IMG/VR virus record: IMGVR_UViG_3300007734_000761
Span: 1-64,000 of that record
Reading direction: 5' to 3' (one strand)
DNA from: a virus
DNA length: 64,000 bases
The notes beneath the pieces are model-generated. The model worked only from the letters and a program-made list of their open reading frames with translations. It was not told the DNA's origin and did not search any database. Positions within the stretch are counted from its first letter, which is position 1. Every line of letters begins with the position of its first letter. Of this stretch, positions 1 through 64,000 are shown piece by piece. The position numbers and the translations under genes were made by a program.

Positions 1-3
1 CTG

Positions 4-309
4 TCATATTTCCATTGTTATTTTTTCCATACCATAATCACTACACTTCATTCCCCACTGTAAATTAGCCCACATCATTTCTTTTTCTGCCTTATATTTG
101 GGAATTTTAAGAACTTTACGTAAATGACTTACACCCCATTTTTTCCACTCTTCATTTTCAGCTGTAGTCATTTCCCACTGTTGATACCAGTTATCTTGTC
201 TACCTTTAATGTCGTCATAGGTAACATTATGACCTGCTATTTCAAACATTTTATTGATCAAATCAATAACTGCTTGTTCTTGTTTTTCTTCTTTACTTAG
301 TCTTTTCAT
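4..309 (-). CDS. hypothetical phage protein
   Basis: 101 aa ORF in a tightly packed minus-strand operon; no recognised motif. Confidence 0.7.
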   Translation of the reverse strand: MKRLSKEEKQEQAVIDLINKMFEIAGHNVTYDDIKGRQDNWYQQWEMTTAENEEWKKWGVSHLRKVLKIPKYKAEKEMMWANLQWGMKCSDYGMEKITMEI

Positions 310-598
310 TTAACAATTTAATCAGTTGTTGTTTAGCTCGTTCGGTTATTGTTCTATCATGTCCACCAATGTGCCATTCAATTACATCATCATTTGAATA
401 TTGTCTGTATTCTTTCCAATCATACACTGTAAACACATCACCATTTTCTAATTCCATTTCCCACTCATGTTGTACTTTATCATCTTTAATTCCATAATGC
501 ATTACACTACCTAATACTTCTTCCAATTGATTTACAGTTGCTTTAACTGTTGACATGTGAAAACTTGTTCCATTTAGTGATCTATTTGTTTGTTTCAT
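293..598 (-). CDS. hypothetical phage protein
   Basis: 101 aa ORF overlapping neighbours; FTVYDWKEY..EWHIGG segment. Confidence 0.75.
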   Translation of the reverse strand: MKQTNRSLNGTSFHMSTVKATVNQLEEVLGSVMHYGIKDDKVQHEWEMELENGDVFTVYDWKEYRQYSNDDVIEWHIGGHDRTITERAKQQLIKLLNEKTK

Positions 599-783
599 TT
601 TTCTAATGTTTCTTTTAAAAATGTTACTGCTAAATTAATTCTACTATTTAAAAAACCTACCTCAAAACTATAGTTTTCATCACCTGCTCCATACTTAATT
701 GCTGCTTCTTTAGCATCACGACAAGCAGTTTCAATTTCTTTTAATGCTAACTTGATGTATGTTTCTTGGTCTTTTTTTCTCAT
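595..783 (-). CDS. hypothetical protein
   Basis: 62 aa ORF with ATGA overlaps at both ends. Confidence 0.65.
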   Translation of the reverse strand: MRKKDQETYIKLALKEIETACRDAKEAAIKYGAGDENYSFEVGFLNSRINLAVTFLKETLEK

Positions 784-980
784 TGTTCTTTCTTATAAAT
801 ACGACAACATGCTTCACAACCAGCATCCATACCCAATTCATCAGCGTAGTTGAAACTTAGTGCTGGTGTTTTACACAAGTTACCTTTTCCTGACTTATAA
901 ATGTGAGCTGTGTTTGCATAAACATTACCTTTATTACCAAAAATTGTGTAACCTTTCTTCAAATCAAATTTCTTTATCAT
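780..980 (-). CDS. small Cys/His-rich putative Zn-binding protein
   Basis: H..C..CxxC pattern; AAAAGTTATG start context. Confidence 0.65.
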   Translation of the reverse strand: MIKKFDLKKGYTIFGNKGNVYANTAHIYKSGKGNLCKTPALSFNYADELGMDAGCEACCRIYKKEQ

Positions 981-985
981 AACTT

Positions 986-1159
986 TTATTTTTTATTTGC
1001 TTTATAGTTTAAAAATATCAATCCAAAACAAACTCCAATTACAAACCATAATCCAACTCCAAACCACAATCCATTTTTATTAAAATAATCAATACTAAAA
1101 CAAACCAATGCAATTGCTATACATTTGAGGTTAAATTTATGTTCATCACTTATTTTCAT
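986..1159 (-). CDS. small membrane protein (57 aa, not in ORF track)
   Basis: Manual translation MKISDEHKFNLKCIAIALVCFSIDYFNKNGLWFGVGLWFVIGVCFGLIFLNYKANKK; two hydrophobic segments; fills the gap. Confidence 0.65.
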   Translation of the reverse strand: MKISDEHKFNLKCIAIALVCFSIDYFNKNGLWFGVGLWFVIGVCFGLIFLNYKANKK

Positions 1160-1286
1160 AACTTTTACTTTGTTTTCTTGAGTATACTTTAGCTGATGGT
1201 TTTACTTTCTGTAACATACGTCTGCGAATTAACTGAGCCATGTGACGTTGTTCAGGTGTGTGTCGTTCATTCTGTGATTGTTTCAT
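1146..1286 (-). CDS. small basic protein (46 aa, not in ORF track), weakly ArfA-like
   Basis: Manual translation MKQSQNERHTPEQRHMAQLIRRRMLQKVKPSAKVYSRKQSKSYENK. Confidence 0.55.
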   Translation of the reverse strand: MKQSQNERHTPEQRHMAQLIRRRMLQKVKPSAKVYSRKQSKSYENK

Positions 1287-1548
1287 CTTCTACCTTTCGT
1301 TTTATTGAAGTTAATGCTTCTTGTAACTGACATTCAATTTCGAATTGTTTTTCATATTCCTTTTCACCTTTCATTCTATATGTCATTACATCTAAATAGT
1401 TTCTGTGGATACAGAAAAACTCATTATTAATAGTGAAGTCCATATTACCACTTTCACCATCAGTAAAATCAGCGTCGCCATATGTTTCATTAACGTATTT
1501 AATGAAATGTTTTAGGGTCAATTTGTTTTGTTTTGTCTTACTTATCAT
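1267..1548 (-). CDS. hypothetical protein (start revised from 1581 to 1548)
   Basis: The 11 extra N-terminal codons in the ORF track are the conserved class I promoter; ATG at 1548 directly follows it. Confidence 0.7.
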   Translation of the reverse strand: MISKTKQNKLTLKHFIKYVNETYGDADFTDGESGNMDFTINNEFFCIHRNYLDVMTYRMKGEKEYEKQFEIECQLQEALTSIKRKVEDETITE

Positions 1549-1582
1549 ACTATACCATACAAAGTAAAATTTAAAAGGCAAA
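1546..1582 (-). promoter_or_regulatory. class I (early) promoter, leaderless
   Basis: TTGCCT-N16-TATGGT-ATAGT-ATG; one of 9 near-identical copies. Confidence 0.8.
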
Positions 1583-2344
1583 ATATTTTTTAAGTTTCTC
1601 TTCAGCTTTAATTTTAGTCAAACGAACACTTTCTTTATGTATACCTAATTCGTCTGCTATTTCTTTAATGTCCCAATCTTTACCATCTAAACCATAATAC
1701 ATAGTAAGCACTTTATTTTCACGTTCACTTAATTTTGAAAACAACTTATCAATAAGATCCTTATTAGAAACTTCTAAGTCAGGAATCAAAGCATTAGTAT
1801 TTTTAATTACGTCAAGTAGAGTACTAGTTTCATCTTCACCACTAATTGATTGTTGTAGATCAATTGTATTAGGTAAGTTTGACATTTCACTGTCTAATTC
1901 ACCTTTACCATCATTCAATTTTTTAATTTGTCTGTGTAGTTCTTGAGCTATGTTAATTGGCAGTCGAATAGTTCTAGCGTTTTCATAAATACAAGCCAAA
2001 ATACCTTGTTTAATCCAATGGTAACTGTAAGTAGTAAATCTATTTCCACTTGACCAGTCAAAGTTTTCAATAGCATTGATTAGACCTAAATTACCTGCTT
2101 GAATTAAATCAACCATATCTACACCTGCAAATTGAAACTTATTTACTTCTTTAATTACATAGCGCAAATAACCCTTTACCATTTCATCTTTCAGTTGTTT
2201 CTTTTCATCATCAGTAGTAAGTGGATCTAACATTTTACTTACAATTTCCTTTTCACGTTTTGGGTTCATTTGAGGCATTTTAGTAAGCTCCTTACTGTAC
2301 AGTTTAAAACTGTCATCATTTATCATTAGTCTTTTCTTACTCAT
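1571..2344 (-). CDS. RNA polymerase sigma70-family factor (RpoD/RpoS-like)
   Basis: Region 2 DLIQAGNLGLINAIENFD..RFTTYSYHWIKQ, RTIRLP; region 4 LSERENKVL..EIADELGIHKESVR. Confidence 0.95.
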   Translation of the reverse strand: MSKKRLMINDDSFKLYSKELTKMPQMNPKREKEIVSKMLDPLTTDDEKKQLKDEMVKGYLRYVIKEVNKFQFAGVDMVDLIQAGNLGLINAIENFDWSSGNRFTTYSYHWIKQGILACIYENARTIRLPINIAQELHRQIKKLNDGKGELDSEMSNLPNTIDLQQSISGEDETSTLLDVIKNTNALIPDLEVSNKDLIDKLFSKLSERENKVLTMYYGLDGKDWDIKEIADELGIHKESVRLTKIKAEEKLKKYFAF

Positions 2345-2378
2345 ACTATACTATACAACTTAATTTTAAAAAGGCAAA
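2342..2378 (-). promoter_or_regulatory. class I (early) promoter, leaderless, driving the sigma factor
   Basis: TTGCCT-N16-TATAGT-ATAGT-ATG. Confidence 0.8.
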
Positions 2379-2391
2379 AAAATTTTTATAT

Positions 2392-2643
2392 TTAGATAAT
2401 TGTACTTTGACCAATTTCTTTATTTTGTTCTGTTCGTTCGTCAATTATGTCTTTTTCATTCCAATATTCATCAACATCACTAGACATAAGTTCTAACAGT
2501 TCTACATAATCACTAACTTTAACCCAACGTGTTCCATCAAACACATATTCATCATAGCTGGTTAATTCTTTATTGTTGATATTAGTTGTGCTGATCATAT
2601 TAACAATTGTTATAACCCCAAATAAAACAAAATATAAATGCAA
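2392..2643 (-). CDS. hypothetical protein (true start may be the downstream Met)
   Basis: 83 aa ORF overlapping the upstream gene. Confidence 0.55.
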   Translation of the reverse strand: MHLYFVLFGVITIVNMISTTNINNKELTSYDEYVFDGTRWVKVSDYVELLELMSSDVDEYWNEKDIIDERTEQNKEIGQSTII

Positions 2644-2791
2644 TTAATTGTAATACTACAACCCAAAATTCACTATGAAATAGACTATCACTACCTGACT
2701 TGACATCATAAATGTACCTGTCTTCTTCCCATGGTGCTTTGGTTATTTTTGTTTTACCTACTCTATATTGATTTCGTTTTGGTTTACTCAT
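2600..2791 (-). CDS. small membrane protein
   Basis: C-terminal hydrophobic helix FWVVVLQLIAFIFCFIWG. Confidence 0.6.
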   Translation of the reverse strand: MSKPKRNQYRVGKTKITKAPWEEDRYIYDVKSGSDSLFHSEFWVVVLQLIAFIFCFIWGYNNC

Positions 2792-3039
2792 AGTCTATTT
2801 GCTATTTTCTTAATTGTTTCTTCTTCTTCTAATGTTAAATAAACTCGTTTATTATACAACTTATCTAAGGCATTTTTATATTCTAAATCCATTAAATTGT
2901 CTTCACCAATTACACCAGATGAAGTTGAAATGTAACCTTTTTCATTTAACACTTCAATTAGTTCTTTAATTTCACTTTTAGAACATTCCCAAACATAGTC
3001 TGAAGGGTCAATGTCAACGTAATTTCTAAATTCAGGCAT
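2788..3039 (-). CDS. hypothetical protein
   Basis: 83 aa ORF, coupled to neighbours. Confidence 0.7.
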   Translation of the reverse strand: MPEFRNYVDIDPSDYVWECSKSEIKELIEVLNEKGYISTSSGVIGEDNLMDLEYKNALDKLYNKRVYLTLEEEETIKKIANRL

Positions 3040-3041
3040 AA

Positions 3042-3374
3042 TTAAATATTACTAGCAACGTTTTTACCTTTATCAGTCAACCTGTAAACATTTTCTCCAC
3101 TGTCCATATCAATATCACCTTGAAGCAAACCTTCATCTACTAAATGTTGTACATGTATTTTAGTTACAGTAGCCATCATACAATCAATAAATTGATCTTC
3201 AGTCAATGTTGGTTCATCAAATTCAATTATGTTTTCTTCTGCTTTAATAAGCAATTCTTCCATAAACGCTTCTCTTACTTCATCTTCATTTAACTGAAAT
3301 TCTTTAGCCATAGCATTAAAGTCAACTCCGTGTTCAATTTGTGTTCTGTAAATTTCTAGATCAATATTTTTCAT
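3042..3374 (-). CDS. putative winged-helix protein
   Basis: C-terminal LVDEGLL..VYRLTDKGK resembles a wHTH wing. Confidence 0.55.
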   Translation of the reverse strand: MKNIDLEIYRTQIEHGVDFNAMAKEFQLNEDEVREAFMEELLIKAEENIIEFDEPTLTEDQFIDCMMATVTKIHVQHLVDEGLLQGDIDMDSGENVYRLTDKGKNVASNI

Positions 3375-3397
3375 AACTGTTATTTTTTATCGCCACC

Positions 3398-3419
3398 AAA
3401 AGCCAGTACAAGACTGGCT
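3398..3419 (-). terminator. stem-loop, possible intrinsic terminator
   Basis: AGCCAGT-CTTGT-ACTGGCT followed by TTT on the minus strand. Confidence 0.45.
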
Positions 3420-3452
3420 AAGGTAGATAAAAAGATAAAAGTATGAAATATA

Positions 3453-3710
3453 TTATTCTACTTCCCCATCACCGTAGGGGTCGTGGTAATAATCAATATC
3501 GTCTAACTTAGTTGTACTCATGATAATATCATCTAAGCTATCTATAACATTAAGTAGTGGTTCATACACACTACTTTCTAATTCACTAGCAATACTATCA
3601 ACTAGGTTAGTATCACTCATTGATTCATCTAGTTCGCTTGATAAGCGTTTCAATTCAACTAATACGTCGTTCAAATGTTCTAAAATATCGTTTGTCATAA
3701 TGTTATTCAC
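3453..3710 (-). CDS. acidic hypothetical protein
   Basis: 85 aa, strongly D/E-rich. Confidence 0.6.
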   Translation of the reverse strand: MNNIMTNDILEHLNDVLVELKRLSSELDESMSDTNLVDSIASELESSVYEPLLNVIDSLDDIIMSTTKLDDIDYYHDPYGDGEVE

Positions 3711-3770
3711 TACCTAAAGCCCGTTACTTGTGGTAACGAGCTAGGTATATGAGACATCTGACTGCGATCT

Positions 3771-4946
3771 TTATTTCAAAATCAACTGACTTAATTCTTT
3801 ATCCATCAACATCATTTGGTACTTTTTGGTATTAGCATTGTAAATGCCTTTAACCATATTAAACATGATGTCTTTAGTAAATATGTCACTCTTAACAAGT
3901 GCTTTGATTCGTTCAATAGTAGTTTTTTCTACTTTACTATCAGTAGCGAATCGTTCAAGATAGTTAACTAAACGAGTTGAAATAGTAGCTGCAATGTCAG
4001 CTCGATACTTATCATCATCACCAATGATACTCTTAAGTGTACCCAAAACATACTTTTCATCTTGATCCATAATGTTTTGTGGTGAAATGATTTTGTCTAG
4101 TTTATTATTAATAAACATAGTAAACATAGAACTAAATTCACTACCAACTGAACCTTCACCAATCATCTGGATCAAAGGCAAGCTGTCTTCAAACGACTTA
4201 ATTGAACTAATTGAGTTAAAGAACATAACTGCACTACGGCTGTTTACTTCTTTGTTAATCAACTCTGGGTTCATCAACATAAAGTTAATACAACGACCAT
4301 CAATGTCATTATGTTCAGCCCATTTACCCCAACAATCCATGTCAAATTTCAAATTAACACTAATGAAACGGGTTTTCTGAGCATTATCAATACTATTAAC
4401 CAAATAATCACCATTATCAGGGTTAGCAGTCAAAATGATATGCCAATCTTTAGGCAATGTCCAGCTAATATATTGCTGACGATCAATCAACTCCATTACA
4501 GCTTGAATAAAACGACTATCAGCTCGGTTCCAGTCATCAAGCAACAACACACCACCATTTGATTTATTAGCAATCCATTCAGGTGGACAATAACTCATTC
4601 TGTTTTTACCTGTGGTTTTATAACCTTCAGTACGAACATCTTCAAGTGCTGATTCGTCTACATACTTAGTAGTTGCACCATCAGTAACTTCAAATTGACG
4701 AATTGGAAAACCAACCAAGTCACCAATCTCTTCGATTTGAGCTAGGTTCAATTTAACAAAATTCAAATTCAGTTCTTCAGCTAGTTGAACAATACTACTT
4801 GTTTTACCAATACCTGATTCACCAATAACTTCTACTGCTACAGGACCTTTACCATTTTCTTGCAAATGGCGATTGTTGCTAATGATGTGATTCAAAAAAT
4901 CTTTCAATTCATTAGGATTAATGGAAACTAAATCTTTTCTACTCAT
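3771..4946 (-). CDS. MoxR-like AAA+ ATPase
   Basis: Walker A GESGIGKT, Walker B LLLDDWNR, ILTANP sensor. Confidence 0.9.
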   Translation of the reverse strand: MSRKDLVSINPNELKDFLNHIISNNRHLQENGKGPVAVEVIGESGIGKTSSIVQLAEELNLNFVKLNLAQIEEIGDLVGFPIRQFEVTDGATTKYVDESALEDVRTEGYKTTGKNRMSYCPPEWIANKSNGGVLLLDDWNRADSRFIQAVMELIDRQQYISWTLPKDWHIILTANPDNGDYLVNSIDNAQKTRFISVNLKFDMDCWGKWAEHNDIDGRCINFMLMNPELINKEVNSRSAVMFFNSISSIKSFEDSLPLIQMIGEGSVGSEFSSMFTMFINNKLDKIISPQNIMDQDEKYVLGTLKSIIGDDDKYRADIAATISTRLVNYLERFATDSKVEKTTIERIKALVKSDIFTKDIMFNMVKGIYNANTKKYQMMLMDKELSQLILK

Positions 4947-4979
4947 AATTTATCTTTTTATCTTTTTATATTTCTTATT

Positions 4980-5015
4980 ATACTATACTATACAACTTAC
5001 CTTTTAAAAGGCAAA
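4980..5015 (-). promoter_or_regulatory. class I (early) promoter
   Basis: TTGCCT-N16-TATAGTATAGT. Confidence 0.8.
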
Positions 5016-5031
5016 AAAGTTTTTTAAAATT

Positions 5032-6027
5032 TTACTTGAAAATTACATCTACGATTTCAGTATTTTCTTGATTAGTCATTTTACTGAACTTAGCATTCAA
5101 GTTATCAACAATATATTTCTTAATACTAGCAGCATAATCAGTCTTACCAAACTTGTTCCACATACTCATACCATACACTTCCCAACCTTGATTCCACCTA
5201 ATTTTATTTACTTCTAAATATGTCAACAATGCTTTGAAGTTTTTACTTGTATATTGACTCATTGCATTAAATCTACTTGTGTGGGTGTAACAGTAATTCA
5301 TTAACAAACTAATTTTGAATACGTTTTCATCACTTAGATTTACGTTACTCAACATTTCAATTCCCAATTTGAATGTGTCTGTGTCTTTAGCCACCAACAT
5401 TCCTCTCAATGTTTCATAAATTTCATCATCTAAATCAATTCCATCTTTATTCATTGTTTGAGTCAAACAATCATCATAAACGATAGTTGCTTTACTACCA
5501 TCTAGACTCAAAATAAAATCAATAGATTCAACTATTTTAGTATTTCTATAACCATTGATTACTTGTCCTGTCAATGTAGTACATTTCTTTTCTAAATCAA
5601 AATACTCTTGATCATTACTATTTGATGATTTCAAATAAAATGTACGATCAGTAGATTTAATTTTTTTCATTTCATTAGCAGGAACAATTTGAAATGATTT
5701 AGTTTCAAGATTTTGTAAATACTTAATTGTGTCTCGTCGAACAAATACTATATCTGCTTTACTTAACAATGTGACTTTTTTGCAATTATTATCAGTCAAG
5801 AACTCTTTCAATTTAGTTCTAGGCACATCACTGTTTTTGTCAATCAACACATTTGTTTTAGGGTTGATTGTAGGCATTTTGTCTTTAATTTTACTAATAA
5901 TAGCATTCATTTTAGCTGTGTCTTTACTGTCAATAACTGTAGCAGCGTTCCATTGTTGGTCAAAGACTTGCCATTCAATTGTTCTCCAACCACCTCGACT
6001 CAATGGATAAATGTTTTGTGTTTTCAT
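5032..6027 (-). CDS. hypothetical protein; C-terminal helical domain paralogous to 19974..20468
   Basis: 331 aa; DDEIYETLRGMLVAKDTDTFKLGIEMLSNVNL aligns with DSESIQTLKSMILSKDKQASKMGIQMLKNCNL. Confidence 0.75.
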   Translation of the reverse strand: MKTQNIYPLSRGGWRTIEWQVFDQQWNAATVIDSKDTAKMNAIISKIKDKMPTINPKTNVLIDKNSDVPRTKLKEFLTDNNCKKVTLLSKADIVFVRRDTIKYLQNLETKSFQIVPANEMKKIKSTDRTFYLKSSNSNDQEYFDLEKKCTTLTGQVINGYRNTKIVESIDFILSLDGSKATIVYDDCLTQTMNKDGIDLDDEIYETLRGMLVAKDTDTFKLGIEMLSNVNLSDENVFKISLLMNYCYTHTSRFNAMSQYTSKNFKALLTYLEVNKIRWNQGWEVYGMSMWNKFGKTDYAASIKKYIVDNLNAKFSKMTNQENTEIVDVIFK

Positions 6028-6045
6028 AACTTTTATATCTTTTTT

Positions 6046-6081
6046 ATACTATACTATACAAATAAACTTTTTAAAGGCAAA
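6046..6081 (-). promoter_or_regulatory. class I (early) promoter
   Basis: TTGCCT-N16-TATAGTATAGT. Confidence 0.8.
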
Positions 6082-6086
6082 AAAAT

Positions 6087-6833
6087 TTAAAAATTCAAAT
6101 TGTAAATATCTAACATTGTACAGATTATTTTTGTAATGTTTTGTTGACTTGCTCTTGCACTTTGGCTAACTAAATTCCCTTCACTCAACAATTCAGCTGT
6201 AAATGTTCCAGTTTTATTTTTAACAAATTTAAATTCATCAATTAGTTTTTCATGTGTTCCAAATGTTTGAGTCCATTTGCTTGATTCTAATTTTAAATGT
6301 CCTTTATCTAATACATCTTCTATTTTAATAACATCTAATGTTCGTTTTGACTTATCAATTAAGTGATTAATTAATGAAATTTTAGCTTCTAATATTTCAT
6401 TTGAATGAAAACATTTGTGCATTTTATTAAACAAACCATTCATTAATTCTTGATCTGTTCTCATTTTAACAACAATGGCTAAAATCATTTGACTAAAAGC
6501 TACGTTTTTAATCAATCTTTCATCACTGACACTATCACTTAATCTAATATTACAGTCAATATTAGCCCACTCTTGTTTATCTTTAATTTGACTAAATGAA
6601 GCATTTGTTCCATAATAACCATTATCTGTAGTTTCAATATGAATACCCTTTTTATTAGACCAATTATTAGTTCTAAGTACAATGCCCTTTAGATCATAGT
6701 GATAACCTACTTGATCCATTATTTCACCTAATACAGCTTTGGCATTGTTTTGAATTGTTCTTTGACTATCTTTATGTTCTTGTTCAGTAGCTTCATATAA
6801 GTCATTCAAATTCTTTATTACATCTTCAATCAT
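6087..6833 (-). CDS. hypothetical protein
   Basis: 248 aa ORF with its own class I promoter. Confidence 0.75.
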   Translation of the reverse strand: MIEDVIKNLNDLYEATEQEHKDSQRTIQNNAKAVLGEIMDQVGYHYDLKGIVLRTNNWSNKKGIHIETTDNGYYGTNASFSQIKDKQEWANIDCNIRLSDSVSDERLIKNVAFSQMILAIVVKMRTDQELMNGLFNKMHKCFHSNEILEAKISLINHLIDKSKRTLDVIKIEDVLDKGHLKLESSKWTQTFGTHEKLIDEFKFVKNKTGTFTAELLSEGNLVSQSARASQQNITKIICTMLDIYNLNF

Positions 6834-6845
6834 AACCTTTTATTT

Positions 6846-6881
6846 ACACTATACCATACACTTTACCTTTTAAAAGGCAAA
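6846..6881 (-). promoter_or_regulatory. class I (early) promoter
   Basis: TTGCCT-N16-TATGGTATAGT. Confidence 0.8.
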
Positions 6882-6885
6882 AGAA

Positions 6886-7041
6886 TTAATCTTTTTCTCT
6901 TAAGATTTGATGCTCTAGTGTCAGGAGCATACATAAGCGTTGTATACTCCCTTGTGACACCATAGCAATAAACATAAGTTCTTCATCTGAAGCTTTATTG
7001 AACCATTCAATCAGTTCTCCGTTTCCTACTTTTAATTTCAT
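6886..7041 (-). CDS. small hypothetical protein (51 aa, not in ORF track)
   Basis: MKLKVGNGELIEWFNKASDEELMFIAMVSQGSIQRLCMLLTLEHQILREKD; ATGA overlap with the vWA gene stop. Confidence 0.6.
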   Translation of the reverse strand: MKLKVGNGELIEWFNKASDEELMFIAMVSQGSIQRLCMLLTLEHQILREKD

Positions 7042-8336
7042 CGTTTAATTTGTATTTGTGCTCCAGGTAATTCTGGATTGATTTGAGCTGTACTATTAAT
7101 AACCCAAAGAATTGGTACCATAGGTACTCGTTGTGGAGCAGGTGCATAACCATCAGTCAAGTAAATTAGGTTTTGATATTTACCTGGTGCTTTAAAAATT
7201 TCTTCCATTACTGGATCAAAACTTGTTCCACCACGACCACATACTCTCAATACATCTTGTTTATTACCTTCATATTCATATGTTCTGTGTACATAGCTAT
7301 CACATTCCATAATAGTAACACTAGTACCTGTCTTGTGAATACTATCAATTTCACTGAAGAATTCAAGTAAGTCTTGATCACTTACTGAACCTGATGTATC
7401 AATAGCAACTAGTGTACGACGTTTAGGTTTAATTTTGATAGCTGGACCTGAACCAAATCTGATGTTTGGTTTCTTTCTAGTTTTCTTAGTTTCAATTTTA
7501 GTACTTCTAGTACCAAAACGTCTCAAATATTGCTTCCAGTCAATAACTGCTTCATGTTTTTCAAATAATTTGTCAATGTAACTGCTCAATTCGCCAGGTA
7601 CAGTTCCTCTACTGCGTTGTGTTTGTTGAGCAGCTTCTTTCAATTGATGATCAATTTGTTTTTGAATCAATTTCTTTTCCGCTTCACTGAGATTCTCGAA
7701 TTCCTGCCACAATGTATGTTCGTCAGCACCTGCTCCAGCGTTGAACCATTCTGCAAATCCTTCACCAGATGAGCTACCGTTTCCTCCTTCATTACTAGTA
7801 CCATTATCCTCACCGTCTCCATCTCCATCATTGCCTTCACTATCATTTCCTGAATTTCCATTTTGATTTCCGTTCTGTTTATCATACTCGTCTAGTTCTT
7901 TTTGTAACATTTCATAGTACACTCTAGTACCGGCTTTCAATGGCAATTTCACACCTTTAAATTCACCATCAATAATATCTAATCCTTCCCAAGTAGCACC
8001 TTTCAACTCAGTTGAAATGTATTGATTAATTTCTAAGTCAGCAGCAACGTTCAACAGTCGCTTATTTTCAAACTGATCAAACATTCCTAAATGTTGCATT
8101 GCAATGTGTAACATTTCGTGTTTCAAAATAGCAACTCGTGTCATTGTATCTTGTTTTTCGAAATACTCAGGGTTAACAACCAACTTGAGGTTGATATTGT
8201 CTTTAGCAACACATGCTGTTTGAATACCTTTACTTAGTTCCTTATTAATACCGATTAGAAACAAACCATAAAATGGTTCTTTCAACATTAATGTTCTGCC
8301 CGCTTTGGCAACTTCTTGATAACTGTCTATGCTCAT
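7038..8336 (-). CDS. HEXXH metallopeptidase plus vWA domain protein (DUF2201-like), MoxR partner
   Basis: LKHEMLH motif, acidic G/N/D linker, MIDAS AIDTSGSVS, GRGGTSF, IYLTDG. Confidence 0.9.
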   Translation of the reverse strand: MSIDSYQEVAKAGRTLMLKEPFYGLFLIGINKELSKGIQTACVAKDNINLKLVVNPEYFEKQDTMTRVAILKHEMLHIAMQHLGMFDQFENKRLLNVAADLEINQYISTELKGATWEGLDIIDGEFKGVKLPLKAGTRVYYEMLQKELDEYDKQNGNQNGNSGNDSEGNDGDGDGEDNGTSNEGGNGSSSGEGFAEWFNAGAGADEHTLWQEFENLSEAEKKLIQKQIDHQLKEAAQQTQRSRGTVPGELSSYIDKLFEKHEAVIDWKQYLRRFGTRSTKIETKKTRKKPNIRFGSGPAIKIKPKRRTLVAIDTSGSVSDQDLLEFFSEIDSIHKTGTSVTIMECDSYVHRTYEYEGNKQDVLRVCGRGGTSFDPVMEEIFKAPGKYQNLIYLTDGYAPAPQRVPMVPILWVINSTAQINPELPGAQIQIKR

Positions 8337-8350
8337 AACTTATGTTTATT

Positions 8351-8386
8351 ATACTATACTATACACTTTTACTTTTTAAAGGCAAA
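8351..8386 (-). promoter_or_regulatory. class I (early) promoter
   Basis: TTGCCT-N16-TATAGTATAGT. Confidence 0.8.
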
Positions 8387-9135
8387 AGATTTTTTGAAAA
8401 AGTTTGATTTTCATAAATCAAATATTCAGGTTGCTTATTGTCTAACGTGTCAATAAAATAATACCGTCCACCAGTAGTTTTACCCTTAATGTCGATTTGA
8501 TTTTGTTGTGTATGACCTACTACCTGAATGATTTTTTTATTCAAAATACCTTTATTTGCTTTCATAAGTGAATTAGGCCGAATCCAAATAGGTGTTTGAT
8601 AAACGTCATCACCATATGGATTAGTTCCAAAAAATTCAAATATTTGTGGTTTGTACTGAAAATATCCATTTATTAAATCACAAACATCTTCCATTCGATC
8701 AATGCTCCAATTGTGTTCTGATTCGTCATTTTCTAAACCAAACACTTCTTTCAACCAAATGTAACTAATACCAGCATGACTACAAATAACATTGTCAAAC
8801 ATGTAACACATTTGAAAGTGAAGAATATTTTGACTAATTGCTTCTCGAAACTGATAAGCCATTGCTGCTTGATAACCACTATATCCAATTCCTGTAAATC
8901 CAGGCATGTAATGATAATCATGATTTCCAAACAACATAATTACATCTTGATTTGTTTCTTGTTTGAATTTGATAATTTCATTAAAATTATGTAGTTGTTC
9001 TACACCTTTAATGTCAAAGCTATCAAAATAGTCACCTAAAAACACAATTCGATGTGCATCTTGTTCTTGTTCAACAATTTGTTTCCAAGTATCTCGTCCG
9101 TGGATGTCTCCGCAAAAAATTATTATTGTTTTCAT
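8359..9135 (-). CDS. calcineurin-like metallophosphoesterase
   Basis: GDIHG, GDYFD, GNHD, SHAG, GHT motifs. Confidence 0.92.
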   Translation of the reverse strand: MKTIIIFCGDIHGRDTWKQIVEQEQDAHRIVFLGDYFDSFDIKGVEQLHNFNEIIKFKQETNQDVIMLFGNHDYHYMPGFTGIGYSGYQAAMAYQFREAISQNILHFQMCYMFDNVICSHAGISYIWLKEVFGLENDESEHNWSIDRMEDVCDLINGYFQYKPQIFEFFGTNPYGDDVYQTPIWIRPNSLMKANKGILNKKIIQVVGHTQQNQIDIKGKTTGGRYYFIDTLDNKQPEYLIYENQTFSKNLLPLKSKSV

Positions 9136-9169
9136 ACTATACTATACAAATTAATTTTTAAAAGGCAAA
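9133..9169 (-). promoter_or_regulatory. class I (early) promoter, leaderless
   Basis: TTGCCT-N16-TATAGT-ATAGT-ATG. Confidence 0.8.
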
Positions 9170-9798
9170 ACTTTATCTTTAAATTCTTCTTTAATGTAAT
9201 CTATAACAATTTGATAATATTCTTTATCTATTTTATTGCTATAAAAATTTTTTTTACTTTTATTTTCTATTTCATTTAAAGGATGTAAATTTCTTAAATC
9301 ATTAACAATATGGGGTGGTGTTTCATTATTAAACCATGTTATTGGTATTTTATGGTCTATATGGTCGGTTTCCCAGTTCATATTCTGCTTGTCTAAATGT
9401 TCTTTTAACTCTAAAGCTGAGTATTTTAATAAATCATGTGTTGATGCTTCTTTAGCTTTACCTAAACGTTTAACAGAATCCCACAATAAATCTCTCCATT
9501 TATACAGATGTGGATTTTGTTTTTTGTTTTTTATATGGTATAGTTTCATGTATGTTTTAAAATACTCACTATTTTTCTCCTTCCATTTATATCCTCTTTG
9601 TTTATGAATATCTGTATTGTTTTGATAATGGTTTTGGTGGTATTTGTTTATTTTATCTTTAAAAAGCAAATGATATTCATTTACACATTGTTTACATTTA
9701 GTTTGCAACCCATCACTATTAGCTTTACATTTACTAAATTCAGTTGTTGGTTTTGTCTGTTTACATTTACCACAGACCTTAGTCATATTTATACACAT
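9151..9798 (-). mobile_element. free-standing HNH homing endonuclease with N-terminal Zn ribbon
   Basis: CGKC..CKQC; HIDHKIP..NLHPL..EN..KKN; preceded by the late motif ATATTTAT although it lies in the early region. Confidence 0.85.
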
Positions 9799-9864
9799 AT
9801 TTAATTATTTTAGTCGATAATAAATATGTAATTGGGGGTGTTTTAACGCTCCCTTTTATTGTTT

Positions 9865-10314
9865 TCATAGTGTCTGTAATAAATCTAACATTCTTTTTAA
9901 TTTGTATGCTTGTTGTGTGTTGATTCTATAATCTTGTAACGATTCAGCAATGTAATTAGCTGCTTTAGTATAACCAAATGTGTCATACAACAATTCTACT
10001 TTATCATGTACTTTTTGATATAATCCTTCACTGCCAATAGTATTGTTGTTACAACCAACTTCAATTTTACGGCTGAATTCTTTAACTCCACCTTTACCAA
10101 TTCGTCCTAAGTTACTACCAAAACCTGGTCTGCGAGCAATTTTGTTGATTTGGTCAGCTGTTTCTTTATCTAAGTGTTGAACAGTATTACCTGTTTTATG
10201 ATACACAATATCTACTGTACCATATGTTTCTACTGTGCTACAATCAACACATTGTTTAAATCCTAATTCAATACGTTTTGTTGGTAAACCACAACCACAA
10301 TTTTTACAATTCAT
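9865..10314 (-). CDS. DksA/TraR-like C4 zinc-finger protein
   Basis: CKNCGCGLPTKRIELGFKQCVDC resembles the CxxCG..IPxxRL..CxxC TraR finger. Confidence 0.65.
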   Translation of the reverse strand: MNCKNCGCGLPTKRIELGFKQCVDCSTVETYGTVDIVYHKTGNTVQHLDKETADQINKIARRPGFGSNLGRIGKGGVKEFSRKIEVGCNNNTIGSEGLYQKVHDKVELLYDTFGYTKAANYIAESLQDYRINTQQAYKLKRMLDLLQTL

Positions 10315-10348
10315 ACTATACCATACACCTTAAATTTTGAAAGGCAAA
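10312..10348 (-). promoter_or_regulatory. class I (early) promoter, leaderless
   Basis: TTGCCT-N16-TATGGT-ATAGT-ATG. Confidence 0.8.
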
Positions 10349-10404
10349 AAAGTTTTTAAAAGATTTTTTTGAGAAAATTTTGAAAAAAATTGAGCTTACA
10401 GGAA

Positions 10405-10824
10405 TCAACCCTGCAAGCTCGCTCTTAATTCTTTAACATGTTTACAGTTACCATTACTTCTCCAAAACCCCATACATGAACACTTAAACTTACCAGTTGC
10501 TGTGTTGAATGTGGTTTTGTATTTGCCGTCTCCTGTTTTAACAGAAATGTCTGCTCTAGGACGTTTTTGAGGTTTCACCCACTCAATGTCTTCTAATGTT
10601 GTGAGTGGGTGAACTTCTTGCCACGTTGGGACTATAATTCGTTTACCGTTTAACGTAACTATAGATGGATTAATGTCTGTTTTAACTTCATATTTAAAAC
10701 ATTGTACTAAACGTGACACAACTTCTTTAACTGGTTTATATGATGTGGTTGTGTTTTCGTTCCACACGATTTCATCAGTTCGTGTTCCATCTCTTTTTAC
10801 TGTAATAACTCTATGTAAAGGCAT
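10405..10824 (-). CDS. SWIM zinc-finger protein
   Basis: CSCMGFWRSNGNCKHV matches CxCxnCxH. Confidence 0.8.
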   Translation of the reverse strand: MPLHRVITVKRDGTRTDEIVWNENTTTSYKPVKEVVSRLVQCFKYEVKTDINPSIVTLNGKRIIVPTWQEVHPLTTLEDIEWVKPQKRPRADISVKTGDGKYKTTFNTATGKFKCSCMGFWRSNGNCKHVKELRASLQG

Positions 10825-10837
10825 AATTTTTATAATT

Positions 10838-10872
10838 TACTACACTATACAAAGAATTTTTTAAAAGGCAAA
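10838..10872 (-). promoter_or_regulatory. class I (early) promoter
   Basis: TTGCCT-N16-TATAGTGTAGT. Confidence 0.78.
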
Positions 10873-10879
10873 AAAATCG

Positions 10880-10993
10880 TTAATCTTCGTCGTCAACGAT
10901 AAATTTCTGTTTTTTCGGTTTTACTTTTTTCTTTAGTTCAGCTAACCAAACTTTAAAAACCGCTAAACGTTGTGTATTACTGTTCTTGCTCAT
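10880..10993 (-). CDS. small basic protein (37 aa, not in ORF track)
   Basis: MSKNSNTQRLAVFKVWLAELKKKVKPKKQKFIVDDED; fills the gap. Confidence 0.5.
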   Translation of the reverse strand: MSKNSNTQRLAVFKVWLAELKKKVKPKKQKFIVDDED

Positions 10994-11231
10994 TCTTCAA
11001 TTCTCCTGTTACTGGATTGATTTGAACGTTTGAACCATAAACAGTTTCTAAATGTTTAAGGAATTGTTCACGTTCAGCAATAGCTTTGTTTGACTGAGCA
11101 ATCCACTCTCTACGTTCTGCTTTCAAGTTTTCAATTTCAATTGTGTACTGGCCTGTTCTAAATGAGGCTTCTTCATACGTTTGAAGAATAGATTGCAATT
11201 TTTCTAGTTCTTCGGGTTTCAATGTGTTCAT
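10977..11231 (-). CDS. coiled-coil hypothetical protein
   Basis: Heptad-rich, ends YG..INPVTGE. Confidence 0.7.
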   Translation of the reverse strand: MNTLKPEELEKLQSILQTYEEASFRTGQYTIEIENLKAERREWIAQSNKAIAEREQFLKHLETVYGSNVQINPVTGELKNEQEQ

Positions 11232-11590
11232 TTTGTTGGATATAAATTATAAAATTTGTTTGTAATATTTCTTTTTAGTTTAGTAATTTTGATGTTAAAA
11301 CGTCTTGCTGCACATTCAATAACATATGTTTTAGGTTTTTCATTCAATGAACGAATATATTGTTTTAATGCCTTACCAAAGTCATTCTTATAAATACTAA
11401 ATAAGAACCAAAACAATTTCTTTTCATTGTAATCACTAAAAATCCATTTACCACCTTTATAAGTAGCAATTTTAGTGTTGTTTGAAGTGCCTTCATGTCC
11501 ACTGTACAACTCAAAATAATCTCGTTGTGTTTTAAATACTAAGTATTCCGTGTCGCTCAAATTGTAAATAAATGTATTATTAATTTCCAT
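11228..11590 (-). CDS. hypothetical protein
   Basis: 120 aa ORF after a class II promoter. Confidence 0.7.
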   Translation of the reverse strand: MEINNTFIYNLSDTEYLVFKTQRDYFELYSGHEGTSNNTKIATYKGGKWIFSDYNEKKLFWFLFSIYKNDFGKALKQYIRSLNEKPKTYVIECAARRFNIKITKLKRNITNKFYNLYPTK

Positions 11591-11606
11591 AACCTTTTAC
11601 TTTAAT

Positions 11607-11635
11607 ATTGTAATAAAAATCATTTAAAAAGCCAA
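11607..11635 (-). promoter_or_regulatory. class II (middle) promoter
   Basis: TTGGCT-N17-TACAAT. Confidence 0.7.
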
Positions 11636-11641
11636 ATTTTA

Positions 11642-11767
11642 TTAAAAGAAATAACCTTTTACATCCCATCCACCTGTTTCTTTTCTGAAATGGTAAATTG
11701 CTTGATAAAGTGAGTAACTATTTTTATTTGTGCCCCAATTACAGTAAGCTTCTATATCTAACATCAT
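11642..11767 (-). CDS. W/Y-rich microprotein B5 (41 aa)
   Basis: MMLDIEAYCNWGTNKNSYSLYQAIYHFRKETGGWDVKGYFF; ATGA overlap with B4. Confidence 0.75.
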   Translation of the reverse strand: MMLDIEAYCNWGTNKNSYSLYQAIYHFRKETGGWDVKGYFF

Positions 11768-11904
11768 ACAAATAACCAATTATATAAATCCACTCCATCA
11801 TCTTTATGAGTAAAATAATTTGACATTTGAATTAAATAAAATAAATGCCAACTATTACCATATTCACGATACATGTCCATTGTTGTAACTTCCCTGTATT
11901 TCAT
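11764..11904 (-). CDS. W/Y-rich microprotein B4 (46 aa)
   Basis: MKYREVTTMDMYREYGNSWHLFYLIQMSNYFTHKDDGVDLYNWLFV; ATGA overlap with B3. Confidence 0.75.
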   Translation of the reverse strand: MKYREVTTMDMYREYGNSWHLFYLIQMSNYFTHKDDGVDLYNWLFV

Positions 11905-12032
11905 AAAAATAGCCATTTACGTATTCCTTCATTCCGTCCTTTTTTCCAAATTCTAAATATTATTAATATTCCCTGAATACAATGAATATGACCCCATTGT
12001 GAATACATAAAAATTTTATCTTCTTTATTCAC
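11901..12032 (-). CDS. W/Y-rich microprotein B3 (43 aa, GTG start)
   Basis: MNKEDKIFMYSQWGHIHCIQGILIIFRIWKKGRNEGIRKWLFL; GTGA overlap with B2. Confidence 0.7.
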   Translation of the reverse strand: MNKEDKIFMYSQWGHIHCIQGILIIFRIWKKGRNEGIRKWLFL

Positions 12033-12163
12033 AGTGATAATATATTAACAATATTCCATCCATAACTTGTTTTTGAACTTAGAACATTTACATAATAAAT
12101 CATACTTTGTGACGCTTTACCCCTATTATAATCTGCCCACAATTCTACTTTTGAAGTTCTCAT
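12029..12163 (-). CDS. W/Y-rich microprotein B2 (44 aa)
   Basis: MRTSKVELWADYNRGKASQSMIYYVNVLSSKTSYGWNIVNILSL. Confidence 0.72.
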   Translation of the reverse strand: MRTSKVELWADYNRGKASQSMIYYVNVLSSKTSYGWNIVNILSL

Positions 12164-12171
12164 TTTACTTA

Positions 12172-12285
12172 TCAAAAAAACATTTTAATTAAAGTCCATC
12201 CTGTGTCAAATTTACCTGTTAAATAAAGCATGTAATAATGTAAGCATTCTCCATCTTTATTGTTGTAATCAGCCCACCACTTCAT
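12172..12285 (-). CDS. W/Y-rich microprotein B1 (37 aa)
   Basis: MKWWADYNNKDGECLHYYMLYLTGKFDTGWTLIKMFF; shares WADYN and GW with B2. Confidence 0.72.
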   Translation of the reverse strand: MKWWADYNNKDGECLHYYMLYLTGKFDTGWTLIKMFF

Positions 12286-12292
12286 TTTTGTT

Positions 12293-13414
12293 CTAAAAGC
12301 CAACTTTTTTATGTCCATTGTCTGTTACAAATTCTTTTTCATCAATATTGTAAATGTCAGCTAATGTCATTGGTTTAGTTGTAGTTTGTTCGTGTCCTAA
12401 GTGTTTCAACAAATTATTAGTTGATTCAACATCTAAACTATCAAATTTATGTTCAGCAATCAAACGACCTTTACGCAACAATGCTGGGTCAATTTTATTT
12501 CTGTTCATGTTAAAACTACAAATGATTTGAATGTTCATTACATCACCCATAATTCCATCAGTCATATTCAAAATGTTACTTACACCAATACTTGAACCAC
12601 TGCCTGATACCCTGTCACTTACTACACGTTCTGCGTCTTCAATTACTAATACACTGTCAGTGTATCTAGCCAAAAATGGAACAAACTCAGGTGAAGTAAT
12701 ACTTTCAGTCAAAAACGGTGGAACAAAAATTACCTTTTTAGTTTTATTTAATTGACTAACTAGCCATTTGATGTAAGTAGTTTTGCCTGTTCCTGGTTCA
12801 CCGTGCAACAATACAAGTCCTTTATTTTTCTTTTTACTTAATTCAGTAGTAATTTTATTATTTACTTCAGTAAAATTCTTACCATAATTTAATTCCAAAT
12901 CCATTTTAGGATTTTTAATGTCAAATTCTTCTAAGTCAAATCCGTTTCTAGTTTGAACAACTAAGTAAATTTGTGACATGTCTTCCTCTTCCTCTTCAAC
13001 AATGTATTTACTAAGTTTTTTAGTAATTTCTAACATTTCGTCTTTATAAGACTTAGTGAAAAATAATCTAACATCAGCGGAATCTTCTTCAATTTCCTCT
13101 ACATCTTCTAATCTCTTTTTATGGAGTTCTTCAATGTTAAAATGCCAATTACCTTCTACTTCTGCAATTACACAACCATCGTTGTTTTGTTTAATGAATA
13201 CTTTATATTTAGTAGACATTTCACCTTTACTAGATTTTAGTTCTTCAGTAATTAAGGTCCAATCATCAAAAATTTCAATTACACTTTTAATAAAATCGTC
13301 TCTAAAACCAAGTTCACTAGCAACTTCACCATAAGCCATTTGAATGTAAGTTGCTGGTTTGAATTGGCTATCGCTAATAACCCCAATTAAATTTTGTTTG
13401 ATAATTTCTTTCAT
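12293..13414 (-). CDS. AAA family ATPase (BCS1-like clade)
   Basis: LLHGEPGTGKT, VLVIEDAE, ILNMTDG, IDPALLRKGRL. Confidence 0.92.
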   Translation of the reverse strand: MKEIIKQNLIGVISDSQFKPATYIQMAYGEVASELGFRDDFIKSVIEIFDDWTLITEELKSSKGEMSTKYKVFIKQNNDGCVIAEVEGNWHFNIEELHKKRLEDVEEIEEDSADVRLFFTKSYKDEMLEITKKLSKYIVEEEEEDMSQIYLVVQTRNGFDLEEFDIKNPKMDLELNYGKNFTEVNNKITTELSKKKNKGLVLLHGEPGTGKTTYIKWLVSQLNKTKKVIFVPPFLTESITSPEFVPFLARYTDSVLVIEDAERVVSDRVSGSGSSIGVSNILNMTDGIMGDVMNIQIICSFNMNRNKIDPALLRKGRLIAEHKFDSLDVESTNNLLKHLGHEQTTTKPMTLADIYNIDEKEFVTDNGHKKVGF

Positions 13415-13436
13415 ATATAACCTTTTATGCCTTTAT

Positions 13437-13465
13437 AGTATAATAAAAGCTTTTTTAAAAACCAA
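13437..13465 (-). promoter_or_regulatory. class II (middle) promoter driving the AAA ATPase and microprotein array B
   Basis: TTGGTT-N17-TATACT. Confidence 0.75.
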
Positions 13466-13467
13466 AT

Positions 13468-14196
13468 TTAAAGTTTTTTTAATTTTAATTCTTCAATTAC
13501 ACAACTAGCCATTTTTCTGTGTCCTGAAGCTGTCATGTGACATAAGAAATCACCACAGTCAGTTCTTGAAATACAATGTGTTTTAATTACAACAGCTCGT
13601 TGAATTGAATCGACTAACATTTGTTGAAAACGAGCATAGCGTTGTGGATAACCTTGATAGGCTTGTCTTGTTCCTACATTAATACATGTTTTAGGATCAA
13701 ATCCTGTAATAACAATAGGTGTTACTTGATTTTTGTTACAAATGTCAACTATAGTTTGAATGTTTTTTACTGATTTTATTGGTGGTCTGTTTCCAGCCAT
13801 GTCATTTGCTCCACCATAAATAAAACAATAGTCAAAGTATTCTGTAACTTTAGCTTTGGCAACACCAACCATCCAAGTTGTTTGTTGTCCACCAACAGCT
13901 GTGTTTAAGTAAGTCATTCCTGTTTGTTTACAAACCTGATGTTGCCATCCGTAATCTGCAGCAGTATGTGAATCACCAATAAATAAAGCTTTTTTACCTC
14001 TTACAGAGGTTAAAGTTACAGGAATCACTTTAGGCGTGTCTATAACATTTGGTTTTACTGTGTCAAAAGCTATAAAAGCTGGCGACACACTAAGTGGAAG
14101 TTGACTTGCTAAAATTGAGGTGTAAATAATTGCTCCCCCAAACACTAATACTAGTGACGTAACTATAATATTTTTCATAAATTTAATTAGTATCAA
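13468..14196 (-). CDS. SGNH/GDSL hydrolase with N-terminal membrane anchor
   Basis: FIGDSHT, AVGG, YGGAND, DFLCH blocks. Confidence 0.88.
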   Translation of the reverse strand: MILIKFMKNIIVTSLVLVFGGAIIYTSILASQLPLSVSPAFIAFDTVKPNVIDTPKVIPVTLTSVRGKKALFIGDSHTAADYGWQHQVCKQTGMTYLNTAVGGQQTTWMVGVAKAKVTEYFDYCFIYGGANDMAGNRPPIKSVKNIQTIVDICNKNQVTPIVITGFDPKTCINVGTRQAYQGYPQRYARFQQMLVDSIQRAVVIKTHCISRTDCGDFLCHMTASGHRKMASCVIEELKLKKL

Positions 14197-14924
14197 AGTC
14201 CTTTCATTAACTTAGGTAAAATTTCAGTTCTAAATTTAGCTCTAATTCCATTTAAGCCTTGAACTGTAGGTGTTTTACCAGTTATTTGTCCAATAATTTT
14301 ACCTACCTCAGCAGCTGTCAATTCTTGGTATCTAGGATCTGTTGTCCATTTTAAAGCATATTTGTGAACTGGATTTTTAATTCCGGTTTCTAATTGTTTT
14401 AATCGTTTTTGAAACACTTCATTGTCCATCATTCCGTCAATGCGTTCTTGAGCTCCCATTTCACCCACAACATCAGCTACAGTTAATGCATCACCTTCTT
14501 TACTTGTTCCAATTGGTTTGTCTAATGAAATTGCTTTTCTTCTTGCTTTTTCTTTACCATAGTTGATAGTAGCATTTCTGATAGCCATTCTAGCATATGC
14601 TCCATATTCATTAGGCTTAGTCCAATCAAATTTTCTACTAGCACGAAGCATGGCTTCACTAGCATAACTAATGAAGTCGTCTACAGGAACACCATTACTA
14701 GCTGCTCCTACTTCTTTATACCATAAAGGCATAAGACGCAAATAACTTGAAATAACTCGTCTTTTTAAGTCTTCTTTAGTTTTGTTATCTACATTAGGAT
14801 CGTTTATTTGTTTTCTTATCGAAACACGTTCTTCACTAGACAATGGATTAAACTCGTCTCCTCTAACAGCCTTAACATATTCGTTCCAAGTAATTTCTAA
14901 TAACAGCTGTTTTAATGTAGTCAT
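14193..14924 (-). CDS. divergent sigma70-family factor with N-terminal LxE leader
   Basis: Region 1.2 NPLSSEER; region 2 VISSYLRL..DDFISYASEAMLRASRKFD..YGAYARMAIRNA; ISLDKPIG; region 4 LTAAEVGKIIG. Confidence 0.82.
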   Translation of the reverse strand: MTTLKQLLLEITWNEYVKAVRGDEFNPLSSEERVSIRKQINDPNVDNKTKEDLKRRVISSYLRLMPLWYKEVGAASNGVPVDDFISYASEAMLRASRKFDWTKPNEYGAYARMAIRNATINYGKEKARRKAISLDKPIGTSKEGDALTVADVVGEMGAQERIDGMMDNEVFQKRLKQLETGIKNPVHKYALKWTTDPRYQELTAAEVGKIIGQITGKTPTVQGLNGIRAKFRTEILPKLMKGL

Positions 14925-14931
14925 ATATAAT

Positions 14932-14992
14932 ATAAATATTAGAAGAGATTTGTTCTCTTATATAATATAATAAATTTATTTTTAAAGTCCAA
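14932..14992 (-). promoter_or_regulatory. tandem class II promoter and class III late motif upstream of the second sigma
   Basis: TTGGAC-N17-TATATT (14964-14992), small hairpin AAGAGA/TCTCTT, then ATATTTAT (14932-14939). Confidence 0.65.
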
Positions 14993-16604
14993 ATCTATTT
15001 CTCTGAGTATTAAAGTTTTGGTTAACCTCCGAAGCAGTAAACGCTTTACCTTGATAAACTTGAACTGTAGATATATCACCCTGGAAATTAGCTGCCCAAC
15101 TTCCTCCTATAATATCAATAGGATTATTATTTCCAGCATTGGTAGGAGAAATAGTAGTATCTAAAACACCATCTACATACATATCCATAGTGTAACCTAC
15201 TTTATTTACCCAAGTAAGCATATGCCAAGCTCCGTTGTTTACAGTTATAGTTCCTTGCCATCCTTTCCAACTATTTATGTTTGAGGGATAAACCCAATAT
15301 ACTATTTTACCTCCATTTATTCCCATCATAGAATAAACCGGACCACCATTTGAGTTAGATAAAACTGAACCAGCTCCTAAACCATTAGCAGCTGTTGTTG
15401 TTTTAACCCAAGCATTTACTGTCCAATTAGAATTTCCATCACCTAATGAAAAACTATAATTAGAATTATCTAATAAAATTCTATCATCAACTCCATCAAA
15501 TGACCAATAACCTCCATTTCCTGAATTATAACTAACTCCGTTTTGAAGAGTACCATTAGTACTACTAGTCATATTGTATGTAGTGGTACCAGTTCTAGGA
15601 TATGATTTTAAATTACCAGCATCCCATAAATGAGTTAAACTACCGGTTACTATAGGAGCTTGAAAATAATTTTGATTAACTTCAGCTTGGGTTAATGCTC
15701 TGTTGTATACTTTAAATACAGCACAGTCCATAGGCATATAATAACCACCATAGCCCCAAGTTGCTATAAACCCATTTCCTCCTGCAAAACTTTTACCACC
15801 TTCTCCACCATATTGTTGACTTAAAGTTTGTAAAATTCCATTAATGTAAATTTTATTATTAGTATAAGAAACATCACTTCTAAATTCAAAAATATAGTGT
15901 GCCCACCTATTAATAACACCTAACGAATTCACTGTAGATTGAGAAATACCATAAACGTCACCCCCACCGGTATTATATCCTATAGTTCCCCCATTGCACC
16001 ATACATCATAAGATGTATTCCACCCACAAAACATTTTTCCACTATACCCATCTCCAATTTTACATAACATTTCAATAGTAGCAATTGTTCCTAAATTAGG
16101 AGCGTAAAAAGGAACATAATCATCTGCTCCGTCAAATACAATAGCTCCGTTTGCATTAAATGTAAGACCATTAGTTAAAGTACCATTATTTGAACCCCCA
16201 CTTACATCATACCAAGTAGTTCCTGTTTTAGGATATGAAGATGCCATACCAGCATTTAAGTTTAATACTAAACCATTAGTTACACTAACAGGAATATCAT
16301 CACTAGAAGCAATAACTATTTTATCTGTTTGAGTAGAAAAGTAATCTAAACAAGCAGCAGCACTACCATATGTTGTTCCAGATATGTGTTTTGTAAAACT
16401 AATTAATGAAGCATCATTTGATGCTACATAAATGCTAGGACCACCAGATGCTTTGTATTGGTATATAACATATCCACCTGAAGGTGGCTCAACAGTAGTA
16501 TAAAAAGTAGATCCGTAGTCAAAGGCACCTGGTCCAATAGCCATGTTACCTTTTCTTAAACTACCTGAAGGAGTAGTTGTGCTGTATTTTACTACTTTAG
16601 GCAT
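14982..16604 (-). CDS. virion protein with two LamG/concanavalin A-like domains
   Basis: Two copies of IVTxGL..DAG..SYPxTGTTW..NGTL.NG..FDGxDD..YNRAL..EV.QNF. Confidence 0.88.
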   Translation of the reverse strand: MPKVVKYSTTTPSGSLRKGNMAIGPGAFDYGSTFYTTVEPPSGGYVIYQYKASGGPSIYVASNDASLISFTKHISGTTYGSAAACLDYFSTQTDKIVIASSDDIPVSVTNGLVLNLNAGMASSYPKTGTTWYDVSGGSNNGTLTNGLTFNANGAIVFDGADDYVPFYAPNLGTIATIEMLCKIGDGYSGKMFCGWNTSYDVWCNGGTIGYNTGGGDVYGISQSTVNSLGVINRWAHYIFEFRSDVSYTNNKIYINGILQTLSQQYGGEGGKSFAGGNGFIATWGYGGYYMPMDCAVFKVYNRALTQAEVNQNYFQAPIVTGSLTHLWDAGNLKSYPRTGTTTYNMTSSTNGTLQNGVSYNSGNGGYWSFDGVDDRILLDNSNYSFSLGDGNSNWTVNAWVKTTTAANGLGAGSVLSNSNGGPVYSMMGINGGKIVYWVYPSNINSWKGWQGTITVNNGAWHMLTWVNKVGYTMDMYVDGVLDTTISPTNAGNNNPIDIIGGSWAANFQGDISTVQVYQGKAFTASEVNQNFNTQRNRFGL

Positions 16605-16605
16605 A

Positions 16606-16884
16606 TTAAGGTCTAGATCCTGACATAGGAGCAGTCCATTCTGGAGTGTCTAAAATAACTAAAAATTCATCATAAGTGTATTCTTGTGATTTAGTAGTCA
16701 AACCAGCTACTGATGATGGTTGAGGCATGTCATACTTAACAAATGTTTTTGTTTCGTCTACTGATTTGCGAACTGTGTTGATGTCTGTTTCAAATACTTG
16801 AGTAAAGTCAATTTGATTAAGTTCTGTTACGTTAAAAATAACAAAACGTCTGTCGGGGTATTCTTGTTGAATTAATGATGCCAT
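16606..16884 (-). CDS. small protein associated with LamG virion genes
   Basis: IDFTQV.ET..TVRKSVDETKTFVKY..EWT; late motif upstream. Confidence 0.7.
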   Translation of the reverse strand: MASLIQQEYPDRRFVIFNVTELNQIDFTQVFETDINTVRKSVDETKTFVKYDMPQPSSVAGLTTKSQEYTYDEFLVILDTPEWTAPMSGSRP

Positions 16885-16895
16885 ATATATAAATA

Positions 16896-17888
16896 TTAAA
16901 GTCCAAAGCGACCTTTTTGAGCGTTGTAGTTTTGGGTAATTTCTGATTGTGATAATACCCTATTATACATTTGAAAACTATAAACATTTCCATCTAACGG
17001 ATAATATGTGCCTCCAATTTGTAAACCTGTTAGATTACCCAATCCAGCACTTCCTCCTTCTATTGTTGTTAATAAATTACCATTTTTGTAAAACTTTATA
17101 TTTCCACTTGATAAACCGTTTCCATTATAGGTCATTGTAAAATGAAAAATCTGATTTGTAGGAAATTCACTAGTAGTTTGGGTAAAGTTCGTTTGGACTG
17201 CAGTGCTATTTTTTATAAAATACCAATAACTTTTTTGATCAGTATAAAATACATTTGTAACAATATAATGTGAACTATTGGATGAATTTAAATTAACTAA
17301 ACATTTATCACCAAGAGTATCGAGTTTCATCCATGAACTAAAGGACCAAGCTCTTGTTGACCAATCAATATTACCAAATGGGGAGGTTACTTGAACGTAA
17401 TCATCTACCCCATCAAACACAATTGAACCACTATTAGTAGAGTTAAATGTGGGTCCATTAGTTAATGTTCCATTATTAGAATTTCCACTTAAATCATACC
17501 AAGTAGTTCCTGTAGTTGGATATGAAGGATCGAACCCAGCATCCACATTTAACACTAAACCATTAGTTACAATTCCCTCATAATTAAAATTAACAACTAT
17601 TTTGTCTGTTTGAGTAGCAAAATAAGCTAAACATTGAGCAGCAGTAGTATAATTAGCTCCTGCTATTTGATTAGTTATACTAATTAATTGTGTATCGTTA
17701 GCAGGACAATAAATGCTTGGTCCACCACTAGCTTTATTTAAATAAATTGTGTAACCACCTGCTGGAGGATTAATTCCTGTGTAAAAAGCATTTCCTGTAT
17801 CAGCAGTATTATTGCTGATTAACATGTTGCCTTTTCTAAGACAACCTGCTTCAGTAGCTCCTGTTGAGTATTTTATTCCGTTAGGCAT
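16896..17888 (-). CDS. virion protein with a single LamG-like domain
   Basis: N-terminal domain paralogous to 14982..16604; LamG motifs; ends QNYNAQKGRFGL. Confidence 0.88.
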   Translation of the reverse strand: MPNGIKYSTGATEAGCLRKGNMLISNNTADTGNAFYTGINPPAGGYTIYLNKASGGPSIYCPANDTQLISITNQIAGANYTTAAQCLAYFATQTDKIVVNFNYEGIVTNGLVLNVDAGFDPSYPTTGTTWYDLSGNSNNGTLTNGPTFNSTNSGSIVFDGVDDYVQVTSPFGNIDWSTRAWSFSSWMKLDTLGDKCLVNLNSSNSSHYIVTNVFYTDQKSYWYFIKNSTAVQTNFTQTTSEFPTNQIFHFTMTYNGNGLSSGNIKFYKNGNLLTTIEGGSAGLGNLTGLQIGGTYYPLDGNVYSFQMYNRVLSQSEITQNYNAQKGRFGL

Positions 17889-17958
17889 TATATAATATAA
17901 ATATAAGACACAAGAAGGAGCATACGCTCCTTCAAGTTGACTTATACATTGTAATTTA

Positions 17959-18804
17959 TTATTTTTTAATTATTTTTTTACTTGTTCCATCACTGTAAAT
18001 ATAAATCACCAATTCCTCCTCTTTAACGTTATAAACACGTCTACCCATCATATCATACATTGCAACTAATTTAGGTTCAGGACGAGTTAAATTAACCACA
18101 TTAGATGTTGGTCCTGATTTACACACATCCAAACGTCTAAACATGAAAGTATCTTGTTTAATACACTTATTCCACCATTGTGCAATCATTAATACACGAC
18201 CTGTATCTTTAAACGTAAAATCAGCAAGTCTAGTTTGAGTATAACCTAAAAAGTCATCATCCGGAAAATCGTATTCCATACCAATTTGGTAGTCAGTCAA
18301 ACCGTCCCATTCTTTTTGTGACATAGTATCCATCCAAGGACCTTTATAGAACATCAAGTAATATTCCATACAAGTATCTTTCAAGGGCATGTTTTTAATA
18401 TAGTTCATTTCAAACAAATATCTTTTACAATCAGTTGGTTTTACTTGCCAACCCAATCCAGCACCGGGAAACTGAACGATTTCGATTGGACGATAAAGTG
18501 CCGTATCACACTTCAAACATTTATTCCATACTTTCAAATACAATTTGTATTTACCTTTAACATTAAATTGTACCTCAACAATACCCCTAAAATCCTGAAC
18601 TGTATCAGTTTTCTTAGTTTGAAAATCATACACCATAAACAAATAATCCACACAGGTGTCATCTAATACTTGTCCACTTACATACCACTTGTAGTAATTA
18701 CGTTCATTCCATTGTTGGAGTTTCAATGTGCTCCAATCACATTTTGCGTTCAAACCCAATACTGTCGATAGGGTGAAAAAAAGAATCATTAGTTGTTTTT
18801 TCAT
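17959..18804 (-). CDS. secreted protein with T9SS-like C-terminal sorting region
   Basis: Signal peptide MKKQLMILFFTLSTVLGLNA; C-terminus YDMMGRRV..IYIYSDGTSKKIIKK; two internal beta-rich repeats ending WNKC..DT. Confidence 0.7.
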   Translation of the reverse strand: MKKQLMILFFTLSTVLGLNAKCDWSTLKLQQWNERNYYKWYVSGQVLDDTCVDYLFMVYDFQTKKTDTVQDFRGIVEVQFNVKGKYKLYLKVWNKCLKCDTALYRPIEIVQFPGAGLGWQVKPTDCKRYLFEMNYIKNMPLKDTCMEYYLMFYKGPWMDTMSQKEWDGLTDYQIGMEYDFPDDDFLGYTQTRLADFTFKDTGRVLMIAQWWNKCIKQDTFMFRRLDVCKSGPTSNVVNLTRPEPKLVAMYDMMGRRVYNVKEEELVIYIYSDGTSKKIIKK

Positions 18805-18894
18805 ATTGATTTTTTATTGTTTTATTTGTTATTGATACAGTAATTATAAATATCAAAATTAGTAATATGCTATACGGATTTAGTTTCATAAAAT

Positions 18895-19032
18895 TTAAGT
18901 AAAAAGCCACCCATATAAAGTCCAGTTATCATTTTCTTCACTTTCATTAAAAACATAAGTAAAACTTCTCATGTGAAATCCCATGATTTCACTATCATTC
19001 CATTTTATATAACTATACATATAACTTCTCAT
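18895..19032 (-). CDS. W/Y-rich microprotein A5 (45 aa)
   Basis: MRSYMYSYIKWNDSEIMGFHMRSFTYVFNESEENDNWTLYGWLFT. Confidence 0.78.
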   Translation of the reverse strand: MRSYMYSYIKWNDSEIMGFHMRSFTYVFNESEENDNWTLYGWLFT

Positions 19033-19033
19033 A

Positions 19034-19195
19034 TTATTTTATATCTTCATTAAAAAACCATTGATAGTATGTCCACTTATATGATGGGGGGTTTTTGTGA
19101 AATCTTATAATTGTGCCTTTCATGTCATAGCTATAGAAAGTGCCATCACTCCACCTCATGTATTCACGCATGTCCATTATTCTAAAACTATTCAT
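19034..19195 (-). CDS. W/Y-rich microprotein A4 (53 aa)
   Basis: MNSFRIMDMREYMRWSDGTFYSYDMKGTIIRFHKNPPSYKWTYYQWFFNEDIK. Confidence 0.78.
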   Translation of the reverse strand: MNSFRIMDMREYMRWSDGTFYSYDMKGTIIRFHKNPPSYKWTYYQWFFNEDIK

Positions 19196-19319
19196 ATAAC
19201 CATAAATTAATAGTTTGACCTTTGTTGCCTTCTTTAAATGCTTTAATTGTTGATATTATTCCCCAACCCCAACCAACTGTAGAATTCCAACTAGTGTAAA
19301 GTTCCATTTTAGTTGTCAT
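19188..19319 (-). CDS. W/Y-rich microprotein A3 (43 aa)
   Basis: MTTKMELYTSWNSTVGWGWGIISTIKAFKEGNKGQTINLWLYE. Confidence 0.78.
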   Translation of the reverse strand: MTTKMELYTSWNSTVGWGWGIISTIKAFKEGNKGQTINLWLYE

Positions 19320-19461
19320 ATAACCATTCATAAAAACTAATCCAATCTATAGGAAAATTAATGTGAAATGAAGTAATTGTATCATACATACTGTATCCAT
19401 AGCTTTTACTACTATTCCACGCTGAATATTCTCTTATTTGACTTTTTCCAAAACTACTCAT
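19309..19461 (-). CDS. W/Y-rich microprotein A2 (50 aa)
   Basis: MSSFGKSQIREYSAWNSSKSYGYSMYDTITSFHINFPIDWISFYEWLYDN. Confidence 0.78.
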   Translation of the reverse strand: MSSFGKSQIREYSAWNSSKSYGYSMYDTITSFHINFPIDWISFYEWLYDN

Positions 19462-19597
19462 ATAACCATTCTCTTAAATCCCAATAAACTTTATATTCAT
19501 CATAATTGAATTCACGAACAAAATCCCACATAGAATAACTTCCTGCACCATTCCAATTACTATAAGTCAATATGTGAATATGTGGTGGTTTTTTCAA
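19454..19597 (-). CDS. W/Y-rich microprotein A1 (47 aa, TTG start)
   Basis: MKKPPHIHILTYSNWNGAGSYSMWDFVREFNYDEYKVYWDLREWLYE; TTGA overlap. Confidence 0.75.
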   Translation of the reverse strand: MKKPPHIHILTYSNWNGAGSYSMWDFVREFNYDEYKVYWDLREWLYE

Positions 19598-19716
19598 AAT
19601 CTTTTTTTATCTGTTATCCAATTTACTGAGTATACTGCACATCCATCTTCATACACGGCCCATCTCAACATTTTCAGCCATAATTTTTCTTTATTTTCCT
19701 TGTAATTCGTAGTCAA
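19594..19716 (-). CDS. Trp-rich microprotein A0 (40 aa, TTG start, divergent)
   Basis: MTTNYKENKEKLWLKMLRWAVYEDGCAVYSVNWITDKKRF; its stop overlaps the A1 start. Confidence 0.5.
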   Translation of the reverse strand: MTTNYKENKEKLWLKMLRWAVYEDGCAVYSVNWITDKKRF

Positions 19717-19981
19717 AATAATATCCTAAATAATTTGTTCTTACAATTTTAGATATAATGTAATCTGGGTGTTCCTTTAACATACATTGAAGACCATCAT
19801 CATACCAAAAACCTTTGTCTATAAAAAACAATGAACTATTCTTTACTATACTTTCCATATAGTACTTAGTTTGGCTACTCCAAGGTGAAGTTCTTGAATT
19901 GATATTATTGTCAAGATCCCAACCACGCAGTGCGTCTTGTGGAGAATAGCCAAACTGAGTCCAATATCTCTTTTTAGTCAT
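19691..19981 (-). CDS. aromatic-rich hypothetical protein heading microprotein array A
   Basis: 96 aa, W/Y/F-rich. Confidence 0.6.
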   Translation of the reverse strand: MTKKRYWTQFGYSPQDALRGWDLDNNINSRTSPWSSQTKYYMESIVKNSSLFFIDKGFWYDDGLQCMLKEHPDYIISKIVRTNYLGYYFDYELQGK

Positions 19982-20468
19982 TCATTTGATATTCAATGCC
20001 CAACAAATCAGCTACTCGTTTGTTGATTTCATGAATTTCAACTTCAATTAGTTCTTTGCGTTCGTCAGTGCAATTATCATCTAACCATTCTTCAGCTAAA
20101 TACTTACGAGCAACAAAGTTTTTTTCAATCAAAGCTGCTACTTTGACGTCCATCCAATGAACAATGTCATTGCCTTCTTTTGTTTTACCTAACTCAACTT
20201 TAGTTTCATGAGTAAGAAATTCTTCTTCCTCAAGGTAAACAAAGAAATCTACTACTTCTTTCATAGTCTCAGCATCCATTTCATACCAATCCATAATGTT
20301 TGCTTGACTCAACGTTTGAACTTGTTTCATAGTTTCTTTATCGTCCAAGTTACAGTTTTTCAACATTTGAATTCCCATTTTACTGGCTTGTTTGTCTTTA
20401 CTCAAAATCATTGATTTGAGTGTTTGAATTGACTCACTGTCAAATGTATGTACATTTTTCCTTTTCAT
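19974..20468 (-). CDS. hypothetical protein; N-terminus paralogous to the C-terminal domain of 5032..6027
   Basis: See alignment under 5032..6027. Confidence 0.75.
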   Translation of the reverse strand: MKRKNVHTFDSESIQTLKSMILSKDKQASKMGIQMLKNCNLDDKETMKQVQTLSQANIMDWYEMDAETMKEVVDFFVYLEEEEFLTHETKVELGKTKEGNDIVHWMDVKVAALIEKNFVARKYLAEEWLDDNCTDERKELIEVEIHEINKRVADLLGIEYQMND

Positions 20469-20484
20469 AACCTTTTACAGTAAT

Positions 20485-20513
20485 ATTATAATAAAACTTT
20501 TTTAAAAAGCCAA
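20485..20513 (-). promoter_or_regulatory. class II (middle) promoter driving the operon containing microprotein array A
   Basis: TTGGCT-N17-TATAAT. Confidence 0.78.
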
Positions 20514-20516
20514 ATT

Positions 20517-21422
20517 TTACAAAAAATCTTTTTTATATTTCATAACAGCCAACTCCTTTGCTTTACATTCCATCATTACATCTACATCTAAACCATAAGT
20601 CTCACACTTGTTGAGATAATAATCACTATGTGCTTGCATTTTAACTTTTAGTCCTTCATTTAGGGCTTTAGATTCACTGTAGTGAACAATGGGTTTAATG
20701 TCACCCCATGTTGATACAGCGAGTCGTAGTGCTTCTTCTTCGGATTGGCCGCCTGTACAAAATTTATGATGGTGGTAGTCGAATACGATTGGTATGTTCG
20801 CATTTTTGAATATTCCTTCGAATAGTTCTTTAGTTGAGTACATATTCCCTTTGTCGTCGTTTTCGATGGTAAGTCTACTTTTAATTGCATCTGGTAAATT
20901 GTTGAAATTCTTTAGAAATGTTTTAATGGCTTGTTGTTTATCACCATACGTTGCGCCCATATGTATGTTGATTTTATTGTAATGTGTTCGACTCAAACCC
21001 ATTAAGTCCATAATGTCACTGTGCATTTGTAAGTCACTTACACTATTATCAATAACAGACTGATGAGGACTAGTAAGAATACAATATTGGCCTGGATGCA
21101 TTGTAAGTCTCATTCCATGTTTTGTAGCAAATTCACCACAACGAGCTAAAACATCTTTAATTTCATTAAAATCTTTAAAACTAAACCAATCAACTTTATT
21201 TCCCCAAGGAATCATATTGCTAGACATTCGAAATACAAGAATGTCATTTTCATAGTTCCAGTGAAGATATTTTTCAAGATCTCTAATATTTTGAACAGCG
21301 AGTTCACTACAATATTCTAAACCTTTTTTGTCTAGAGTTGCTTTCTTTAAACTTCTGTTTGTTGTAACACCTTCTTTTTTGAGTGTTTCATTAATGCAAG
21401 CGTAACCATAATTTTTATTCAT
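20517..21422 (-). CDS. uvdE: UV damage endonuclease
   Basis: GYACIN, FRMSS, RLTMHPGQY, INIHMG, RLTIENDD, VFDYHHH, HYSES, AHSD, MMECKAKE. Confidence 0.95.
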   Translation of the reverse strand: MNKNYGYACINETLKKEGVTTNRSLKKATLDKKGLEYCSELAVQNIRDLEKYLHWNYENDILVFRMSSNMIPWGNKVDWFSFKDFNEIKDVLARCGEFATKHGMRLTMHPGQYCILTSPHQSVIDNSVSDLQMHSDIMDLMGLSRTHYNKINIHMGATYGDKQQAIKTFLKNFNNLPDAIKSRLTIENDDKGNMYSTKELFEGIFKNANIPIVFDYHHHKFCTGGQSEEEALRLAVSTWGDIKPIVHYSESKALNEGLKVKMQAHSDYYLNKCETYGLDVDVMMECKAKELAVMKYKKDFL

Positions 21423-21427
21423 AACTT

Positions 21428-21892
21428 TTATTTATATTGTAATAAGAGACATTTTGAACTACAATAAAGAGGATGTTTAGGAGATCCATCTTTATTTATT
21501 TTCAATGCTTTACTGTTGGGAAACATGTTTATTAATTGTTGGTCTCTGCCTGTTTTTTTCATAATATCAAAACTACCCCAAGCAAACACTACGTCTTCAC
21601 ATTTATTTTTTACTTCTAATAGTGCTTGATCATTAATATCGTTGTTAGTTAAATCAGTAAGTTGTTTAGGATCAGTTGCCATAAATGGAAAACTGTTCAT
21701 CATGTAAAAACCACCATAACCGTTTTGTTTAGCAATTTTACCTACATTGTTTACAGTATTATCGTCTTTTACTTCATCAGCTGTAGATGGATTTAAACCA
21801 ATAAACATTACTAAAGGCAGAGTATCATCCCATATTCTCCACAGTTTATATCTGTATTTTCTACAGGGTGAAAACTCTGCTCCTTTATTCAT
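21428..21892 (-). CDS. DUF1643-like protein
   Basis: YRYKLWRIWD..FIGLNPSTAD..ATDP..AWG..PKHPLY. Confidence 0.85.
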   Translation of the reverse strand: MNKGAEFSPCRKYRYKLWRIWDDTLPLVMFIGLNPSTADEVKDDNTVNNVGKIAKQNGYGGFYMMNSFPFMATDPKQLTDLTNNDINDQALLEVKNKCEDVVFAWGSFDIMKKTGRDQQLINMFPNSKALKINKDGSPKHPLYCSSKCLLLQYK

Positions 21893-22260
21893 ATTTTATT
21901 CCATTTATTATTTGAGTCTAAAACAAAACTTCCTACACATTCATATTGCCACTCATTTGGATTTACCATTGATAAAAATATATTACCATCTCTACCAACA
22001 TATAAATGATACTTTTGGCCTATAACTGGTTCAAAACTAAACTTAGCATTATATACTAATTCATTCCATTTATATTCATCAACTAATTTTTGATATTCTT
22101 CTTTTAATTCATTAAAACGTTTTTGTAGCTGATGATTTACTTTTATTGAATTAACGGTTTTCCAAGCTGTAGTGTCTTCTACCCTTATAGCAGGTGCACT
22201 TACGTTTGTTCCATAAGGTAACAACCCTGGGTTATCTGCTACATTATCGGGTTTATTCAT
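21889..22260 (-). CDS. DUF2452-like protein
   Basis: LPYGTNVSAPAI..AKFSFEPVIGQKYHLY..LSMVNPNEW. Confidence 0.75.
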   Translation of the reverse strand: MNKPDNVADNPGLLPYGTNVSAPAIRVEDTTAWKTVNSIKVNHQLQKRFNELKEEYQKLVDEYKWNELVYNAKFSFEPVIGQKYHLYVGRDGNIFLSMVNPNEWQYECVGSFVLDSNNKWNKI

Positions 22261-23344
22261 AGTTTCTAATTGATATCACTTTAGGAAAGCGAGGTACATT
22301 ATCTACTGTTAATTCAAAGTATTTAATTGTTGCTTGTTGACCAATCAACTGATCTTTTTGTTCCCAAAGTTCAGTTAAGTATTCTTCAGTACCATTTACT
22401 GTTGAGTAAAATTCTTTTCCATCTTTATTTTTAAACAACATTTGTCCTACTTTACCTTGTAAACGACCTTTACCTTCATGTACTTCTAAAATGGTATATT
22501 CACTATCGTGGAATTCTTTATATTTCAATAAGTTTTTACTTCGTTTATTTTCGTATTCCCCTTTTCCAACTCGAATCATTAGTCCTTCAAAACCTTGACT
22601 CATGTAGTTTCCATACTGTTCTTTTAATTTTTCTTCATCATTTACTATTGTTGTAAATACCATTTTGACTTTATCAATACCATGAAATTTATAAAGACTA
22701 ACTTTACGACGATCAAATGGTCCATTATGGGAAGGAACATCATAAACCCAATATTCAATCAGTCGAGCTGATTCAGCTAAGTCATTTTCTGTTGGTTTTG
22801 TTTTCTTTACTAAACTACAAATTGTATTAAAATCATTATTATTTGAATGAATATATAATTCTCCGTCTACAATTAAATTGGGATCTTCATCAAATAAGTG
22901 TTTAATATTTTCGAAAATATGTGGCGCGGAAATAATGGCCTTACCATTTCTACTCCACATACCATCTTTACGCACTATACAACGAATACCGTCTAATTTT
23001 GGCTGAACATATATTGGATATTTGATTTTATCTTTATAATCATTGTAATCAACAGCCAACATAGGTTTAAACAATGTAGAACTATCAATATCGTTTATGT
23101 TTTCAAAAAATCCTAATTCTAACTTTTTACGATGAAGAGCTTCTGCTTCTTTTCGAGCTTGTTCTACATCACTTGTTTCATTTGCTTTACCAATATTCTT
23201 ACCAAAACACTCAGTCCATGCACTTTTAGTTTTAATTCCATCTTCAAAACCAGTAATAGTGCGATACAAATTACCTTGTGTTTCTACCTGAAACGTGTTT
23301 ACCTTTTGGTTTGCGGCTCTTTGATACAGTTTGTTTAGCTTCAT
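22253..23344 (-). CDS. ATP-dependent DNA ligase
   Basis: PKLDGIRC, VDGELY, YDV, EGLMIR, KRSKNLLKYK, PRFP. Confidence 0.95.
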   Translation of the reverse strand: MKLNKLYQRAANQKVNTFQVETQGNLYRTITGFEDGIKTKSAWTECFGKNIGKANETSDVEQARKEAEALHRKKLELGFFENINDIDSSTLFKPMLAVDYNDYKDKIKYPIYVQPKLDGIRCIVRKDGMWSRNGKAIISAPHIFENIKHLFDEDPNLIVDGELYIHSNNNDFNTICSLVKKTKPTENDLAESARLIEYWVYDVPSHNGPFDRRKVSLYKFHGIDKVKMVFTTIVNDEEKLKEQYGNYMSQGFEGLMIRVGKGEYENKRSKNLLKYKEFHDSEYTILEVHEGKGRLQGKVGQMLFKNKDGKEFYSTVNGTEEYLTELWEQKDQLIGQQATIKYFELTVDNVPRFPKVISIRNYE

Positions 23345-23513
23345 TTCGAGTTCTTCTTTTATTTATCTTATTTTGTTGTAATTCTACTTGGATTTGTTTA
23401 TACGTACGATGCCATTTATGGACTACTGAAACGGGACCATTCGAAGTAATGTCTGTATCATAATACCAAATCGAATCAAATTCCTCACCGCTTGTGTGTC
23501 TTTCATATTTCAT
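23271..23513 (-). CDS. hypothetical basic protein
   Basis: 80 aa ORF. Confidence 0.55.
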   Translation of the reverse strand: MKYERHTSGEEFDSIWYYDTDITSNGPVSVVHKWHRTYKQIQVELQQNKINKRRTRNEAKQTVSKSRKPKGKHVSGRNTR

Positions 23514-23674
23514 ATAAGTTTTTTAAATTTATCAACATCAATTTTATGACCTTGCTCTTTTAATTTTTGAAATTCTTCATCACGTTTTAGAATTTTATCA
23601 GCTTGACGTTCAAGAGCCTTTTGTTTACTACGTTCTTTACGACGTTGTTTTTTATACTCTTTATCTTCTTTCAC
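23510..23674 (-). CDS. small charged protein (54 aa, GTG start, not in ORF track)
   Basis: MKEDKEYKKQRRKERSKQKALERQADKILKRDEEFQKLKEQGHKIDVDKFKKLI. Confidence 0.55.
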   Translation of the reverse strand: MKEDKEYKKQRRKERSKQKALERQADKILKRDEEFQKLKEQGHKIDVDKFKKLI

Positions 23675-23680
23675 TCATAT

Positions 23681-23712
23681 AGTATAAAAAAAGCTTGACT
23701 AAAAGCCAAGCT
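23681..23712 (-). terminator. fused intrinsic terminator and class II promoter
   Basis: AGCTTGGCT-TTT-AGTCAAGCT plus T run; contains TTGGCT-N17-TATACT. Confidence 0.75.
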
Positions 23713-23735
23713 CTTCATAAATCTGAAAATAATTC

Positions 23736-23996
23736 TTACTCTTCTGTATTTTTAGCTTGTTTAGCTTTTGGTGGAGTTGTAGGTTTTTTACGGTAACTTT
23801 TTTTACGATTAGTTTTCTTAGTTGGTTTTACTTCAACATAATCGTTTTCTACAACCACTGTAGGACTTTCAACCGCAATGGGTTCTTCTAAAATTGACTC
23901 ACTCGGAGCAACCTCAGGATCTGTTGACTTTTCTCTAAGAGCAAAATACAAACTCAACGATAAAGCAACTGCAAATATAATAATAAATGTATACAT
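23736..23996 (-). CDS. membrane-anchored protein with acidic/Pro linker and basic tail
   Basis: N-terminal TM helix; K/R-rich C-terminus. Confidence 0.65.
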   Translation of the reverse strand: MYTFIIIFAVALSLSLYFALREKSTDPEVAPSESILEEPIAVESPTVVVENDYVEVKPTKKTNRKKSYRKKPTTPPKAKQAKNTEE

Positions 23997-24000
23997 ATTC

Positions 24001-24534
24001 TTAATTTAAATCAACCCACTTACTTTTATAATCTTTATTGTTAGCACAGTAAATAGCATATTCGTTTCTAATTGGCTGTCCTGAATTATAAGCACCACAC
24101 GCTTCTGTCCAATCACCATAAATACTGTACCACTTGCGTAACATTTGCATACTAATTTTTACGTTTAAGTCAACATTTGTTTTTAACTCACGTTCACTTA
24201 CTCTACGTCTTGAATACTTTTGAGCCCATTTAGTAATAATTTGCATAGGACCAACTGCGCCTGCACTTGATTCTAATCTGTGTTCATAATTAAAATCAAA
24301 TGGACCTCTGTATCTAGTTTCTTTGTAAGCTATGTTGTAAGCGATATGTTTTGGAATTTCAAAACTGTCACTCCAATGTTCAATAGATTCATACATTTGA
24401 AACGAAACAGTTCCTTCAGCAATTTCAAGTTTTTTCTCAAAACGACTTATGCTACTATCTATACTCCAAAGTAGAGCAGCAATGATTGCTAAGATTACTA
24501 AAACAAAAGTGTCTCTAATTTTTAAAAACATCAT
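24001..24534 (-). CDS. lytic transglycosylase (SLT domain) with N-terminal TM
   Basis: Catalytic KET, SSAGAVGPMQI, AYNSG. Confidence 0.9.
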   Translation of the reverse strand: MMFLKIRDTFVLVILAIIAALLWSIDSSISRFEKKLEIAEGTVSFQMYESIEHWSDSFEIPKHIAYNIAYKETRYRGPFDFNYEHRLESSAGAVGPMQIITKWAQKYSRRRVSERELKTNVDLNVKISMQMLRKWYSIYGDWTEACGAYNSGQPIRNEYAIYCANNKDYKSKWVDLN

Positions 24535-24797
24535 TGATAAATATACTTAACGCCCATACGAGTAATTACTCTCAATGTAGAATCACTGTATTTTTTACCA
24601 TCTAGCAAAAGATTACCTTGATAGTCAATAGCTGGGCTTGCTGTTTCTAGGTCAATGTTAGCTGGTACAGCTGGTTTGACTTTAAATTCATGGAAATAAT
24701 AACCAATTCCAAATCCGGCAACCATAGTAGTAACTACAATAGCTGCATTGAAAAATCTGCTTACAAATTTTTGTACTTGTTCTTTATTAATTTTCAT
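24531..24797 (-). CDS. small membrane protein
   Basis: TM helix; class II promoter TTGGTA-N17-TATAAT at 24814-24842. Confidence 0.7.
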   Translation of the reverse strand: MKINKEQVQKFVSRFFNAAIVVTTMVAGFGIGYYFHEFKVKPAVPANIDLETASPAIDYQGNLLLDGKKYSDSTLRVITRMGVKYIYQ

Positions 24798-24830
24798 AAC
24801 TTAATTTTTATATATTATAATAAAAAGATT

Positions 24831-25256
24831 TTATTTTACCAAATTTTCCCAATAATTTTTAGCGTGAGCTGGATCAAACGGAGTCATAGGGTTTAGATTT
24901 TGAAAACAAAATACTAATAAACTATTGTATGCTTCCTTAAGACGTTCTGCTTCAGTATTGTTAGCTAAATTTTTAATTTTATTTTCTAATATTTCTTTTT
25001 CACTTTGAAGTTGTTCAATTTGAACTTTTAATTGTTCATTAAAAGGATTTTCAAAAACTTTTTCAACTGTTTGAGGTTTAGTAATTAAACTATTAATTGT
25101 TTCATTTTGGATACGAATAGTTTCCTTTAATGATTCAATAGTGTCTAAAAAGATTTCATCACTTTTTAGTACTTTTTCTTCTTGAGGTTGAAGGGGTTTT
25201 TTGTGACTCTGTAACCAATTTATTAATTTCATATTCTTTTTGTAATTCTTGAACAA
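24831..25256 (-). CDS. coiled-coil hypothetical protein
   Basis: Heptad-rich; true start may be the second Met. Confidence 0.65.
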   Translation of the reverse strand: MFKNYKKNMKLINWLQSHKKPLQPQEEKVLKSDEIFLDTIESLKETIRIQNETINSLITKPQTVEKVFENPFNEQLKVQIEQLQSEKEILENKIKNLANNTEAERLKEAYNSLLVFCFQNLNPMTPFDPAHAKNYWENLVK

Positions 25257-25527
25257 TTATACATTTTTCATATTCTTCCATAGCAATAAAAGTTTTCATG
25301 CAACTTTCTAATGCTGTAGGCCAGTCTTTTTGATCTGTGTAAAGTCTAAAAATGTCTTCTTCTTCTTCAATTTCAACATCACATACACTGACTTTTTTAT
25401 TTCCTTTTTCCATTCCTCTCTGTATGGCTTCTAGTAAGCAATCTACTAATTCTAGTTGGTCAAAATTAGTTATTTGCAATTGAAATTCATCGAGTGATTT
25501 AAATTTAATTGTTTTTATTGCTTTCAT
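25159..25527 (-). CDS. hypothetical protein
   Basis: EEYEKC helix motif; class II promoter TTGGAA-N17-TATATT at 25536-25564. Confidence 0.7.
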   Translation of the reverse strand: MKAIKTIKFKSLDEFQLQITNFDQLELVDCLLEAIQRGMEKGNKKVSVCDVEIEEEEDIFRLYTDQKDWPTALESCMKTFIAMEEYEKCIIVQELQKEYEINKLVTESQKTPSTSRRKSTKK

Positions 25528-25565
25528 TAGTATATAATATAATAAAGAGACTTATGTTTTCCAAC

Positions 25566-26198
25566 CTACATTCGGGAAATGTACTTTTCGTCACTGTCTT
25601 CATCATCTATTAAACCTAAATCTTTAAAATGGTCTAACTGCCAACCATCTAAATCCCAAGTAGGTTTACTAGCTTCTGTAGGGTGATAAGTATCCTCTAT
25701 GTGTTGTTGTTCCTTGACACTAAATATGTCTCCAACAGTCAAATAATAGCAGTTATAGCAAAGAATTTCTAAATTATTTTTATTCCAATTATTTTTATTG
25801 GTGTCTTTAAAGTTCAATAAAAACGGTTGTCTCATATCACTAGCCCTACGTTCATGAAAACCACACTTGTAACATTCACTTCTTAGTATACACTCAGTTA
25901 ATAGTCTAGTTTTTATTTTTTCAGCTGAAAATGAATGTGGAAGAATTTTACCACTTAAAATGTCTTCTAATGGTGGGTTTTTACCTTTATTAGGTAAAAA
26001 TTTAGGAATGTTTTTTCCAGACGGATTTAAGTGTTTTTCAAATAATGTTTGACCTGTAGTTTCATCTGTATACTGTTTAGCATACATTTTATACGTGTTG
26101 TAACTACAGTTAAGATACCTTGCAGCTGATCTATTGCTTAAGGTGTTTTGCTGTGCTTTAAGAATTTGTTGTTTAGTAAAGTGTTTTGGTAAACCCAT
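25566..26198 (-). CDS. HTH plus degenerate HNH-like Zn-finger protein
   Basis: SNRSAARYLNCSYNTYK; CYKCG..LLNFKD.N..N....NLEILCYNC lacking the catalytic His. Confidence 0.7.
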   Translation of the reverse strand: MGLPKHFTKQQILKAQQNTLSNRSAARYLNCSYNTYKMYAKQYTDETTGQTLFEKHLNPSGKNIPKFLPNKGKNPPLEDILSGKILPHSFSAEKIKTRLLTECILRSECYKCGFHERRASDMRQPFLLNFKDTNKNNWNKNNLEILCYNCYYLTVGDIFSVKEQQHIEDTYHPTEASKPTWDLDGWQLDHFKDLGLIDDEDSDEKYISRM

Positions 26199-26200
26199 AA

Positions 26201-26608
26201 CTATTTTTCATCTGGACCTGCAGGTAAATCTTCGTCTCCTGCTTCTGCTTTAGGAACATTACCACCAATAATATTTTTCATAATATATTGAGACAATGAA
26301 TCTAAAGGAATAATAAAACCTATTGCTGTTAATTTATCTTCGAAGTCCTTGTCACGATCAACTATAATATCGTACTTGGAAAATTTTCTTTGTAAGTAGG
26401 CTGCTAAATCGTTTCCAACTTCATTCAACCGAGTTCCGTCCAATTGGGAACTGTCCTTAGGATAAAATTGCATTCGAACACCTACTTTTGTTGGGTTTTT
26501 ATTTACGTCAAACTTTACAGACCAATCGTATCCACCAAATTTAGTTGAATAACGAACTGGTCCAGTTATATTTGAAACTTCATTTAATATATTAGTTAAA
26601 CTAATCAT
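26201..26608 (-). CDS. putative internal virion protein with LxE leader
   Basis: MISLTNILNE; late motif ATATTTAT at 26617-26624. Confidence 0.6.
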   Translation of the reverse strand: MISLTNILNEVSNITGPVRYSTKFGGYDWSVKFDVNKNPTKVGVRMQFYPKDSSQLDGTRLNEVGNDLAAYLQRKFSKYDIIVDRDKDFEDKLTAIGFIIPLDSLSQYIMKNIIGGNVPKAEAGDEDLPAGPDEK

Positions 26609-27671
26609 TGTTGTCTATAAATATTAACTCTTTAGAACGATCTGCAAGAGAGTTAATAGTAATTGTAAGATTTCCTACTTGAAATTTTCCTGTTTCGTTT
26701 GTTTCTTGAACTATTTGATTTAAGTTTATTACAACATGGTATTCTTCTTCGGCAAATGTATTAGTATTTAATTCAACTATTACGTCAAAGCTACTTGGAT
26801 CTTGCGGGTTAATTTCACTAAACCAATCGTCTACCGGACTGGGTTTATAATCATGTATTATCGCGCATTTTTTATAAACTGGCGTTAAAATAGGATATTG
26901 ATATTCATCATTTTTAATCCAACTTCCCCATTTCTTGATGTAATACTGTCTTGCTTTCTGTTCAGCTTGAGTAAAATAATCATCATTTTTTCCAATTTCA
27001 CCAGTCCATCTGTGTCCTCTACAAGTTAAATGATAAACAAAACTATCTCTACTTTGAATCAATTCATAACCTGCTAAAATCCATCTTTGAAAAATATCAC
27101 TGTCTTCATATGGAAATGGAGCAAAACCCCAATCGTGTCCTCCTATTGATAAAAAATCTTCTTTATAAATTACCCAAGGAGCAAACATTCCTTTTGTTGT
27201 TTGGTCTTTATGTTTAGGTTGAATGATACCTACAAACTTTTCAAAATCTTCAATGTTTAAACTGTCAAAATCTAAACCAAAGTTTTGAACAATTTTTTCA
27301 GGTCCTGAAGGATGCAATGGTGGTTCAATTCTAGTGCCGCAAACTACAGTTTTGGGTTTTAAGTGTTTAATACAATTTTCTACATAATTAGGCCCCATAA
27401 TCATGTCAGCATGCATAATTCCAACTATTTCATTTGTAGCAGCTTTAATGCCTTTATCATATAACACAGTATGACCTACACGCACATCACTTTTAAGTAT
27501 TTTACAATTTCTATCTAATGTAGCTGTTTTTAACATCCAACCCCAAGTGCCATCAGTTGAAGCATCATCATAAAGAATAATTTCAGCTTGAGGTGCATGT
27601 TTTTTAATGCTTTCATAAGCATTTTTTAAGTGTCTTAAGTTATTGTGACTAGGAATTACTATTGAGATCAT
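26601..27671 (-). CDS. glycosyltransferase family 2
   Basis: ISIVIPSHN, DDASTDGT, HADM, GGHD..EDSD. Confidence 0.92.
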   Translation of the reverse strand: MISIVIPSHNNLRHLKNAYESIKKHAPQAEIILYDDASTDGTWGWMLKTATLDRNCKILKSDVRVGHTVLYDKGIKAATNEIVGIMHADMIMGPNYVENCIKHLKPKTVVCGTRIEPPLHPSGPEKIVQNFGLDFDSLNIEDFEKFVGIIQPKHKDQTTKGMFAPWVIYKEDFLSIGGHDWGFAPFPYEDSDIFQRWILAGYELIQSRDSFVYHLTCRGHRWTGEIGKNDDYFTQAEQKARQYYIKKWGSWIKNDEYQYPILTPVYKKCAIIHDYKPSPVDDWFSEINPQDPSSFDVIVELNTNTFAEEEYHVVINLNQIVQETNETGKFQVGNLTITINSLADRSKELIFIDNND

Positions 27672-28296
27672 AATTTACATTTTTAAATAAAACATCTTTT
27701 TGAATACCATCTAAATCTACTTCATCGAGAATTTCAAACCCTTGATTTTTCAAATAGTTAACTACATCATTATAATATGATTGATTTTCCCATACTTGAG
27801 ATACTTCTAATTCAATTTGAATGTATTTAGTATTTTTTAGTTTTTCACCAAATCCTTCTAATACTTGTAGCCCTAAACCTTCAACATCAATTTTCATAAA
27901 ATCAAATTTATCAATATTAATTTGACTCATTACTTCTTCCATCCTCCACCCGTCAACTTCAATTTGTTCTGATGTAAACGATGATAAAGTTCTATTTAAC
28001 ACAGAAGAAACTCCAACATTTTCTTCTTGTCCAAAAATTCCAGCATTGAAGTTTATAATACCGGTTTGATTAGATGCTGCTATATTAAATGTTCTATATT
28101 GAGGATACTGTGAAATAATATTTTTAAAACATTGAGGATGAGCTTCAATAATAAAACAATTTACTGAGTTTATGTTAAAGTAATGACTTATATAATGAGT
28201 ATCATGACCATCGCGGGAACCAATTTCAATAAATGACGTTGGTTCAAAATTTTCTTGTTTAAGTAAATCTGTTAATTGGTAAATATCGTGTCTCAT
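27649..28296 (-). CDS. FkbM family methyltransferase
   Basis: IEIGS..G, IEAHP, MKIDVEG..VLEG. Confidence 0.9.
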   Translation of the reverse strand: MRHDIYQLTDLLKQENFEPTSFIEIGSRDGHDTHYISHYFNINSVNCFIIEAHPQCFKNIISQYPQYRTFNIAASNQTGIINFNAGIFGQEENVGVSSVLNRTLSSFTSEQIEVDGWRMEEVMSQINIDKFDFMKIDVEGLGLQVLEGFGEKLKNTKYIQIELEVSQVWENQSYYNDVVNYLKNQGFEILDEVDLDGIQKDVLFKNVNYDLNSNS

Positions 28297-29027
28297 GGGT
28301 GATAATTTTCTGCTTTTTGTCTTTGATCTAAAAATCTATCCCAAAGTCCTTTTTCTCTAAAATACTGAAACATTTCTTGTTCTGCTAACTGGTTATATTG
28401 AGAAATAATAGGATTATCACTGTTATCTTTTACAGAACCATTACCAAAATGAACAACAGGTAACCAATCACAAACTCCTACTTTCCATCCTTCATCCTCA
28501 CAAATAATTCCAGTCATAACATCTTGAACCCATCCAAAATGACTTCCGAAACCACCTACTTTTTCTACAAATTTTCTTTTTAACAAGCTACATTGATAAT
28601 CAACCCATGGAACATAACGCAGTGTTTTATGACCCCAATTATGTATAGCTTTCCAATGACATTGATTTTTTTCTGGTTGAATAACACACCCACTTACTGA
28701 TACTAAGTCTTCTTCACTAAATAATTCATTTCTTAATGATTTAACAAAATTTTGTCCATGAATAATTAAATCACTATTTAACAACATCATTGAATCATAT
28801 TGATTATTTTCAATAAAATAATTCATTGTAACATCTAATCCTCCACCATAATATACGTTTTCTTCTAGTCTAAATGTGGTGTACTTAGATGTTTTTTGTA
28901 AATCAGAACCATTATCAATAACAACCAAGTCATAATCATCACGTTCATAAGGTTTTAACATTTCATATAAAGTATCAGTATATTGAGTACTATTATAATG
29001 TAAAATCGCAACTAAACTTTTTGTCAT
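28293..29027 (-). CDS. glycosyltransferase (GT2-like)
   Basis: VIDNGSD, N..YGGG, LLNSD. Confidence 0.85.
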   Translation of the reverse strand: MTKSLVAILHYNSTQYTDTLYEMLKPYERDDYDLVVIDNGSDLQKTSKYTTFRLEENVYYGGGLDVTMNYFIENNQYDSMMLLNSDLIIHGQNFVKSLRNELFSEEDLVSVSGCVIQPEKNQCHWKAIHNWGHKTLRYVPWVDYQCSLLKRKFVEKVGGFGSHFGWVQDVMTGIICEDEGWKVGVCDWLPVVHFGNGSVKDNSDNPIISQYNQLAEQEMFQYFREKGLWDRFLDQRQKAENYHP

Positions 29028-30247
29028 ACAGTTTTAATATTTGGTATTAGTATAATAAAATTTCCTGAATAAGACTCTTTTAAACTTTCCATAATATAAT
29101 CTGCAAAATTGTGAGCTAAAATTAAAATATAATCTGGTTGTTTTTCTTTTAAAATGTCTCTACTTACAATTTTAATACCAGTACCCGGTACAAATTTACC
29201 TTGCTTTAAATCTGTGTCATCTATAATATAATCAAGATGCAAATCAGTTAATCCCATAGCATTTAAATAAATACAACCTTTAGCAGCAGCACCAAAACCA
29301 TAAATAGTTTTACCTGAGTTTTTAATTTTTTTAATAAAATCTCTAGAATTTTTAATGTGTTCTTGTACTTGATCACCCCACTTAATGTGATATTCTAAAT
29401 CATAATTTTTTTCTAATTGTAAATAAGCTTCAACAGTAATGTCAGGTGTTAATTTACTTTCTTTTTTAGCAATTACTAATCTCAACGTTCCTCCATGAAT
29501 GTTTTGTTTAGTTACATTGATTAACTTCATTCCATGTTTTTCCATCATCATTTTCATTGGTGTAACTAAATGATAATACATGTGTTCATGATAAATTTGA
29601 TCAAATTGATTTGTTTTCATATCATGAATCCAATAAGGAAATTCTAATACCCAAATACTATGTTTAGTTAAAATCTTACTAACACCTTCTGCAAATCCAT
29701 TAATATCCTTCAAATGTTGAAATACATTTGTTGAAGTAACTACATCTACTTTACCTATTTTATCAACGGTATCAACTCCAAAGAACTCAGTTAGTGTAGG
29801 AACACCTTTTGCTTCTGATAAAGGAGCTAAATTTTCAGATGGATCTACATTTAACACGTTAATGTCCTTTTCACTTACTTCTTTAAAAGCAGCTAATAAG
29901 GTTCCATCGTTTCCACCAATATCAACTATTTTAGTTAGAGCTGTTATTTTTACATATTCCTGAATAAATTCAAACATTTTTTTACAATGTTCAACATATG
30001 GAATGTTTATTTCAGATTTAAATAAATAATTTTTAAATAATAACTCACTATCAACAGCAAAATCTAGACTAGATTCACCAGATGCTGGGTAATAATTTAT
30101 ATTTAAGGGAAAACGTTCTGCATTTAATGCTTCTTCTCTAGTATCACACAAATTATTTACTAAAGGTATATTACCTAAATCAAAGTATTTAATTTGCTCA
30201 TCATGACCTGTTATTGGACACTCTTTAATGTAAGAATGATTGTTCAT
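29024..30247 (-). CDS. NDP-hexose C-methyltransferase
   Basis: DIGGNDGTLL, NVFQH, FDQIYHEH, IHGGTLR, GFGAAAKG, KQGKFVPGT, ILAHNFA. Confidence 0.92.
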   Translation of the reverse strand: MNNHSYIKECPITGHDEQIKYFDLGNIPLVNNLCDTREEALNAERFPLNINYYPASGESSLDFAVDSELLFKNYLFKSEINIPYVEHCKKMFEFIQEYVKITALTKIVDIGGNDGTLLAAFKEVSEKDINVLNVDPSENLAPLSEAKGVPTLTEFFGVDTVDKIGKVDVVTSTNVFQHLKDINGFAEGVSKILTKHSIWVLEFPYWIHDMKTNQFDQIYHEHMYYHLVTPMKMMMEKHGMKLINVTKQNIHGGTLRLVIAKKESKLTPDITVEAYLQLEKNYDLEYHIKWGDQVQEHIKNSRDFIKKIKNSGKTIYGFGAAAKGCIYLNAMGLTDLHLDYIIDDTDLKQGKFVPGTGIKIVSRDILKEKQPDYILILAHNFADYIMESLKESYSGNFIILIPNIKTV

Positions 30248-30905
30248 ATTTTTCTGTATTTAATGTAAAGTTTGTAGATATTTCTTTTTGTGTTGGGTTT
30301 GTTTTATTTCGTTTTTGAACGTATTCGTAAATACTTTTAGTTTCAGTGCCTATATTTAATACTCCTGTAGTATTTGATAAAGCCGATTTTAAAATCATAG
30401 GAGCAATTACATCAATATAATCTTTACTTACTAATTGATTAGTCCAAGAATTTTCATAAAAAATTTCATCTGATCCAAAACTTGTTCTAATAATAAGATG
30501 ATTCGGTACTAAACATACACTACATTCTCCACCTAATTTAGTCCATGCATATTCATTATATGGTAAAATAGGATCTGTTTCTTTATAATTACCCACTGTT
30601 CCTTCATATATGTAATCAGTACTAATATACACTAATCTTTTCTTCTGTTGAATACAATAATTAGAAATATTAGCTGTACCTACTATATTTGTATTAATAG
30701 CTACAACAGGATTATTTTTTACCATTGTAGAATTAGTAACAGCACCTGCATGTATGATAATATCTGGGTTTACTTCCATTATTTTTCTAGTAGTTTGTGG
30801 GTCTGTAATATTATAATTATAACTGTCTAAAACTACTAGATTAGGATAAAGCTTTTGTAATTCTTGACTTAAAATGCCTGACTTACCCGTAATTGCTACT
30901 TTCAT
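30225..30905 (-). CDS. RmlD-like NAD(P)-dependent sugar-nucleotide reductase
   Basis: ITGKSGIL, YISTDYIY, YAWTK, IIRTSF. Confidence 0.88.
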   Translation of the reverse strand: MKVAITGKSGILSQELQKLYPNLVVLDSYNYNITDPQTTRKIMEVNPDIIIHAGAVTNSTMVKNNPVVAINTNIVGTANISNYCIQQKKRLVYISTDYIYEGTVGNYKETDPILPYNEYAWTKLGGECSVCLVPNHLIIRTSFGSDEIFYENSWTNQLVSKDYIDVIAPMILKSALSNTTGVLNIGTETKSIYEYVQKRNKTNPTQKEISTNFTLNTEKYEQSFLH

Positions 30906-31603
30906 AATAAATTTTCTTTTGTTGGATTGACAGCAAAGTAAATGTATTTTTTAGGTAAATGTAAACATTCTACTTTTTCTACATCATAAGGATAAACTTT
31001 AGTATAAAATAAATAAGGAATACTAGCTGCACTTTCTAATTGATCACAGTTTCCATATTGAAAACTATATTGTTTAAAATATGTTTCCCATAATTTATTA
31101 TCAATCATATTTTTTACATCTTGTTTACTAAACAACCAATTTCCACTGTGTAAATTCCAAGGTTCCCAAACATCATCAAACTTTTGTTTAACGGTTCCTT
31201 CTTGACCTCGATGTATTCCATGAACCGGATTCATGTCGAAATATCGTTTAGTATTATCTCTATCATCAAATTCATATCTAATAAAACCTGGAATGAGAGG
31301 ACTAGGTAAAGTGTTGTATAAATTAATTACGTTTTTTACTGATTCTTCTGGAATTAGAATATCATCTTCGTTGTATAATACATAATCCCAGTCTTTATCA
31401 ATATTGTTTAAAACCCATTCTCTTGGTTTATAGACTAATTCTCTACCTACTGATTTATCGAAGTATACAGTTTCATCTACACTTAAAGTATGGTCTTCAG
31501 TAGTAAATAAGATTATAGTGGAAACTTTTTTAAGTTCCTCTATAACCTTACTTACAAACTCATTATTAGGATTAAAACTTGGGATTAATGATATTATTTT
31601 CAT
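30902..31603 (-). CDS. putative glycosyltransferase
   Basis: DYVLYNEDDI DxD-like motif; cluster context. Confidence 0.6.
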   Translation of the reverse strand: MKIISLIPSFNPNNEFVSKVIEELKKVSTIILFTTEDHTLSVDETVYFDKSVGRELVYKPREWVLNNIDKDWDYVLYNEDDILIPEESVKNVINLYNTLPSPLIPGFIRYEFDDRDNTKRYFDMNPVHGIHRGQEGTVKQKFDDVWEPWNLHSGNWLFSKQDVKNMIDNKLWETYFKQYSFQYGNCDQLESAASIPYLFYTKVYPYDVEKVECLHLPKKYIYFAVNPTKENLL

Positions 31604-32235
31604 TTAATATATTTGATTCCTATTCCCATTTCATCAGCAACAGAAATTTCTTCATCTAAAACAATATTAGAATCTTGAATAGCTTGATAAACTCCACAAT
31701 GTTCATTAGTTTCAATAGGTCTAATATCATGAAACATTAACATGTCTGTAGCTAAACTAGAAAATTTATCAATATCATTCTTAATTTCGTGATATTTGTG
31801 ACCAGCATCTATGAACACCATATCATAAGTTTGATGATATTTTTGTACTTCACTCAAAGCATTTTCATTAAAAGTATTCATATCAATTAAGGTAGCAGTC
31901 ATTTTAGGCTGATCATTAATGTAATTAATACTATTATAAAGTGGTCTATTGTTAGGATCATGATCAATCATAGTAATTGTAACATAATCTCCTTCAATTC
32001 CTTTTTCTTTACAAAACTCAGCAAAAGCAATACCCCATAATCCTTTCCAAGCTCCTACTTCTAAAAAAGTAAGTTTAGATGGCTTCTTTTTCTCATAAAA
32101 TTCTTTAATAAAATTCCATGCTTTGAAAAATTCACTTTGTCTTTGAGAACCATCAAATGAAGGAAAATTGTCGTTTGTGTAGTACTGTTTTGTGTGAACC
32201 CATGAATAGGCCTCAATAATATTTAATTCTAACAT
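31600..32235 (-). CDS. class I SAM-dependent methyltransferase
   Basis: LEVGAWKG, DMVFIDAGH.Y..D, MFHD. Confidence 0.9.
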   Translation of the reverse strand: MLELNIIEAYSWVHTKQYYTNDNFPSFDGSQRQSEFFKAWNFIKEFYEKKKPSKLTFLEVGAWKGLWGIAFAEFCKEKGIEGDYVTITMIDHDPNNRPLYNSINYINDQPKMTATLIDMNTFNENALSEVQKYHQTYDMVFIDAGHKYHEIKNDIDKFSSLATDMLMFHDIRPIETNEHCGVYQAIQDSNIVLDEEISVADEMGIGIKYIK

Positions 32236-32237
32236 AG

Positions 32238-33032
32238 TTAATATTTTACAGGTGCATTAAAATTTGATTGCATTATTATTCCTAAATAATTTTGAGCAAT
32301 GTGTTGTGTTGTGTAACCTTGTTGTTTGTATTCTTCAATTTGTTGAGCATAGTGAAATACTTTAAATAGAGGTTCTACTGGGTAGATAGGAATAGATTTA
32401 AAATGAAGTAATGATTCTCCATACCAGCTAAATTCACTTGGTGAAAATTCTAACATTTGTTCCCAAGTTAAGTTATTGGGTTTGATATAATTTTCTTCTA
32501 AATCTTTCCATACTTTACTTGACCAAATAGTAGGAACAGGTCCAAAATCATAATGTTTTCCTTTTCTACCAAAAACACTCATAATCTTTTCTCTATCATT
32601 AATATAAGAAATTTTTGGATCAAATCCAAGAATATGAGACTTATTTACAGTCCAAGTAAATAATTCTTTTTGTTCATGAATAACAGTAAATGGAGTTTCT
32701 TCATCAAACATAAAATCAGACTTATAAAAATCTCTAATAAAATAAGCATCCGAGTCTATACAGACATAATTTTTTACTAAACCTAATTGCCAAAAATTAC
32801 TTTTTACTATTTGTTGAGAAACCCAACCAGGAGCATCAGATTTATATATTGCTTCATCTTCAATAAGTCTTGTTTCAGGTAATGCGTTTTGAAACTTTTT
32901 TAAATCTTTGTAAGGAGCACTAACATAAACAGGAATGTTATCAACATTGTGTTTATTTATACTTTCTACTAAGTTACTTACTAAATTTAAATCTCTGTCA
33001 AATGATTTACAATATAGTGCTATATTATCCAT
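32238..33032 (-). CDS. putative glycosyltransferase (GT-A fold)
   Basis: GWVSQQIVK, CIDSD DxD, SEFSWYG. Confidence 0.65.
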   Translation of the reverse strand: MDNIALYCKSFDRDLNLVSNLVESINKHNVDNIPVYVSAPYKDLKKFQNALPETRLIEDEAIYKSDAPGWVSQQIVKSNFWQLGLVKNYVCIDSDAYFIRDFYKSDFMFDEETPFTVIHEQKELFTWTVNKSHILGFDPKISYINDREKIMSVFGRKGKHYDFGPVPTIWSSKVWKDLEENYIKPNNLTWEQMLEFSPSEFSWYGESLLHFKSIPIYPVEPLFKVFHYAQQIEEYKQQGYTTQHIAQNYLGIIMQSNFNAPVKY

Positions 33033-33880
33033 TATTTTACTCCATTAACCATTCCATACTCATCAAATGTAGGCATTCCACCCCATTTATTGTAAAACTT
33101 CATAGCATTATCTCTTTCAGCTATAACTTGCCTTCTAGATGATTTACCATCATTTTCTTCTAATCTATGACTACCCCTTGCTCCAAAGTGCCAAACCATA
33201 GATTTACTTGTTAAAATAAATTGGTAACCTTCTTGTTTCATTCTTAAAAATAAATCCATGTCTTCCCAAGATGTAGGAGAAAACTGTGAGTCGTTTCCTC
33301 CTATTCTATCCCAATCTTCTTTTTTAATTAGTCCACTTACTCCTTCAGCTTTTGGAATAGTAAAATTATTTTGACTAGTAAAAATATCTATCCAATCTTC
33401 TAAAATTTCCTTATCTAAATCATAATAATAAGCACCAAAAGTATCTTTAGGAACAATAATTGTTCCTGGTCTGCTTGACCCATTTCCGAACATGTCTGGT
33501 TCTACTCTATGACTAAACACCCAAGTAGGAATACTATGTTTTTCTAATTCTTCAATGCAAGCTAAATCCCAAAAATGACCTACATAAAAATCACTGTGTA
33601 AAAACATTATATATTTTGTTTGTACTTTATCAGCACAAAAATTCATTCCTCCACCAATACCTTTAGGAACGTTATTTTTTTCTACATAATATTCAATATT
33701 ATACTGGTCTTTAGCATCACGTAGCCATTCATCAGTTCCATCATTACAATTTTCAGCATACACAATAAAAGGAGCATTTTTATAAAAACTGTTTTTTCTA
33801 ACAGATTCAACAGCCAATTTTAAATACTCTAAATTATTGTATGTGCTAATACAAAAAGTTAAAGGGCTAGATTGTGTCAT
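33032..33880 (-). CDS. glycosyltransferase family 2
   Basis: ISTYNN, DGT, FLHSD, WEDMDLFLR; paralog of 26601..27671. Confidence 0.9.
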   Translation of the reverse strand: MTQSSPLTFCISTYNNLEYLKLAVESVRKNSFYKNAPFIVYAENCNDGTDEWLRDAKDQYNIEYYVEKNNVPKGIGGGMNFCADKVQTKYIMFLHSDFYVGHFWDLACIEELEKHSIPTWVFSHRVEPDMFGNGSSRPGTIIVPKDTFGAYYYDLDKEILEDWIDIFTSQNNFTIPKAEGVSGLIKKEDWDRIGGNDSQFSPTSWEDMDLFLRMKQEGYQFILTSKSMVWHFGARGSHRLEENDGKSSRRQVIAERDNAMKFYNKWGGMPTFDEYGMVNGVK

Positions 33881-34526
33881 AAAGATTGTTTTGTTGTTCT
33901 TGTCTTTGAATAGTTTTATTATGTACTAATGCTAATACATCTTCAGCTGGTAGTAAAGTAGCATTTTTAAATCCTACTAACTTTTCATGTACTTTACCCT
34001 CCCAATAAACTTCAGGAATATTTTTACAAATTCTAAACTGATAGTCAGGCCAATTAATTCTTCCATTTTCTACTTTCCATCCCCATTTTTCAATATGGTA
34101 TGGTGTTAAACCGGACACTGTATTAATTCTAGGGACTAAAAAACAATCAAAATCAGGATTCATATTTAAAATCTCTCGAATTAAATGAATCTGATCTTGG
34201 CTTACTTCTTCATCTGCATCTATGAAAAAAATATAATCTCTTGTGCAATTTTTCTTAATATTGTTTTTAAATTCGGAAAAATCATTATTTAATGAACTAA
34301 ATATTTTTGTAACAGGAGTGATAACTTTCTTTTTTCTAGAAGTTAAAGGACTATAGATACCTTCAAAATCAGATACTATTTTAATCACTTCATCTGTTGT
34401 GTTATTATTGTCAACTTGAATAATAATTTCATCATCTTCTACAACACAACGTTCAAGTTGTTTTAGTAAACGTTTTAATTCATTCGCTTCATTACAAACT
34501 GTAATGGCAAAACTAATATTTGTCAT
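33867..34526 (-). CDS. glycosyltransferase family 2
   Basis: ISFAITVCNE, FIDADE, WPDYQFR, VHE. Confidence 0.9.
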   Translation of the reverse strand: MTNISFAITVCNEANELKRLLKQLERCVVEDDEIIIQVDNNNTTDEVIKIVSDFEGIYSPLTSRKKKVITPVTKIFSSLNNDFSEFKNNIKKNCTRDYIFFIDADEEVSQDQIHLIREILNMNPDFDCFLVPRINTVSGLTPYHIEKWGWKVENGRINWPDYQFRICKNIPEVYWEGKVHEKLVGFKNATLLPAEDVLALVHNKTIQRQEQQNNLYDTI

Positions 34527-34975
34527 ATAACCTCAATATAATTAAGGGCTTTTAAAAATCCCATCTTTCCGAAGTGTTCTAAAGTACTACTATCTGACTT
34601 ATAAGGAGGTACTTCTTTATTTTCGTTAATGTAAACTTGTTTTTCTTCTTCAGTTAAAGGTCTATTTTTAATAGCACCCCAACCCCAATTTTCTATACTA
34701 TTTCCATCAACAAAAACAATTCCAGTTTCGTTTTGAATTACTAATGGATACCAAACTCTTTTTTCATTATCTATATATTTAAGATCTTTATAGAGTTCAG
34801 GAAGAATTTCTTCAAATTGTTCCATATCAAATTCTCCTTCTTTAAGTAAATCATTAGCTGTAAATCCACACCCAGTGCAACTATAGCTCCAAGCTGTTTC
34901 ATTTATTTGAGTGGTGTAACACATGTCACTTCCACAATGTTCACATTTTGTTAATTTATCTTCCATATTAAGCAA
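34523..34975 (-). CDS. Zn-ribbon hypothetical protein
   Basis: CEHCGS..CTGCGF. Confidence 0.7.
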   Translation of the reverse strand: MLNMEDKLTKCEHCGSDMCYTTQINETAWSYSCTGCGFTANDLLKEGEFDMEQFEEILPELYKDLKYIDNEKRVWYPLVIQNETGIVFVDGNSIENWGWGAIKNRPLTEEEKQVYINENKEVPPYKSDSSTLEHFGKMGFLKALNYIEVI

Positions 34976-36272
34976 TTTTATTTAATTTAGGTAATGTTGG
35001 TAAAACTAGTTTTGGTGTCTTTCTTACATTTTTATTATAATATTCTTTTAATGTTTCAACCATTTTTTCAAAACTGAAATTTGATTTAGCATAGTGGGTT
35101 TGACGTTTTGCATTAGCTTCATATTTTTTATAATTACTCCAAACATCTACCATCTTTTGAGAAGCAGAAACAAAATCTGCTTCAAACCAACTACTTTCTT
35201 TTACTAAAATATTTTCTACTACAGCAGATGGATGAATTGGTTGTAATCTTCCTTCAACCAAACTAACAAATTCACGATTTAGAAAATCTACGTGTCCTGA
35301 CCATCCACTAGCAATGATTGGTTTTTTAAACATACTAAACTCTAATAAAGGACGACCAAAACCTTCACCTTTGGTAAAATTAATCATAGCTTTTACTTTA
35401 GGATGGTTATAAAGATGATTCATATCTTCTTCTTCTAATTCTCCATGTATCAAGTAGATATTAGGTAACTTTTTAGCTTTTACTGTACTTTTAATACTAT
35501 TAATTTTATTTAATACTTCAGTACGATCCATAATACTTCCATTATGAATTGCTGTTTTTAAAATTAAAGCAGGGGCATTATGTTTATTTTTAAATGTTTC
35601 TAAAAATACTTTAATAGTTTGACCTACATTTTTTCTGTCTTGACCAAATTCCCCTTGTAACCAATGTCCTACAAATAAAAATGCGAAGTTCTCATCAATG
35701 TTGTCGAGAGATGTGATTAAATCTGTTTCTGGTAGGTCATTGTTATTTATTTCAAAATATGTATTTAAATCAACACCTTCAAACAAAACTTCTACTGGTT
35801 TTTGAATTTGAATTCTTCTTGTAACTTCTCCATTAGGATTTCTTTCTTCCGCTTGAGTTGCTTCAAATACTCTTTTAGCGTGTACTGAGCTAACTAAAGT
35901 TAAATCCATACGGTTAATTCCATCAATCCAACTAGGATGACATAATGTTGTTTCAATACCTGCTGTTACTCCAATGTTATAATTTCCGATAGGTTGAAAC
36001 TCATTTGGAATTGTAATTTGCATCCAAACATCAGGTTTTTGATTAAGAGGTTGTTGAAAAGGTAACATTTTTGGTTCTAACCATCCCCATTCTTCTTTAT
36101 GGTCTTGAATGTATCCCCAAGGTGTTTCACCCCAACGTTGAGGCATTACCCAAACATCCCATTCGTCTTTTTTAGCTTCAACAGTGGCTTTGACAAAATC
36201 ACGTGCTCGTGAACCATATCCACTATAGGTGTCAATAGGGCAACTAATAACTACATATTGTTTTTGTTCCAT
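34968..36272 (-). CDS. glycosyltransferase (GT4/GT-B)
   Basis: SGYG, RKN, KGEGFGRPLLEF. Confidence 0.92.
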   Translation of the reverse strand: MEQKQYVVISCPIDTYSGYGSRARDFVKATVEAKKDEWDVWVMPQRWGETPWGYIQDHKEEWGWLEPKMLPFQQPLNQKPDVWMQITIPNEFQPIGNYNIGVTAGIETTLCHPSWIDGINRMDLTLVSSVHAKRVFEATQAEERNPNGEVTRRIQIQKPVEVLFEGVDLNTYFEINNNDLPETDLITSLDNIDENFAFLFVGHWLQGEFGQDRKNVGQTIKVFLETFKNKHNAPALILKTAIHNGSIMDRTEVLNKINSIKSTVKAKKLPNIYLIHGELEEEDMNHLYNHPKVKAMINFTKGEGFGRPLLEFSMFKKPIIASGWSGHVDFLNREFVSLVEGRLQPIHPSAVVENILVKESSWFEADFVSASQKMVDVWSNYKKYEANAKRQTHYAKSNFSFEKMVETLKEYYNKNVRKTPKLVLPTLPKLNKIA

Positions 36273-36275
36273 AAC

Positions 36276-37718
36276 TTAATATACTAATTTGTGTCTTAAT
36301 TTTTTCTTTGGTAATTCTTCTACTTTTGTAAACGTATAAGGTTTGCGAGGTTTAAAGTTAGCTAACGTTTCATTAATGCAATCTGCCATGTTTTTAGCCA
36401 TGTTTTCAGCTGTCATTAAAGCTTCATTACCTGTTACCCACTCACGAGCTAACATTCCTCTACGATTTCTTTCTTCTTTACTCATTTCAAATACTTGAAC
36501 TAATCCTTTAGCAGCATCTCTAAAATCACAACGATCATCAAAGATATAAGGAGTTGGTACTGAACCTTGAATACTCATACAAGATGGATATAAAGGAATT
36601 GCCCACTCACTATGAGTTTTGTAAGTTCCAAAATGATTTGAACAGAAATTATCGTCAAACTCAATCCAGTTTCCATTTTCATCTGTAAATCTCATTTGAT
36701 CTTGCATTCCTCCTGTTACGGTAGCCATAATCATTTTTCCACACATCATAGCTTCTGTAAGTGATAAGCCCCATCCTTCATTTGAAGACAACAAACTAGT
36801 CAAGTCAGACATGTTATACAGGAAGTTCATTTCTTGAGGAGAAACTATGTGATCCCAAAAAATAACATCTCCGTGTTTTTCTTCATCAATTAACAAGTCT
36901 TTTACAGCGCCTAAATTGGTTCCATTTTCATCAGAAACTTGAGTATGAAGTAAGAAACAACATTTTTTACTTTTTTCAGGGCCTATTGTTTCACAAAACT
37001 GGTTCCAAGCAGCAAACATGTCAGAAGGTTGTTTGCGGCGAATATTACGAGCATTATAATACCAAACAAAGTCATATTCTTTACCTCCAAAAACTTGTTT
37101 TTTATAAGACTGAAAATTTTTCCAATCTGGGTCTGATTCTGTTAATGGTCTAAACATTTCATGATCGATTCCATGAGGAACATATTTAATTACTTTGTTT
37201 TTAGCATCGTCACCTAAAACAATTCTATTGATGTTAGCGGTTTGTTTACTAATAGCAGCAAATCCATCACAAGATTTGTAATAGTCTTCATTGTAAAGGG
37301 GTGCTGGATAATCATCCCAAATATTTAAGTAAACAATAGGAATATGTTTTCTAACCTCATTTTCAATTTGAAATAACCAAATATAATAACGTGGATCAGT
37401 CATCATCATTAAAACATCTGGTTTTTCAAATTTAATCATGTCTCTAATTAATTGAGGACTACCATAACCATTAATAGGAATAAGAGTAATATCAGCATCT
37501 TCTATACCAAACTGGTCTTTTGTTGCTTGACTTAAATCAAACTTTTTACCTTGTTCTGGATGGTTAATAGCTCCTGCTAATTGGACCCAATTAAAATGAT
37601 TAGATGTTTTCGTAACGATTTCTCTCAACATAGTAGCCACACCACTATGCATTCTAAGATCGTCACCTAATAGTAAAATCTTTTTACGTTTGTTTTTTGG
37701 AATATAACTTGTTTTCAT
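36276..37718 (-). CDS. glycosyltransferase (GT4/GT-B)
   Basis: HSGVA, VPHGID, RNIRRKQ, NEGWGLSLTEAM. Confidence 0.92.
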   Translation of the reverse strand: MKTSYIPKNKRKKILLLGDDLRMHSGVATMLREIVTKTSNHFNWVQLAGAINHPEQGKKFDLSQATKDQFGIEDADITLIPINGYGSPQLIRDMIKFEKPDVLMMMTDPRYYIWLFQIENEVRKHIPIVYLNIWDDYPAPLYNEDYYKSCDGFAAISKQTANINRIVLGDDAKNKVIKYVPHGIDHEMFRPLTESDPDWKNFQSYKKQVFGGKEYDFVWYYNARNIRRKQPSDMFAAWNQFCETIGPEKSKKCCFLLHTQVSDENGTNLGAVKDLLIDEEKHGDVIFWDHIVSPQEMNFLYNMSDLTSLLSSNEGWGLSLTEAMMCGKMIMATVTGGMQDQMRFTDENGNWIEFDDNFCSNHFGTYKTHSEWAIPLYPSCMSIQGSVPTPYIFDDRCDFRDAAKGLVQVFEMSKEERNRRGMLAREWVTGNEALMTAENMAKNMADCINETLANFKPRKPYTFTKVEELPKKKLRHKLVY

Positions 37719-37722
37719 TTAA

Positions 37723-37926
37723 TTAAATTGCGGAACCGGTAACTTCGTGTTTGTAATTGTGCATTAATTTTCTAAAGCTCTCGTCGTTATTATACAAATG
37801 CATTGCACGATCGACTAATTTAGATAAAGAAAATTTTGTTCTTACACACATAACTTTGAAATCATCAAATTCTTGGGGTTCTAGTTTTAAACTAGTAAGT
37901 GTTTTGTCTTTTGCTGGTGTTGCCAT
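37723..37926 (-). CDS. ribbon-helix-helix-like DNA-binding protein
   Basis: LTSLKL strand then helices FDDFK..SLSKLVDRAM; heads the GT operon. Confidence 0.6.
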   Translation of the reverse strand: MATPAKDKTLTSLKLEPQEFDDFKVMCVRTKFSLSKLVDRAMHLYNNDESFRKLMHNYKHEVTGSAI

Positions 37927-37973
37927 AAATTTTATTATTTTGTTTAATAATAAATATATCCGTATTTATGTTT

Positions 37974-38924
37974 CTATGCAAAAAATGTAACTTTTTTTTC
38001 TCCTTTATTACAAAGTCCATTAGTACTAAAAGGACACCAAGTACAAGTGTCTTTACTTATGTTCATAGGATATTCTTTATCAAAAATATACTTTCCATCA
38101 TCTGTAAAACATTCATTTAGAAACTGTTGAAAATCATTTTCAGCTTGTTTCATTTTAGTTTTACCACTTGCTGGTGTAACGGTTTGAGTTCTAGGAACAA
38201 TAAAATCAGGACTGTCCCAAACTTTTCGTTTTACGACAATAAATTCAACATGAATTTTGTCTTTATCTACCCCATACAATTCACTGTAGAATTTTTTATA
38301 GAGTAGGATTTGTTGCATTTTAGTTTGATTTTTCTTTTCTTTATCACCCCAACCTCTAGTACTGGTTTTAATATCATAAATGTAATACCGATCATATTTT
38401 TCATCATATAAAACAAGATCAATGTAACCTTTCATGAATAAGTTACTTTTTTTAGCTATTGGGTAAATAATAGGAACTTCACATCCAATTAGTCTCCAAC
38501 CTCTTAAACCAAACCACTTTATTCTGTCTTTTTTAAATGCTTTAATAATTTCACAACCATCTTCGTAAAATTCTCTTAGTTCATCTGGTGTGGAATATTG
38601 TTGGTTATTGTTTTGGACGAGACCTCTTTTGTATTCTTCCGTAAGTTGAGTTTTGAAATAACTTTCCAAATCAATTTCATCAGCCTTTTTACCAGAAACA
38701 TTGAAGATGTAATCAATGTAATACTGAAGAGTATTATGGATGGCAGTACCAAATACAGTATGAATGCTTTGGCTATAAACAGCATTATTTTGCGCATATG
38801 CTAAGTACCACTGATAATTACAAGCTCTCCAAGTAGCATATTGACTATAGGATACAGTTTTGTCAGTGGCATAATTAACTTCATGCAGCTTAATTTTACT
38901 TATTGGGTTCTTCCACTTTGCCAT
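37974..38924 (-). CDS. PD-(D/E)XK nuclease (RecB/Cas4-like)
   Basis: SYSQ..C, FGTAIH, GYIDLV..IYDIKT, QILLY, CTWCPF..C. Confidence 0.9.
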   Translation of the reverse strand: MAKWKNPISKIKLHEVNYATDKTVSYSQYATWRACNYQWYLAYAQNNAVYSQSIHTVFGTAIHNTLQYYIDYIFNVSGKKADEIDLESYFKTQLTEEYKRGLVQNNNQQYSTPDELREFYEDGCEIIKAFKKDRIKWFGLRGWRLIGCEVPIIYPIAKKSNLFMKGYIDLVLYDEKYDRYYIYDIKTSTRGWGDKEKKNQTKMQQILLYKKFYSELYGVDKDKIHVEFIVVKRKVWDSPDFIVPRTQTVTPASGKTKMKQAENDFQQFLNECFTDDGKYIFDKEYPMNISKDTCTWCPFSTNGLCNKGEKKVTFFA

Positions 38925-39171
38925 TCAAAACCTGTTTTAATTTTTCTAAATAAAGAATACCATCATGCAACTCATCTTGAATGTGTTGAATCCAATCTAC
39001 TACACTCAAATCAGTTCTGTCTAAATCAGTACCATATTTTTTTCGTCCAAAAGCCGCTCTTGATTCAAATCTATCAATAATAGTTTGAACAACACTATCT
39101 ACTTTAGGTTTTTCACTTTGGCTACTATGTGTTTCTATTGTTACGTTGTACACGTCGCTTCTTTTTGTCAT
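38896..39171 (-). CDS. putative all-alpha nucleotide pyrophosphohydrolase-like protein
   Basis: GRKKYGTDLDRTDL..W..H..DEL.D..LY. Confidence 0.6.
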   Translation of the reverse strand: MTKRSDVYNVTIETHSSQSEKPKVDSVVQTIIDRFESRAAFGRKKYGTDLDRTDLSVVDWIQHIQDELHDGILYLEKLKQVLNGKVEEPNK

Positions 39172-39550
39172 CTTTCAAACCTTTAACTTCTAATAGTATA
39201 ATATCTTTAACTTGAGAATCCAAAAGATTTACTATGTCTTTTGATTCACGTTGGCTACACTCAAAGTACTCACTAATAAATTTAAGTTCTTCTTCATCAT
39301 AAACTACTTGACCTTTTACCCACTTACTCCAAATTGGTTTTTTGGGAATGACGTCTCTGTAAAATTCATATAATTTTTGAGGAGGCATAGGATATACCAT
39401 AGCCATTTCAACAATTTGAATGTAGTCTTTATTAAAGCTAAGTGCTTTATTTACAATAAATGGATTGAAATTATTTTGTTCTTCTTCAGTAAAACTGTCC
39501 CATTCACGTTTTTCAACTGTGATTTGTTTTACCCAATCAAATGGAGTCAT
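39125..39550 (-). CDS. clamp loader small subunit (T4 gp62-like)
   Basis: FNPFIVNKALS..Y.FY...IPKK..W.KWVK; near the large subunit. Confidence 0.75.
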   Translation of the reverse strand: MTPFDWVKQITVEKREWDSFTEEEQNNFNPFIVNKALSFNKDYIQIVEMAMVYPMPPQKLYEFYRDVIPKKPIWSKWVKGQVVYDEEELKFISEYFECSQRESKDIVNLLDSQVKDIILLEVKGLKDDKKKRRVQRNNRNT

Positions 39551-39770
39551 TTGTTTTCTTTAATTCAGCAGGCATAAACTCATCATTTACATGTCCACAA
39601 CTTGTACAACAGAAAATAGGAATTGGGACTAAACCATCTACTGATTGTCCTGTCAAAAATCTACTTACTTTTCTTAAAATAACAGCTTCTGAAAATGTTT
39701 GATTCTCACATTTTTCACATACGATTGGAACTGTTTTGTCTAGCGATACGTTTAATTTAGGGGTATTCAT
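39537..39770 (-). CDS. Zn-ribbon protein
   Basis: CEKC..CTSCGH. Confidence 0.7.
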   Translation of the reverse strand: MNTPKLNVSLDKTVPIVCEKCENQTFSEAVILRKVSRFLTGQSVDGLVPIPIFCCTSCGHVNDEFMPAELKKTNDSI

Positions 39771-39776
39771 ATTAAT

Positions 39777-39965
39777 TTATTTTTTATGTTCTTTCCATTC
39801 TAAGTAAAAACCATAGGCTACTAGTAGATTCATACCTACAGAAGACCAAAGTTCCATTACATCTTCATATACATTCATTGTAAGATGAACATGACCTACC
39901 ATCCAAAAAGGAATTGATAAGTTTCCAGCAATCCATCTAATTAAAAAATGTGTAAATTGTTTCAT
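39777..39965 (-). CDS. small membrane protein
   Basis: Hydrophobic 62 aa ORF. Confidence 0.65.
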   Translation of the reverse strand: MKQFTHFLIRWIAGNLSIPFWMVGHVHLTMNVYEDVMELWSSVGMNLLVAYGFYLEWKEHKK

Positions 39966-40849
39966 AACAGTTTACTGATAGTAGCCATAAATGTAATTTC
40001 ACGATCAGGTGAATTTACACTATTATGTATTCCTTCAGCGATAATAATTATTTGTTGAGCATTAGAAGTAGCATCATATAAAGCTCTATAAATTTCAGTA
40101 AAGTCTTTAACTCCATTGTCTGCTACAATTTGTCTTACTTTTTGAAATGAGTCTTTGTTTTTGTTAAACACTAAGTCAACAATTTCTTTAACATAATTTG
40201 ACTTTGTAAAACTTTTACCCTCAATACTTAACTTTAAATCTCTAATACATGCTTGAACATTGTTTAATACTTTACGAATGTCTGGATAAAAGGTTTTAAC
40301 AATGTGTGCTAATTCTTTGTCTATAAATACAACGTTTTCCTCTTGTAAAATACCCACCATTCTATCGTATACTTGGCGAGGAGTAGGCGATATTAACGCG
40401 TAACTAGCTAGTCTCGACTGGAGTGGTGAAATAATTCTTTCTACGAAATTACACGTGAAGATAAAACGAGTATGTAAACTGAAGGTTTCAATAATATTAC
40501 GTAATGCTGCTTGAGCATTCAACGTCAAAAAGTCAGCTTCATCTAAAATAACAACTTTTAACTTTTTAAAGGTAGCAGCTGAGGCAAATTGTCTTACTTT
40601 ATCTCGAATAGCATCAATTCCATTTTCGTCACTACAATTTAGATATAAGTAGTCACAGTCAATGCTATTAATAATCAGTTTTGCTGCTGTTGTTTTACCT
40701 GTACCTGGTCCTCCATGTAATAATAAATTAGGAAAGTCTTGATTTTTAATCCATTCTTCTAAGTCTTTAATAAAAGACTCATTTCCTAAGTAACCATCAA
40801 GTGTAGATGGTCTGTATTTTTCAACGAATAAAGTGTGTTTCTTTGACAT
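39962..40849 (-). CDS. clamp loader large subunit (RFC / T4 gp44-like)
   Basis: VEKYRP, GGPGTGKTT, NCSDENG, ILDEAD, AQAALR, SR. Confidence 0.95.
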   Translation of the reverse strand: MSKKHTLFVEKYRPSTLDGYLGNESFIKDLEEWIKNQDFPNLLLHGGPGTGKTTAAKLIINSIDCDYLYLNCSDENGIDAIRDKVRQFASAATFKKLKVVILDEADFLTLNAQAALRNIIETFSLHTRFIFTCNFVERIISPLQSRLASYALISPTPRQVYDRMVGILQEENVVFIDKELAHIVKTFYPDIRKVLNNVQACIRDLKLSIEGKSFTKSNYVKEIVDLVFNKNKDSFQKVRQIVADNGVKDFTEIYRALYDATSNAQQIIIIAEGIHNSVNSPDREITFMATISKLL

Positions 40850-40939
40850 AATTTACTTATATAGTATAATAAAAAAAGACTTTAAAAACTAATTGTAAAA
40901 AAATAAAAAAGTTTAATATTTATAGTCAAACTAATAACT

Positions 40940-41401
40940 ATGGCACAATACGCAATCGCATATGCACCTAATCTTTCTGGAGGACAACCCGCTAGTACTC
41001 AAAAAACAGGAAGTTTTTACATTGGTAACCTTGCTCAAGGAAAAACTTGGAACCAAGCTGTTCCTCAAACTACTACTAATACTTTATTTTTTGCTAGTCC
41101 TTTAGCTAATAATAACAATGCACAACCATATGTTATAGCTATTCCTAATCCAAACAAACCAGCTCCTTTTACAGGTCTAGATCAACCACAATTTTTCTAT
41201 TCACAAACTGGAGGTGCATTTTCTCAAACAGATGGAGCTTTTATTGCTACTTGTGATTATATTTTAAAAACATATAAAACTGATGGTTCTGTAGGTCAAC
41301 CTTCTGCTAATCCAGCTGGATGTAATAGTGTACCTAACTGTCAATCAGCATTAACAACTGCTGGTTTCTTTCAATCATATGGTTTTAATGCTCCTGCTTA
41401 A
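40940..41401 (+). CDS. putative virion protein related to the N-terminal domain of the LamG proteins
   Basis: Only credible plus-strand gene; late motif ATATTTAT at 40916-40923 on the plus strand. Confidence 0.75.
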   Translation: MAQYAIAYAPNLSGGQPASTQKTGSFYIGNLAQGKTWNQAVPQTTTNTLFFASPLANNNNAQPYVIAIPNPNKPAPFTGLDQPQFFYSQTGGAFSQTDGAFIATCDYILKTYKTDGSVGQPSANPAGCNSVPNCQSALTTAGFFQSYGFNAPA

Positions 41402-41404
41402 TAA

Positions 41405-42100
41405 TTAAAAAGGTAATTTAATATCAACATTACCATTTTCTAAAAAATAAAGATAGTTACTTCTTAAAGAAGCCATAAAATCCATTTTTTTAGTAAACAC
41501 TCCATAATTTTTACAAAGTAAATCAATCAAATCATCTTTGTGTTTGTTCTTTTTATGGTAATGTTCTGTAAAAGCATACAATGCTTTATGTGAAATAGCA
41601 ATTTTAGGATGTTGAACATAAATAACATATGGATCATCATTATCTAGTGTAACTACAGGTATTAAATTAACTAAATTATCAGTAACTTGTTCTGTAAAAA
41701 TGTCTATAATAATTTCGTCTGGTGTAGCCTGTTTATAAATAAAACTAATCAATTTACCTTTCAATAAAGTAATATTACTGTCATCTGTAATATATCCATT
41801 TCTGTCTAGTACTTTTAAATCAAAAAATCCTTTTAAAAAGTCAATGTCTTCTGAAGTTATAGGTTCAGTTAAGGCAAAATCTAAGTCTGGTTTTCTTTGA
41901 TGGAAATCATAACTTTCAATTCCTAAAACATGAAATGACAGTTGTCCTGTTAATACAAGTTTAGGGCAAATAGTAGTAATACTATTAATAAAATCTGTGT
42001 ATTTTTGTGGCATGTTAGGCCATGTAGTAGAACAATAACTGAACTTGCTTTTAATTGAGGGTACTTGTTCTCTAATGTCGTTTTCTTTTGTAAGTTTCAT
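41405..42100 (-). CDS. putative nucleotidyltransferase (Pol-beta superfamily); start revised to 42100
   Basis: LTGQLS..LG..PDLDF, IDIF, K..HKDD; the ORF-track N-terminal extension is the promoter. Confidence 0.65.
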   Translation of the reverse strand: MKLTKENDIREQVPSIKSKFSYCSTTWPNMPQKYTDFINSITTICPKLVLTGQLSFHVLGIESYDFHQRKPDLDFALTEPITSEDIDFLKGFFDLKVLDRNGYITDDSNITLLKGKLISFIYKQATPDEIIIDIFTEQVTDNLVNLIPVVTLDNDDPYVIYVQHPKIAISHKALYAFTEHYHKKNKHKDDLIDLLCKNYGVFTKKMDFMASLRSNYLYFLENGNVDIKLPF

Positions 42101-42116
42101 AACCTTATTTTTATGT

Positions 42117-42148
42117 AGTATAACAAAAAAAGCTTGGTAAACCAAGCT
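42117..42148 (-). terminator. fused intrinsic terminator and class II promoter
   Basis: AGCTTGGT-TT-ACCAAGCT plus T run; TTGGTT-N17-TATACT. Confidence 0.75.
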
Positions 42149-42154
42149 TCTTTA

Positions 42155-42895
42155 TTAAGGTTTAAAAGCGTCTTTAAACGTAAATAAGGTTTTATAAATT
42201 TTAGAAGTTTGAGGAATTATTTTATTACCATATGGGATTTTTTCTCCTGTTAATGGATCTTTAGTATTATTTTTATCACGATTAACAGCATCAAAGTCAG
42301 CTTTAAGTGAATCAGGTAAACCAGAAGCCATTAATGACTGGAATGCGTATGGAGAATACATTATAGTTCCATCTTCTTCGTAGTACTGTAAATTATCATT
42401 AGAAAATAAATCATTTGCTAAGCTACGTAAGTCTTTTACTTTAACCTTACCTGGCATGACAGGGGCAATTTGAGGAGAAGATTTAGCAGCAACTGATGCT
42501 CCTTTATTTTTAAATGAATTTATGTCAGCCTTAGCTGTTTCACGTTTTATTTTTTCAGCTTCTGCTTTAGGTACAGGATTAGGTGTTAATTTAGTAACAG
42601 TAAAAAGTTTTTGTATAGCTTGGTTGTTGTTTGCTAATTCATCAGATAACTTTAAAATGTATCTATACATGTAACCATCATTACTAGTATCTGTTGTTGG
42701 AATAACTTTACCACGTTTTTTAAGATCAATAATTTTAGAAATAAGTGAACCTAATACTTGTGATTCAGGAAGGATATTTACTGTGTATCCATTCATGTCT
42801 AAGTCGTTTGCATGTACACGATAAGTATTCCACAACGGATCTTTAGGATTAGAAACTCTAGCAGCTTCTGGTAATAAAGATGATAATGTTATCAT
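42155..42895 (-). CDS. putative internal virion protein with LxE leader
   Basis: MITLSSLLPE; late motif at 42900-42907. Confidence 0.65.
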   Translation of the reverse strand: MITLSSLLPEAARVSNPKDPLWNTYRVHANDLDMNGYTVNILPESQVLGSLISKIIDLKKRGKVIPTTDTSNDGYMYRYILKLSDELANNNQAIQKLFTVTKLTPNPVPKAEAEKIKRETAKADINSFKNKGASVAAKSSPQIAPVMPGKVKVKDLRSLANDLFSNDNLQYYEEDGTIMYSPYAFQSLMASGLPDSLKADFDAVNRDKNNTKDPLTGEKIPYGNKIIPQTSKIYKTLFTFKDAFKP

Positions 42896-42909
42896 ATTAA
42901 TAAATATTG

Positions 42910-42984
42910 TGGACCCTGTAGGGTTTGAACCTACGACCCCCTGATTATGAGTCAGGTGCTACTGACCAACTGAGCTAAGGGTCC
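42910..42984 (-). tRNA. tRNA with CAT anticodon, likely Ile2 (lysidine type)
   Basis: GGACCCTTAGCTCAG..CCTGA-CTCATAA-TCAGG..GGTTCAAA. Confidence 0.9.
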
Positions 42985-42990
42985 ATTTAG

Positions 42991-43064
42991 TGATTCCGAC
43001 AGGATTCGAACCTGTGACCTACAGCTTAGAAGGCTGTTGCTCTATCCAGCTGAGCTACGAAACC
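42991..43064 (-). tRNA. tRNA-Arg(TCT)
   Basis: ACAGC-CTTCTAA-GCTGT; T-loop GGTTCGAATCC. Confidence 0.95.
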
Positions 43065-43069
43065 ATTTG

Positions 43070-43143
43070 CTCCCCGAGCTGGACTCGAACCAGCGACCTA
43101 ATGATTAACAGTCATTTGCTCTAACCTACTGAGCTATCGAGGA
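43070..43143 (-). tRNA. tRNA-Asn(GTT)
   Basis: AATGA-CTGTTAA-TCATT. Confidence 0.95.
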
Positions 43144-43160
43144 ATCTGTCTTCAGCGGCG

Positions 43161-43231
43161 TTACCCCCCAGAGATTCGAACTCCAATTAACTGGACCAAA
43201 ACCAGTTGTCCTGCCGTTAGACGAGAGGGTA
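43161..43231 (-). tRNA. tRNA-Gln(TTG)
   Basis: ACTGG-TTTTGGT-CCAGT. Confidence 0.93.
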
Positions 43232-43236
43232 ATATT

Positions 43237-43311
43237 TGCTAGGTCACCACCTCCACCTAGCATGAGGAGATTTAACGTGATTTCTTTCTTGCACTAGAAG
43301 AACAGGCCTCC
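43237..43311 (-). ncRNA. unassigned structured RNA (two hairpins)
   Basis: GGAG..CTCC (43266-43311) and TGCTAGGT-GGAGGTGGTG-ACCTAGCA (43237-43262). Confidence 0.5.
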
Positions 43312-43343
43312 TTTGTTCACGAACCCGAATTGGTATTAAGGTG

Positions 43344-43430
43344 CGGAAGATGTAGGATTCGAACCTACGGAACCTTTTAAAGTTCAACAGTTTTCAAGAC
43401 TGCCGCGATCGACCACTCTGCCAATCTTCC
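43344..43430 (-). tRNA. tRNA-Ser(TGA)
   Basis: GCAGT-CTTGAAA-ACTGT with long variable arm. Confidence 0.95.
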
Positions 43431-43434
43431 GTAT

Positions 43435-43503
43435 AGTGGAGCGTCACTTATTTCTAAGTTATCCACTTCGGTTACGTTATCTTGCGATAAGAGGCTTTAC
43501 CGA
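43435..43503 (-). ncRNA. unassigned structured RNA (two GNRA-capped hairpins)
   Basis: TCGGT..TTATC-GCAA-GATAA..ACCGA abutting AGTGGA..ACTTA-GAAA-TAAGT..TCCACT. Confidence 0.6.
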
Positions 43504-43511
43504 GCCCAAGG

Positions 43512-43583
43512 TAGTCAGGACAGGATTCGAACCTGTATTTGCAGACCCTTTCGAGCCCGTGGTTACCATTCCGCCACCTGACT
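43512..43583 (-). ncRNA. tRNA-like RNA lacking a canonical anticodon loop
   Basis: Acceptor AGTCAGG/CCTGACT-A; T arm ACAGG-TTCGAAT-CCTGT; anticodon arm replaced by CGGGCTC-GAAA-GGGTCTG. Confidence 0.75.
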
Positions 43584-43587
43584 AAAA

Positions 43588-43731
43588 AACCCTAGCAGTT
43601 TCTGTTGATCAGGCAGGCTTACTAGGGGTTGTTACTGGTTATACCCGAAAGCTTTCCCAGTAACTCGAAGACCATCGGGCAGATCTTACGGGATGCTGGA
43701 TGGTACATTGCCTACAGATACTATCTATAGG
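43588..43731 (-). ncRNA. unassigned structured RNA (four consecutive hairpins)
   Basis: Stems at 43711-43731, 43671-43704, 43631-43664, 43590-43627. Confidence 0.6.
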
Positions 43732-43733
43732 GG

Positions 43734-43807
43734 TGGTTGCGGACGACAGACTCGAACTGCCAATTTAAGGTTATGAGCCTTATGTGTTACCATTACACTA
43801 ATCCACA
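43734..43807 (-). tRNA. tRNA-Met(CAT) with encoded CCA
   Basis: TAAGG-CTCATAA-CCTTA; ends GTCCGCA-A-CCA. Confidence 0.88.
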
Positions 43808-43814
43808 ATATTTG

Positions 43815-43887
43815 AGCCACCTGTAGAAATCGAATCCACAACCTACTGAGTACAAATCAGTTGCTCTACCAGTTGAGCTAAGGTGGC
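43815..43887 (-). tRNA. tRNA-Thr(TGT)
   Basis: ACTGA-TTTGTAC-TCAGT. Confidence 0.93.
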
Positions 43888-43901
43888 TTGTAAAAGAACT
43901 A

Positions 43902-44096
43902 TTACTTCTTTAACTCTACGATTTCTGTATGAAGTGAATCAGCGTGAGCATTAGCACTCTCAATAAGAGAATCAATATTCATAGAATCAGAACAAGTTGA
44001 GTCAGCACATTTCAAAGTGTCAACATTAGAAGTAGAGGTTTCGTTTGAGCAAGAAGCCAAAGTAACCAAGGCAGCGATAAATAATACTTTTTTCAT
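43902..44096 (-). CDS. small lipoprotein
   Basis: MKKVLFIAALVTLASC lipobox; late motif upstream. Confidence 0.8.
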   Translation of the reverse strand: MKKVLFIAALVTLASCSNETSTSNVDTLKCADSTCSDSMNIDSLIESANAHADSLHTEIVELKK

Positions 44097-44123
44097 TTGA
44101 TATAAATATATAGTTTTTTAATT

Positions 44124-44531
44124 TTATTTGTTTTTACCCGTATATGTTTCTGTTTGTGAGTGACAGTTTGGACATAAGAATCTTAAATTTTCAATTCTAT
44201 GATCCCAACTCTTCCCATTTATGTGGTCTAAATGAAGAGATATTGGTTTATTATTCCATTCATTTAACCCACAATTACAACATACATATGATAACAAGTT
44301 CTCTTTTAGAATCCTATTTTTAATACCTCTTCTAGATTGTATTTCTGAAATATCCTTTTTATCAGGAATAGGTTTCGATTTTGTTCTCCAACCTTTTTCA
44401 GGATTATACAATCCTTCTTTTTGAGCTCTTGTTTTAAATGTATTAAAATGCCATCCTAACTTTGAACAAGCTTCTTGCATTGAATCTGATGATTCAATTG
44501 CTTCTTTAAGTTTATCTACATCGTAATTCAT
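44124..44531 (-). mobile_element. HNH homing endonuclease in the tRNA cluster
   Basis: CCNCG..LHLDHING...DHRIENLRFLCPNCHSQT. Confidence 0.9.
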
Positions 44532-44535
44532 TTAG

Positions 44536-44619
44536 TACTGTAGGTGAGACTCGAACTCACACAACCCTGCGGGTTACTGCCTCTTAAGGGCAGCGCGTCT
44601 ACCATTCCGCCACTACAGC
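44536..44619 (-). tRNA. tRNA-Leu(TAA)
   Basis: CTGCC-CTTAAGA-GGCAG with long variable arm. Confidence 0.95.
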
Positions 44620-44646
44620 ATTTTTTTATTCTTATCTTATGACCAT

Positions 44647-44679
44647 ATTATAAAAAAAGGTTTGGTAAAAACCAAACCT
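44647..44679 (-). terminator. fused intrinsic terminator and class II promoter heading the tRNA cluster
   Basis: AGGTTTGGT-TTTT-ACCAAACCT plus T run; TTGGTT-N17-TATAAT. Confidence 0.78.
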
Positions 44680-44691
44680 TCTTTAAAGACT

Positions 44692-45069
44692 TTATCCTAT
44701 TTCATCGTCTAGGTGGTCTGGTATTCCGTCTCCATCTACATCCGAGATTTCTTTATAACCAAAAGCAGCCATAAATTTAGCTACACGGTTTTTTAAGTCT
44801 CCATCTGTGTCTTCAAACCAATCTTCTTTTAATTGGTCGTGGTCTAAAATGTGAGTCAAAGCATTATACATTTTTTCTACATCATCAACTAAGTAAATAT
44901 CTGGTGTATGAAAATCTAAACTAAAAGCATAATCATCTATTTGGGGAATAGTTAATAAAGAATCTGTTTTACCAATTTTCTTTTCAGTTGGAATGTCTTT
45001 TCCAAATTTATGAAAGTATTCTCCAACATAAATGTATCCTTGTCCGGGTTGTAATTGAAATTCACTCAT
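44692..45069 (-). CDS. degenerate GIY-YIG/T5orf172-like domain with C-terminal Ca-binding motif
   Basis: GYIYV..KKIGKT..EDWF; DVDGDGIPDHLDD. Confidence 0.55.
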   Translation of the reverse strand: MSEFQLQPGQGYIYVGEYFHKFGKDIPTEKKIGKTDSLLTIPQIDDYAFSLDFHTPDIYLVDDVEKMYNALTHILDHDQLKEDWFEDTDGDLKNRVAKFMAAFGYKEISDVDGDGIPDHLDDEIG

Positions 45070-45070
45070 G

Positions 45071-45646
45071 TTATTTTAATAAATATTTTGTATAATCACT
45101 TTGTGTAGGCACAATATTTGGAAAATAGTATAATTCCTTTTTGTTACCAATCCAAATAGTTTTATAAAAACCATCTGGTACTGTAGCTCCTGAAGGTAAT
45201 ACTTGTGAACGAGAAGAATAAACCATTCTAATTTCAACTTTAATAGTTGCTGCTTTAGCTAAATCTCTTTCGTGTGCTTCTAATATTCTCCAAACACCTC
45301 TATTCAATCGTTCATGTTGTAAAACACAATTTACATATGAAAATGTTTTAAATAACATTTCTTTAGTACAATTGAAATCGGCAGCAGGTGCGCAATGTCC
45401 TTTATCCCAAACGTTATTTATATAATCATTGTTATCTGATGTAATAATACCCGGAACCGTGTAAAAATCCATACCTGTGCGAGGTGCTGTACCTGTTGGA
45501 CATTGAACTGTGTACCACACCCGTTTTGGTTGTTGTAATACTTCTGAGTAAACGGCTTCGTAAACATCTGTTTTTACATAAACAGAATCACGTTGAGCTA
45601 ATAAAGATAAAGGAAGTAAAAATAATCCTAATAATAATTTTTTCAT
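45071..45646 (-). CDS. secreted DNA/RNA non-specific endonuclease
   Basis: Signal peptide; WDKGHCAPAADF, N..LNRGVWR.LE, VPDGFYK. Confidence 0.92.
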   Translation of the reverse strand: MKKLLLGLFLLPLSLLAQRDSVYVKTDVYEAVYSEVLQQPKRVWYTVQCPTGTAPRTGMDFYTVPGIITSDNNDYINNVWDKGHCAPAADFNCTKEMLFKTFSYVNCVLQHERLNRGVWRILEAHERDLAKAATIKVEIRMVYSSRSQVLPSGATVPDGFYKTIWIGNKKELYYFPNIVPTQSDYTKYLLK

Positions 45647-46491
45647 TTTAATAAATTATAATATTCGTTAAAATGTTTAATACGATCAGGTAAACCAATA
45701 GTTCCACCATTTACTCTTTTTGTAACAGCAGTTACAGTTCCTTGATCAGCTCCTTTATCACAAATAGCCCACAAACCATTCTTATTAAAGAACCAAGCAG
45801 CAGACATTAAAGGATACTTTGTAGCAACCAAATCAGGATTAGCTAAAATATCTTCAGGAACAAACTTATCAAAAGCCGAGTAATTATCTTTTCCAGTTAA
45901 CTGGATATAACCACGGCCTCTAAATTTATATCCATCTTGAGTAGGTTCAGCACCATTACCCATTCTACCTCCGTAAACACGAGAGGCAATAGCAATAGGT
46001 TTACGAGCATATTGTTCTGCTAATTGTAAAGTAGGAAAGTATTTTTTAAAAATACCCATTAAACCCTTAGAAGAATAATTTAAATTTTCTGAAGTTGCTC
46101 TCCAACCTCCTGATTCATGACCACATTGAGCTAAGAAATGAGCTAATCTTAAAGGATTAGTAATATTAAATTTAGCTGCTGTGTCAGGAATTTGTGCAAG
46201 CACCGCGTCTGGAATGTGTCCTTTTAATGCACCTAACTTGAATGAGCTAGCAGGAATTGTTGCGCTCACCTGAGTTGGGGCAGCAGGAGTTGGTGTACTC
46301 ACCTGAGTTGGAGGAAATAATTTATTCCAAGTTCCATCACCTACAATTCCATCTGCTGTTAAACCGTTAGTTGATTGGAATTTTTTAACTGCTTCTTCAG
46401 TTTTAGGACCAAAAGTTCCAATTGCTTCTACTCCAAGTCTAACTTGAAGTTTTTTAACGTTTTCGTTGTTGTCGCCTCTTTTCAGTAACAT
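45643..46491 (-). CDS. endolysin: peptidoglycan-binding domain plus GH19 catalytic domain
   Basis: LKRGD..FQSTNGLTADGIVG; HFLAQCGHESG, ENLNYS, FRGRGYIQLTGKDNY, VNGG..GL.DR. Confidence 0.95.
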   Translation of the reverse strand: MLLKRGDNNENVKKLQVRLGVEAIGTFGPKTEEAVKKFQSTNGLTADGIVGDGTWNKLFPPTQVSTPTPAAPTQVSATIPASSFKLGALKGHIPDAVLAQIPDTAAKFNITNPLRLAHFLAQCGHESGGWRATSENLNYSSKGLMGIFKKYFPTLQLAEQYARKPIAIASRVYGGRMGNGAEPTQDGYKFRGRGYIQLTGKDNYSAFDKFVPEDILANPDLVATKYPLMSAAWFFNKNGLWAICDKGADQGTVTAVTKRVNGGTIGLPDRIKHFNEYYNLLK

Positions 46492-46492
46492 A

Positions 46493-46759
46493 TTAACCTA
46501 ATTCTTCGTCTTTTTCTTCAGTTTTAGATCCTTTTCTAGCATTGATAAATTTATCAACACTTCCAATTCCGAAGCTACCTAAAACAATTACCATAAATCC
46601 ATCAAAAATGAATTCATTGATTAATAGTTCTTTACCTAAGTAGCCTGTTACTAAATCAACAGCTAAGGCAATTACCATCATCATAAATGCAATGAAACCA
46701 ACTACTGATTTTTCGTTGATTGTGTTGTTGTCGTCAAATAATTCTCTAAAAAATTTCAT
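46493..46759 (-). CDS. putative holin
   Basis: Two TM helices, charged C-terminus, directly upstream of the endolysin. Confidence 0.65.
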   Translation of the reverse strand: MKFFRELFDDNNTINEKSVVGFIAFMMMVIALAVDLVTGYLGKELLINEFIFDGFMVIVLGSFGIGSVDKFINARKGSKTEEKDEELG

Positions 46760-46760
46760 G

Positions 46761-47219
46761 TTATTCGTTGTTAATGTTGTGTTTGAGGGTCATAGCATCT
46801 TCTAAAGACTTTTGAAGTGCTTTCGAAAACGCTTTTTTGTTTAGTGGAACCTCATTATTTTCAACATTAAGGAAAGCAGCAAACACATATGTTTGTCTTT
46901 TTGCTATTCCTTTAAAACAACCAGTGCCTATGCACACTTGTGTCGTAACAATATAGTCTTTTTTTAGCCATTGAAGGCCTATGATATTAAGTATTCTTTG
47001 TGGACTAGAAATTTCATCTAAACTTACACTTACATCCATTCCGTTTGAGTCTAAACTATATCCTTGGTCAACTAAAATTTCTTCCAGTGTTTCTTTTATA
47101 CCAAAAACAACCGGTCTGTCTCCTATTTTTTCAATAGGAGTACTGTTACTTACATTACTTACCTTAACTGAAATGGGAGGTTGAATTGATAACAATATAG
47201 AAGCTAAAACACTTAACAT
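46761..47219 (-). CDS. exported protein, possible CsgG/TolB-N-like fold
   Basis: Signal-like N-terminus; FGIKETLEEIL..FSKALQKSLEDA resembles the end of 50444..51139. Confidence 0.5.
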   Translation of the reverse strand: MLSVLASILLSIQPPISVKVSNVSNSTPIEKIGDRPVVFGIKETLEEILVDQGYSLDSNGMDVSVSLDEISSPQRILNIIGLQWLKKDYIVTTQVCIGTGCFKGIAKRQTYVFAAFLNVENNEVPLNKKAFSKALQKSLEDAMTLKHNINNE

Positions 47220-47231
47220 CAGTAATAAATA

Positions 47232-48434
47232 TTAATAAGTTACAGAACCTGCATATCCTGGAGCAATGATATATAGATTTAATGTTCCACCTGATGTTAA
47301 AGTACCTGTTGTATGGTTAGTTACTCCTGGATAAGTTGCTCTAACGTTAGTAGTAGATGCTACAATAGCATTGTATTGAGATGTTGTAAAAATCCTAACA
47401 TCAGGAGCTGTTCTCCACTTAGAAAAAATTCCTGCCTTCCTCGCAGCAACATAATACTTATCTGCAATTGAAATTACTCCATCGTCATTAACATCAAATC
47501 TATGAAACGATAAGCCATTCCTAACTACTTTTCCTAAAATAATATTTGATACTCCTTGAATGTCTGAAGTTGTGTAAGCTTGAATTCTTGTTGGAGCATC
47601 TATTTGAATTGTAAATTGATCTCCAGCAACAGTGGTTCTTGAGAAAGAATAGTAACCTGATGAGTTGGTATTAACTGTAGCATCTAAAGAAGTAGAAGAA
47701 CTTGTTGTAGTTGATGTAGTATTTATTTCCCAACTCGTACTAGCAAAAGTACCTGCTGTAATAAATGAACTAGCCATCCAGGCACTGCCTGTTGATATAC
47801 CCATCACCTCTTGGTTTGAACCGTCGGCAGTAAATGTTCTCCAGACTACTATTTGTTTTGAGGCTTGGTTTTTAATAAAATATAAATCCCAAACATAGTT
47901 AATTCCAGTCTGATTGTATTTGCAGTTACCCTCGTATCTAACTCTAAACACATCTCCGTAAGTTCCGTCTGTGTAACTTTCAGTTGAAACAAAAGAAACG
48001 TTGTTATCTGTAGAACCATTATCTACTGATCCAATATGAATAGTAGGTTGATTAGGATTAGTAGCATTTCCGTTATATCCTGAACTAGAACTTGTACCAA
48101 AAGTAAACCATGAGTTAGCATTTACGTGACCTGAAGAATAGCTGGTGCCTGCATAAGAAGGACTAAACCCAGAAGGGAATGTAATAGCAACAGATGCTTC
48201 GTCTGAATTAGCTGTTGAGAATAATACAGAAGTTCCTCTTCCTCTATCTGAGGGAATGCCAGATGTTATTTTAGTTAATGTTCCTGATTTAGTAGTAGCT
48301 CCAGCTGCACTTTTATAAAGTTTAACAGGAACATTACTAGCACCAGATCCGTTTGCATTATAAAGATATCCTGAATAGGTAAATTGGCCTAGTAATGAAT
48401 TTGTTAATAATAAAAATACAAGTAATAATCTCAT
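47232..48434 (-). CDS. secreted protein with dockerin-like C-terminal region
   Basis: Signal peptide; TTSDIQ..FDVNDDGVISIADKY; C-terminal region paralogous to the middle of 51800..53689. Confidence 0.75.
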   Translation of the reverse strand: MRLLLVFLLLTNSLLGQFTYSGYLYNANGSGASNVPVKLYKSAAGATTKSGTLTKITSGIPSDRGRGTSVLFSTANSDEASVAITFPSGFSPSYAGTSYSSGHVNANSWFTFGTSSSSGYNGNATNPNQPTIHIGSVDNGSTDNNVSFVSTESYTDGTYGDVFRVRYEGNCKYNQTGINYVWDLYFIKNQASKQIVVWRTFTADGSNQEVMGISTGSAWMASSFITAGTFASTSWEINTTSTTTSSSTSLDATVNTNSSGYYSFSRTTVAGDQFTIQIDAPTRIQAYTTSDIQGVSNIILGKVVRNGLSFHRFDVNDDGVISIADKYYVAARKAGIFSKWRTAPDVRIFTTSQYNAIVASTTNVRATYPGVTNHTTGTLTSGGTLNLYIIAPGYAGSVTY

Positions 48435-49774
48435 AACAGTAATTTGGCTCCCATTAATATTTGATAGTTAAGTACACTCTGAGTAGCAATATAAGTACCA
48501 CCGCCGGTTAATCCAACTCCAAATGTTTTAGTCAGTTTATAATTAAAGTTAAAGAAGGGAATAACGATTGGCTTTGATTCAAATAAAGACTCTGTGTAGT
48601 ACTTAGTATAAGGGGAATACACACAGGCAGCAATAATAGTAGCATCTAAAGCTTTTGCTAACTTACCTTTATACATAAACCCTCCAATTGCTAAAGTTGA
48701 AATCATTTCTTCTCCGTAAAGATTTCCATAAGTTCCAGCTCCTCCATAAAGTGCTGTAAAGTTCTTAACTGAGTTTACTCTTACAAATAAAGCTGTATTA
48801 GACCAAGATTTAGGTAAAATACCAAAAGCATCTGAAACGACGTTAATGTGTTTGTTACCTTTCTTATTTATTCCAATCCAAGATCTCATTACTGAAAGGT
48901 TTCCAATTCGAGCATTAACCATGTAATCAGCTGAAAATCCTAATGAGGCTGTTCCATCTCCTTTTACTCGAGTAAATGACATAGTTCCTCTAGCATCTCT
49001 AGAACCATCGTCTGCTTTTTGTACTCCAACAATATCCCCGGTAACTAAGATTGCAGGCTTGGCAACCTCTGCTTTTGCCTTTGAGGTTGATTTAGCTGTT
49101 GAATTAGAAGACTCTTTTTGAGTTTCGGTTTTTTGTTCCTCTACTTGTTGTTCAGTTGATTTATCTTCTGTTTTTGGTTCTTCTGTTTTACCTTGCCCCG
49201 ACCCTGAACCGGATCCGCTGCCATTGCCACTGCTACCAGAAGAGGAACCACTGTTACCACTAGAATTGCCACTGTTTGAATTATTACTTCCATCGGGGTT
49301 CTGGTTCGTATTCGACTGAGGATTTCCATCTTCTTGTTTATTATCTGAGGTACTAACCGATCCTGAACCCGTTGAAGTTGCTCCGCCTACATTTGTTCCC
49401 ACTGACGTGAATGACCCGACGTTTGCAATAGCATTTAAATTCATTACACTATTAACAACATTCGAAGCCAAGTTAGTCGATGTGGTTGTTGTAGTTGTAG
49501 CTACAGCCCCTTGACATGGAGAGGTTGACTTGTATTTGTTATAAATATCATTCAACCATATGTCAAATGTACCATCTTGTAATTCTGTGTAGTTAAATGT
49601 CTTTACTTGTCCATAATAAACAATTACTATAGGACTGTTCATATCAGCTGTTATAAACTTGCTTTCTTTCGTGCAGGGATCAATATAACTAAATAAAAAA
49701 GATTGAGAATAACTAAGTTTTGATATACATAACAATATCAATAATAAGAGTGTTTTATATAAACTTCCACCCAT
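48431..49774 (-). CDS. secreted/outer-membrane protein with G/S-rich linker and probable C-terminal beta-barrel (start likely Met 49774)
   Basis: Signal peptide KTLLLLILLCISKLSYS-Q; low-complexity linker; alternating beta-strand pattern ending NYQILMGAKLLL. Confidence 0.7.
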   Translation of the reverse strand: MGGSLYKTLLLLILLCISKLSYSQSFLFSYIDPCTKESKFITADMNSPIVIVYYGQVKTFNYTELQDGTFDIWLNDIYNKYKSTSPCQGAVATTTTTTSTNLASNVVNSVMNLNAIANVGSFTSVGTNVGGATSTGSGSVSTSDNKQEDGNPQSNTNQNPDGSNNSNSGNSSGNSGSSSGSSGNGSGSGSGSGQGKTEEPKTEDKSTEQQVEEQKTETQKESSNSTAKSTSKAKAEVAKPAILVTGDIVGVQKADDGSRDARGTMSFTRVKGDGTASLGFSADYMVNARIGNLSVMRSWIGINKKGNKHINVVSDAFGILPKSWSNTALFVRVNSVKNFTALYGGAGTYGNLYGEEMISTLAIGGFMYKGKLAKALDATIIAACVYSPYTKYYTESLFESKPIVIPFFNFNYKLTKTFGVGLTGGGTYIATQSVLNYQILMGAKLLL

Positions 49775-50354
49775 ATCCTTTAATAGTTTTACAAAGTCCT
49801 CTACAACACATAGAAATATTTCCATTGGGTATATTGTAATATAGTGTAGGTTCTTTTAATGAATCCCATATTTTTATTAAATTTCCATTTAAATCAAACT
49901 GGCCTACTTTTTTATATTTTTTCTTATTTTCTTCAGTTCTGTCTCTTTCTTTTTGTATTTTACTTATTTTAGATAAACCTTCTGGTGTGTGAAAGTTTAC
50001 CCCTAAATGAGTTTCTCTCATTCTTTGTTTATTATACTCACTTTGTTTTTTACCTTTCATTGGAGATACTCTACCAACATAAAGGTTACTTCTATATTGT
50101 TTTTCTTTATCATTCATTATTTGTCTACCTCCACCACCATTGTTTTTATTTTCTAAAACATAACCCCAATTTTTAAATAAACTAATATAATAACCCTCCC
50201 AAAAAACCCATTCATTATCATTTACAGTATCAATAATAAAATAACTTGTTGGTTGTTTTTTATTTTTATGTTGACCTATTCTACTAGAAGTATTTTTTGA
50301 TTTTCCAATATAAAAAGGAATATTATTTTTTTCTAAAACATATATATCTATCAT
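49755..50354 (-). mobile_element. GIY-YIG homing endonuclease with NUMOD3/NUMOD1 domains
   Basis: DIYVL..FYIGKS..R..H..E..N; SPMKGKKQSE; QFDLNGNLIKIWDS..ISMCCRG..GYGWK. Confidence 0.9.
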
Positions 50355-50367
50355 ACATGTATAAATA

Positions 50368-50460
50368 TTAGAGGTCTATGTAGGAATACATGAAGGACTG
50401 CCCGTTTAAAGACAGTCCTACCATAAATAAAAATAATAATATTTTAGTTTTTAAAGACAC
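50368..50460 (-). pseudogene. orphaned original 5' end of the 48431 gene
   Basis: GTG-started MSLKTKILLFLFMVGLSLNG-QSFMYSYIDL-stop matches the mature start QSFLFSYIDP of 48431..49774. Confidence 0.8.
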
Positions 50461-51139
50461 CGTTTCTGATTAAGCTTTCAATTACTTTAGTTGTAGCTGT
50501 CTCTAAAGACTTACGAGTTGCTTTACCTACTGTACTCTGTGAAAACTTCATATCAAGACTTTTCAAAAACGATTCTCCTACTTTAGTTGATTCACCTTCG
50601 CCTGATCCAATGTAAACTTGACCGGTCATGGCATCAACGAACCTAACTTGGAGACGTATGAAAGTAGTGACAACAACTTTGCTTTTGCCTTTTTCAACGG
50701 TCTCATCTTCATCAACAGCAAAATCGGCCACAGTAACATAAACAAAGTAACGAGCAGCTTTAATCTTGCCCTTTCCATCAATGGGCTCTTCAAATACTCC
50801 TTTTTTAGAGGCTTTAAATTGGGTAACCATCCGTTCTTTAATTTCGGATTTTTCTTCGGTAAATATAAATCTTCCTGTTTCATCTAAATAATCTAGTACT
50901 GATTCGGCAAAACCTAAACCAACATTTTTTTCTTGAAGGTCTGGGTATAAAGCAAGAACCTTAGTCATGTCAACATTGATTACTTGCACAGCATATTTTA
51001 AACTGTCTGTGTAATTAGACACTGTTGAAATGTCTTTAGTTTCAATAACATCCTGCTCGGTAGTAGTCTTCATAGAACCACAACCAGCTAATGTCATAAC
51101 CACTAAGGTCATAAACTTATTGAACCATTTTTTTACCAT
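50444..51139 (-). CDS. CsgG/HfaB-like outer-membrane lipoprotein
   Basis: Lipobox LAGC; L.ETGRF..E, KIKAARYFV, LQVRFVDAMTGQV..GSGEG. Confidence 0.75.
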   Translation of the reverse strand: MVKKWFNKFMTLVVMTLAGCGSMKTTTEQDVIETKDISTVSNYTDSLKYAVQVINVDMTKVLALYPDLQEKNVGLGFAESVLDYLDETGRFIFTEEKSEIKERMVTQFKASKKGVFEEPIDGKGKIKAARYFVYVTVADFAVDEDETVEKGKSKVVVTTFIRLQVRFVDAMTGQVYIGSGEGESTKVGESFLKSLDMKFSQSTVGKATRKSLETATTKVIESLIRNGVFKN

Positions 51140-51456
51140 GGATCTTCTTCTTTAGGTTCAGGTTTAGCAGCAGGAGCAGGAGTAGCAGCAGCTGGTTTTT
51201 CAATTACACGTTCTTTAATAACCGTGTTGGTACCACCGCTTGACTGTTTCTGTTGGTTAGTGTTGTTGTTTTGTAAGTTAATCACAACAGGTGCACCAGG
51301 TGCTGTCTGTTCTGTTTTAGCTTCTTCTTTAGGCTCTTCTCCACCGCCTAAGTGGGTTGCAAACCAGGCTCCGCCGGCTGTAACTGCTGTAGTGATAGCA
51401 CCAATAATTGCTTTCTTGGTAGCTGACATTACGCTTTCTTCTTTTTCTTCTGACAT
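51133..51456 (-). CDS. membrane-anchored low-complexity protein
   Basis: TM helix followed by N/Q/P/A-rich linker. Confidence 0.7.
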   Translation of the reverse strand: MSEEKEESVMSATKKAIIGAITTAVTAGGAWFATHLGGGEEPKEEAKTEQTAPGAPVVINLQNNNTNQQKQSSGGTNTVIKERVIEKPAAATPAPAAKPEPKEEDPW

Positions 51457-51458
51457 GT

Positions 51459-51803
51459 TTATTCGTTATTTAAAGTGTTTGATATTGCTATTCCATCTTC
51501 TTCATCAACTTTTTGAACTAACATTTTATCTCGGTCTTCTGAATTAAACCAGTAATCAATTACTTTGTTTAAGTTACCTACGAAAGCACCTAATAAAATA
51601 AGTAACATTTCTTTCCAAGATTCAATAATTTCAATCTTAGCAAAAATAGCTACGTTAATTCCCAAAACAATAAAAAAGAATAATCCTAATACAATTGCTG
51701 TAATCTTCCAACGATTAACTTGCATTTGTTGTAACATGTAATAGAAACGATTTTTATCGTCTACTTTTACATAATCTGATTTGAATAAATTTCCTAATTT
51801 CAT
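51459..51803 (-). CDS. two-TM membrane protein
   Basis: Two hydrophobic helices; LLGAFVG..VIDYWF. Confidence 0.75.
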   Translation of the reverse strand: MKLGNLFKSDYVKVDDKNRFYYMLQQMQVNRWKITAIVLGLFFFIVLGINVAIFAKIEIIESWKEMLLILLGAFVGNLNKVIDYWFNSEDRDKMLVQKVDEEDGIAISNTLNNE

Positions 51804-53689
51804 TTATTTATAATTATTTTAGAAGTTGAAATTTTAGTATCTGTTTTTACTGATAAAAAGTAAAAACCATCTTCAAGTTTAGTTAAATTAACAACATACT
51901 TATATTCACCAACAGGCATTTTAGTGTTGATAACTTCCATAACTTTTCTGCCTACTAAGTCACTAACTGCAACTTCTGTTTGAGATTCTTGATCTACTCT
52001 GAATTGAAGAGTAATTTCACCACTATTTGGATTAGGGAATACAATAAGATCTTCTAATTCGGTTAATTTAACAGGCTTATTAATTCTTCTTACTTCAATT
52101 ACTCCCATTGCTGGAGTAATGTTCATGTCTCTTGCATCATTACCTCCAACAAACTTAGGTCCGGTCCAAATAGCAGCACTTGACCATTCTTCTTGTGGTT
52201 TTTTGGCGATAAATTGCATTACTAAAATTTGTTCACCGTCGTTGATTAACTGATTTCCTTTTAAGTCAGCTGCACCGAAAGCAACCACTCCGTCAGAAGG
52301 GTTAGTATATGAAGTCCAGTTCATCATTTTTTCAGTCAAATCGATTTTCTTGAACTCAAGTAATGCTGTGTCGTATTTTAACTCTAATTGAACTGCCCCT
52401 AATTGTTTTCCGTTAGTAAGCATTTTAACAGGAACGTTAACTAAGTTACCTTCGTCAACTTTAACTTTAGGCATATTAACCTCAATAGTCTCAGTTACAT
52501 TATCGTATTGAACTGTGTTGTCGATGATGTAGTTTTTAGCATTAACGGGGTTAATAATCTTAATAGGAGTCAAACGAGCCATTTTAAAGCCTGTATTATT
52601 TGCATCACCCTTAACTGCTACATAGTAAGTAATAGAATCTTTACCATCAATTGAGTAATTAAAGTTATTAATAGTAGCGTAAGTACCTGTTAAGTTAGTA
52701 GCTGATCCGTTGATTGCATTGTATTCGGCAACTGTGAAGAACATTACATCCTTCTTGCCATTAGGCCAAGCCGTGAATCTACCTGCCAATCTTCCATATA
52801 CTGAATAAACGTCTGCAATACTAATTGAACCATCAGTGTTGTTTACATCCATTGTATAATAATCAAAGCCTGAAGGAGTGTATTGTGCTAAGATAGACTG
52901 GTTAATCTTTTGAGCGTCTGCAGTTGAAATAACAGATCCAGGAGTCATTGTATCTCCTTTAACCACCATTCTAACATCCCAGTAAGTAGTATCTAAGAAT
53001 TTTCTAAATACAACATGACCTAATGAGTTAGTTGCTTTAGCTTCTACTTGAGTCCAAGATCCACCTGGTGCTTTCTTTTCTAAAGACACCCACAAGTTTT
53101 TAGCATCTGAACCAGTAACGTTCTTAAACTTAGCAGCAAAGCGTAATACTTTTTGATTGAAACGACCACCGTAAGAATAAACTACTAAAGTAGTATCGTT
53201 ACCAAAGTTAGTAGCTGCTTTGTTTGCGAATGATTTAACACCTGCAACTTTCAAAGTCTTAATAGAATCTAAATTGTTCCATACCGAGCTTCCGGCATGA
53301 GTAAAAGTCAAATCAAAAGTAGCACCGTTTGAATAATTAAATGTTGAACTAGTTCCTGTGTAAACTAGAGTAACAGTTAAGAATCCTTGAGCATTACTAT
53401 CCACATATTGAAGATATTGGTCAGTAGCAGAAATCTTTAATGAAGGAACAACTGCTGTAAATGCAGTGTTGTCATAAAATACTCTGTACTGCATACCAGT
53501 GATCTTTTCAGATGTAGAAGTATTGTAGAAGTGTAAAGGGGCAACAGTTTGCCCGGCAGTAGTAGTTGCTACTTGATAACCAGAATCAATTACCACCCAG
53601 TGCCCTGTTCCAGGTGATGTTGCTGACGATTGTGCTGATGCTTCGAAAATGGCTAAAGCCGTTAATAAGAATGCGATTATTTTTTTCAT
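51800..53689 (-). CDS. T9SS cargo protein with cohesin-like and dockerin-like domains
   Basis: Signal peptide; cohesin-like ITGMQYRVFYD and VNVPV..LGAVQLELKYD..LEF; dockerin-like ISTADA..DVN..GSISIADV; CTD FPNP..DLVGRKV..L..GFYFL..KIIINK. Confidence 0.88.
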   Translation of the reverse strand: MKKIIAFLLTALAIFEASAQSSATSPGTGHWVVIDSGYQVATTTAGQTVAPLHFYNTSTSEKITGMQYRVFYDNTAFTAVVPSLKISATDQYLQYVDSNAQGFLTVTLVYTGTSSTFNYSNGATFDLTFTHAGSSVWNNLDSIKTLKVAGVKSFANKAATNFGNDTTLVVYSYGGRFNQKVLRFAAKFKNVTGSDAKNLWVSLEKKAPGGSWTQVEAKATNSLGHVVFRKFLDTTYWDVRMVVKGDTMTPGSVISTADAQKINQSILAQYTPSGFDYYTMDVNNTDGSISIADVYSVYGRLAGRFTAWPNGKKDVMFFTVAEYNAINGSATNLTGTYATINNFNYSIDGKDSITYYVAVKGDANNTGFKMARLTPIKIINPVNAKNYIIDNTVQYDNVTETIEVNMPKVKVDEGNLVNVPVKMLTNGKQLGAVQLELKYDTALLEFKKIDLTEKMMNWTSYTNPSDGVVAFGAADLKGNQLINDGEQILVMQFIAKKPQEEWSSAAIWTGPKFVGGNDARDMNITPAMGVIEVRRINKPVKLTELEDLIVFPNPNSGEITLQFRVDQESQTEVAVSDLVGRKVMEVINTKMPVGEYKYVVNLTKLEDGFYFLSVKTDTKISTSKIIINK

Positions 53690-54150
53690 TTCTGTATGTT
53701 AATTAGTTGAGTTATTGCATGTTCTTTCAACCAAGGTTCAGGATTAGATAACTTGTTAATAAAATCAAGCTCATACCTGTAACACCATGCTTCCTCTTGT
53801 TCAGGAATTATAATGTACCCTTTTTGCAAAACATGTAAATGTAAACTCTCATGAACTAACACTACAGCGAGGTTGTTAATTGAATTTAACTGTACATCTT
53901 TAACAGAAATTAAGATTGTTCCTTTCTCTCCATACTTTCCTTCGTTAGAAGAAAATCCAGAAATCCAGAAATCTACTTTTTCACAAACACTGTCGATTAA
54001 TTGATATTTTTCAATATCAGTTTTTTTAATCAACAATAATGCAGAGTCTACTTGTCTGTTCCATCCATCTCCTACTTTACTCACTTCAATTTGAGCGTAA
54101 GTAAAACAAGTTAGTGAAAAACTAACAAGTAAGACTAGCATTTTCATCAA
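53686..54150 (-). CDS. exported HEXXH metallopeptidase-like protein
   Basis: Signal peptide; VLVHESLH..EEAWCY. Confidence 0.75.
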   Translation of the reverse strand: MMKMLVLLVSFSLTCFTYAQIEVSKVGDGWNRQVDSALLLIKKTDIEKYQLIDSVCEKVDFWISGFSSNEGKYGEKGTILISVKDVQLNSINNLAVVLVHESLHLHVLQKGYIIIPEQEEAWCYRYELDFINKLSNPEPWLKEHAITQLINIQK

Positions 54151-54165
54151 GAATAAATATGTAAT

Positions 54166-54321
54166 TTAATCTTTATTTTTGAGATTCTTGTAAATAACTA
54201 CAAGATTAGCTATAATAGCAACACAAATAGAAATTATTGTAAGGGTTGTTACTGGGTTCATCATAGCTAAACCAGTCGCTCCTAAAGTAAAAGTATTACT
54301 TACTAAGGTGTCTTTATCCAT
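54166..54321 (-). CDS. small membrane protein, holin-like (51 aa, not in ORF track)
   Basis: MDKDTLVSNTFTLGATGLAMMNPVTTLTIISICVAIIANLVVIYKNLKNKD; late motif at 54326-54333. Confidence 0.65.
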   Translation of the reverse strand: MDKDTLVSNTFTLGATGLAMMNPVTTLTIISICVAIIANLVVIYKNLKNKD

Positions 54322-54344
54322 GAGGATAAATATGAGATTCTATA

Positions 54345-55946
54345 TTAGAACCCCATATTCATCTCAGGACTTTCTTCTCTTTTTTCGTCAAATACTACCG
54401 ACTCACTAGTCAAAATAGTACTTGCTACAGAAAGAGCATTTTCAAGAGCTACTCTTGTTACTTTCACTGGATCTAACAATCCACTTTCATATGCGTCTAC
54501 AATAACTCCTGTTTTAGCATTATACGTGTTGTTAGGTGATTCAATTAACTTTTCAATCATACTATCAGTTAAATTTAATCCAGCATTAGACAAGATTTTC
54601 TTAAAAGGAGAACTGATACTTGACTTAACAATATCTTCTCCTAAAGTAACTCCTTCTAATTCAGCAGCAATGTTATACAAAGGCCATCCACCACCTGGAA
54701 TTACTCCTTCTGCAATAGCTGCTTTAGTAGCATACAAAGCATCTTCTACTCTGTCTCTTTTTTCTTTAATTTCAAGATCACTATTACCTCCTACACTAAT
54801 AATAGCAACACCACCACTCAAACGACCTAAACGTTCTTGTAACTTTTCACGTTCAAACATTGATTGGGCGGCATCGATTTGGACTTTCAATTCTTCAGCG
54901 CGAGATTCTAAGTCTTCTGCATTACCTTTACCGTCTACAATGGTTGTAGTGTCTTTAGTTACTGTAATCATACGACAACTTCCTAATGCTTGGTTCAACG
55001 CTTCACCACTAATTTTTTCTAGTTTATGACCTTTTTTAGGACTCAAAACAACACCACCAGTCAAAATAGCCATGTCTTCAAGAAGCAAAGTTCTGCGATC
55101 ACCATAATCAGGAGCTTTAACAGCACATACTTTAATTGTGCCTCTTGCTTTGTTTAACAACATCACAGCTAAAGCTTCTTCACCAAACTCTTCAGCAATA
55201 ATAACTGCAGGTCTATTTTCACCACTAGCTTTTTGTAATACAGGAACTAAATCGGCAGCAGCGGCAATAACACCATCATACAACAAAATCATAGGACTTT
55301 CCAAAACAGCTTTCATTGTATTGTTGTCTGTAACAAAGTAAGGTGACTTATAGCCTCTGTCAAACTGCATACCTTCTACAATGTCCAATACAGTTTCGCC
55401 TGTTTTACTAGACTCAATAGTTACAATTCCTTCATAACCTACTTCTTTAATAGCTTCACTAATTAAATAACCAATTTCTTCATCGTTGTTACCTGAAATT
55501 GTAGCAACATACTTAATTTGGTCGTCACTTGTAACTGGTTGGGCTAAATCTTTAAGTTTTTCAATTACATTTGAAACTGTAGATTCCATTTGTTTTTTTA
55601 CTTCTACTACATTTACTCCTTTATTGATTAAATTAATTCCTTCTTCAATCATGGTAGTAGCAAGAAGTGTACTAGTAGTTGTACCATCTCCAGCTTCGTT
55701 AGCTGATTTAATACTAACTTGTTTTACAAGTTGTGCTCCGATGTTTTCAATATCATCGTCTAATTTATGAAAGCTTTTTGCAACAGTTACACCGTCTTTA
55801 GTTGCTGTAATAGTACCGTCTTCTTTTTGAATCAATACGTTTCTACCACCAGGTCCTAAAGTTGAACTAACACTGTTGTTAAGTTTTTTAATTCCGTCAA
55901 GTAATTTACCTTTTAATTCGTCTCCAAATAATGTTTTTGTGCTCAT
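54345..55946 (-). CDS. groEL: chaperonin GroEL
   Basis: TLGPGGRNV, TKDGVTVAK, AGDGTTT, EGMQFDRGYKSPYF, ERLGRLSGGVA, DPVKVTR. Confidence 0.97.
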   Translation of the reverse strand: MSTKTLFGDELKGKLLDGIKKLNNSVSSTLGPGGRNVLIQKEDGTITATKDGVTVAKSFHKLDDDIENIGAQLVKQVSIKSANEAGDGTTTSTLLATTMIEEGINLINKGVNVVEVKKQMESTVSNVIEKLKDLAQPVTSDDQIKYVATISGNNDEEIGYLISEAIKEVGYEGIVTIESSKTGETVLDIVEGMQFDRGYKSPYFVTDNNTMKAVLESPMILLYDGVIAAAADLVPVLQKASGENRPAVIIAEEFGEEALAVMLLNKARGTIKVCAVKAPDYGDRRTLLLEDMAILTGGVVLSPKKGHKLEKISGEALNQALGSCRMITVTKDTTTIVDGKGNAEDLESRAEELKVQIDAAQSMFEREKLQERLGRLSGGVAIISVGGNSDLEIKEKRDRVEDALYATKAAIAEGVIPGGGWPLYNIAAELEGVTLGEDIVKSSISSPFKKILSNAGLNLTDSMIEKLIESPNNTYNAKTGVIVDAYESGLLDPVKVTRVALENALSVASTILTSESVVFDEKREESPEMNMGF

Positions 55947-55947
55947 G

Positions 55948-56250
55948 TTATTTTACAATTCCTATAATATCTGTTTCTTTACATACAATAAAATCTTCAC
56001 CATCTACTGAAATAGTTTGTGAACCCATGCGAGGTACAATACATAAATCACCTATACTTACTTCTGATGATTTATAAGCTCCTTGATGGTAATTAAAGGT
56101 TTCACTTACATCTATTACTTCAGCAATAAGACTTTTTTCTTTACCTAAATCAGGTAAGAAAATATTTCCTACCATTTGTTCACTTTCTTCCACCTGTTTC
56201 AAAACAATATGTCCATTGACAGGTTTAATTATTCTTAATTCTGTAATCAT
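55948..56250 (-). CDS. groES: co-chaperonin GroES
   Basis: IKPV..IVLK..GNIFLPD..KEK..ETDIIG; adjacent to groEL. Confidence 0.9.
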   Translation of the reverse strand: MITELRIIKPVNGHIVLKQVEESEQMVGNIFLPDLGKEKSLIAEVIDVSETFNYHQGAYKSSEVSIGDLCIVPRMGSQTISVDGEDFIVCKETDIIGIVK

Positions 56251-56534
56251 ATCTTAAATTTTTCATTAATTTTTTCCATAATTTCATTATAACGTTTTAA
56301 AAAGTCTGAAATTGTAGTTGTTTTTTGTTCATTTACAAGCATTTTAGCAACACTTTTTAAAGCACCATCTAACTGAGTATGGTAAGTCAAATTTTCATCT
56401 TGACCTTTTTCTTTAGGTTTCACTACTGTGTAGCTAAAACCATCAAAATAAATTACATAAGGATTAATAGCCTCATCTTCTATTTTTGTTTGAGATTCTT
56501 CTCTAGACTGTTTTCGGAATTTATTTTCATTCAT
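56247..56534 (-). CDS. hypothetical protein
   Basis: 95 aa; class II promoter TTGGAT-N17-TATACT at 56541-56569. Confidence 0.7.
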   Translation of the reverse strand: MNENKFRKQSREESQTKIEDEAINPYVIYFDGFSYTVVKPKEKGQDENLTYHTQLDGALKSVAKMLVNEQKTTTISDFLKRYNEIMEKINEKFKI

Positions 56535-56551
56535 AACTATAGTATAATAAA

Positions 56552-56767
56552 TTAATTTGAAAAATCCAATTTATGTTGGATATCTGGAACTATTACTGCT
56601 TCCTGTACTTCATTCACAAACCAATAATTACCTTGAGCTTTAAAAACATGGTCGGTACCTAGTTTATATTTAAACCACTTTGGGTCTATTTGAGTGTACT
56701 CAGGAATGGTTCTAACTACGGAATAAAGTTTATTGTTATTTTTAACTAGTTTGGGGAGGGTTATCAT
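56552..56767 (-). CDS. hypothetical protein
   Basis: 71 aa ORF. Confidence 0.65.
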   Translation of the reverse strand: MITLPKLVKNNNKLYSVVRTIPEYTQIDPKWFKYKLGTDHVFKAQGNYWFVNEVQEAVIVPDIQHKLDFSN

Positions 56768-57095
56768 AACTTTTTGGTGTTTGCGGAACTGGATTGTATG
56801 TTGGTTTTTCTACTTTTATAAATGGAGATTCTTGTACTTTAAATTTACGAACTCCTTTTATATTTTCAATATCTTTTATAACTTGGTTATGTACATCTGG
56901 TGTAAATTTACCTCCTAAAGGATTTGGATTTACTTTTGCTACTATAGCTATTTTATCTTTATCTAAAGAACGAGTATTTAATGTAACTATACCTTCGATT
57001 GCACGAATATCATCATAAATTTCTCCATGAGTTTTTTCTGTGTTACTTGTACTTGTAAATAAAAGTCCTTTAATACTAGATAGTTGCCTAGCCAT
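56742..57095 (-). CDS. hypothetical late protein
   Basis: Internal repeat DIRAIEGIV / DIENIKGVR; late motif at 57101-57108. Confidence 0.7.
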   Translation of the reverse strand: MARQLSSIKGLLFTSTSNTEKTHGEIYDDIRAIEGIVTLNTRSLDKDKIAIVAKVNPNPLGGKFTPDVHNQVIKDIENIKGVRKFKVQESPFIKVEKPTYNPVPQTPKSYDNPPQTS

Positions 57096-57109
57096 ATATG
57101 ATAAATATA

Positions 57110-57841
57110 TTACTCACTTAGTTTTACTAAAAAATAAGTACCTACTGTTTCATCTTCTGTAAAGATTATTTTTAATAGGCCTTGTTCATTAATTTTTGCT
57201 TTCCCTGTTGCTAATTTATTTACACTAAGTATTTCTCTAAATACGTTAGCACTAAATGGCATTTTATCAACACCAAAAGTAAAATCTGCATTTTGTCTAA
57301 GTTTAATTTTATTAGCATAACTAGCACTATCTCCTACACATAATTCAATGTATTTTTCTTCATTTTCAACTTTACATTCTATTGTAAAGTAATTAGGTTT
57401 ATCTAAAGCATTGTGGGCTTTAATAAAGTTTTTAATAAAATCCTCATCAATGTCAAATTCTACATCATATTGTTCAGGCTCATTAATATTTGGGGCAGTT
57501 GGAATTAAATCTTCACTAGACAAATAATATGTAAGATCAAAATCGTTGTCTTTTATGCTTAATTGATATGGAATATTTTGACTACCCGTTACAACATCTG
57601 CGGTCATAAAAGTATCCATAACACTAAGAATTTTATTAAACTGTGAAGTTGAGTAAATACAAATGTCGTGTTTACCAAAACCAAGATTTTGTGTGGTTTT
57701 AATAGTTCCTGCACAATCTTTAGTTTGAGTAACAAATTTTACTGAACATCCATCCTTTTCTGTGCTGTTCCATTTAACTGATTCTACTAAACCATTAAGA
57801 TGATACTTGTCTATAAATTGAGTAAGGTATTTCTTCTCCAT
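57110..57841 (-). CDS. sliding clamp (T4 gp45-like)
   Basis: 243 aa; IYS.SQF.KILS; near polB with clamp loader present; class II promoter at 57848-57876. Confidence 0.75.
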   Translation of the reverse strand: MEKKYLTQFIDKYHLNGLVESVKWNSTEKDGCSVKFVTQTKDCAGTIKTTQNLGFGKHDICIYSTSQFNKILSVMDTFMTADVVTGSQNIPYQLSIKDNDFDLTYYLSSEDLIPTAPNINEPEQYDVEFDIDEDFIKNFIKAHNALDKPNYFTIECKVENEEKYIELCVGDSASYANKIKLRQNADFTFGVDKMPFSANVFREILSVNKLATGKAKINEQGLLKIIFTEDETVGTYFLVKLSE

Positions 57842-57878
57842 ACTAATATTATAATAAAACCTTTATTAAAAAACAATT

Positions 57879-59303
57879 TTAAGAAATAACTTTACCAGCA
57901 GTTCCAGGAGGTACTCTGTCAATTTTTGTTCCTCTGATGTCTAGTGTTCCTCCTACTTTTAAACCAGGAGGTAAAGTTAAATCAGGGTTATTAGAAATGT
58001 TGAAGTCACCTGTTATAGTTAAATTGCTAGGAAGTGTTTTAACACCTGTTGATGAAATGTTAGCATTACCTTGAATAGTAGGTCTAGCGGTTTCAGGAAT
58101 ATTAATGTTTCCTAAAATTCTAATCATTAGCCAGTTTTTGTAAGCTTCTCCAGGTAAAGTTTCTTTACTAAGAAGACTATTACCTTCATTGTCTTTTTTA
58201 TTTGCTAAAAATTTCATTAAAGAAATGTAAGGGAATTTTAACGCTTGTTTAGCTCCAGCTTCTGTACCATCACTAGTTTTCAATAAACCTGTGTTAGAAT
58301 CGTAATAAACTAAATTGTTACTTTGATCAGCTCCTGTTTTGGCATCTATGTAATATGCAGGTCCCACTTTATAAATAGGGAAACCATCAACTACGTCTTC
58401 TTTAAATTTACTTAAGTCTAAGTCAAAAGCCATTGATTTGGAAGGTATTCTACCTTCTTTATCTAATAAGAATTGTAAAAATTCTTTTTGAACAGGACTA
58501 TTATAAGATCTAATTTCTGAATCAGATTCATCTTTTAACTGACCTGACTCATAGTGTAATTGATATTGTCTTCTTGTATTCCAGTTTTTAAATAAGTAGT
58601 AAGGACCATTAGATAAGTAACTATTGAACATACCTGTGTTTCTAGTACACCAAGTTACTCTATATCCTGATTTAGGTGCTTCTTCTTTTTCTTTACTAGG
58701 AGTAAATCGTTGTTCTTGGTCTCCACATCCTGTTATTTCTAAGTATTTTCTATAACAAGCCTCGTCTCCTTTACATTTTTGTGGAACTTTATAAACTGTA
58801 AAACCTGAAGGTGTTTGTCCTAAAATAGTAATAGGAGCAATAAAAGCTCCTCTAAGTTTTTCAGGTCCAGCTTGAACTTCTTCAGCACCACCTTCAATTT
58901 TTGCTTTGGCAACACCTATAATGTTTTCAAAGTCTCTTAAAGTCTTATAAAGGTTAATGTCTGGTTGAAAACCATCTACATTTAATTTTTTAATTCTTTG
59001 TTTGTTTTTATCAAAGAATGGCAACAATAATTTTACTTCTTCATTGTGACCATCATCAAAGAATCTTTTTCTTTCAGTACGATCTAACTTTACATAGCGA
59101 GGTATTAACCAGTTTAAGTAAGTTCCGTTAGGTGTTTCATCAATGTCTACTAATGCTTTAAACTCTTTTTCACTGATTTTATTTGGATCCATAGAACCCA
59201 TTCCCTTAGGAGCGTCTTTGTCCACTTGTTGAACAAACTTAGTTTTTAACGCTGCTTCTTTTTCAGCCGATAACGCTTCTGCAAGTAAGTCTAGTAATCG
59301 CAT
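57879..59303 (-). CDS. putative internal virion protein: LxE leader, central WCT..YL..GPYY domain, C-terminal LRR-like repeats
   Basis: MRLLDLLAE; LPSNLTITGDFNIS / LPPGLKVGGTLDIR. Confidence 0.7.
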   Translation of the reverse strand: MRLLDLLAEALSAEKEAALKTKFVQQVDKDAPKGMGSMDPNKISEKEFKALVDIDETPNGTYLNWLIPRYVKLDRTERKRFFDDGHNEEVKLLLPFFDKNKQRIKKLNVDGFQPDINLYKTLRDFENIIGVAKAKIEGGAEEVQAGPEKLRGAFIAPITILGQTPSGFTVYKVPQKCKGDEACYRKYLEITGCGDQEQRFTPSKEKEEAPKSGYRVTWCTRNTGMFNSYLSNGPYYLFKNWNTRRQYQLHYESGQLKDESDSEIRSYNSPVQKEFLQFLLDKEGRIPSKSMAFDLDLSKFKEDVVDGFPIYKVGPAYYIDAKTGADQSNNLVYYDSNTGLLKTSDGTEAGAKQALKFPYISLMKFLANKKDNEGNSLLSKETLPGEAYKNWLMIRILGNINIPETARPTIQGNANISSTGVKTLPSNLTITGDFNISNNPDLTLPPGLKVGGTLDIRGTKIDRVPPGTAGKVIS

Positions 59304-59397
59304 ATAGTATAAATATGTTTTTAAGAATTTAAATCATTTATTAAAGTTTGCATTTCTTTATCCGCAGGTCCACCATAACTAAAAGTGTATGTTCCTT

Positions 59398-59856
59398 TTA
59401 AAAATTCACTATAATAATATTGTTAATACCTGGAAGTTGATTTTCTAACTCTTCTTTATCAAATTTTTTAGAATTTAAAACTAAATTTCCATTAACTATT
59501 AAATCATCAGGAAAAGATGTGAGATTTTTACAATTAAGAAGATCTAAATCTCCTCTCACTATTAGTCCTTTTGGAAGAGAATTAATTTTAGTGTTAGATA
59601 AACTCAAATAACCATCAATTTCTAAATAATCAGGAAGAATAGTTACATTACTTCTAGATAGATCTAAATACCCATCAATGTATTCTACATTTGCTAGTAA
59701 TTCATTAACATTTGGTGCTTTAGTCAATTTATACCCAGAACTAAATTCTGAATTTCCTTTTTTATAAGGTTTTAATTGAGAATTTTCTTCATTTAAACGA
59801 GATTGGAAAGTGATTTTATTCTCTACTAAGAATTTTTTTAGGTCAAAATTGTCCAT
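59398..59856 (-). CDS. putative internal virion protein with LRR-like repeats
   Basis: MDNFDLKKFLVE..RLNE; LPDYLEIDGYLSLS, LPKGLIVRGDLDL, FPDDLIVNGNLVL. Confidence 0.72.
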   Translation of the reverse strand: MDNFDLKKFLVENKITFQSRLNEENSQLKPYKKGNSEFSSGYKLTKAPNVNELLANVEYIDGYLDLSRSNVTILPDYLEIDGYLSLSNTKINSLPKGLIVRGDLDLLNCKNLTSFPDDLIVNGNLVLNSKKFDKEELENQLPGINNIIIVNF

Positions 59857-59880
59857 ATCTTTTTATTTGTTATAAATATG

Positions 59881-60600
59881 TTATTTTTTATATTTCCAGA
59901 GATAGCCACCAGCTTGTTTTTGTTTACCTGCTAAGCATCCTGCTATATCTCCTTTTCCTAACCACTTTTCAGCTTCTTTTCTACTAGGCCAATCTTGAAT
60001 AAAGTTACCTTCTAAATCATACTGAGTGATTGGTTTATTATTTCTTGTTTTTCCTATGCTTTTATTAAGTCTTTTTTGTATATGTTCTTGAGATTGAGGT
60101 CCTTTTGGTTTTCTCATTTTTTGTTTAGTTTCTTCAGTTCTTGGTTGACCCTTAGGATAGCCATTTTTTCCAATCATATTTTTTCTATTTTCTTCAGTTC
60201 TTGGTTGACCTTTAGGATAGCCATTAGTTCCAGTTTTACTAATACTCTGTTTTATAGCCATTGTATTTTTTTCTTCTTCACTTCTTTCATCCCACATTTG
60301 TTTAGCTTGTAAACTTTTATTATGTTTTTGTTCTTCAGTCCAACTTTCCATTCCTCCCCCTCCTTCTTTTCTTGGATTTACAACATCAAAACCCCAACCA
60401 ATAAAACTTTGTATCCACATTGTTTCTATTGGTCTCCATTTTTTTCTATCTAAAGAATCTACTTGGTCAATAATAATATAATCCTCACTACCATAAGTTC
60501 TTTTATGGTCATTTTTTCTTTTGTTAGGATTTTTAGTTTTTCCTATATAAACTTTATTAGAATCTCCATAACAGTTTTCAACTAAATAAATGTAAGTCAT
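59881..60600 (-). mobile_element. GIY-YIG homing endonuclease with NUMOD repeats, directly downstream of polB
   Basis: YIYLV..VYIGKT..R..H..E..N; QYDLEGNFIQDWPS..GGYLWKY. Confidence 0.9.
60131..60225. repeat. 35 bp direct repeat, 60 bp period (NGYPKGQPRTEE x2)
   Basis: tcttcagttcttggttgacc(c/t)ttaggatagccatt at 60131 and 60191. Confidence 0.85.
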
Positions 60601-60614
60601 TCACATATAAATAT

Positions 60615-63194
60615 TTAAAAGTTAAAAAATTTTGAAACATTCTCATTGAGTGAAGGGAACTGATTAGGTCCATAGATATCTTCATAAATGCCTTGAAGTT
60701 TATTTAGTAAGACGTTGTTGAATCCACTATCTGTATCAGCATATTTGTCTAAGAACTCTAATATAAATGGAGGTGAATCATTAGTAAATGCAAGAACTTC
60801 AATACCATATGGGTTTTTCTTTAAGGGGATAAACTTGATTTTGCTTCCCTCAGTAATAAGGGGATATTCTTTGTCTAAACCTTTAAACTTGATTAGATCA
60901 TTTGTGTAAATAGCACTCTTTGTGTTAATAGGACACTTGTTTCCTAATTTACTAAAAATTTGACCTGCTGCTGGAGGAGATGCTATATAGCTTTTTATTT
61001 GTTTTACTCCTGTTGGTTTAGCTAACTTTGAATAGTGAGTTAATTTTACTTCTTTTCTAAAGTCTTGAATCTTCTTATCGATTTCTTTTTTAGGCTTACC
61101 ATACATAATGTCCATTAATAATCCTTTACCAAAAGTAGCATACATTGGAGTCATGTTACTTTTCATAATGTCCATTCCTTTAATGTCTAATTCTTCAGTT
61201 GGAACACCTTCTTTATTTACAATAAATTGAGCATATCTTCTTTTACCAGCAAAATAACCTCGTTCAAGAATAACTTCTTGTTTCAACTCAAAATATTCGT
61301 TGTCACAGTTGAACTGTGTTTTACATAAGTTTTGTAAAAATGGTTTTGTTTTTTCTTGATATTCAGCTGTGATTTCTAATGCTACAGGAACTACTTGTTC
61401 TCTTGATTTAATGTCTACTGTTGGATTTCTGTGAGCAATCAAGTCTTTCATTTCAAAAAATAATGAGTCTGTGTCAGCAGTAACAACATAATCTTTATTA
61501 GTACCTAACTCTTGATTGATTTCTTTATTTACAAACTTAATTGATTCTTGGTCTAATCGTTGACCAGTTAAAGTAATAGCTTTACTAATAAACAAGTTAC
61601 CATCACTGTATCTCCAACCATTTTGAGCATAACAACCATACAAGTCATTAAGTTTAATCTTCATTGCGTGTTGTCTTTTATTGTAAAATTCACCAAGTTC
61701 AGGATCTTTTAATACTTTGTAAGCTTCCTTCATTTTGTTTTTGTAAGCTTTACGTTTGTCGAACCAATCATTTAAAACGTCTGCTACAATACTATTTTTG
61801 TCTGTTCTAAACACAGTACCATTAGCAGCAATAATCATTTTCTTTGATTCAATAAACTCAATAAATACACTAACTATCATTTCTATTTCTTGAACCTTAC
61901 GGTCTGCTGTTACTCTTTCAAGATAAAGTGTTTGGTGTGGTGGAAGTTGTTTTAAGTCTTCTAAACCCCACTGATTATCGTATTTGTCTCTGTTTTTAAT
62001 TCTACAAACTAAAGTTTCAATTCCCATATTTAAGTTACGAATAATTGAAGGATACAAAGAAGTAAAATCTAAGTCACTAACCCACTCATATAAGCCTGGA
62101 ACTGGGTCCTTTAAATAACCACCGGCATATTCTTCATTTGCACCTTTTAATGCGGGATTCATTGTAGTCGGCTTATTCGGTGAAACAATATCTTTACGGC
62201 GCAAATATGTGAGAATAGCGCCCTCATTTAATGCAGTTGAATAATATATGTTCTCGTAAGATGTATGACACAAGTGACAAATATTTTTTGTTAATTCAAT
62301 AAACTGAAGCTTGTTGTCTAGAGCAATTAAAATTTCAACGTCTCGTAAGTTATATTCAATAAATTTATTTACATCTTCTTGAAATAACCTGTCTAATGAT
62401 CCTTCATATTCAATCTTACCTAACTTTACATATTTTTCACCAATAGCAGCAAGTGCATAACTTGGTTCTTGAGACATAATAAACTTCTTATGAAGCAACA
62501 TATAGTCAAGATGATTGATTCCACTGATTTTAATTGTTTCTTCATCACCGTATCCTGTTGGTTTACAACGTTTTAGTGGACTCAATCTATTAGCGTGATC
62601 ATTTCCCAACACATTACACATTCTGTAATACAAGTAAGGAATATCGAAAAACTCACTATTCCATCCACTTATGATTGTTGGATCACATTCTTCCCATTTA
62701 CTTAAGAATCCTTTTAATAAGTCTTTTTCTGTACTATAAGGAATAATTTCTTTACCTTCTTCTTCTACTCTGTTGAGTTGTTTTTTTTCGTCAAGAATTA
62801 AACAGTAGTATTTTTTTAAAGTTGAATCATAAAGAGCAATTGAAGTAATTTTCATTGGTGCTCTCTTAATGTATTCTATTGTCAATGCTCCACCAATTTC
62901 ACACTCAATGTCTAAAAATACTACATTGTGCCATTTTGGTGTGTCATCACTTTCTTTATAAATGTCTACTAAAGCATTAGTTTCTGTTGGAATATCTATT
63001 TCATAAAATTTAGTTGGTTGGGTCTTGTCCATTTCGTGAGTTGGACTTACTCTTTTACCATCTAAAGTAAAAAATTCCCCATTATCATCTAACTTGTAAT
63101 ATGTTGGTTTGTAGTCTATTTCTTGCCATCCTAACTCATCATCTCTAATAATAACCTTTTTTGTATAATAATTATAATCTATAACTTGGTACAT
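60615..63194 (-). CDS. family B DNA polymerase (T4 gp43-like)
   Basis: Exo DIECE, GWNSEFFD, YNLRDV; pol DFTSLYPS, KIKLNDLYG, ADTDS, KRRY. Confidence 0.97.
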   Translation of the reverse strand: MYQVIDYNYYTKKVIIRDDELGWQEIDYKPTYYKLDDNGEFFTLDGKRVSPTHEMDKTQPTKFYEIDIPTETNALVDIYKESDDTPKWHNVVFLDIECEIGGALTIEYIKRAPMKITSIALYDSTLKKYYCLILDEKKQLNRVEEEGKEIIPYSTEKDLLKGFLSKWEECDPTIISGWNSEFFDIPYLYYRMCNVLGNDHANRLSPLKRCKPTGYGDEETIKISGINHLDYMLLHKKFIMSQEPSYALAAIGEKYVKLGKIEYEGSLDRLFQEDVNKFIEYNLRDVEILIALDNKLQFIELTKNICHLCHTSYENIYYSTALNEGAILTYLRRKDIVSPNKPTTMNPALKGANEEYAGGYLKDPVPGLYEWVSDLDFTSLYPSIIRNLNMGIETLVCRIKNRDKYDNQWGLEDLKQLPPHQTLYLERVTADRKVQEIEMIVSVFIEFIESKKMIIAANGTVFRTDKNSIVADVLNDWFDKRKAYKNKMKEAYKVLKDPELGEFYNKRQHAMKIKLNDLYGCYAQNGWRYSDGNLFISKAITLTGQRLDQESIKFVNKEINQELGTNKDYVVTADTDSLFFEMKDLIAHRNPTVDIKSREQVVPVALEITAEYQEKTKPFLQNLCKTQFNCDNEYFELKQEVILERGYFAGKRRYAQFIVNKEGVPTEELDIKGMDIMKSNMTPMYATFGKGLLMDIMYGKPKKEIDKKIQDFRKEVKLTHYSKLAKPTGVKQIKSYIASPPAAGQIFSKLGNKCPINTKSAIYTNDLIKFKGLDKEYPLITEGSKIKFIPLKKNPYGIEVLAFTNDSPPFILEFLDKYADTDSGFNNVLLNKLQGIYEDIYGPNQFPSLNENVSKFFNF

Positions 63195-63200
63195 ATTAAT

Positions 63201-63232
63201 AATATAAAAAAAGGCTTGGTAAATACCAAGCC
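63201..63232 (-). terminator. fused intrinsic terminator and class II promoter for polB
   Basis: GGCTTGGTA-TT-TACCAAGCC plus T run; TTGGTA-N17-TATATT. Confidence 0.78.
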
Positions 63233-63256
63233 CTTTTACTTTTATATTTTTTAAAA

Positions 63257-63871
63257 TTAACCTTTAAATACCATTAAATATTTTGAACCACTTGCTGAAC
63301 CTGCACCACTTCCAGATAACCATAAAGAGCCTGTTACTAAAGGTTCTGTGGTAGGTAATCCTACTAACCTAATTGGAGATCCTGTTACAAAAAGTGAACC
63401 AGAAATAATAACAGTTTGAACTAAAGGACTAACAGATGAAGCTGTTTGAGCTGTTGCTACATAAGAAGCTGTATTTGCTGTTACTACATAAGAAGCAGTA
63501 CTAGCATTAGTAGCCCAAGAAGCAGTGCCAAATAAAGATCCAGTAACATTTCCTGTAATAGTACCTGCTCCAATTGTTAATCCACCATTTAATGTAACGG
63601 TTCCTGCTGCAGTTAAATTAGTTACGTTTAATGTACTAACAGTAGCTGTACCAATGTTAGAACTTGAAATACTTGCTGACCAAAATGATTGTGAAGTTCC
63701 AGACATATACACGTTACTTGATCCTGTGTATGCTGCTTCTTTAATTACATTAATAACACTGTCAATTGAGGCAGTTAAGTTACCAAAGTTAGTGTCCATT
63801 TGGGTATAGGTTAACGCTGAACCAGTAGATAACCTAGACGTGATTGTTGGGTTCGATGGAAAAGTAGGCAT
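63257..63871 (-). CDS. tail-fibre-like virion protein
   Basis: GSALTYTQMDTNF; TGS and TASYV repeats; late motif at 63893-63900. Confidence 0.75.
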   Translation of the reverse strand: MPTFPSNPTITSRLSTGSALTYTQMDTNFGNLTASIDSVINVIKEAAYTGSSNVYMSGTSQSFWSASISSSNIGTATVSTLNVTNLTAAGTVTLNGGLTIGAGTITGNVTGSLFGTASWATNASTASYVVTANTASYVATAQTASSVSPLVQTVIISGSLFVTGSPIRLVGLPTTEPLVTGSLWLSGSGAGSASGSKYLMVFKG

Positions 63872-63926
63872 TTTATTAAATTTTTATCAGTAATAAATAT
63901 GTAATATTTTTTAAAAAATGAAAGAA

Positions 63927-64000
63927 TTATTTAATTTGGGTTACTGTGGCAATAATAGAAGGTACTCCAACGTTTCCATTTCCTCCTGATCCTGGGGTTG
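63927..64000 (-). CDS. 3' end of a gene extending beyond the window (probable virion protein)
   Basis: ..TPGSGGNGNVGVPSIIATVTQIK-stop. Confidence 0.55.
   Translation of the reverse strand, partial: TPGSGGNGNVGVPSIIATVTQIK

Follow-up and report, generated by a model that had tools for sequence, protein, structure and literature searches.

We identified, in an uncultured phage, a family of ten miniproteins of 41-53 aa encoded in two tandem arrays, in which a conserved hydrophobic and aromatic core is combined with a highly variable surface. The family is undescribed, and we regard it as about an even call that it is a phage multigene family of mini-binders serving host interaction or counter-defence. 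The window, that is, the whole 64-kb stretch of DNA that was analysed, is the start of a 176,311-bp IMG/VR virus record rated 100% complete. The features on which the argument turns are the following:

12293-13414, minus strand: AAA ATPase, 373 aa, with a classical AAA domain at residues 201-319 (PF00004, E = 3e-9)
12172-12318, minus strand: B1, 48 aa from ATG 12318 or 37 aa from ATG 12285; WADYN subtype; family HMM E = 1.5e-10
12029-12175, minus strand: B2, 48 aa if begun at TTG, which overlaps the B1 stop (TTGA), or 44 aa from ATG 12163; WADYN subtype
11901-12032, minus strand: B3, 43 aa, GTG start, GTGA overlap with the B2 stop
11764-11904, minus strand: B4, 46 aa, ATG start overlapping the B3 stop (ATGA); may instead begin at 11916, giving 50 aa
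11642-11767, minus strand: B5, 41 aa, ATG start, ATGA overlap with the B4 stop
18895-19597, minus strand: array A, five paralogues (A1-A5) of 45-53 aa, of the same family as B1-B5

The genome has a GC content of 32% and carries almost all its genes on the minus strand. When 6 kb of the window were compared with a phage collection by megablast no match was obtained, so a close relative is absent from that collection. The Flavobacterium phage vB_FspM_immuto encodes proteins ~30% identical to one structural-region protein of the window phage, and a 629-aa protein of the window (51800-53689, minus strand) combines a cohesin domain with a C-terminal type IX secretion sorting domain (PF18962). Because of these two features, the host is very probably a member of the Bacteroidota.

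Array B consists of five back-to-back ORFs of 41-48 aa on the minus strand (12318-11642), downstream of the AAA ATPase. The first-pass annotation had described five ORFs of 37-46 aa starting 7 nt after the ATPase stop; the number of ORFs stands, while the sizes had to be revised and B1 probably begins further upstream. Its upstream start, ATG 12318, overlaps the 3' end of the ATPase gene by 26 nt and is present in five of the five lineages compared, whereas ATG 12285, located 7 nt past the ATPase stop, is replaced by CTG in two related loci (L011 and L012). On these grounds the true start of B1 is probably 12318, giving a protein of 48 aa. Each of the four junctions within array B is a 4-nt overlap: the three ATGA or GTGA overlaps noted earlier are found at B2/B3 (GTGA), B3/B4 and B4/B5 (both ATGA), and TTGA at B1/B2, if B2 uses its TTG, adds a fourth. 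Such NTGA overlaps are the classic arrangement for termination-reinitiation. The start of B5 is also used by the database orthologues P0007 and P0014. The motifs that had been read from the five ORFs (WADYN twice, YSQWG, YREYG and YCNWG) and their aromatic C-termini are all present, and the distance between the arrays, previously given as about 6.6 kb, is 6.58 kb.

Two small ORFs next to array A gave no match to the family HMM. One, of 40 aa (19594-19716, minus strand), lies between a 96-aa gene and A1; the other, hydrophobic and of 57 aa (18737-18910, minus strand), overlaps the end of A5 and the start of a lipoprotein-like gene. Between this lipoprotein-like gene and a sigma-like gene sits a segment (14982-17888, minus strand) encoding a 330-aa protein (Laminin_G_3) and a 540-aa protein, which match the same two PHROGs, one of them annotated as a virion structural protein. 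Gene calling gave none of these sizes at the equivalent place in L011-L013, L015 and L016, and the segment is an insertion or deletion polymorphism that extends the distance between the arrays from ~2.9-3.6 kb to 6.6 kb.

The ten ORFs, B1-B5 and A1-A5, are real, separately translated genes, because their conserved residues are encoded by synonymous codons, no DNA-level repeats were found between the paralogues, no RNA family was found by an Rfam scan of the region 11000-20600, and a set of core columns is conserved in the protein alignment. The Tyr residues of column 7 are written as TAT 33 times and TAC 21 times, and the Leu residues of column 41 as TTA (34), CTT (8), CTA (3) or TTG (2). Fourteen columns (4, 7, 10, 11, 17, 19, 22, 23, 26, 35, 37, 40, 41 and 42) have low entropy and are almost always hydrophobic or aromatic, and the entropy of the remaining 28 is close to 3 bits. 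Amino-acid changes counted inside 15 orthologue clusters came to 1.43 per core column and 3.79 per column elsewhere (Mann-Whitney p = 9e-6), and the core is clearly under purifying selection. Since the paralogues share no DNA-level repeats, the copies are old. The possibility that the arrays are a single repeat protein in pieces was rejected: neighbouring ORFs lie in different frames, they are joined by NTGA overlaps and they are separate genes in 20 of 20 loci. A fused longer form was sought among 1.84 billion representative proteins and none was found, the sole long match being a spurious repeat protein; P0029 (410 aa, five matched stretches) was rejected as a fused repeat form, being an unrelated low-complexity repeat protein. 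Separately, a 410-aa ORF that adjoins the ATPase in L004 and L010 is without any family motif.

We then compared the two arrays with each other. An HMM built from array A, searched against the 2735 stop-to-stop ORFs of the genome, gave as its first non-self match B5 (E = 2.2e-5), the array B member nearest to array A, and the HMM of array B searched against the same ORFs gave A5 first (E = 0.0066). When the profiles were aligned with hhalign, they matched over 44 columns with a probability of 95.6% and an E-value of 1.3e-8. The summed cross-scores were 38.5 and 40.6 bits against maxima of 20.5 and 21.1 bits for 2000 composition-preserving shuffles, all of which were beaten in both directions. 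Arrays A and B thus belong to one family, as the first-pass annotation had proposed subject to such a shuffled control. Taken singly, B1 fails it: it gave no match to the array A profile and 1364 of the 2000 shuffles score as well. Its tie to the family is its clear similarity to B2, with which it shares WADYN and forms the subtype suggested before. An iterated HMM search of the whole genome converged on exactly ten members, in agreement with the earlier estimate of at least ten. Bridging forms occur in relatives, where the C-terminal WLYD or FLYE of A-site members recurs in part of the B-site members, and A-site and B-site members interleave in a tree that, with 42 columns only, is weakly resolved.

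Next, we looked for the family in public databases and in the literature. All 34 members were scanned against Pfam-A and PHROGs v4, and no family was matched by more than one member (best E-values 0.018-0.019). A profile search of 5.8 billion proteins returned 25 clusters, all orthologous to the ten window genes, and an exhaustive HMMER search of 1.84 billion representatives returned 29 proteins, all of them comparable micro-ORFs (41-65 aa) with the exception of a single spurious low-complexity repeat protein. The contigs encoding the database matches are close relatives of the window phage. A feature search of the ESM Atlas with A2 gave a best score of 0.84, below the useful range, a word-index comparison with other genomes gave no look-alike stretches, and nothing on this miniprotein family was found in the literature searched. 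Arrays of fast-evolving small phage genes are, as a phenomenon, already known.

To place the arrays within transcription units we examined the sequences upstream of the neighbouring genes. An element of ~50 nt, AAATTTGGYTTTTTAAA..TTTTATTAYAATA..AAAAGGTT-ATG, occurs in just three nearly identical copies in the 176 kb, and AAATTTGG is used here as shorthand for this promoter type:

13420-13469, minus strand: promoter-like element AAATTTGGTTTTTAAAAAAGCTTTTATTATACTATAAAGGCATAAAAGGTT, whose end lies immediately ahead of the ATPase ATG; kept in L011, L012, L016 and L017
11591-11639, minus strand: second promoter-like copy, 3 nt after the B5 stop, heading the unit of a 120-aa gene; kept in L011, L012, L016, L017 and L022
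20469-20517, minus strand: third promoter-like copy, heading the unit that contains a 164-aa gene, the 96-aa gene and array A; kept in L012

A looser relative of the element lies at genome position 104794. The three-copy element differs from the TTGCCT-type elements (9173, 6102 and 1586) and likewise from the ATATTTAT motif, found in front of several genes that include the sigma-like and the lipoprotein-like gene. A scan with the sigma-70 consensus was uninformative, giving 62 sites against 65.9 expected. With the copy that follows B5, the ATPase-array B unit comes to its end. Among terminator-like hairpins on the coding strand of the region, the two whose stems are longest and richest in GC lie at 10392-10420 (minus strand), after a 139-aa gene, and at 17914-17933 (minus strand), after the lipoprotein-like gene; neither of them falls between the ATPase and array B. 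The arrays therefore form the ends, far from the promoter, of two units that share one regulatory class. The first-pass annotation had likewise put each array at the distal end of an operon with a shared promoter class; the same rare element heads both units, and its positions are conserved in relatives. This promoter class may act in middle infection, as the first-pass annotation inferred.

The ATPase that precedes array B had been called BCS1-like. Its domain is indeed of the classical AAA clade and BCS1 chains are matched weakly (E = 1.2e-4), but its best solved relatives are AFG2 (E = 2e-13), Cdc48 and the proteasomal Rpt subunits, and a BCS1_N or BCS1-type N-domain is absent among its 16 Pfam matches; the label is thus a loose term. 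The N-terminal ~165 aa matched no known family. Homologues of the AAA part are found in jumbo phages, e.g., PA5oct and XacN1.

This neighbourhood raises the alternative that fares best against the mini-binder reading, namely that the miniproteins are clients or adaptors of the ATPase, which dock on its N-domain or are threaded through it and so either retarget the unfoldase or are themselves remodelled or delivered. The order promoter, ATPase, array, with the 26-nt overlap by which the first array gene begins inside the 3' end of the ATPase gene, is kept in every relative whose ATPase is 83-97% identical, and a functional tie to the ATPase explains it no less naturally than does the mini-binder reading. 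In the window and in the lineages of L011-L024, the first array gene behind the ATPase is always of the WADYN subtype. At greater distance the linkage proposed by the first-pass annotation dissolves: two complete genomes, G001 (179.7 kb) and G002 (194.9 kb), encode the ATPase (55 and 46% identical, respectively) and no family member anywhere, and in L002 a GDSL gene, the ATPase and a 124-aa gene adjoin directly, the array being absent. Array A, moreover, belongs to a different unit 5.5 kb away from the ATPase. L027-L030 carry six members in an array with GDSL behind it, and gene calling gave no ATPase in that region; no such array follows the homologues in PA5oct and XacN1. Given that the family is missing from G001 and G002 and that arrays also occur away from the ATPase, the latter does not need the family, and the adjacency is conserved but lineage-specific. 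The ATPase also evolves slowly (pN/pS ~0.1 when compared with relatives), as opposed to the fast peptides, and there is no sign of co-variation. A complex prediction with the full ATPase (9-row alignment) and B1 (34-row alignment) returned no answer (score 0.00) and is evidence neither way. Overall, the conserved adjacency and overlap favour the suggestion of adaptors or substrates, the genomes lacking the family and the arrays located elsewhere speak against it, and we consider it unlikely.

In the more distant L003 (2918-3974, plus strand), six or seven ORFs measuring 45-58 aa make up a further tandem array, which ends 12 nt before the ATPase orthologue (L003:3986-5137); YYEL(Y) forms the C-terminus of four of these ORFs. 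This array was rejected as kin of the family (hhalign probability 1%). The same ATPase is thus flanked by unrelated small-ORF arrays in two lineages, that of the window and that of L003, which favours a link between ATPase and arrays; ATPases of this type may be accompanied repeatedly by variable arrays of small proteins. In a bolder version of the client or adaptor reading, the arrays would be a fast-evolving adaptor library for the co-transcribed AAA+ unfoldase, in which the aromatic scaffold docks and the variable surface delivers different host proteins, for instance a defence factor, for unfolding; in that case, the L003 array would have solved the same problem independently. This version strikes us as distinctly improbable.

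Next, we followed the arrays through the relatives. In 20 related loci the family HMM recovered 129 instances, corresponding to 60 unique sequences and 33 clusters at less than 55% identity. At the threshold used for the family, the window and L011, L013 and L015 each have five members at the B site, L017-L020 and L022-L024 have four, and L012, L014 and L016 have seven, and the A site has three to seven (leaving out of the count a split copy in L015). Orthologues of B2 are present in L011-L024. The first array gene of the seven loci with four B-site members is a hybrid (L017:2634-2807), in which the N-terminal leader of B1 (MEIKKLAFRTKMK) is joined to the body of B2, suggesting a deletion via recombination between B1 and B2. 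Two decaying copies were found, a frameshifted A5 orthologue (L015:1887-2028) and a truncated member (L011:946-1056), each within an array that is otherwise intact.

To compare rates of evolution between the window and L017, we used B2-B5 (173 codons) as the array and six genes (~1100 codons) as the flank. The flanking genes showed a pS of 0.077 and a pN of 0.007, and B2-B5 a pS of 0.164 and a pN of 0.107. Array pN is therefore 15-fold above that of the flank (p = 1e-25) and array pS ~2-fold (p = 0.007), with a non-synonymous to synonymous odds ratio, array versus flank, of 7.5 (p = 1.2e-7). Because pS is also raised, part of the divergence of the arrays may stem from recombination with distant alleles. 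Pooled pN/pS is ~0.65 for the arrays versus 0.09 for the flanking genes; for single pairs it ranges from 0.33 to 4.1, no pair being significant alone for positive selection, and B4 is the fastest-evolving member (pN 0.09-0.18). Protein evolution is thus much faster in the arrays and concentrated at non-core sites, and positive selection is not proven by these rates. By comparison, a basic ORF of 37 aa in the window (10880-10993, minus strand; MSKNSNTQRLAVFKVWLAELKKK...) has a conserved 36-aa counterpart in both L002 and L003, where the ATPase is only 55-57% identical; it is a slowly evolving microprotein, unlike the arrays.

The high pN/pS could reflect relaxed constraint instead of an arms race, and the genes would in that case be near-neutral paralogues, real and dispensable, that drift under weak constraint and have no diversified function. 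A pooled ratio of 0.65, the broken copies and the differences in presence and absence among close relatives are what such drift would leave. It accounts poorly for the purifying selection on the core columns, for a dedicated promoter architecture that is conserved, and for frames, overlaps and 33 distinct lineages that are maintained across relatives in copies that are old and free of DNA-level repeats. We find it rather improbable.

The composition of the miniproteins bears on their location. Aromatic residues make up 21% of the family versus 9.7% in the long ORFs of the genome, and Trp 5.5% versus 1.2%. No signal peptide or membrane-spanning stretch was found in the family proteins, the mean GRAVY is -0.41, the net charge ranges from -6 to +9 and the pI from 4.2 to 11.2, and from this composition the miniproteins are predicted to be soluble. 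AlphaFold models of B5 (34 sequences) and B4 (58 sequences) are of low confidence (pLDDT 63-64), and both place three short helices at equivalent positions; we read the family as a putative small helical scaffold whose aromatic core is conserved and whose surface is free to change.

The abundance of Trp and Tyr, together with the hydrophobic aromatic C-termini and the position of array A beside the lipoprotein-like gene and a small hydrophobic ORF, is also what would be expected of peptides that act at the membrane interface or envelope, with a Trp- and Tyr-rich surface at the lipid, in superinfection exclusion, lysis timing or envelope remodelling. However, the aromatic positions are the conserved core and not the variable surface, the charges have no common cationic amphipathic character, signal peptides and membrane spans are lacking from these hydrophilic proteins, and the lipoprotein-like gene has its own ATATTTAT motif and so apparently forms a separate unit, all of which makes an envelope role very doubtful. 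Finally, the size, tandem paralogy and variable centre of the miniproteins resemble, by analogy with what is generally known of RiPP loci, precursor peptides with conserved recognition ends and a variable middle, but this is extremely improbable, as neither unit was found to encode a modifying enzyme, a protease or an exporter (of twelve proteins scanned with Pfam, four matched, to AAA, GDSL, sigma region 2 and Laminin_G_3, and eight had no match), the alignment has no conserved Cys, Ser or Thr pattern, and the conserved positions are patterned like the hydrophobic core of a helical protein that folds.

Returning to the mini-binder reading, we propose that each gene would give rise to a soluble protein of ~45 residues with three predicted short helices, in which ~14 hydrophobic or aromatic positions would hold the fold and all others would be free to vary. 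The conserved pattern comprises Y-x-x-[WY]-[NG] towards the N-terminus and W-x-[LI]-x-x-W-[LM]-[FY] at the C-terminus, with a predicted amphipathic helix in between. The genes would be transcribed as the distal part of two units from one dedicated promoter type and probably translated by termination-reinitiation at the 4-nt overlaps, and the arrays evolve through gene birth and death, recombination and rapid change of exposed residues. The most likely role would be that of a repertoire of small binders, each directed against a different host or competitor target, as accessory factors of host takeover or counter-defence. Known counter-defence loci usually consist of unrelated proteins instead of paralogues, which counts against this reading. 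In neither unit was an HTH gene seen, the kind of regulator (aca type) to which Acr-type anti-defence loci may be linked.

Small phage genes are routinely missed, and all ten genes described here fall below common ORF cut-offs, yet they make up one coherent family. The conserved 14-residue hydrophobic core, the hypervariable surface, the 15-fold elevated pN and the change of copy number between near-identical phages form the pattern expected in host-virus conflict. Should the members bind different targets, they would constitute a natural library of ~45-residue binders and a handle on the poorly known defence and takeover biology of Bacteroidota phages. If they instead work with the adjacent AAA ATPase, they would represent a new way for phages to diversify unfoldase specificity and, under the adaptor-library version, a programmable system made of an unfoldase plus an adaptor repertoire.

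Several known systems share some of these properties. A WXG100/ESAT-6-like hairpin was rejected: the miniproteins measure 41-53 aa versus ~100 aa, carry [WY]-[NG] in place of W-x-G and gave no match to PF06013, and the neighbouring ATPase is a classical AAA protein and not of the FtsK/SpoIIIE type with which WXG100 secretion is paired. The T-even internal proteins IPI-III, of which at least one, IPI*, counters host defence, are encoded by a locus that resembles the arrays, as it specifies small proteins that are polymorphic and vary from one close relative to the next. They share an N-terminal capsid-targeting tag cleaved after Glu, whereas the miniproteins have variable N-termini and conserved internal and C-terminal motifs; the ~10-residue shared tag ending in Glu of a T4-type internal protein was not found, as the N-terminal columns are gapped and of high entropy and conservation starts at the I/M-x-x-Y motif.

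The MGF families of ASFV and the gene 'accordions' of poxviruses are tandem arrays of paralogues with copy-number change, rapid divergence and a link to host interaction. The miniprotein arrays are like them in their tandem paralogues, copy-number change and rapid divergence, and differ in belonging to another virus realm and host, in encoding far smaller proteins, in having no recent DNA-level duplicates and in being known from sequence alone. The accessory regions of T4-type phages and the host-takeover module of SPO1 are hyperplastic clusters of packed, often translationally coupled small genes behind non-late promoters, variable between close relatives, dispensable for core functions and mostly unrelated to one another. 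The arrays described here share with these clusters the runs of packed small genes and the variability between relatives; unlike them, they consist of ten paralogues built on a single 45-residue scaffold, which occupy two sites and show measurable diversification of the surface.

Follow-up and report, generated by a model that had tools for sequence, protein, structure and literature searches.

Bacteriophages, to our knowledge, take over transcription in three ways: by modifying the host RNA polymerase, by making sigma factors after infection, or by injecting a complete polymerase. Virion-packaged RNA polymerases occur in N4 (vRNAP), in phages of the phiKZ type and in crAss-like phages. Phage T4 loads other proteins into its head: Alt and the internal proteins enter the next cell with the DNA, the N-terminal propeptide of gp24 is cut off by gp21, and proteases of the gp21 type work within assembled proheads. 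The first 10 residues of T4 IPIII are enough for packaging, and mutagenesis of the T4 capsid-targeting sequence assigned targeting mainly to residues 4 and 7, and processing to residues 8 and 10 (review PMC9026906). T4 Alt is also a precedent for an injected modifier of the host polymerase (PMC9026906). The T-even internal proteins are highly diverse and have the targeting sequence alone in common (PMC3012670). Our literature search, which misses most subscription journals, brought up T4 reviews and unrelated genome papers only and no paper describing a packaged or virion-delivered sigma factor, and we found no virion proteomics for the phage group studied here.

Here we describe a sigma-factor gene (sigma-B, Table 1) in the first 64 kb (hereafter the window) of a 176,311-bp virus record that is complete according to CheckV. 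The phage has a GC content of ~30%, and its open reading frames of at least 100 aa lie almost entirely on the minus strand (180, with 3 on the plus strand). Two findings point to a host in the Bacteroidota: one of the encoded proteins has a type IX secretion sorting domain, and the nearest cultured relative infects Flavobacterium (phage vB_FspM_immuto, capsid protein identity 49%; hereafter immuto). The gene content indicates a T4-like head. The phage encodes a gp23-type capsid protein (phrog_138, E = 2e-70) and a gp21-type prohead protease of the Peptidase_S77 family (PF03420, E = 4e-32), with a gene for an acidic scaffold protein located between the two, and portal, terminase, sheath and tube genes are also found in the genome. 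The N-terminus of the capsid protein, MSTINQLLE, resembles that of T4 gp24, MAKINELLRE.

Table 1. Features discussed in the text. Positions are those of the window, except where marked as genome positions.
Feature	Position	Strand	Basis
sigma-A, second sigma, canonical regions 2 and 4, no leader	1571..2344	minus	directly behind class I promoter
class I promoter of sigma-A, TTGCCT-N16-TATAGTATAGT, abutting the ATG	2345..2380	minus	one of nine
sigma-B (leader-tagged sigma) CDS, stop included	14193..14924	minus	243 aa; Pfam, NCBIfam, PDB profile, AlphaFold
capsid-targeting-type leader MTTLKQLLLE, codons 1-10 of sigma-B	14895..14924	minus	PSSM rank, pLDDT, homologues
late motif ATATTTAT, 7 nt before sigma-B ATG	14932..14939	minus	invariant in five close relatives
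short hairpin, 6-bp stem, between class II-type site and late motif	14943..14959	minus	by eye
class II-type site TTTGG-N16-TATTATATTA, 38 nt upstream of sigma-B ATG	14963..14993	minus	sequence and spacing
leader-bearing late gene, 135 aa, no known family	26201..26608	minus	late motif, leader
leader-bearing late gene, 246 aa, no known family	42155..42895	minus	late motif, leader
late gene with 9-residue leader variant, 474 aa	57879..59303	minus	late motif, N-terminus
late gene, MDNFDLKKFLVE family (second leader type)	59398..59856	minus	late motif, N-terminus
sigma-C, third sigma-like gene	genome 165384-166139		Sigma70_r2 above cut-off

The open reading frame of sigma-B begins at the earliest possible start codon after the upstream stop. 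A wrongly chosen start codon was considered and rejected: there is no earlier in-frame start, the next ATG is codon 65, and homologues align from M1. Against Pfam Sigma70_r2 (PF04542), sigma-B scored 24.1 bits (cut-off 24), and 25.9 bits in a whole-genome scan that found exactly three genes with this domain, sigma-B among them. NCBIfam models of the SigK/SigE type aligned to residues 25–192 (E = 1e-11), albeit at 37–44 bits, far under their equivalog cut-offs of 252–349 bits; a TIGR02937 match spans residues 68–212, and PHROGs assigns the protein to the sigma family phrog_351. A PDB profile search with the sigma-B family profile returned sigma factors only. An AlphaFold (AF2) model built from 32 sequences reached a mean pLDDT of 83, and its top Foldseek and VIA-align matches were all sigma factors. 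VIA-align placed residues ~6–11 to 243 onto residues ~92–610 of E. coli sigma70 (Z ~12), and the sigma2 domain of the model superposes at ~3 Å rmsd over ~115 residues. No match to Pfam region 4 was detected in sigma-B at E values up to 1. Collectively, the profile matches and the predicted structure indicate that sigma-B is a divergent sigma70-family protein with regions 1.2 and 2, and that its C-terminal HTH domain is probably region 4-like, the latter from structure only. The preliminary description had called the protein a sigma factor, and Pfam, the PDB profile search and the model bear this out. The family is small: among 1.8 billion proteins, there are 79 representatives at E ≤1e-3 and 12 at E ≤1e-10.

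The N-terminus of sigma-B is set apart from this fold. Residues 1–9 have a pLDDT below 50 and form the sole low-confidence stretch at the N-terminus, with the sigma fold starting directly after them. Since the alignment to sigma70 region 1.2 likewise starts at residue ~6–11, the leader is predicted to be a module outside the sigma fold. When all N-termini of the genome were listed, a recurrent form, M-I-K-L-x-x-L/I-L-x-E, was apparent. It is present on at least nine phage proteins that have no mutual similarity beyond the leader; most belong to no known family, and one is a Zeta-toxin-type kinase. Six small leader genes lie in tandem at genome positions 136677–140009, further ones lie at 26201, 42155, 145974 and 168019, and variants of the leader are found on genes at 57879 and 138497. 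The late gene at 59398..59856 has a second leader type, that of the MDNFDLKKFLVE family; a single paralogue lies elsewhere in this genome, and immuto has four copies. Immuto bears the first leader on two proteins and the related MENFDLKKFLVE start on four. The four late-motif genes of the window that had been said to share the leader with sigma-B are all real, and each has the late motif.

We scored N-termini with a position-specific scoring matrix (PSSM) trained on nine other leaders, with sigma-B excluded. Sigma-B ranked first among the 196 non-training N-termini at 12.9 bits (runner-up, 5.9 bits), which lies inside the leave-one-out range of true members (11.4–22.1 bits) and upholds the assignment of its N-terminus to the leader. 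Windows internal to proteins rarely scored as high (3 of 54,392). Identical leader residues were encoded by different codons in 108 of 225 comparisons, which argues that selection is on the leader peptide and not on the DNA. A DNA-level constraint of leaderless late mRNAs was considered as an origin of the leader and rejected, as the synonymous codon variation opposes it.

The conserved positions of the leader are 4, 7, 8 and 10, and sigma-B has L4, L7, L8 and E10. The leader reads as T4-type because these positions coincide with those that are functional in T4. As in T4 IPI, IPII, IPIII and Alt, it is 10 residues long, with hydrophobic residues at 4 and 7, L/I at 8 and E at 10. In a control, the same regular expression applied to T4 recovered IPII and IPIII (MKTYQEFIAE), along with Alt, gp24, gp22 and gp21. 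The leader proteins of this phage also show the pattern of diverse bodies and a shared leader that is seen in the T-even internal proteins: the leader sits on unrelated proteins, including a tandem cluster similar to the locus of the T4 internal proteins, a gp21-type protease is encoded in the phage, and expression would be late, from the late motif. Unlike in T4, the leader sequence is specific to this phage, and T4 N-termini scored low with its PSSM, so that the matrix does not transfer. Unlike the T4 cargo, which includes an ADP-ribosyltransferase and a restriction inhibitor, the putative cargo here is a sigma factor. Packaging in the virion had been proposed for this protein in the preliminary description. 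Because sigma identity, a shared leader, a T4-type protease (PF03420) and matching functional positions of the capsid-targeting sequence come together here, we regard a packaged sigma-B as the best supported reading, at about even chances; those four components of the proposal hold; packaging, cleavage, injection and the choice of promoters are inferences.

Most phage sigmas act intracellularly, in the producing cell. Sigma-B might likewise be an ordinary middle or late sigma, made from class II-type and late promoters and not usefully packaged, which reads ATATTTAT with autoregulation or serves a small extra set of promoters, and whose N-terminus merely looks like a cargo leader or has another role. 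We consider this account unlikely, but it deserves serious weight. It does not predict a leader that scores within the range of true members at a chance expectation of ~0.01, nor one that is disordered and outside the sigma fold. Homologues provide evidence on both sides. The leader is kept in sigma-B homologues of 46, 33, 30, 25, 25 and 22% identity (for example, as MILLKHLLLE, MILLENILLE and MITLKSLLVE), and the nearest canonical sigmas recovered by the same search are without it. Conserved residues nevertheless run beyond E10, as an ordinary intracellular sigma would have it; since the residues just past the leader (ITWNEY) are conserved too, the conservation of the leader could partly be ordinary N-terminal conservation. 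Depletion of internal L/I-x-E sites, looked for as a mark of head cargo, gives no significant support. Sigma-B has no such site (2.2 expected). Its homologues together have 12 vs 17.9 expected, which is not significant, and no depletion is seen when all leader proteins are pooled (27 vs 25.9 expected). Further homologues were sought widely. A tblastn search with sigma-B against 50,697 GenBank phages gave one weak match and no cultured orthologue, and a megablast search with 20 kb of the window gave no match. Scanning viral contigs with sigma-B yielded one relative (95%). Further scans of viral contigs (three protein queries and one alignment) and of metagenome contigs (one protein query) found no divergent relative, and a last metagenome scan returned only relatives at 93–97% and strangers at 30%.

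We next consider the timing of sigma-B expression. The late motif ATATTTAT occurs 58 times on the coding strand genome-wide vs ~16 expected, and 7 times on the other strand vs ~21 expected. It is found within 60 nt upstream of 48 genes, those for the portal, sheath, tube and baseplate hub among them, mostly 4–6 nt before the ATG. As in the T4 late promoter, it is a -10-only element and has no conserved upstream partner or -35. The copy that had been reported 7 nt upstream of sigma-B is present. Comparison with five close relatives shows no change in this motif or in the start region, unlike in the sequence farther upstream, and ATATTTAT is the sole promoter-like element ahead of sigma-B that is the same in all of them. 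The best explanation of this arrangement is that sigma-B is made late in infection, from the promoter of the structural genes. A class II promoter had also been described here (TTGGAC-N17-TATATT). We find this site, and both its sequence and its spacing agree with the class II consensus, but its -35 half (TTTGG) falls in the final codons of the gene upstream, and 4 of the 5 close relatives lack it. Between this site and the late motif is a short hairpin, the stem of which, judged by eye, is kept in the relatives despite base changes. A correctly spaced class II-type site followed by a late motif is what an intracellular sigma would be expected to have, and sigma-B may by this route arise before proheads do and act in the producing cell; the poor conservation of the -35 half weighs against it.

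To place sigma-B in a regulatory context, we turn to the other two sigma genes. Phage sigma-A lies directly behind a class I promoter (TTGCCT-N16-TATAGTATAGT, with the box TATAGT); there are nine such promoters, all at 1–11 kb of the window and often abutting the ATG. Class II promoters (TTGG(C/T)T-N17-TATAAT) number 28 and include those of the DNA polymerase, the clamp loader and the sigma-C operon. No fourth promoter class was seen in our promoter searches of this phage. Sigma-C had escaped notice in the first reading of the sequence. Its family comprises more than 4,800 proteins and has remote similarity to the sigma-B family (hhalign, E = 2e-5). The sigma-C model folds like a two-domain sigma; Foldseek with this model gave weak sigma matches only and no gp55 entry, and aligning the sigma-C family with T4 gp55 by itself in hhalign gave no usable signal. 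The gp55 families phrog_234 and phrog_12791 had no match in this genome at E values up to 10, nor did the T4 gp55 sequence used as a query find anything in it. The sigma-C orthologue of immuto is 42% identical and is the sole match to phrog_234 (gp55) in that phage.

The comparison with immuto bears directly on which sigma reads which promoters. Sigma-C is the only one of the phage sigmas also present in immuto, in which the late motif is again frequent (51 copies vs 9) and searches for sigma-A, sigma-B and the class I and class II motifs found none. Because immuto has the late motif and sigma-C in the absence of sigma-A and sigma-B, sigma-C is more likely than sigma-B to be the late sigma, the counterpart of gp55. 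Sigma-B resembles T4 gp55 (PHROG 234) in that it is a sigma-family protein encoded by a T4-like phage whose late promoter is a -10-only element; it differs from gp55 in its greater length and in a putative region 4-like domain. The earlier suggestion that sigma-B reads ATATTTAT as a late sigma under its own control is thereby weakened. An intracellular late sigma with an HTH domain is hard to reconcile with a -10-only motif, and immuto uses this motif with sigma-C and without sigma-B. Phage sigma-A, in turn, is a candidate reader of the class II promoters. On the simplest mapping, sigma-C would read the late motif and phage sigma-A class II, which leaves class I for the host sigma-A or for a sigma that is present at time zero. 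Sigma-B, presumed late-made and head-tagged, fits the latter role, a view drawn from a single comparison and from how such a cascade would have to run.

The class I promoters themselves point in two directions. In flavobacteria, TAnnTTTG at positions -12 to -5 forms the -7 box of housekeeping promoters (PMC9723704). All nine class I sites are without the TTTG of this box, and to this extent the earlier statement that class I is unlike host promoters stands. On the other hand, class I retains a TTG, separated from a box beginning with TA by a spacer of host-type length (N19), and this architecture is host-type. Because both the TTG and its spacing are retained, host sigma-A may read class I unaided. 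Host-type sites (TTG-N18-21-TAnnTTTG) are not enriched in the phage (7 on the coding strand vs 4–22 simulated), and there are none in its early region. Immuto has 16 early promoters that are near host-type (TTG-N20-TATATTTAGG). If host sigma-A reads class I, an injected sigma-B could be a mimic that occupies the host core polymerase or titrates a host regulator, and thereby shuts off host transcription or blunts defence. The evidence for packaging is the same for such a mimic as for a packaged, working sigma, the TTG-N19-TA architecture suits it, and T4 Alt sets a precedent for injecting a modifier of the host polymerase (PMC9026906). We nonetheless find this improbable: sigma-B appears to have kept both of its DNA-reading parts (region 2 above the Pfam cut-off and an HTH aligned to region 4), the three non-host promoter classes pair with three phage sigmas, and the TTTG of the host -7 box is missing from every class I site.

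The leader invites one more comparison, with pro-sigma-E and pro-sigma-K of Bacillus, which like sigma-B (as predicted here) are sigmas with a removable N-terminal extension. Cleavage by the head protease might activate sigma-B within the same cell and so couple very late transcription to head assembly. The best NCBIfam matches of sigma-B are indeed SigK and SigE, aligned only after the leader, and its N-terminal propeptide looks cleavable. These matches, though, reach ~40 bits against cut-offs of 250–350, and neither the leader nor the protease nor the cellular logic is related to that of the Bacillus pro-sigmas. Moreover, gp21-type proteases act inside proheads, so that the head would retain sigma-B once it had been cut, and a fourth promoter class for such a sigma to read was not seen. 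We regard activation of this kind as very improbable.

Returning to the packaged sigma-B, we propose the following sequence of events. Residues 1–10 would act as a T4-type capsid-targeting propeptide that docks sigma-B onto the scaffolding core of the prohead. The gp21-type protease would then cut after L-L-E10 to give a mature N-terminus of ITWNEY, and the mature, basic protein of ~27 kDa would remain in the head and enter the next cell with the DNA. There it would bind the host core RNA polymerase ahead of any phage protein synthesis. Its most likely targets would be the nine early class I promoters, which drive phage sigma-A. In the resulting cascade, sigma-B would read class I, sigma-A would read class II (TTGGCT-N17-TATAAT), and sigma-C would read the late motif ATATTTAT. 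Our confidence differs between the parts of this scheme. That a virion-delivered sigma starts the early genes at promoters the host cannot read, and frees the whole cascade from host promoter recognition, is a tentative view, possible rather than probable; that sigma-B itself starts class I transcription, an assignment deduced from the promoters left over, is a little more doubtful still.

Such a sigma-B would be cargo like T4 Alt, with which the host RNA polymerase is reprogrammed at the start of infection. As in N4, the phiKZ-type phages and the crAss-like phages, transcription machinery would be carried in the particle and the early genes would be free of host promoter recognition; unlike in those phages, which bring a whole polymerase, what is proposed here is just a specificity subunit for the host core. 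If true, injection of a sigma would add to the three known routes of transcription takeover a fourth that costs much less, and would explain early promoters that are unlike those of the host. For loading proteins into the heads of Flavobacterium phages, the leader could in addition offer a natural tool. The promoter logic of the Bacteroidota differs from that of E. coli, and the three sigmas and three clean promoter classes of this phage offer a directly testable cascade in this group. The T4 capsid-targeting pathway, again if the proposal is true, would carry regulators besides anti-restriction proteins.

Three promoter types mark the genome of this phage, and the positions of representative sites are listed with the other features in the table. 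The early (class I) promoters comprise nine sites within window 1-11000, of the form TTGCCT-N16-TATAGTATAGT; they keep the host-type TTG-N19-TA spacing and lack the TTTG found in the -7 box of host promoters. Four of the nine directly adjoin an ATG, implying leaderless early mRNAs. We noted that the early promoter of Flavobacterium phage vB_FspM_immuto, the nearest cultured relative, closely resembles the Bacteroidota housekeeping consensus. E. coli-type promoters are unusual for a Bacteroidota phage. The class II promoters, at 28 sites genome-wide, resemble canonical promoters of that type (TTGGCT-N17-TATAAT), and several are immediately preceded by a terminator-like hairpin rich in GC (GGCTTGG...CCAAGCC, with a T run).

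Across the whole genome, the late motif, a -10-only element, usually lies just 4-6 nt upstream of the ATG, and therefore most late mRNAs would have no 5' leader or almost none. The leaderless share of mRNAs in Flavobacterium psychrophilum is only 5.5% (PMC9723704). The small hairpin upstream of the gene for sigma-B, the leader-tagged sigma factor, retains its stem in relatives despite changed bases; it may act in weak termination or mark a site of processing. The gene upstream of sigma-B is not the same in the close relatives. Here, two lectin-like late proteins, almost alike at their N-termini and identical in their C-terminal RFGL end, probably represent modules for receptor binding or decoration that have been swapped.

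The late motif also flanks the tRNA cluster on each side; one tRNA call in the cluster (window 43510-43583) has an odd two-base anticodon loop. Both in-window GIY-YIG-like genes carry the motif as well, a likeness to the homing endonucleases of T4, which have late promoters. All three GIY-YIG-like proteins start M-x-x-I-Y-(L/V)-(L/V)-E.

Features of the phage genome and of immuto, with positions (window or whole-genome coordinates)
Feature	Position	Strand	Remark
Class I promoters (examples)	window 2345-2380, 9136-9170		
Immuto early promoter, AGTTGCC-N-TATATTTAGGTATCAATAATTAA	NC_055915, 60-76 kb	single strand only	sixteen copies
Class II promoters (examples)	window 60615, 39962		DNA polymerase; clamp loader
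Late motif (examples)	window 16896, 17904, 57108		
Hairpin upstream of sigma-B	window 14943-14959		between class II-type site and late motif
Late concanavalin/LamG-type lectin-like proteins (two)	window 14982-16604, 16896-17888		
tRNA genes (nine, clustered)	window 42909-44619	coding	
GIY-YIG-like genes (three)	window 49755-50354, 59881-60600; genome 73866-74390		
R-M/L-Q-x-L-A-G-L/I motif	genome 124494-125894		scaffold, C-terminus
R-M/L-Q-x-L-A-G-L/I motif	genome 168019-169308		C-terminus
R-M/L-Q-x-L-A-G-L/I motif	genome 142379-142726		N-terminus
R-M/L-Q-x-L-A-G-L/I motif	genome 82462-84195		N-terminus
Zeta-toxin-family P-loop kinase gene	genome 145974-146816 (L005:75-917)	minus	Pfam E 5e-12
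Third sigma-like gene (sigma-C)	genome 165384-166139, outside window (L022:385-1140)	minus	Sigma70_r2 above cut-off

The tail motif of the acidic scaffold protein reappears at the termini of other proteins, and the 429-aa protein at genome 168019 combines this tail with the N-terminal leader of the capsid-targeting type. The Zeta-toxin-family kinase has both leader and late motif, with no internal L/I-x-E, and is a candidate injected enzyme.

The third sigma-like gene, sigma-C, was absent from the preliminary description. Its family exceeds 4,800 proteins, and the immuto orthologue matches the T4 gp55 family weakly. Sigma-C is probably the late sigma factor of this phage.

What the first reader, a model, noticed from the sequence alone, without database searches (positions are those of the whole stretch)
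18895..19716. Hidden tandem array A of paralogous Trp/Tyr-rich microproteins
Seen: this apparently empty 0.8 kb is tiled by six head-to-tail ORFs of 40-53 aa, all below the ORF-track cutoff, with overlapping or adjacent stops and starts. Five share a clear pattern despite little other identity. Near the N-terminus they have Y-x-x-W-[NS] (YSNWN, YSAWN, YTSWN, YMRWS, YIKWN). A central aromatic/hydrophobic stretch ends in F. The C-terminus carries W-[LF]-[YF] (WDLREWLYE, WISFYEWLYD, INLWLYE, WTYYQWFF, WTLYGWLF). At three junctions the same DNA, TGGTTATATGA, encodes WLY and supplies the next ATG, a duplication signature. Inference: a conserved aromatic mini-scaffold with hypervariable positions, expanded by tandem duplication. 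It could be a panel of inhibitors of variable host targets (anti-defence) or of membrane-active peptides. I do not recognise the family.
Basis: partly seen in the sequence, partly recalled or inferred. Interest (0 to 1): 0.88.

Follow-up and report, generated by a model that had tools for sequence, protein, structure and literature searches.

The report
Cassette array of novel phage microproteins
A T4-like phage of Bacteroidota carries rows of tiny related genes (about 45 codons each) that are truly protein-coding, belong to no described family, and are gained and lost one whole gene at a time between almost identical phages; their function is still unknown.

Summary
On the minus strand, 18895-19716 is tiled by six head-to-tail small ORFs. 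Five of them (A1-A5, 45-53 aa) are paralogues with the stated Trp/Tyr motifs. The sixth (A0) is a separate, conserved leader micro-ORF.

- **Real genes.** The same genes, in the same order and frames, occur in related uncultured phages. An exhaustive profile search finds only about 15 small phage proteins and no annotated relative.
- **Array B is the same family.** Array B (11642-12318) sits in one operon behind a classic-clade AAA+ ATPase.
- **Fast turnover.** Ten contigs with an identical flanking gene hold 4, 5 or 7 units. Whole units are present or absent, and the one indel I aligned has its breakpoints in the 11-base junction repeat. That repeat encodes the C-terminal W-L-Y-[DE] of one unit and the ATG of the next.
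- **Selection.** Scaffold residues change 3-4 times more slowly than the other residues, which evolve at a near-neutral rate.
- **Regulation.** Both arrays lie behind a rare sigma-70-like promoter cassette, found four times in the genome.
- **Fold.** The prediction, three short helices, has low confidence.

Function is unproven. My best guess is a panel of early intracellular binders, possibly linked to the AAA ATPase. The scan has noted analogous microprotein arrays of other families in other phages.

The parts
20466..20522 (-). Sigma-70-like promoter and leader cassette (TTGGCT, 17 nt, TATAAT, then an AAAGG-containing leader and the ATG) heading the array A operon
   Evidence: It is conserved upstream of the 164-aa gene even in L028, where the upstream neighbour is a different gene. 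The strict pattern occurs only 4 times in the 176-kb genome.
19974..20468 (-). 164-aa gene of unknown family, first gene of the operon and a constant companion of array A
   Evidence: It is present with the array in the window, L007, L028/L029, L030 and L042-L051. It is absent, together with the family, from G001-G004.
19691..19981 (-). 96-aa aromatic-rich gene of unknown family, second constant companion
19594..19716 (-). A0, a conserved leader micro-ORF that is not a family member. Its likely true start is the internal ATG at 19671. Its stop overlaps the A1 start (TTGA).
19454..19597 (-). A1 microprotein, 47 aa
   Evidence: Orthologues occur in L007, L030 and L042-L051.
19309..19461 (-). A2 microprotein, 50 aa; an 8-nt stop/start overlap with A1
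   Evidence: This unit is present or absent among relatives.
19188..19331 (-). A3 microprotein, 47 aa
19034..19195 (-). A4 microprotein, 53 aa
18895..19032 (-). A5 microprotein, 45 aa, last gene of the operon
   Evidence: Its orthologue cluster is the most widespread (P0003, seen on 19 contigs).
19458..19468 (-). Junction repeat TGGTTATATGA (A1/A2). It encodes W-L-Y-[DE] and holds the next ATG.
19316..19326 (-). Junction repeat (A2/A3)
19192..19202 (-). Junction repeat (A3/A4)
13412..13466 (-). Second copy of the promoter and leader cassette, heading the AAA ATPase / array B operon
   Evidence: The same cassette lies upstream of the AAA gene in L032.
12293..13414 (-). 373-aa classic-clade AAA+ ATPase. 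Its stop lies 26 nt inside B1.
   Evidence: The overlap with the first microprotein is the same in L027.
11642..12318 (-). Array B: five more, more diverged, members of the family
11588..11636 (-). Third copy of the promoter and leader cassette, directly after array B and heading the next operon (120-aa gene)

Best explanation
Array A is the distal part of a probably early operon: promoter cassette, 164-aa gene, 96-aa gene, A0, then A1-A5. It encodes five paralogous, soluble, cytoplasmic proteins of 45-53 aa from an undescribed family. The family is confined to one clade of T4-like phages of Bacteroidota.

**The protein.** Each is a small aromatic-core domain, predicted with low confidence to be three short helices. 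About 15 scaffold positions are kept; the remaining, presumably surface, positions change freely.

**Translation.** The genes are translated in a chain. At three junctions the stop lies 5 nt after the next ATG.

**Turnover.** The 11-base junction encodes the C-terminal W-L-Y-[DE] of one unit and the start of the next. It also serves as the homology for unequal recombination, so whole, still intact units are added or removed. Copy number runs from 3 to about 12 between close relatives.

**Proposed function.** I read the products as a diversified panel of small intracellular binders made early in infection, each unit type aimed at a different target (host takeover or counter-defence).

**Shown:** coding, family, operon layout, cassette turnover, the scaffold/variable split.
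**Inferred:** early expression, fold, binding function.
For: **Coding and conservation**
- Six ORFs tile 99.9% of the region, against 13% in shuffles.
- L007 has the same units in the same order, with frames and motifs kept and 37-76% aa identity.
- Position-specific orthologue groups A1, A2, A3, A4 and A5 recur across contigs.
- Scaffold positions show conservative replacements (Y/F/W, I/V/M/L) and synonymous codon changes.
- Of 46 units on ten further contigs, one looks truncated.

**Family is new and narrow**
- Only about 15 representatives, of 45-65 aa, among 1.84 billion proteins, and all those named are 'hypothetical'.
- No Pfam or PHROG family.
- No cultured phage carries it.

**Turnover**
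- Ten contigs with an identical 164-aa flank protein carry 4, 5 or 7 units in a fixed order, with whole units missing.
- L030 has 3 units; L028/L029 have 11-12.
- In L043 versus L049 the breakpoints of the A2 indel lie in the junction repeat.
- The 11-mer occurs only at array junctions.

**Selection**
- Pooled dN/dS is 0.65-0.76 in the array and 0.31-0.33 in the flanks.
- Scaffold pN is 0.08-0.10; variable pN is 0.27-0.35 with dN/dS about 1.1.

**Soluble**
- GRAVY is negative and there is no hydrophobic segment.

**Regulation**
- A promoter cassette conserved across different genomic contexts.
- Only 4 copies in the genome. Two head the two array operons and one heads the tRNA cluster.

**Fold**
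- AlphaFold2 gives three helices on two alignments, at pLDDT 65 and 68.5.
Against: - No direct evidence of translation, of any target or of any phenotype.
- Pooled dN/dS has a confidence interval reaching 1.2, and substitutions are flat across codon positions. Most residues are therefore hardly constrained, which also fits weakly selected or dispensable genes.
- The fold model is of low confidence and matches nothing above noise.
- Early timing rests only on a consensus-type promoter match. Bacteroidota promoters differ from the E. coli consensus (my own knowledge).
- Part of the conserved tail (the Y-[DE] codons) may be kept for the next gene's start codon and not for the protein. Terminal units end in F-T instead.
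- Array B shares an operon with an AAA+ ATPase, which a free-standing binder model does not explain.
Confidence: 0.45

Rival explanations
1. The microproteins are partners of the neighbouring classic-clade AAA+ ATPase. They could be exchangeable adaptors that bring different targets to it, or clients that it remodels or translocates. The conserved aromatic C-terminal helix would be the common docking handle.
For: - Array B follows the AAA gene with no promoter cassette between them. B1 starts 26 nt before the AAA stop, and the same overlap is present in L027.
- In the L028-L032 lineage the large A-type array ends 52 nt before the AAA gene.
- In the more distant phage L034, ten head-to-tail small ORFs end 11 nt before the AAA start. 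At least the last four form a different family with an aromatic-acidic tail.
- Iyer et al. 2021 (PMC7824862) proposed that phage BCS1-type AAA+ proteins move folded proteins. The nearest cultured homologue of this ATPase is annotated as carrying a BCS1 domain.
- Earlier notes of this scan describe other microprotein arrays beside AAA ATPases. These are leads only.
Against: - The ATPase occurs without any array in L033, L035-L041 and PA5oct.
- Array A is usually 1.5-5.5 kb from the ATPase and has its own promoter cassette, even where the two are adjacent.
- The whole neighbourhood is a hyperplastic region with many alternative inserts, so adjacency may only reflect a shared insertion hot spot.
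- The L034 array shows no detectable homology to this family (hhalign E 0.11).
Confidence: 0.22
2. The arrays are largely dispensable by-products of a recombination-prone junction. Units duplicate and delete because the junction repeat makes this easy, and they persist under weak selection without distinct functions.
For: - Near-neutral dN/dS at two thirds of the positions.
- Units are lost freely between phages with identical flanks.
- One truncated copy, the A4b-type unit in L042.
- Array B members in the window have degraded motifs.
- Four large phage genomes that share the mobile 281-aa gene have none of the family.
Against: - In 30% G+C DNA a 45-codon frame stays open by chance about 2% of the time (my estimate). 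Yet 45 of the 46 units on contigs L042-L051 are intact, and I saw no broken unit in the other arrays.
- Paralogues that have diverged to about 30% identity still keep the same 15 scaffold residues.
- Each unit type is retained as a recognisable orthologue across phages.
Confidence: 0.15
3. The microproteins are virion cargo, packaged into the head and injected with the DNA like T4 internal proteins. The conserved motif would serve as the packaging signal.
For: - T-even internal-protein genes are a polymorphic cassette locus with one conserved short signal (my own knowledge).
- Iyer et al. suggested that BCS1-like ATPases load folded proteins into heads.
- In the A2 and A4 groups a hydrophobic-x-Glu tripeptide precedes the conserved Tyr.
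Against: - No conserved N-terminal targeting sequence across the family. The A1, A3 and A5 groups lack the Glu site.
- The operon has a sigma-70-like promoter cassette shared with the tRNA cluster.
- It lies among repair and accessory genes, not head genes.
Confidence: 0.07
4. The ORFs are not translated. The region would be a non-coding repeat, a decayed or frameshifted single repeat protein, a RiPP precursor set, or a set of membrane-active peptides.
For: - Flat substitution pattern over codon positions.
- A constant +1 frame offset between units, which could in principle suggest read-through.
Against: - Frame maintenance across the units seen in 17 contigs, chemically conservative replacements, and unit-wise indels that always restore intact ORFs.
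- Every unit has its own start and stop, and in L028 several are separated by short spacers.
- No long fused homologue exists. The only long hits are low-complexity repeats matching a fragment of the profile.
- No Cys/Ser/Thr-rich core, and no maturation enzyme among the annotated neighbours.
- No hydrophobic segment.
Confidence: 0.04

Closest known systems
Hyperplastic regions of T4-type phages, with ORFan genes shuffled through PeSL (promoter-early stem-loop) cassettes (Arbiol et al. 2010, PMC2839356)
   Same: - T4-type phage.
- Small non-essential genes of unknown function in a region that differs between near-identical phages.
- Gain and loss by recombination between short repeated elements.
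- A repeated sigma-70-like promoter cassette bounds the units of the region.
   Different: - Here the recombining repeat inside the arrays is a coding junction (the C-terminal codons plus the next ATG), not a promoter/terminator cassette.
- No stem-loop terminator was found beside the promoter cassettes.
- The shuffled genes are paralogues of one family, not unrelated ORFans.
T-even internal protein (ip) cassette locus: IPI, IPII, IPIII with the capsid targeting sequence (my own knowledge)
   Same: - A polymorphic row of small accessory genes that share one short conserved peptide and differ elsewhere.
- At least one member, IPI, is a counter-defence protein.
   Different: - The conserved parts here are an internal aromatic scaffold and a C-terminal helix, not an N-terminal signal cleaved after Glu.
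- The promoter looks early.
- No evidence of packaging.
Anti-CRISPR and other anti-defence gene clusters of phages
   Same: - Small soluble proteins without detectable homologues.
- Clustered, rapidly exchanged between close relatives, probably made early.
   Different: - Those clusters hold unrelated proteins and are recognised through a conserved regulator (aca) or by experiment.
- Here there is one paralogous family, no regulator was recognised, and there is no functional test.
BCS1-type and other classic-clade AAA+ ATPases of large phages (Iyer et al. 2021, PMC7824862), with the microprotein arrays this scan has noted beside them in other phages
   Same: - An AAA+ ATPase of the same broad kind: 40% identity over 231 residues to the PA5oct-group ATPase.
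- It shares an operon with a row of diverged microproteins.
   Different: - No BCS1_N domain or membrane anchor was detected in this ATPase.
- The arrays in the other phages belong to other sequence families.
- The link has not been tested experimentally in any of these cases.

Membership tests
Any Pfam-A or PHROGs family | Significant match of the members to a curated profile | tested here: not met
   Of 23 members scanned against Pfam and 49 against PHROGs, no family matched more than 2 members, and the best single E-value was 0.001.
EF-hand (weak top rows of the fold searches) | 12-residue Ca-binding loop with acidic or polar ligands at positions 1, 3, 5 and 12, and Gly at position 6 | tested here: not met
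   By inspection, the loop after the conserved Trp varies in length and has no conserved acidic ligands; where a Gly occurs it is out of register.
EF-hand (weak top rows of the fold searches) | Helix-loop-helix fold match above background | tested here: inconclusive
   Z is 3.1 or below and TM 0.44-0.55, on a model of pLDDT 68.5. Foldseek against the PDB gave no match.
T4 internal proteins (capsid targeting sequence) | Conserved N-terminal signal of about 10 residues ending in Glu, cleaved by the prohead protease | tested here: not met
   The N-termini are the most variable part. A hydrophobic-x-Glu site before the conserved Tyr exists only in the A2 and A4 groups.
T4 internal proteins (capsid targeting sequence) | Presence in the virion | not testable with these tools
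   The phage is uncultured.
PeSL-type mobile regulatory cassettes | Repeated sigma-70-like early promoter flanking the variable genes | tested here: met
   A cassette of about 55 nt lies at 20466-20522, 13412-13466 and 11588-11636, and also upstream of the tRNA cluster.
PeSL-type mobile regulatory cassettes | Stem-loop terminator joined to the promoter | tested here: not met
   The terminator scan of 17800-20600 found one site, at 17914-17933, not beside a cassette. The other two cassettes were not scanned.
PeSL-type mobile regulatory cassettes | Gene gain and loss with breakpoints in the cassette | tested here: not met
   In the one unit indel aligned (L043 against L049), the breakpoints lie in the coding junction 11-mer, not in the promoter cassette.
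BCS1-type AAA+ ATPase (for the neighbouring 373-aa gene) | BCS1_N domain and N-terminal membrane anchor in front of one AAA module | tested here: inconclusive
   - Pfam finds PF00004 but no BCS1_N.
- Among solved structures, AFG2 and Cdc48 score 53 bits and BCS1 24.6 bits.
- No hydrophobic N-terminus.
- A cultured homologue is annotated as having a BCS1 domain.
Proteasome-activator HbYX tail | Hydrophobic-Tyr-X as the last three residues, and a 20S proteasome in the host | tested here: not met
   Many members end in L-Y-[DE], but others carry 1-5 extra residues or end in F-T. Bacteroidota are not known to have a 20S proteasome (my own knowledge).

The most novel reading that the evidence does not exclude
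The arrays would be a swappable library of mini-binders of about 45 residues built on one aromatic three-helix scaffold. The constant C-terminal helix would dock each unit onto the phage's AAA+ ATPase. The phage could then retarget an unfoldase or translocase to new host proteins, defence proteins for example, simply by recombining whole units at a junction that keeps every product in frame.
Probability: 0.15. Interest if true: 0.85.

Novelty: new variant of a known kind. Interest (0 to 1): 0.55.

Why it matters
If the units are binders of host or defence proteins, this is a natural, compact and evolvable scaffold of 45 residues, small enough for chemical synthesis. Its target range is edited by a very simple genetic device: a junction that is at once a protein tail, the next start codon and a recombination site.

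It also adds a well-documented case to a pattern this scan keeps meeting, rows of diverged microproteins in large phages, often beside AAA+ ATPases. These genes fall below usual gene-calling cut-offs, so they are largely missing from annotation.

Even if the function stays unknown, the locus is a sharp marker of very recent divergence between co-occurring phage strains.

Tried and rejected
- **blastn of 17900-20500 against cultured phages:** no match.
- **tblastn of A5 against the same collection:** no match.
- **Loci found through the 281-aa downstream gene:** 23 of the 24 lacked the array. That gene is mobile and sits in other contexts, so these loci say nothing about array loss.
- **Four large genomes that share the 281-aa gene (G001-G004):** neither the family nor the 164-aa gene.
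- **ESM Atlas by features, for A2 and for the 164-aa protein:** nothing above 0.84.
- **Fold searches (PDB Foldseek, PDB wide, Atlas):** no match above background.
- **Complex prediction, AAA ATPase with a microprotein:** no answer (score 0.00; no support and no evidence against).
- **RNA runs:** no RNA holder listed. Four wastewater libraries labelled RNA-Seq hold small shares. Laying two of them gave only short contig pieces (19515-19912 and 18876-18980) that show nothing about transcription.
- **hhalign of the family against the L034 aromatic-tail array:** E 0.11, so homology is not shown.
- **Loci found through the 120-aa gene:** different upstream content and no arrays.
- **Ideas considered and dropped:**
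  - HbYX proteasome-docking tail (position not fixed).
  - EF-hand (loop does not fit).
  - Pup-like tag (no G-G-[QE] end).
  - RiPP precursors.
  - Membrane peptides.
  - One long protein made by +1 frameshifting (no slippery context, and units are gained and lost singly).
- **Per-gene dN/dS of 1.9 for A3:** rests on too few sites to claim positive selection.
Full report
**What the window is**

The window is the first 64 kb of a 176,311-base IMG/VR virus record judged complete. It has about 30% G+C, and nearly all genes lie on the minus strand.
- It has a T4-type family B DNA polymerase, a cluster of nine tRNAs and many accessory genes.
- A phage protein carries a T9SS type A sorting domain (TIGR04183, 42 bits against a cut-off of 23).

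**The observation**

On the minus strand, 18895-19716 is tiled by six ORFs: A0 (40 aa) and A1-A5 (47, 50, 47, 53 and 45 aa).
- The motifs read exactly as the finder wrote them. Y12, W15, F32 and W46 are invariant in the five paralogues.
- The 11-mer TGGTTATATGA is found three times in the 64 kb, only at the A1/A2, A2/A3 and A3/A4 junctions. There the stop lies 5 nt after the next ATG, giving an 8-nt overlap.
- A4 and A5 are separated by one base.
- A0 and A1 overlap as TTGA, where the orthologue has ATGA.
- One-strand ORF cover of 99.9% was never approached in 2000 dinucleotide-preserving shuffles (mean 13%, maximum 69%).
- The DNA of the five units is only about 63% identical per column, so these are old paralogues and not a fresh repeat.

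**Are they genes?**

The nearest relative with the locus is L007, whose flanking genes are 55-78% identical at the protein level. It has A0 and five units in the same order. All are open, with in-frame indels and 37-76% aa identity.
- A profile of A1-A5 was searched against one representative of every 50% cluster of about 15 billion proteins. It returned 17 hits. Fifteen are 45-65-aa proteins with the same pattern. Two are long low-complexity repeats that match only a fragment of the profile.
- A second search gave 24 clusters; all those that carry a name are called 'hypothetical'.
- Nothing matches in Pfam or PHROGs, and no cultured phage has a member.
- At scaffold positions the replacements are chemically conservative (Y/F/W, I/V/M/L), and Tyr, Phe and Asn codons vary synonymously. 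That is a signature of selection on the protein.
- In a 49-member tree, the window's units group with their positional counterparts from other contigs. L028 shows a lineage-specific triplication.

**Array B is the same family**

- The A-only profile finds B5 at E 3e-5 in the phage's own six-frame translation.
- It finds P0011 at E 1e-6 in the whole library.
- P0011 lies directly behind the C-terminus of the AAA ATPase homologue on L027. It overlaps the ATPase stop by 26 nt, just as B1 does in the window, and its N-terminus resembles that of B1.
- B1-B4 in the window are more degraded.

**Turnover**

This is the most informative result.
- Ten contigs that encode the identical 164-aa flank protein (P0037) carry 4, 5 or 7 family members.
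- The unit types keep one order: X, A1, A2, A3, A4b, A4, A5. Whole units are present or absent.
- The window has A1-A2-A3-A4-A5. L030 has A1-A3-A5. The L028/L029 lineage has 11-12 units.
- Aligning L043 (no A2) with L049 (with A2) shows identical flanks. The indel's two ends fall in the junction repeat, leaving a chimeric but intact start for A3.
- The 11-mer occurs in the fetched loci only inside these arrays.
- The junction therefore does three jobs. It encodes the protein tail W-L-Y-[DE], it holds the next start codon, and it is the homology for unequal recombination that always regenerates intact, coupled genes.

**Selection**

- Pooled Nei-Gojobori dN/dS is 0.65-0.76 for the array, with bootstrap intervals reaching 1.2. 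It is 0.31-0.33 for the two upstream flank genes.
- Between L007 and L030 the flanks differ by dS 0.10 but the arrays by dS 0.42. The arrays are therefore also exchanged by recombination.
- I split columns by family-wide conservation. The 16 scaffold columns have pN 0.08-0.10. The remaining columns have pN 0.27-0.35 and dN/dS about 1.1.
- This supports 'conserved scaffold, free surface'. It does not prove positive selection.

**Regulation**

- The only intergenic gap upstream of the array is the 48 nt before the 164-aa gene. It holds TTGGCT, 17 nt, TATAAT, followed by a conserved leader.
- The element is conserved in L007 and L030. It is also conserved in L028, where the upstream neighbour is a different gene.
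- Near-identical copies precede the AAA ATPase gene and the 120-aa gene just after array B.
- The strict pattern occurs only four times in 176 kb. The fourth copy lies upstream of the tRNA cluster.
- From the cassette positions I infer two operons:
  - cassette, 164, 96, A0, A1-A5
  - cassette, AAA, B1-B5
- A different short motif, ATATTTAT, sits a few bases before about 19 gene starts, including the 281-aa gene after A5. No copy of it lies on the coding (minus) strand between 18854 and 24536.
- Early timing is my inference from the promoter type.

**Fold and chemistry**

- The proteins are hydrophilic (GRAVY -0.3 to -0.95), 17-27% aromatic, almost free of Cys, and range in pI from 4.6 to 9.3. 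They have no signal peptide or membrane segment.
- AlphaFold2 gave three short helices joined by variable loops on both alignments, 23 and 49 sequences, at pLDDT 65 and 68.5. The conserved aromatics are spaced as on helix faces (my inspection).
- Structure searches gave nothing above background. The weak top rows are EF-hand-like helix-loop-helix units, but the loop does not fit the Ca-binding consensus.

**Context and the ATPase question**

- Array A always travels with the 164-aa and 96-aa genes and with A0. None of these has a known family.
- The 373-aa ATPase is of the classic clade. The best solved relatives are AFG2, Cdc48 and Rpt. It matches phrog_14322, of unknown function.
- Its nearest cultured homologues are ATPases of PA5oct-like jumbo phages, one of which is annotated as having a BCS1 domain.
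- It heads the array B operon.
- In the L032 lineage the large A-type array ends 52 nt before it, but a promoter cassette lies in that gap.
- In the more distant L034, ten head-to-tail small ORFs lie directly upstream of it. At least the last four are of another family with an aromatic-acidic tail.
- Against a link:
  - The ATPase stands without arrays in L033, L035-L041 and PA5oct.
  - The whole neighbourhood is a hyperplastic region with many alternative inserts.
- I therefore keep the ATPase-partner model as the main rival and not as the best reading.
- Iyer et al. proposed that phage BCS1-type ATPases move folded proteins.
- Earlier notes of this scan describe other microprotein arrays beside AAA ATPases. 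Those are leads, not evidence.

**Comparison with known systems**

- The behaviour resembles the hyperplastic regions of T4-type phages, where repeated promoter/terminator cassettes mediate modular shuffling of ORFans (Arbiol et al. 2010). It also resembles the polymorphic internal-protein locus of T-even phages (my own knowledge).
- It differs in three ways:
  - The shuffled genes are paralogues of one new family.
  - The recombining element inside the array is a coding junction.
  - No packaging signal is present.

**Verdict**

- It is a new protein family showing a new variant of a known kind of phage genome plasticity.
- Its function is open. My split:
  - 0.45 a panel of early intracellular binders
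  - 0.22 partners of the AAA ATPase
  - 0.15 weakly selected by-products
  - the remainder to the minor readings (virion cargo, non-coding or fused product) and to possibilities not listed.

Noticed in passing
window 20483-20514, 13435-13466, 11605-11636, 44645-44676 (minus strand): A sigma-70-like promoter cassette (TTTGG[CT]TTTT, spacer, TA[TC]A[AC]TAT) occurs only four times in the 176-kb genome, all within this window. Three of the copies continue into a conserved AAAGG-containing leader. The four copies head the array A operon, the AAA/array B operon, the 120-aa operon and the tRNA cluster.
   Followed up: partly
window 42909-44619: Cluster of nine tRNA genes on the minus strand. One ARAGORN call at 43510-43583 has an odd two-base anticodon loop.
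   Followed up: no
window 17959-18804 and loci L002-L025: The 281-aa Cys-rich protein with a signal peptide, directly after array A, is a mobile gene. Homologues of 44-84% identity sit in quite different neighbourhoods in more than 20 phage contigs. Its C-terminus looks like a T9SS sorting tail but did not reach the search threshold.
   Followed up: partly
window, about 19 sites, for example 18846-18853, 17897-17904, 16889-16896 and 14932-14939 (minus strand): The octamer ATATTTAT lies a few bases upstream of many gene starts: 23 sites against 13.4 expected. Its position so close to the ATG suggests a promoter for very short leaders or an initiation signal.
   Followed up: no
L034:2441-3974: A more distant phage (AAA ATPase 55% identical) has ten head-to-tail ORFs of 45-58 aa directly upstream of the ATPase. 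The last four share a tail ending in Y-Y-E-L and show no detectable homology to the family studied here.
   Followed up: partly
window 51800-53689: A phage-encoded 629-aa protein ends in a T9SS type A sorting domain (TIGR04183), pointing to a Bacteroidota host.
   Followed up: partly
L042:4593-4790: The A4b-type unit on this contig stops seven codons early while the junction repeat is still present downstream. It is the only apparently damaged unit among 46 on ten contigs.
   Followed up: no
window 7038-8336: A 432-aa protein with a putative metallopeptidase domain plus a VWA-like DUF2201 domain, a pair often partnered with MoxR-type ATPases in large phages.
   Followed up: no
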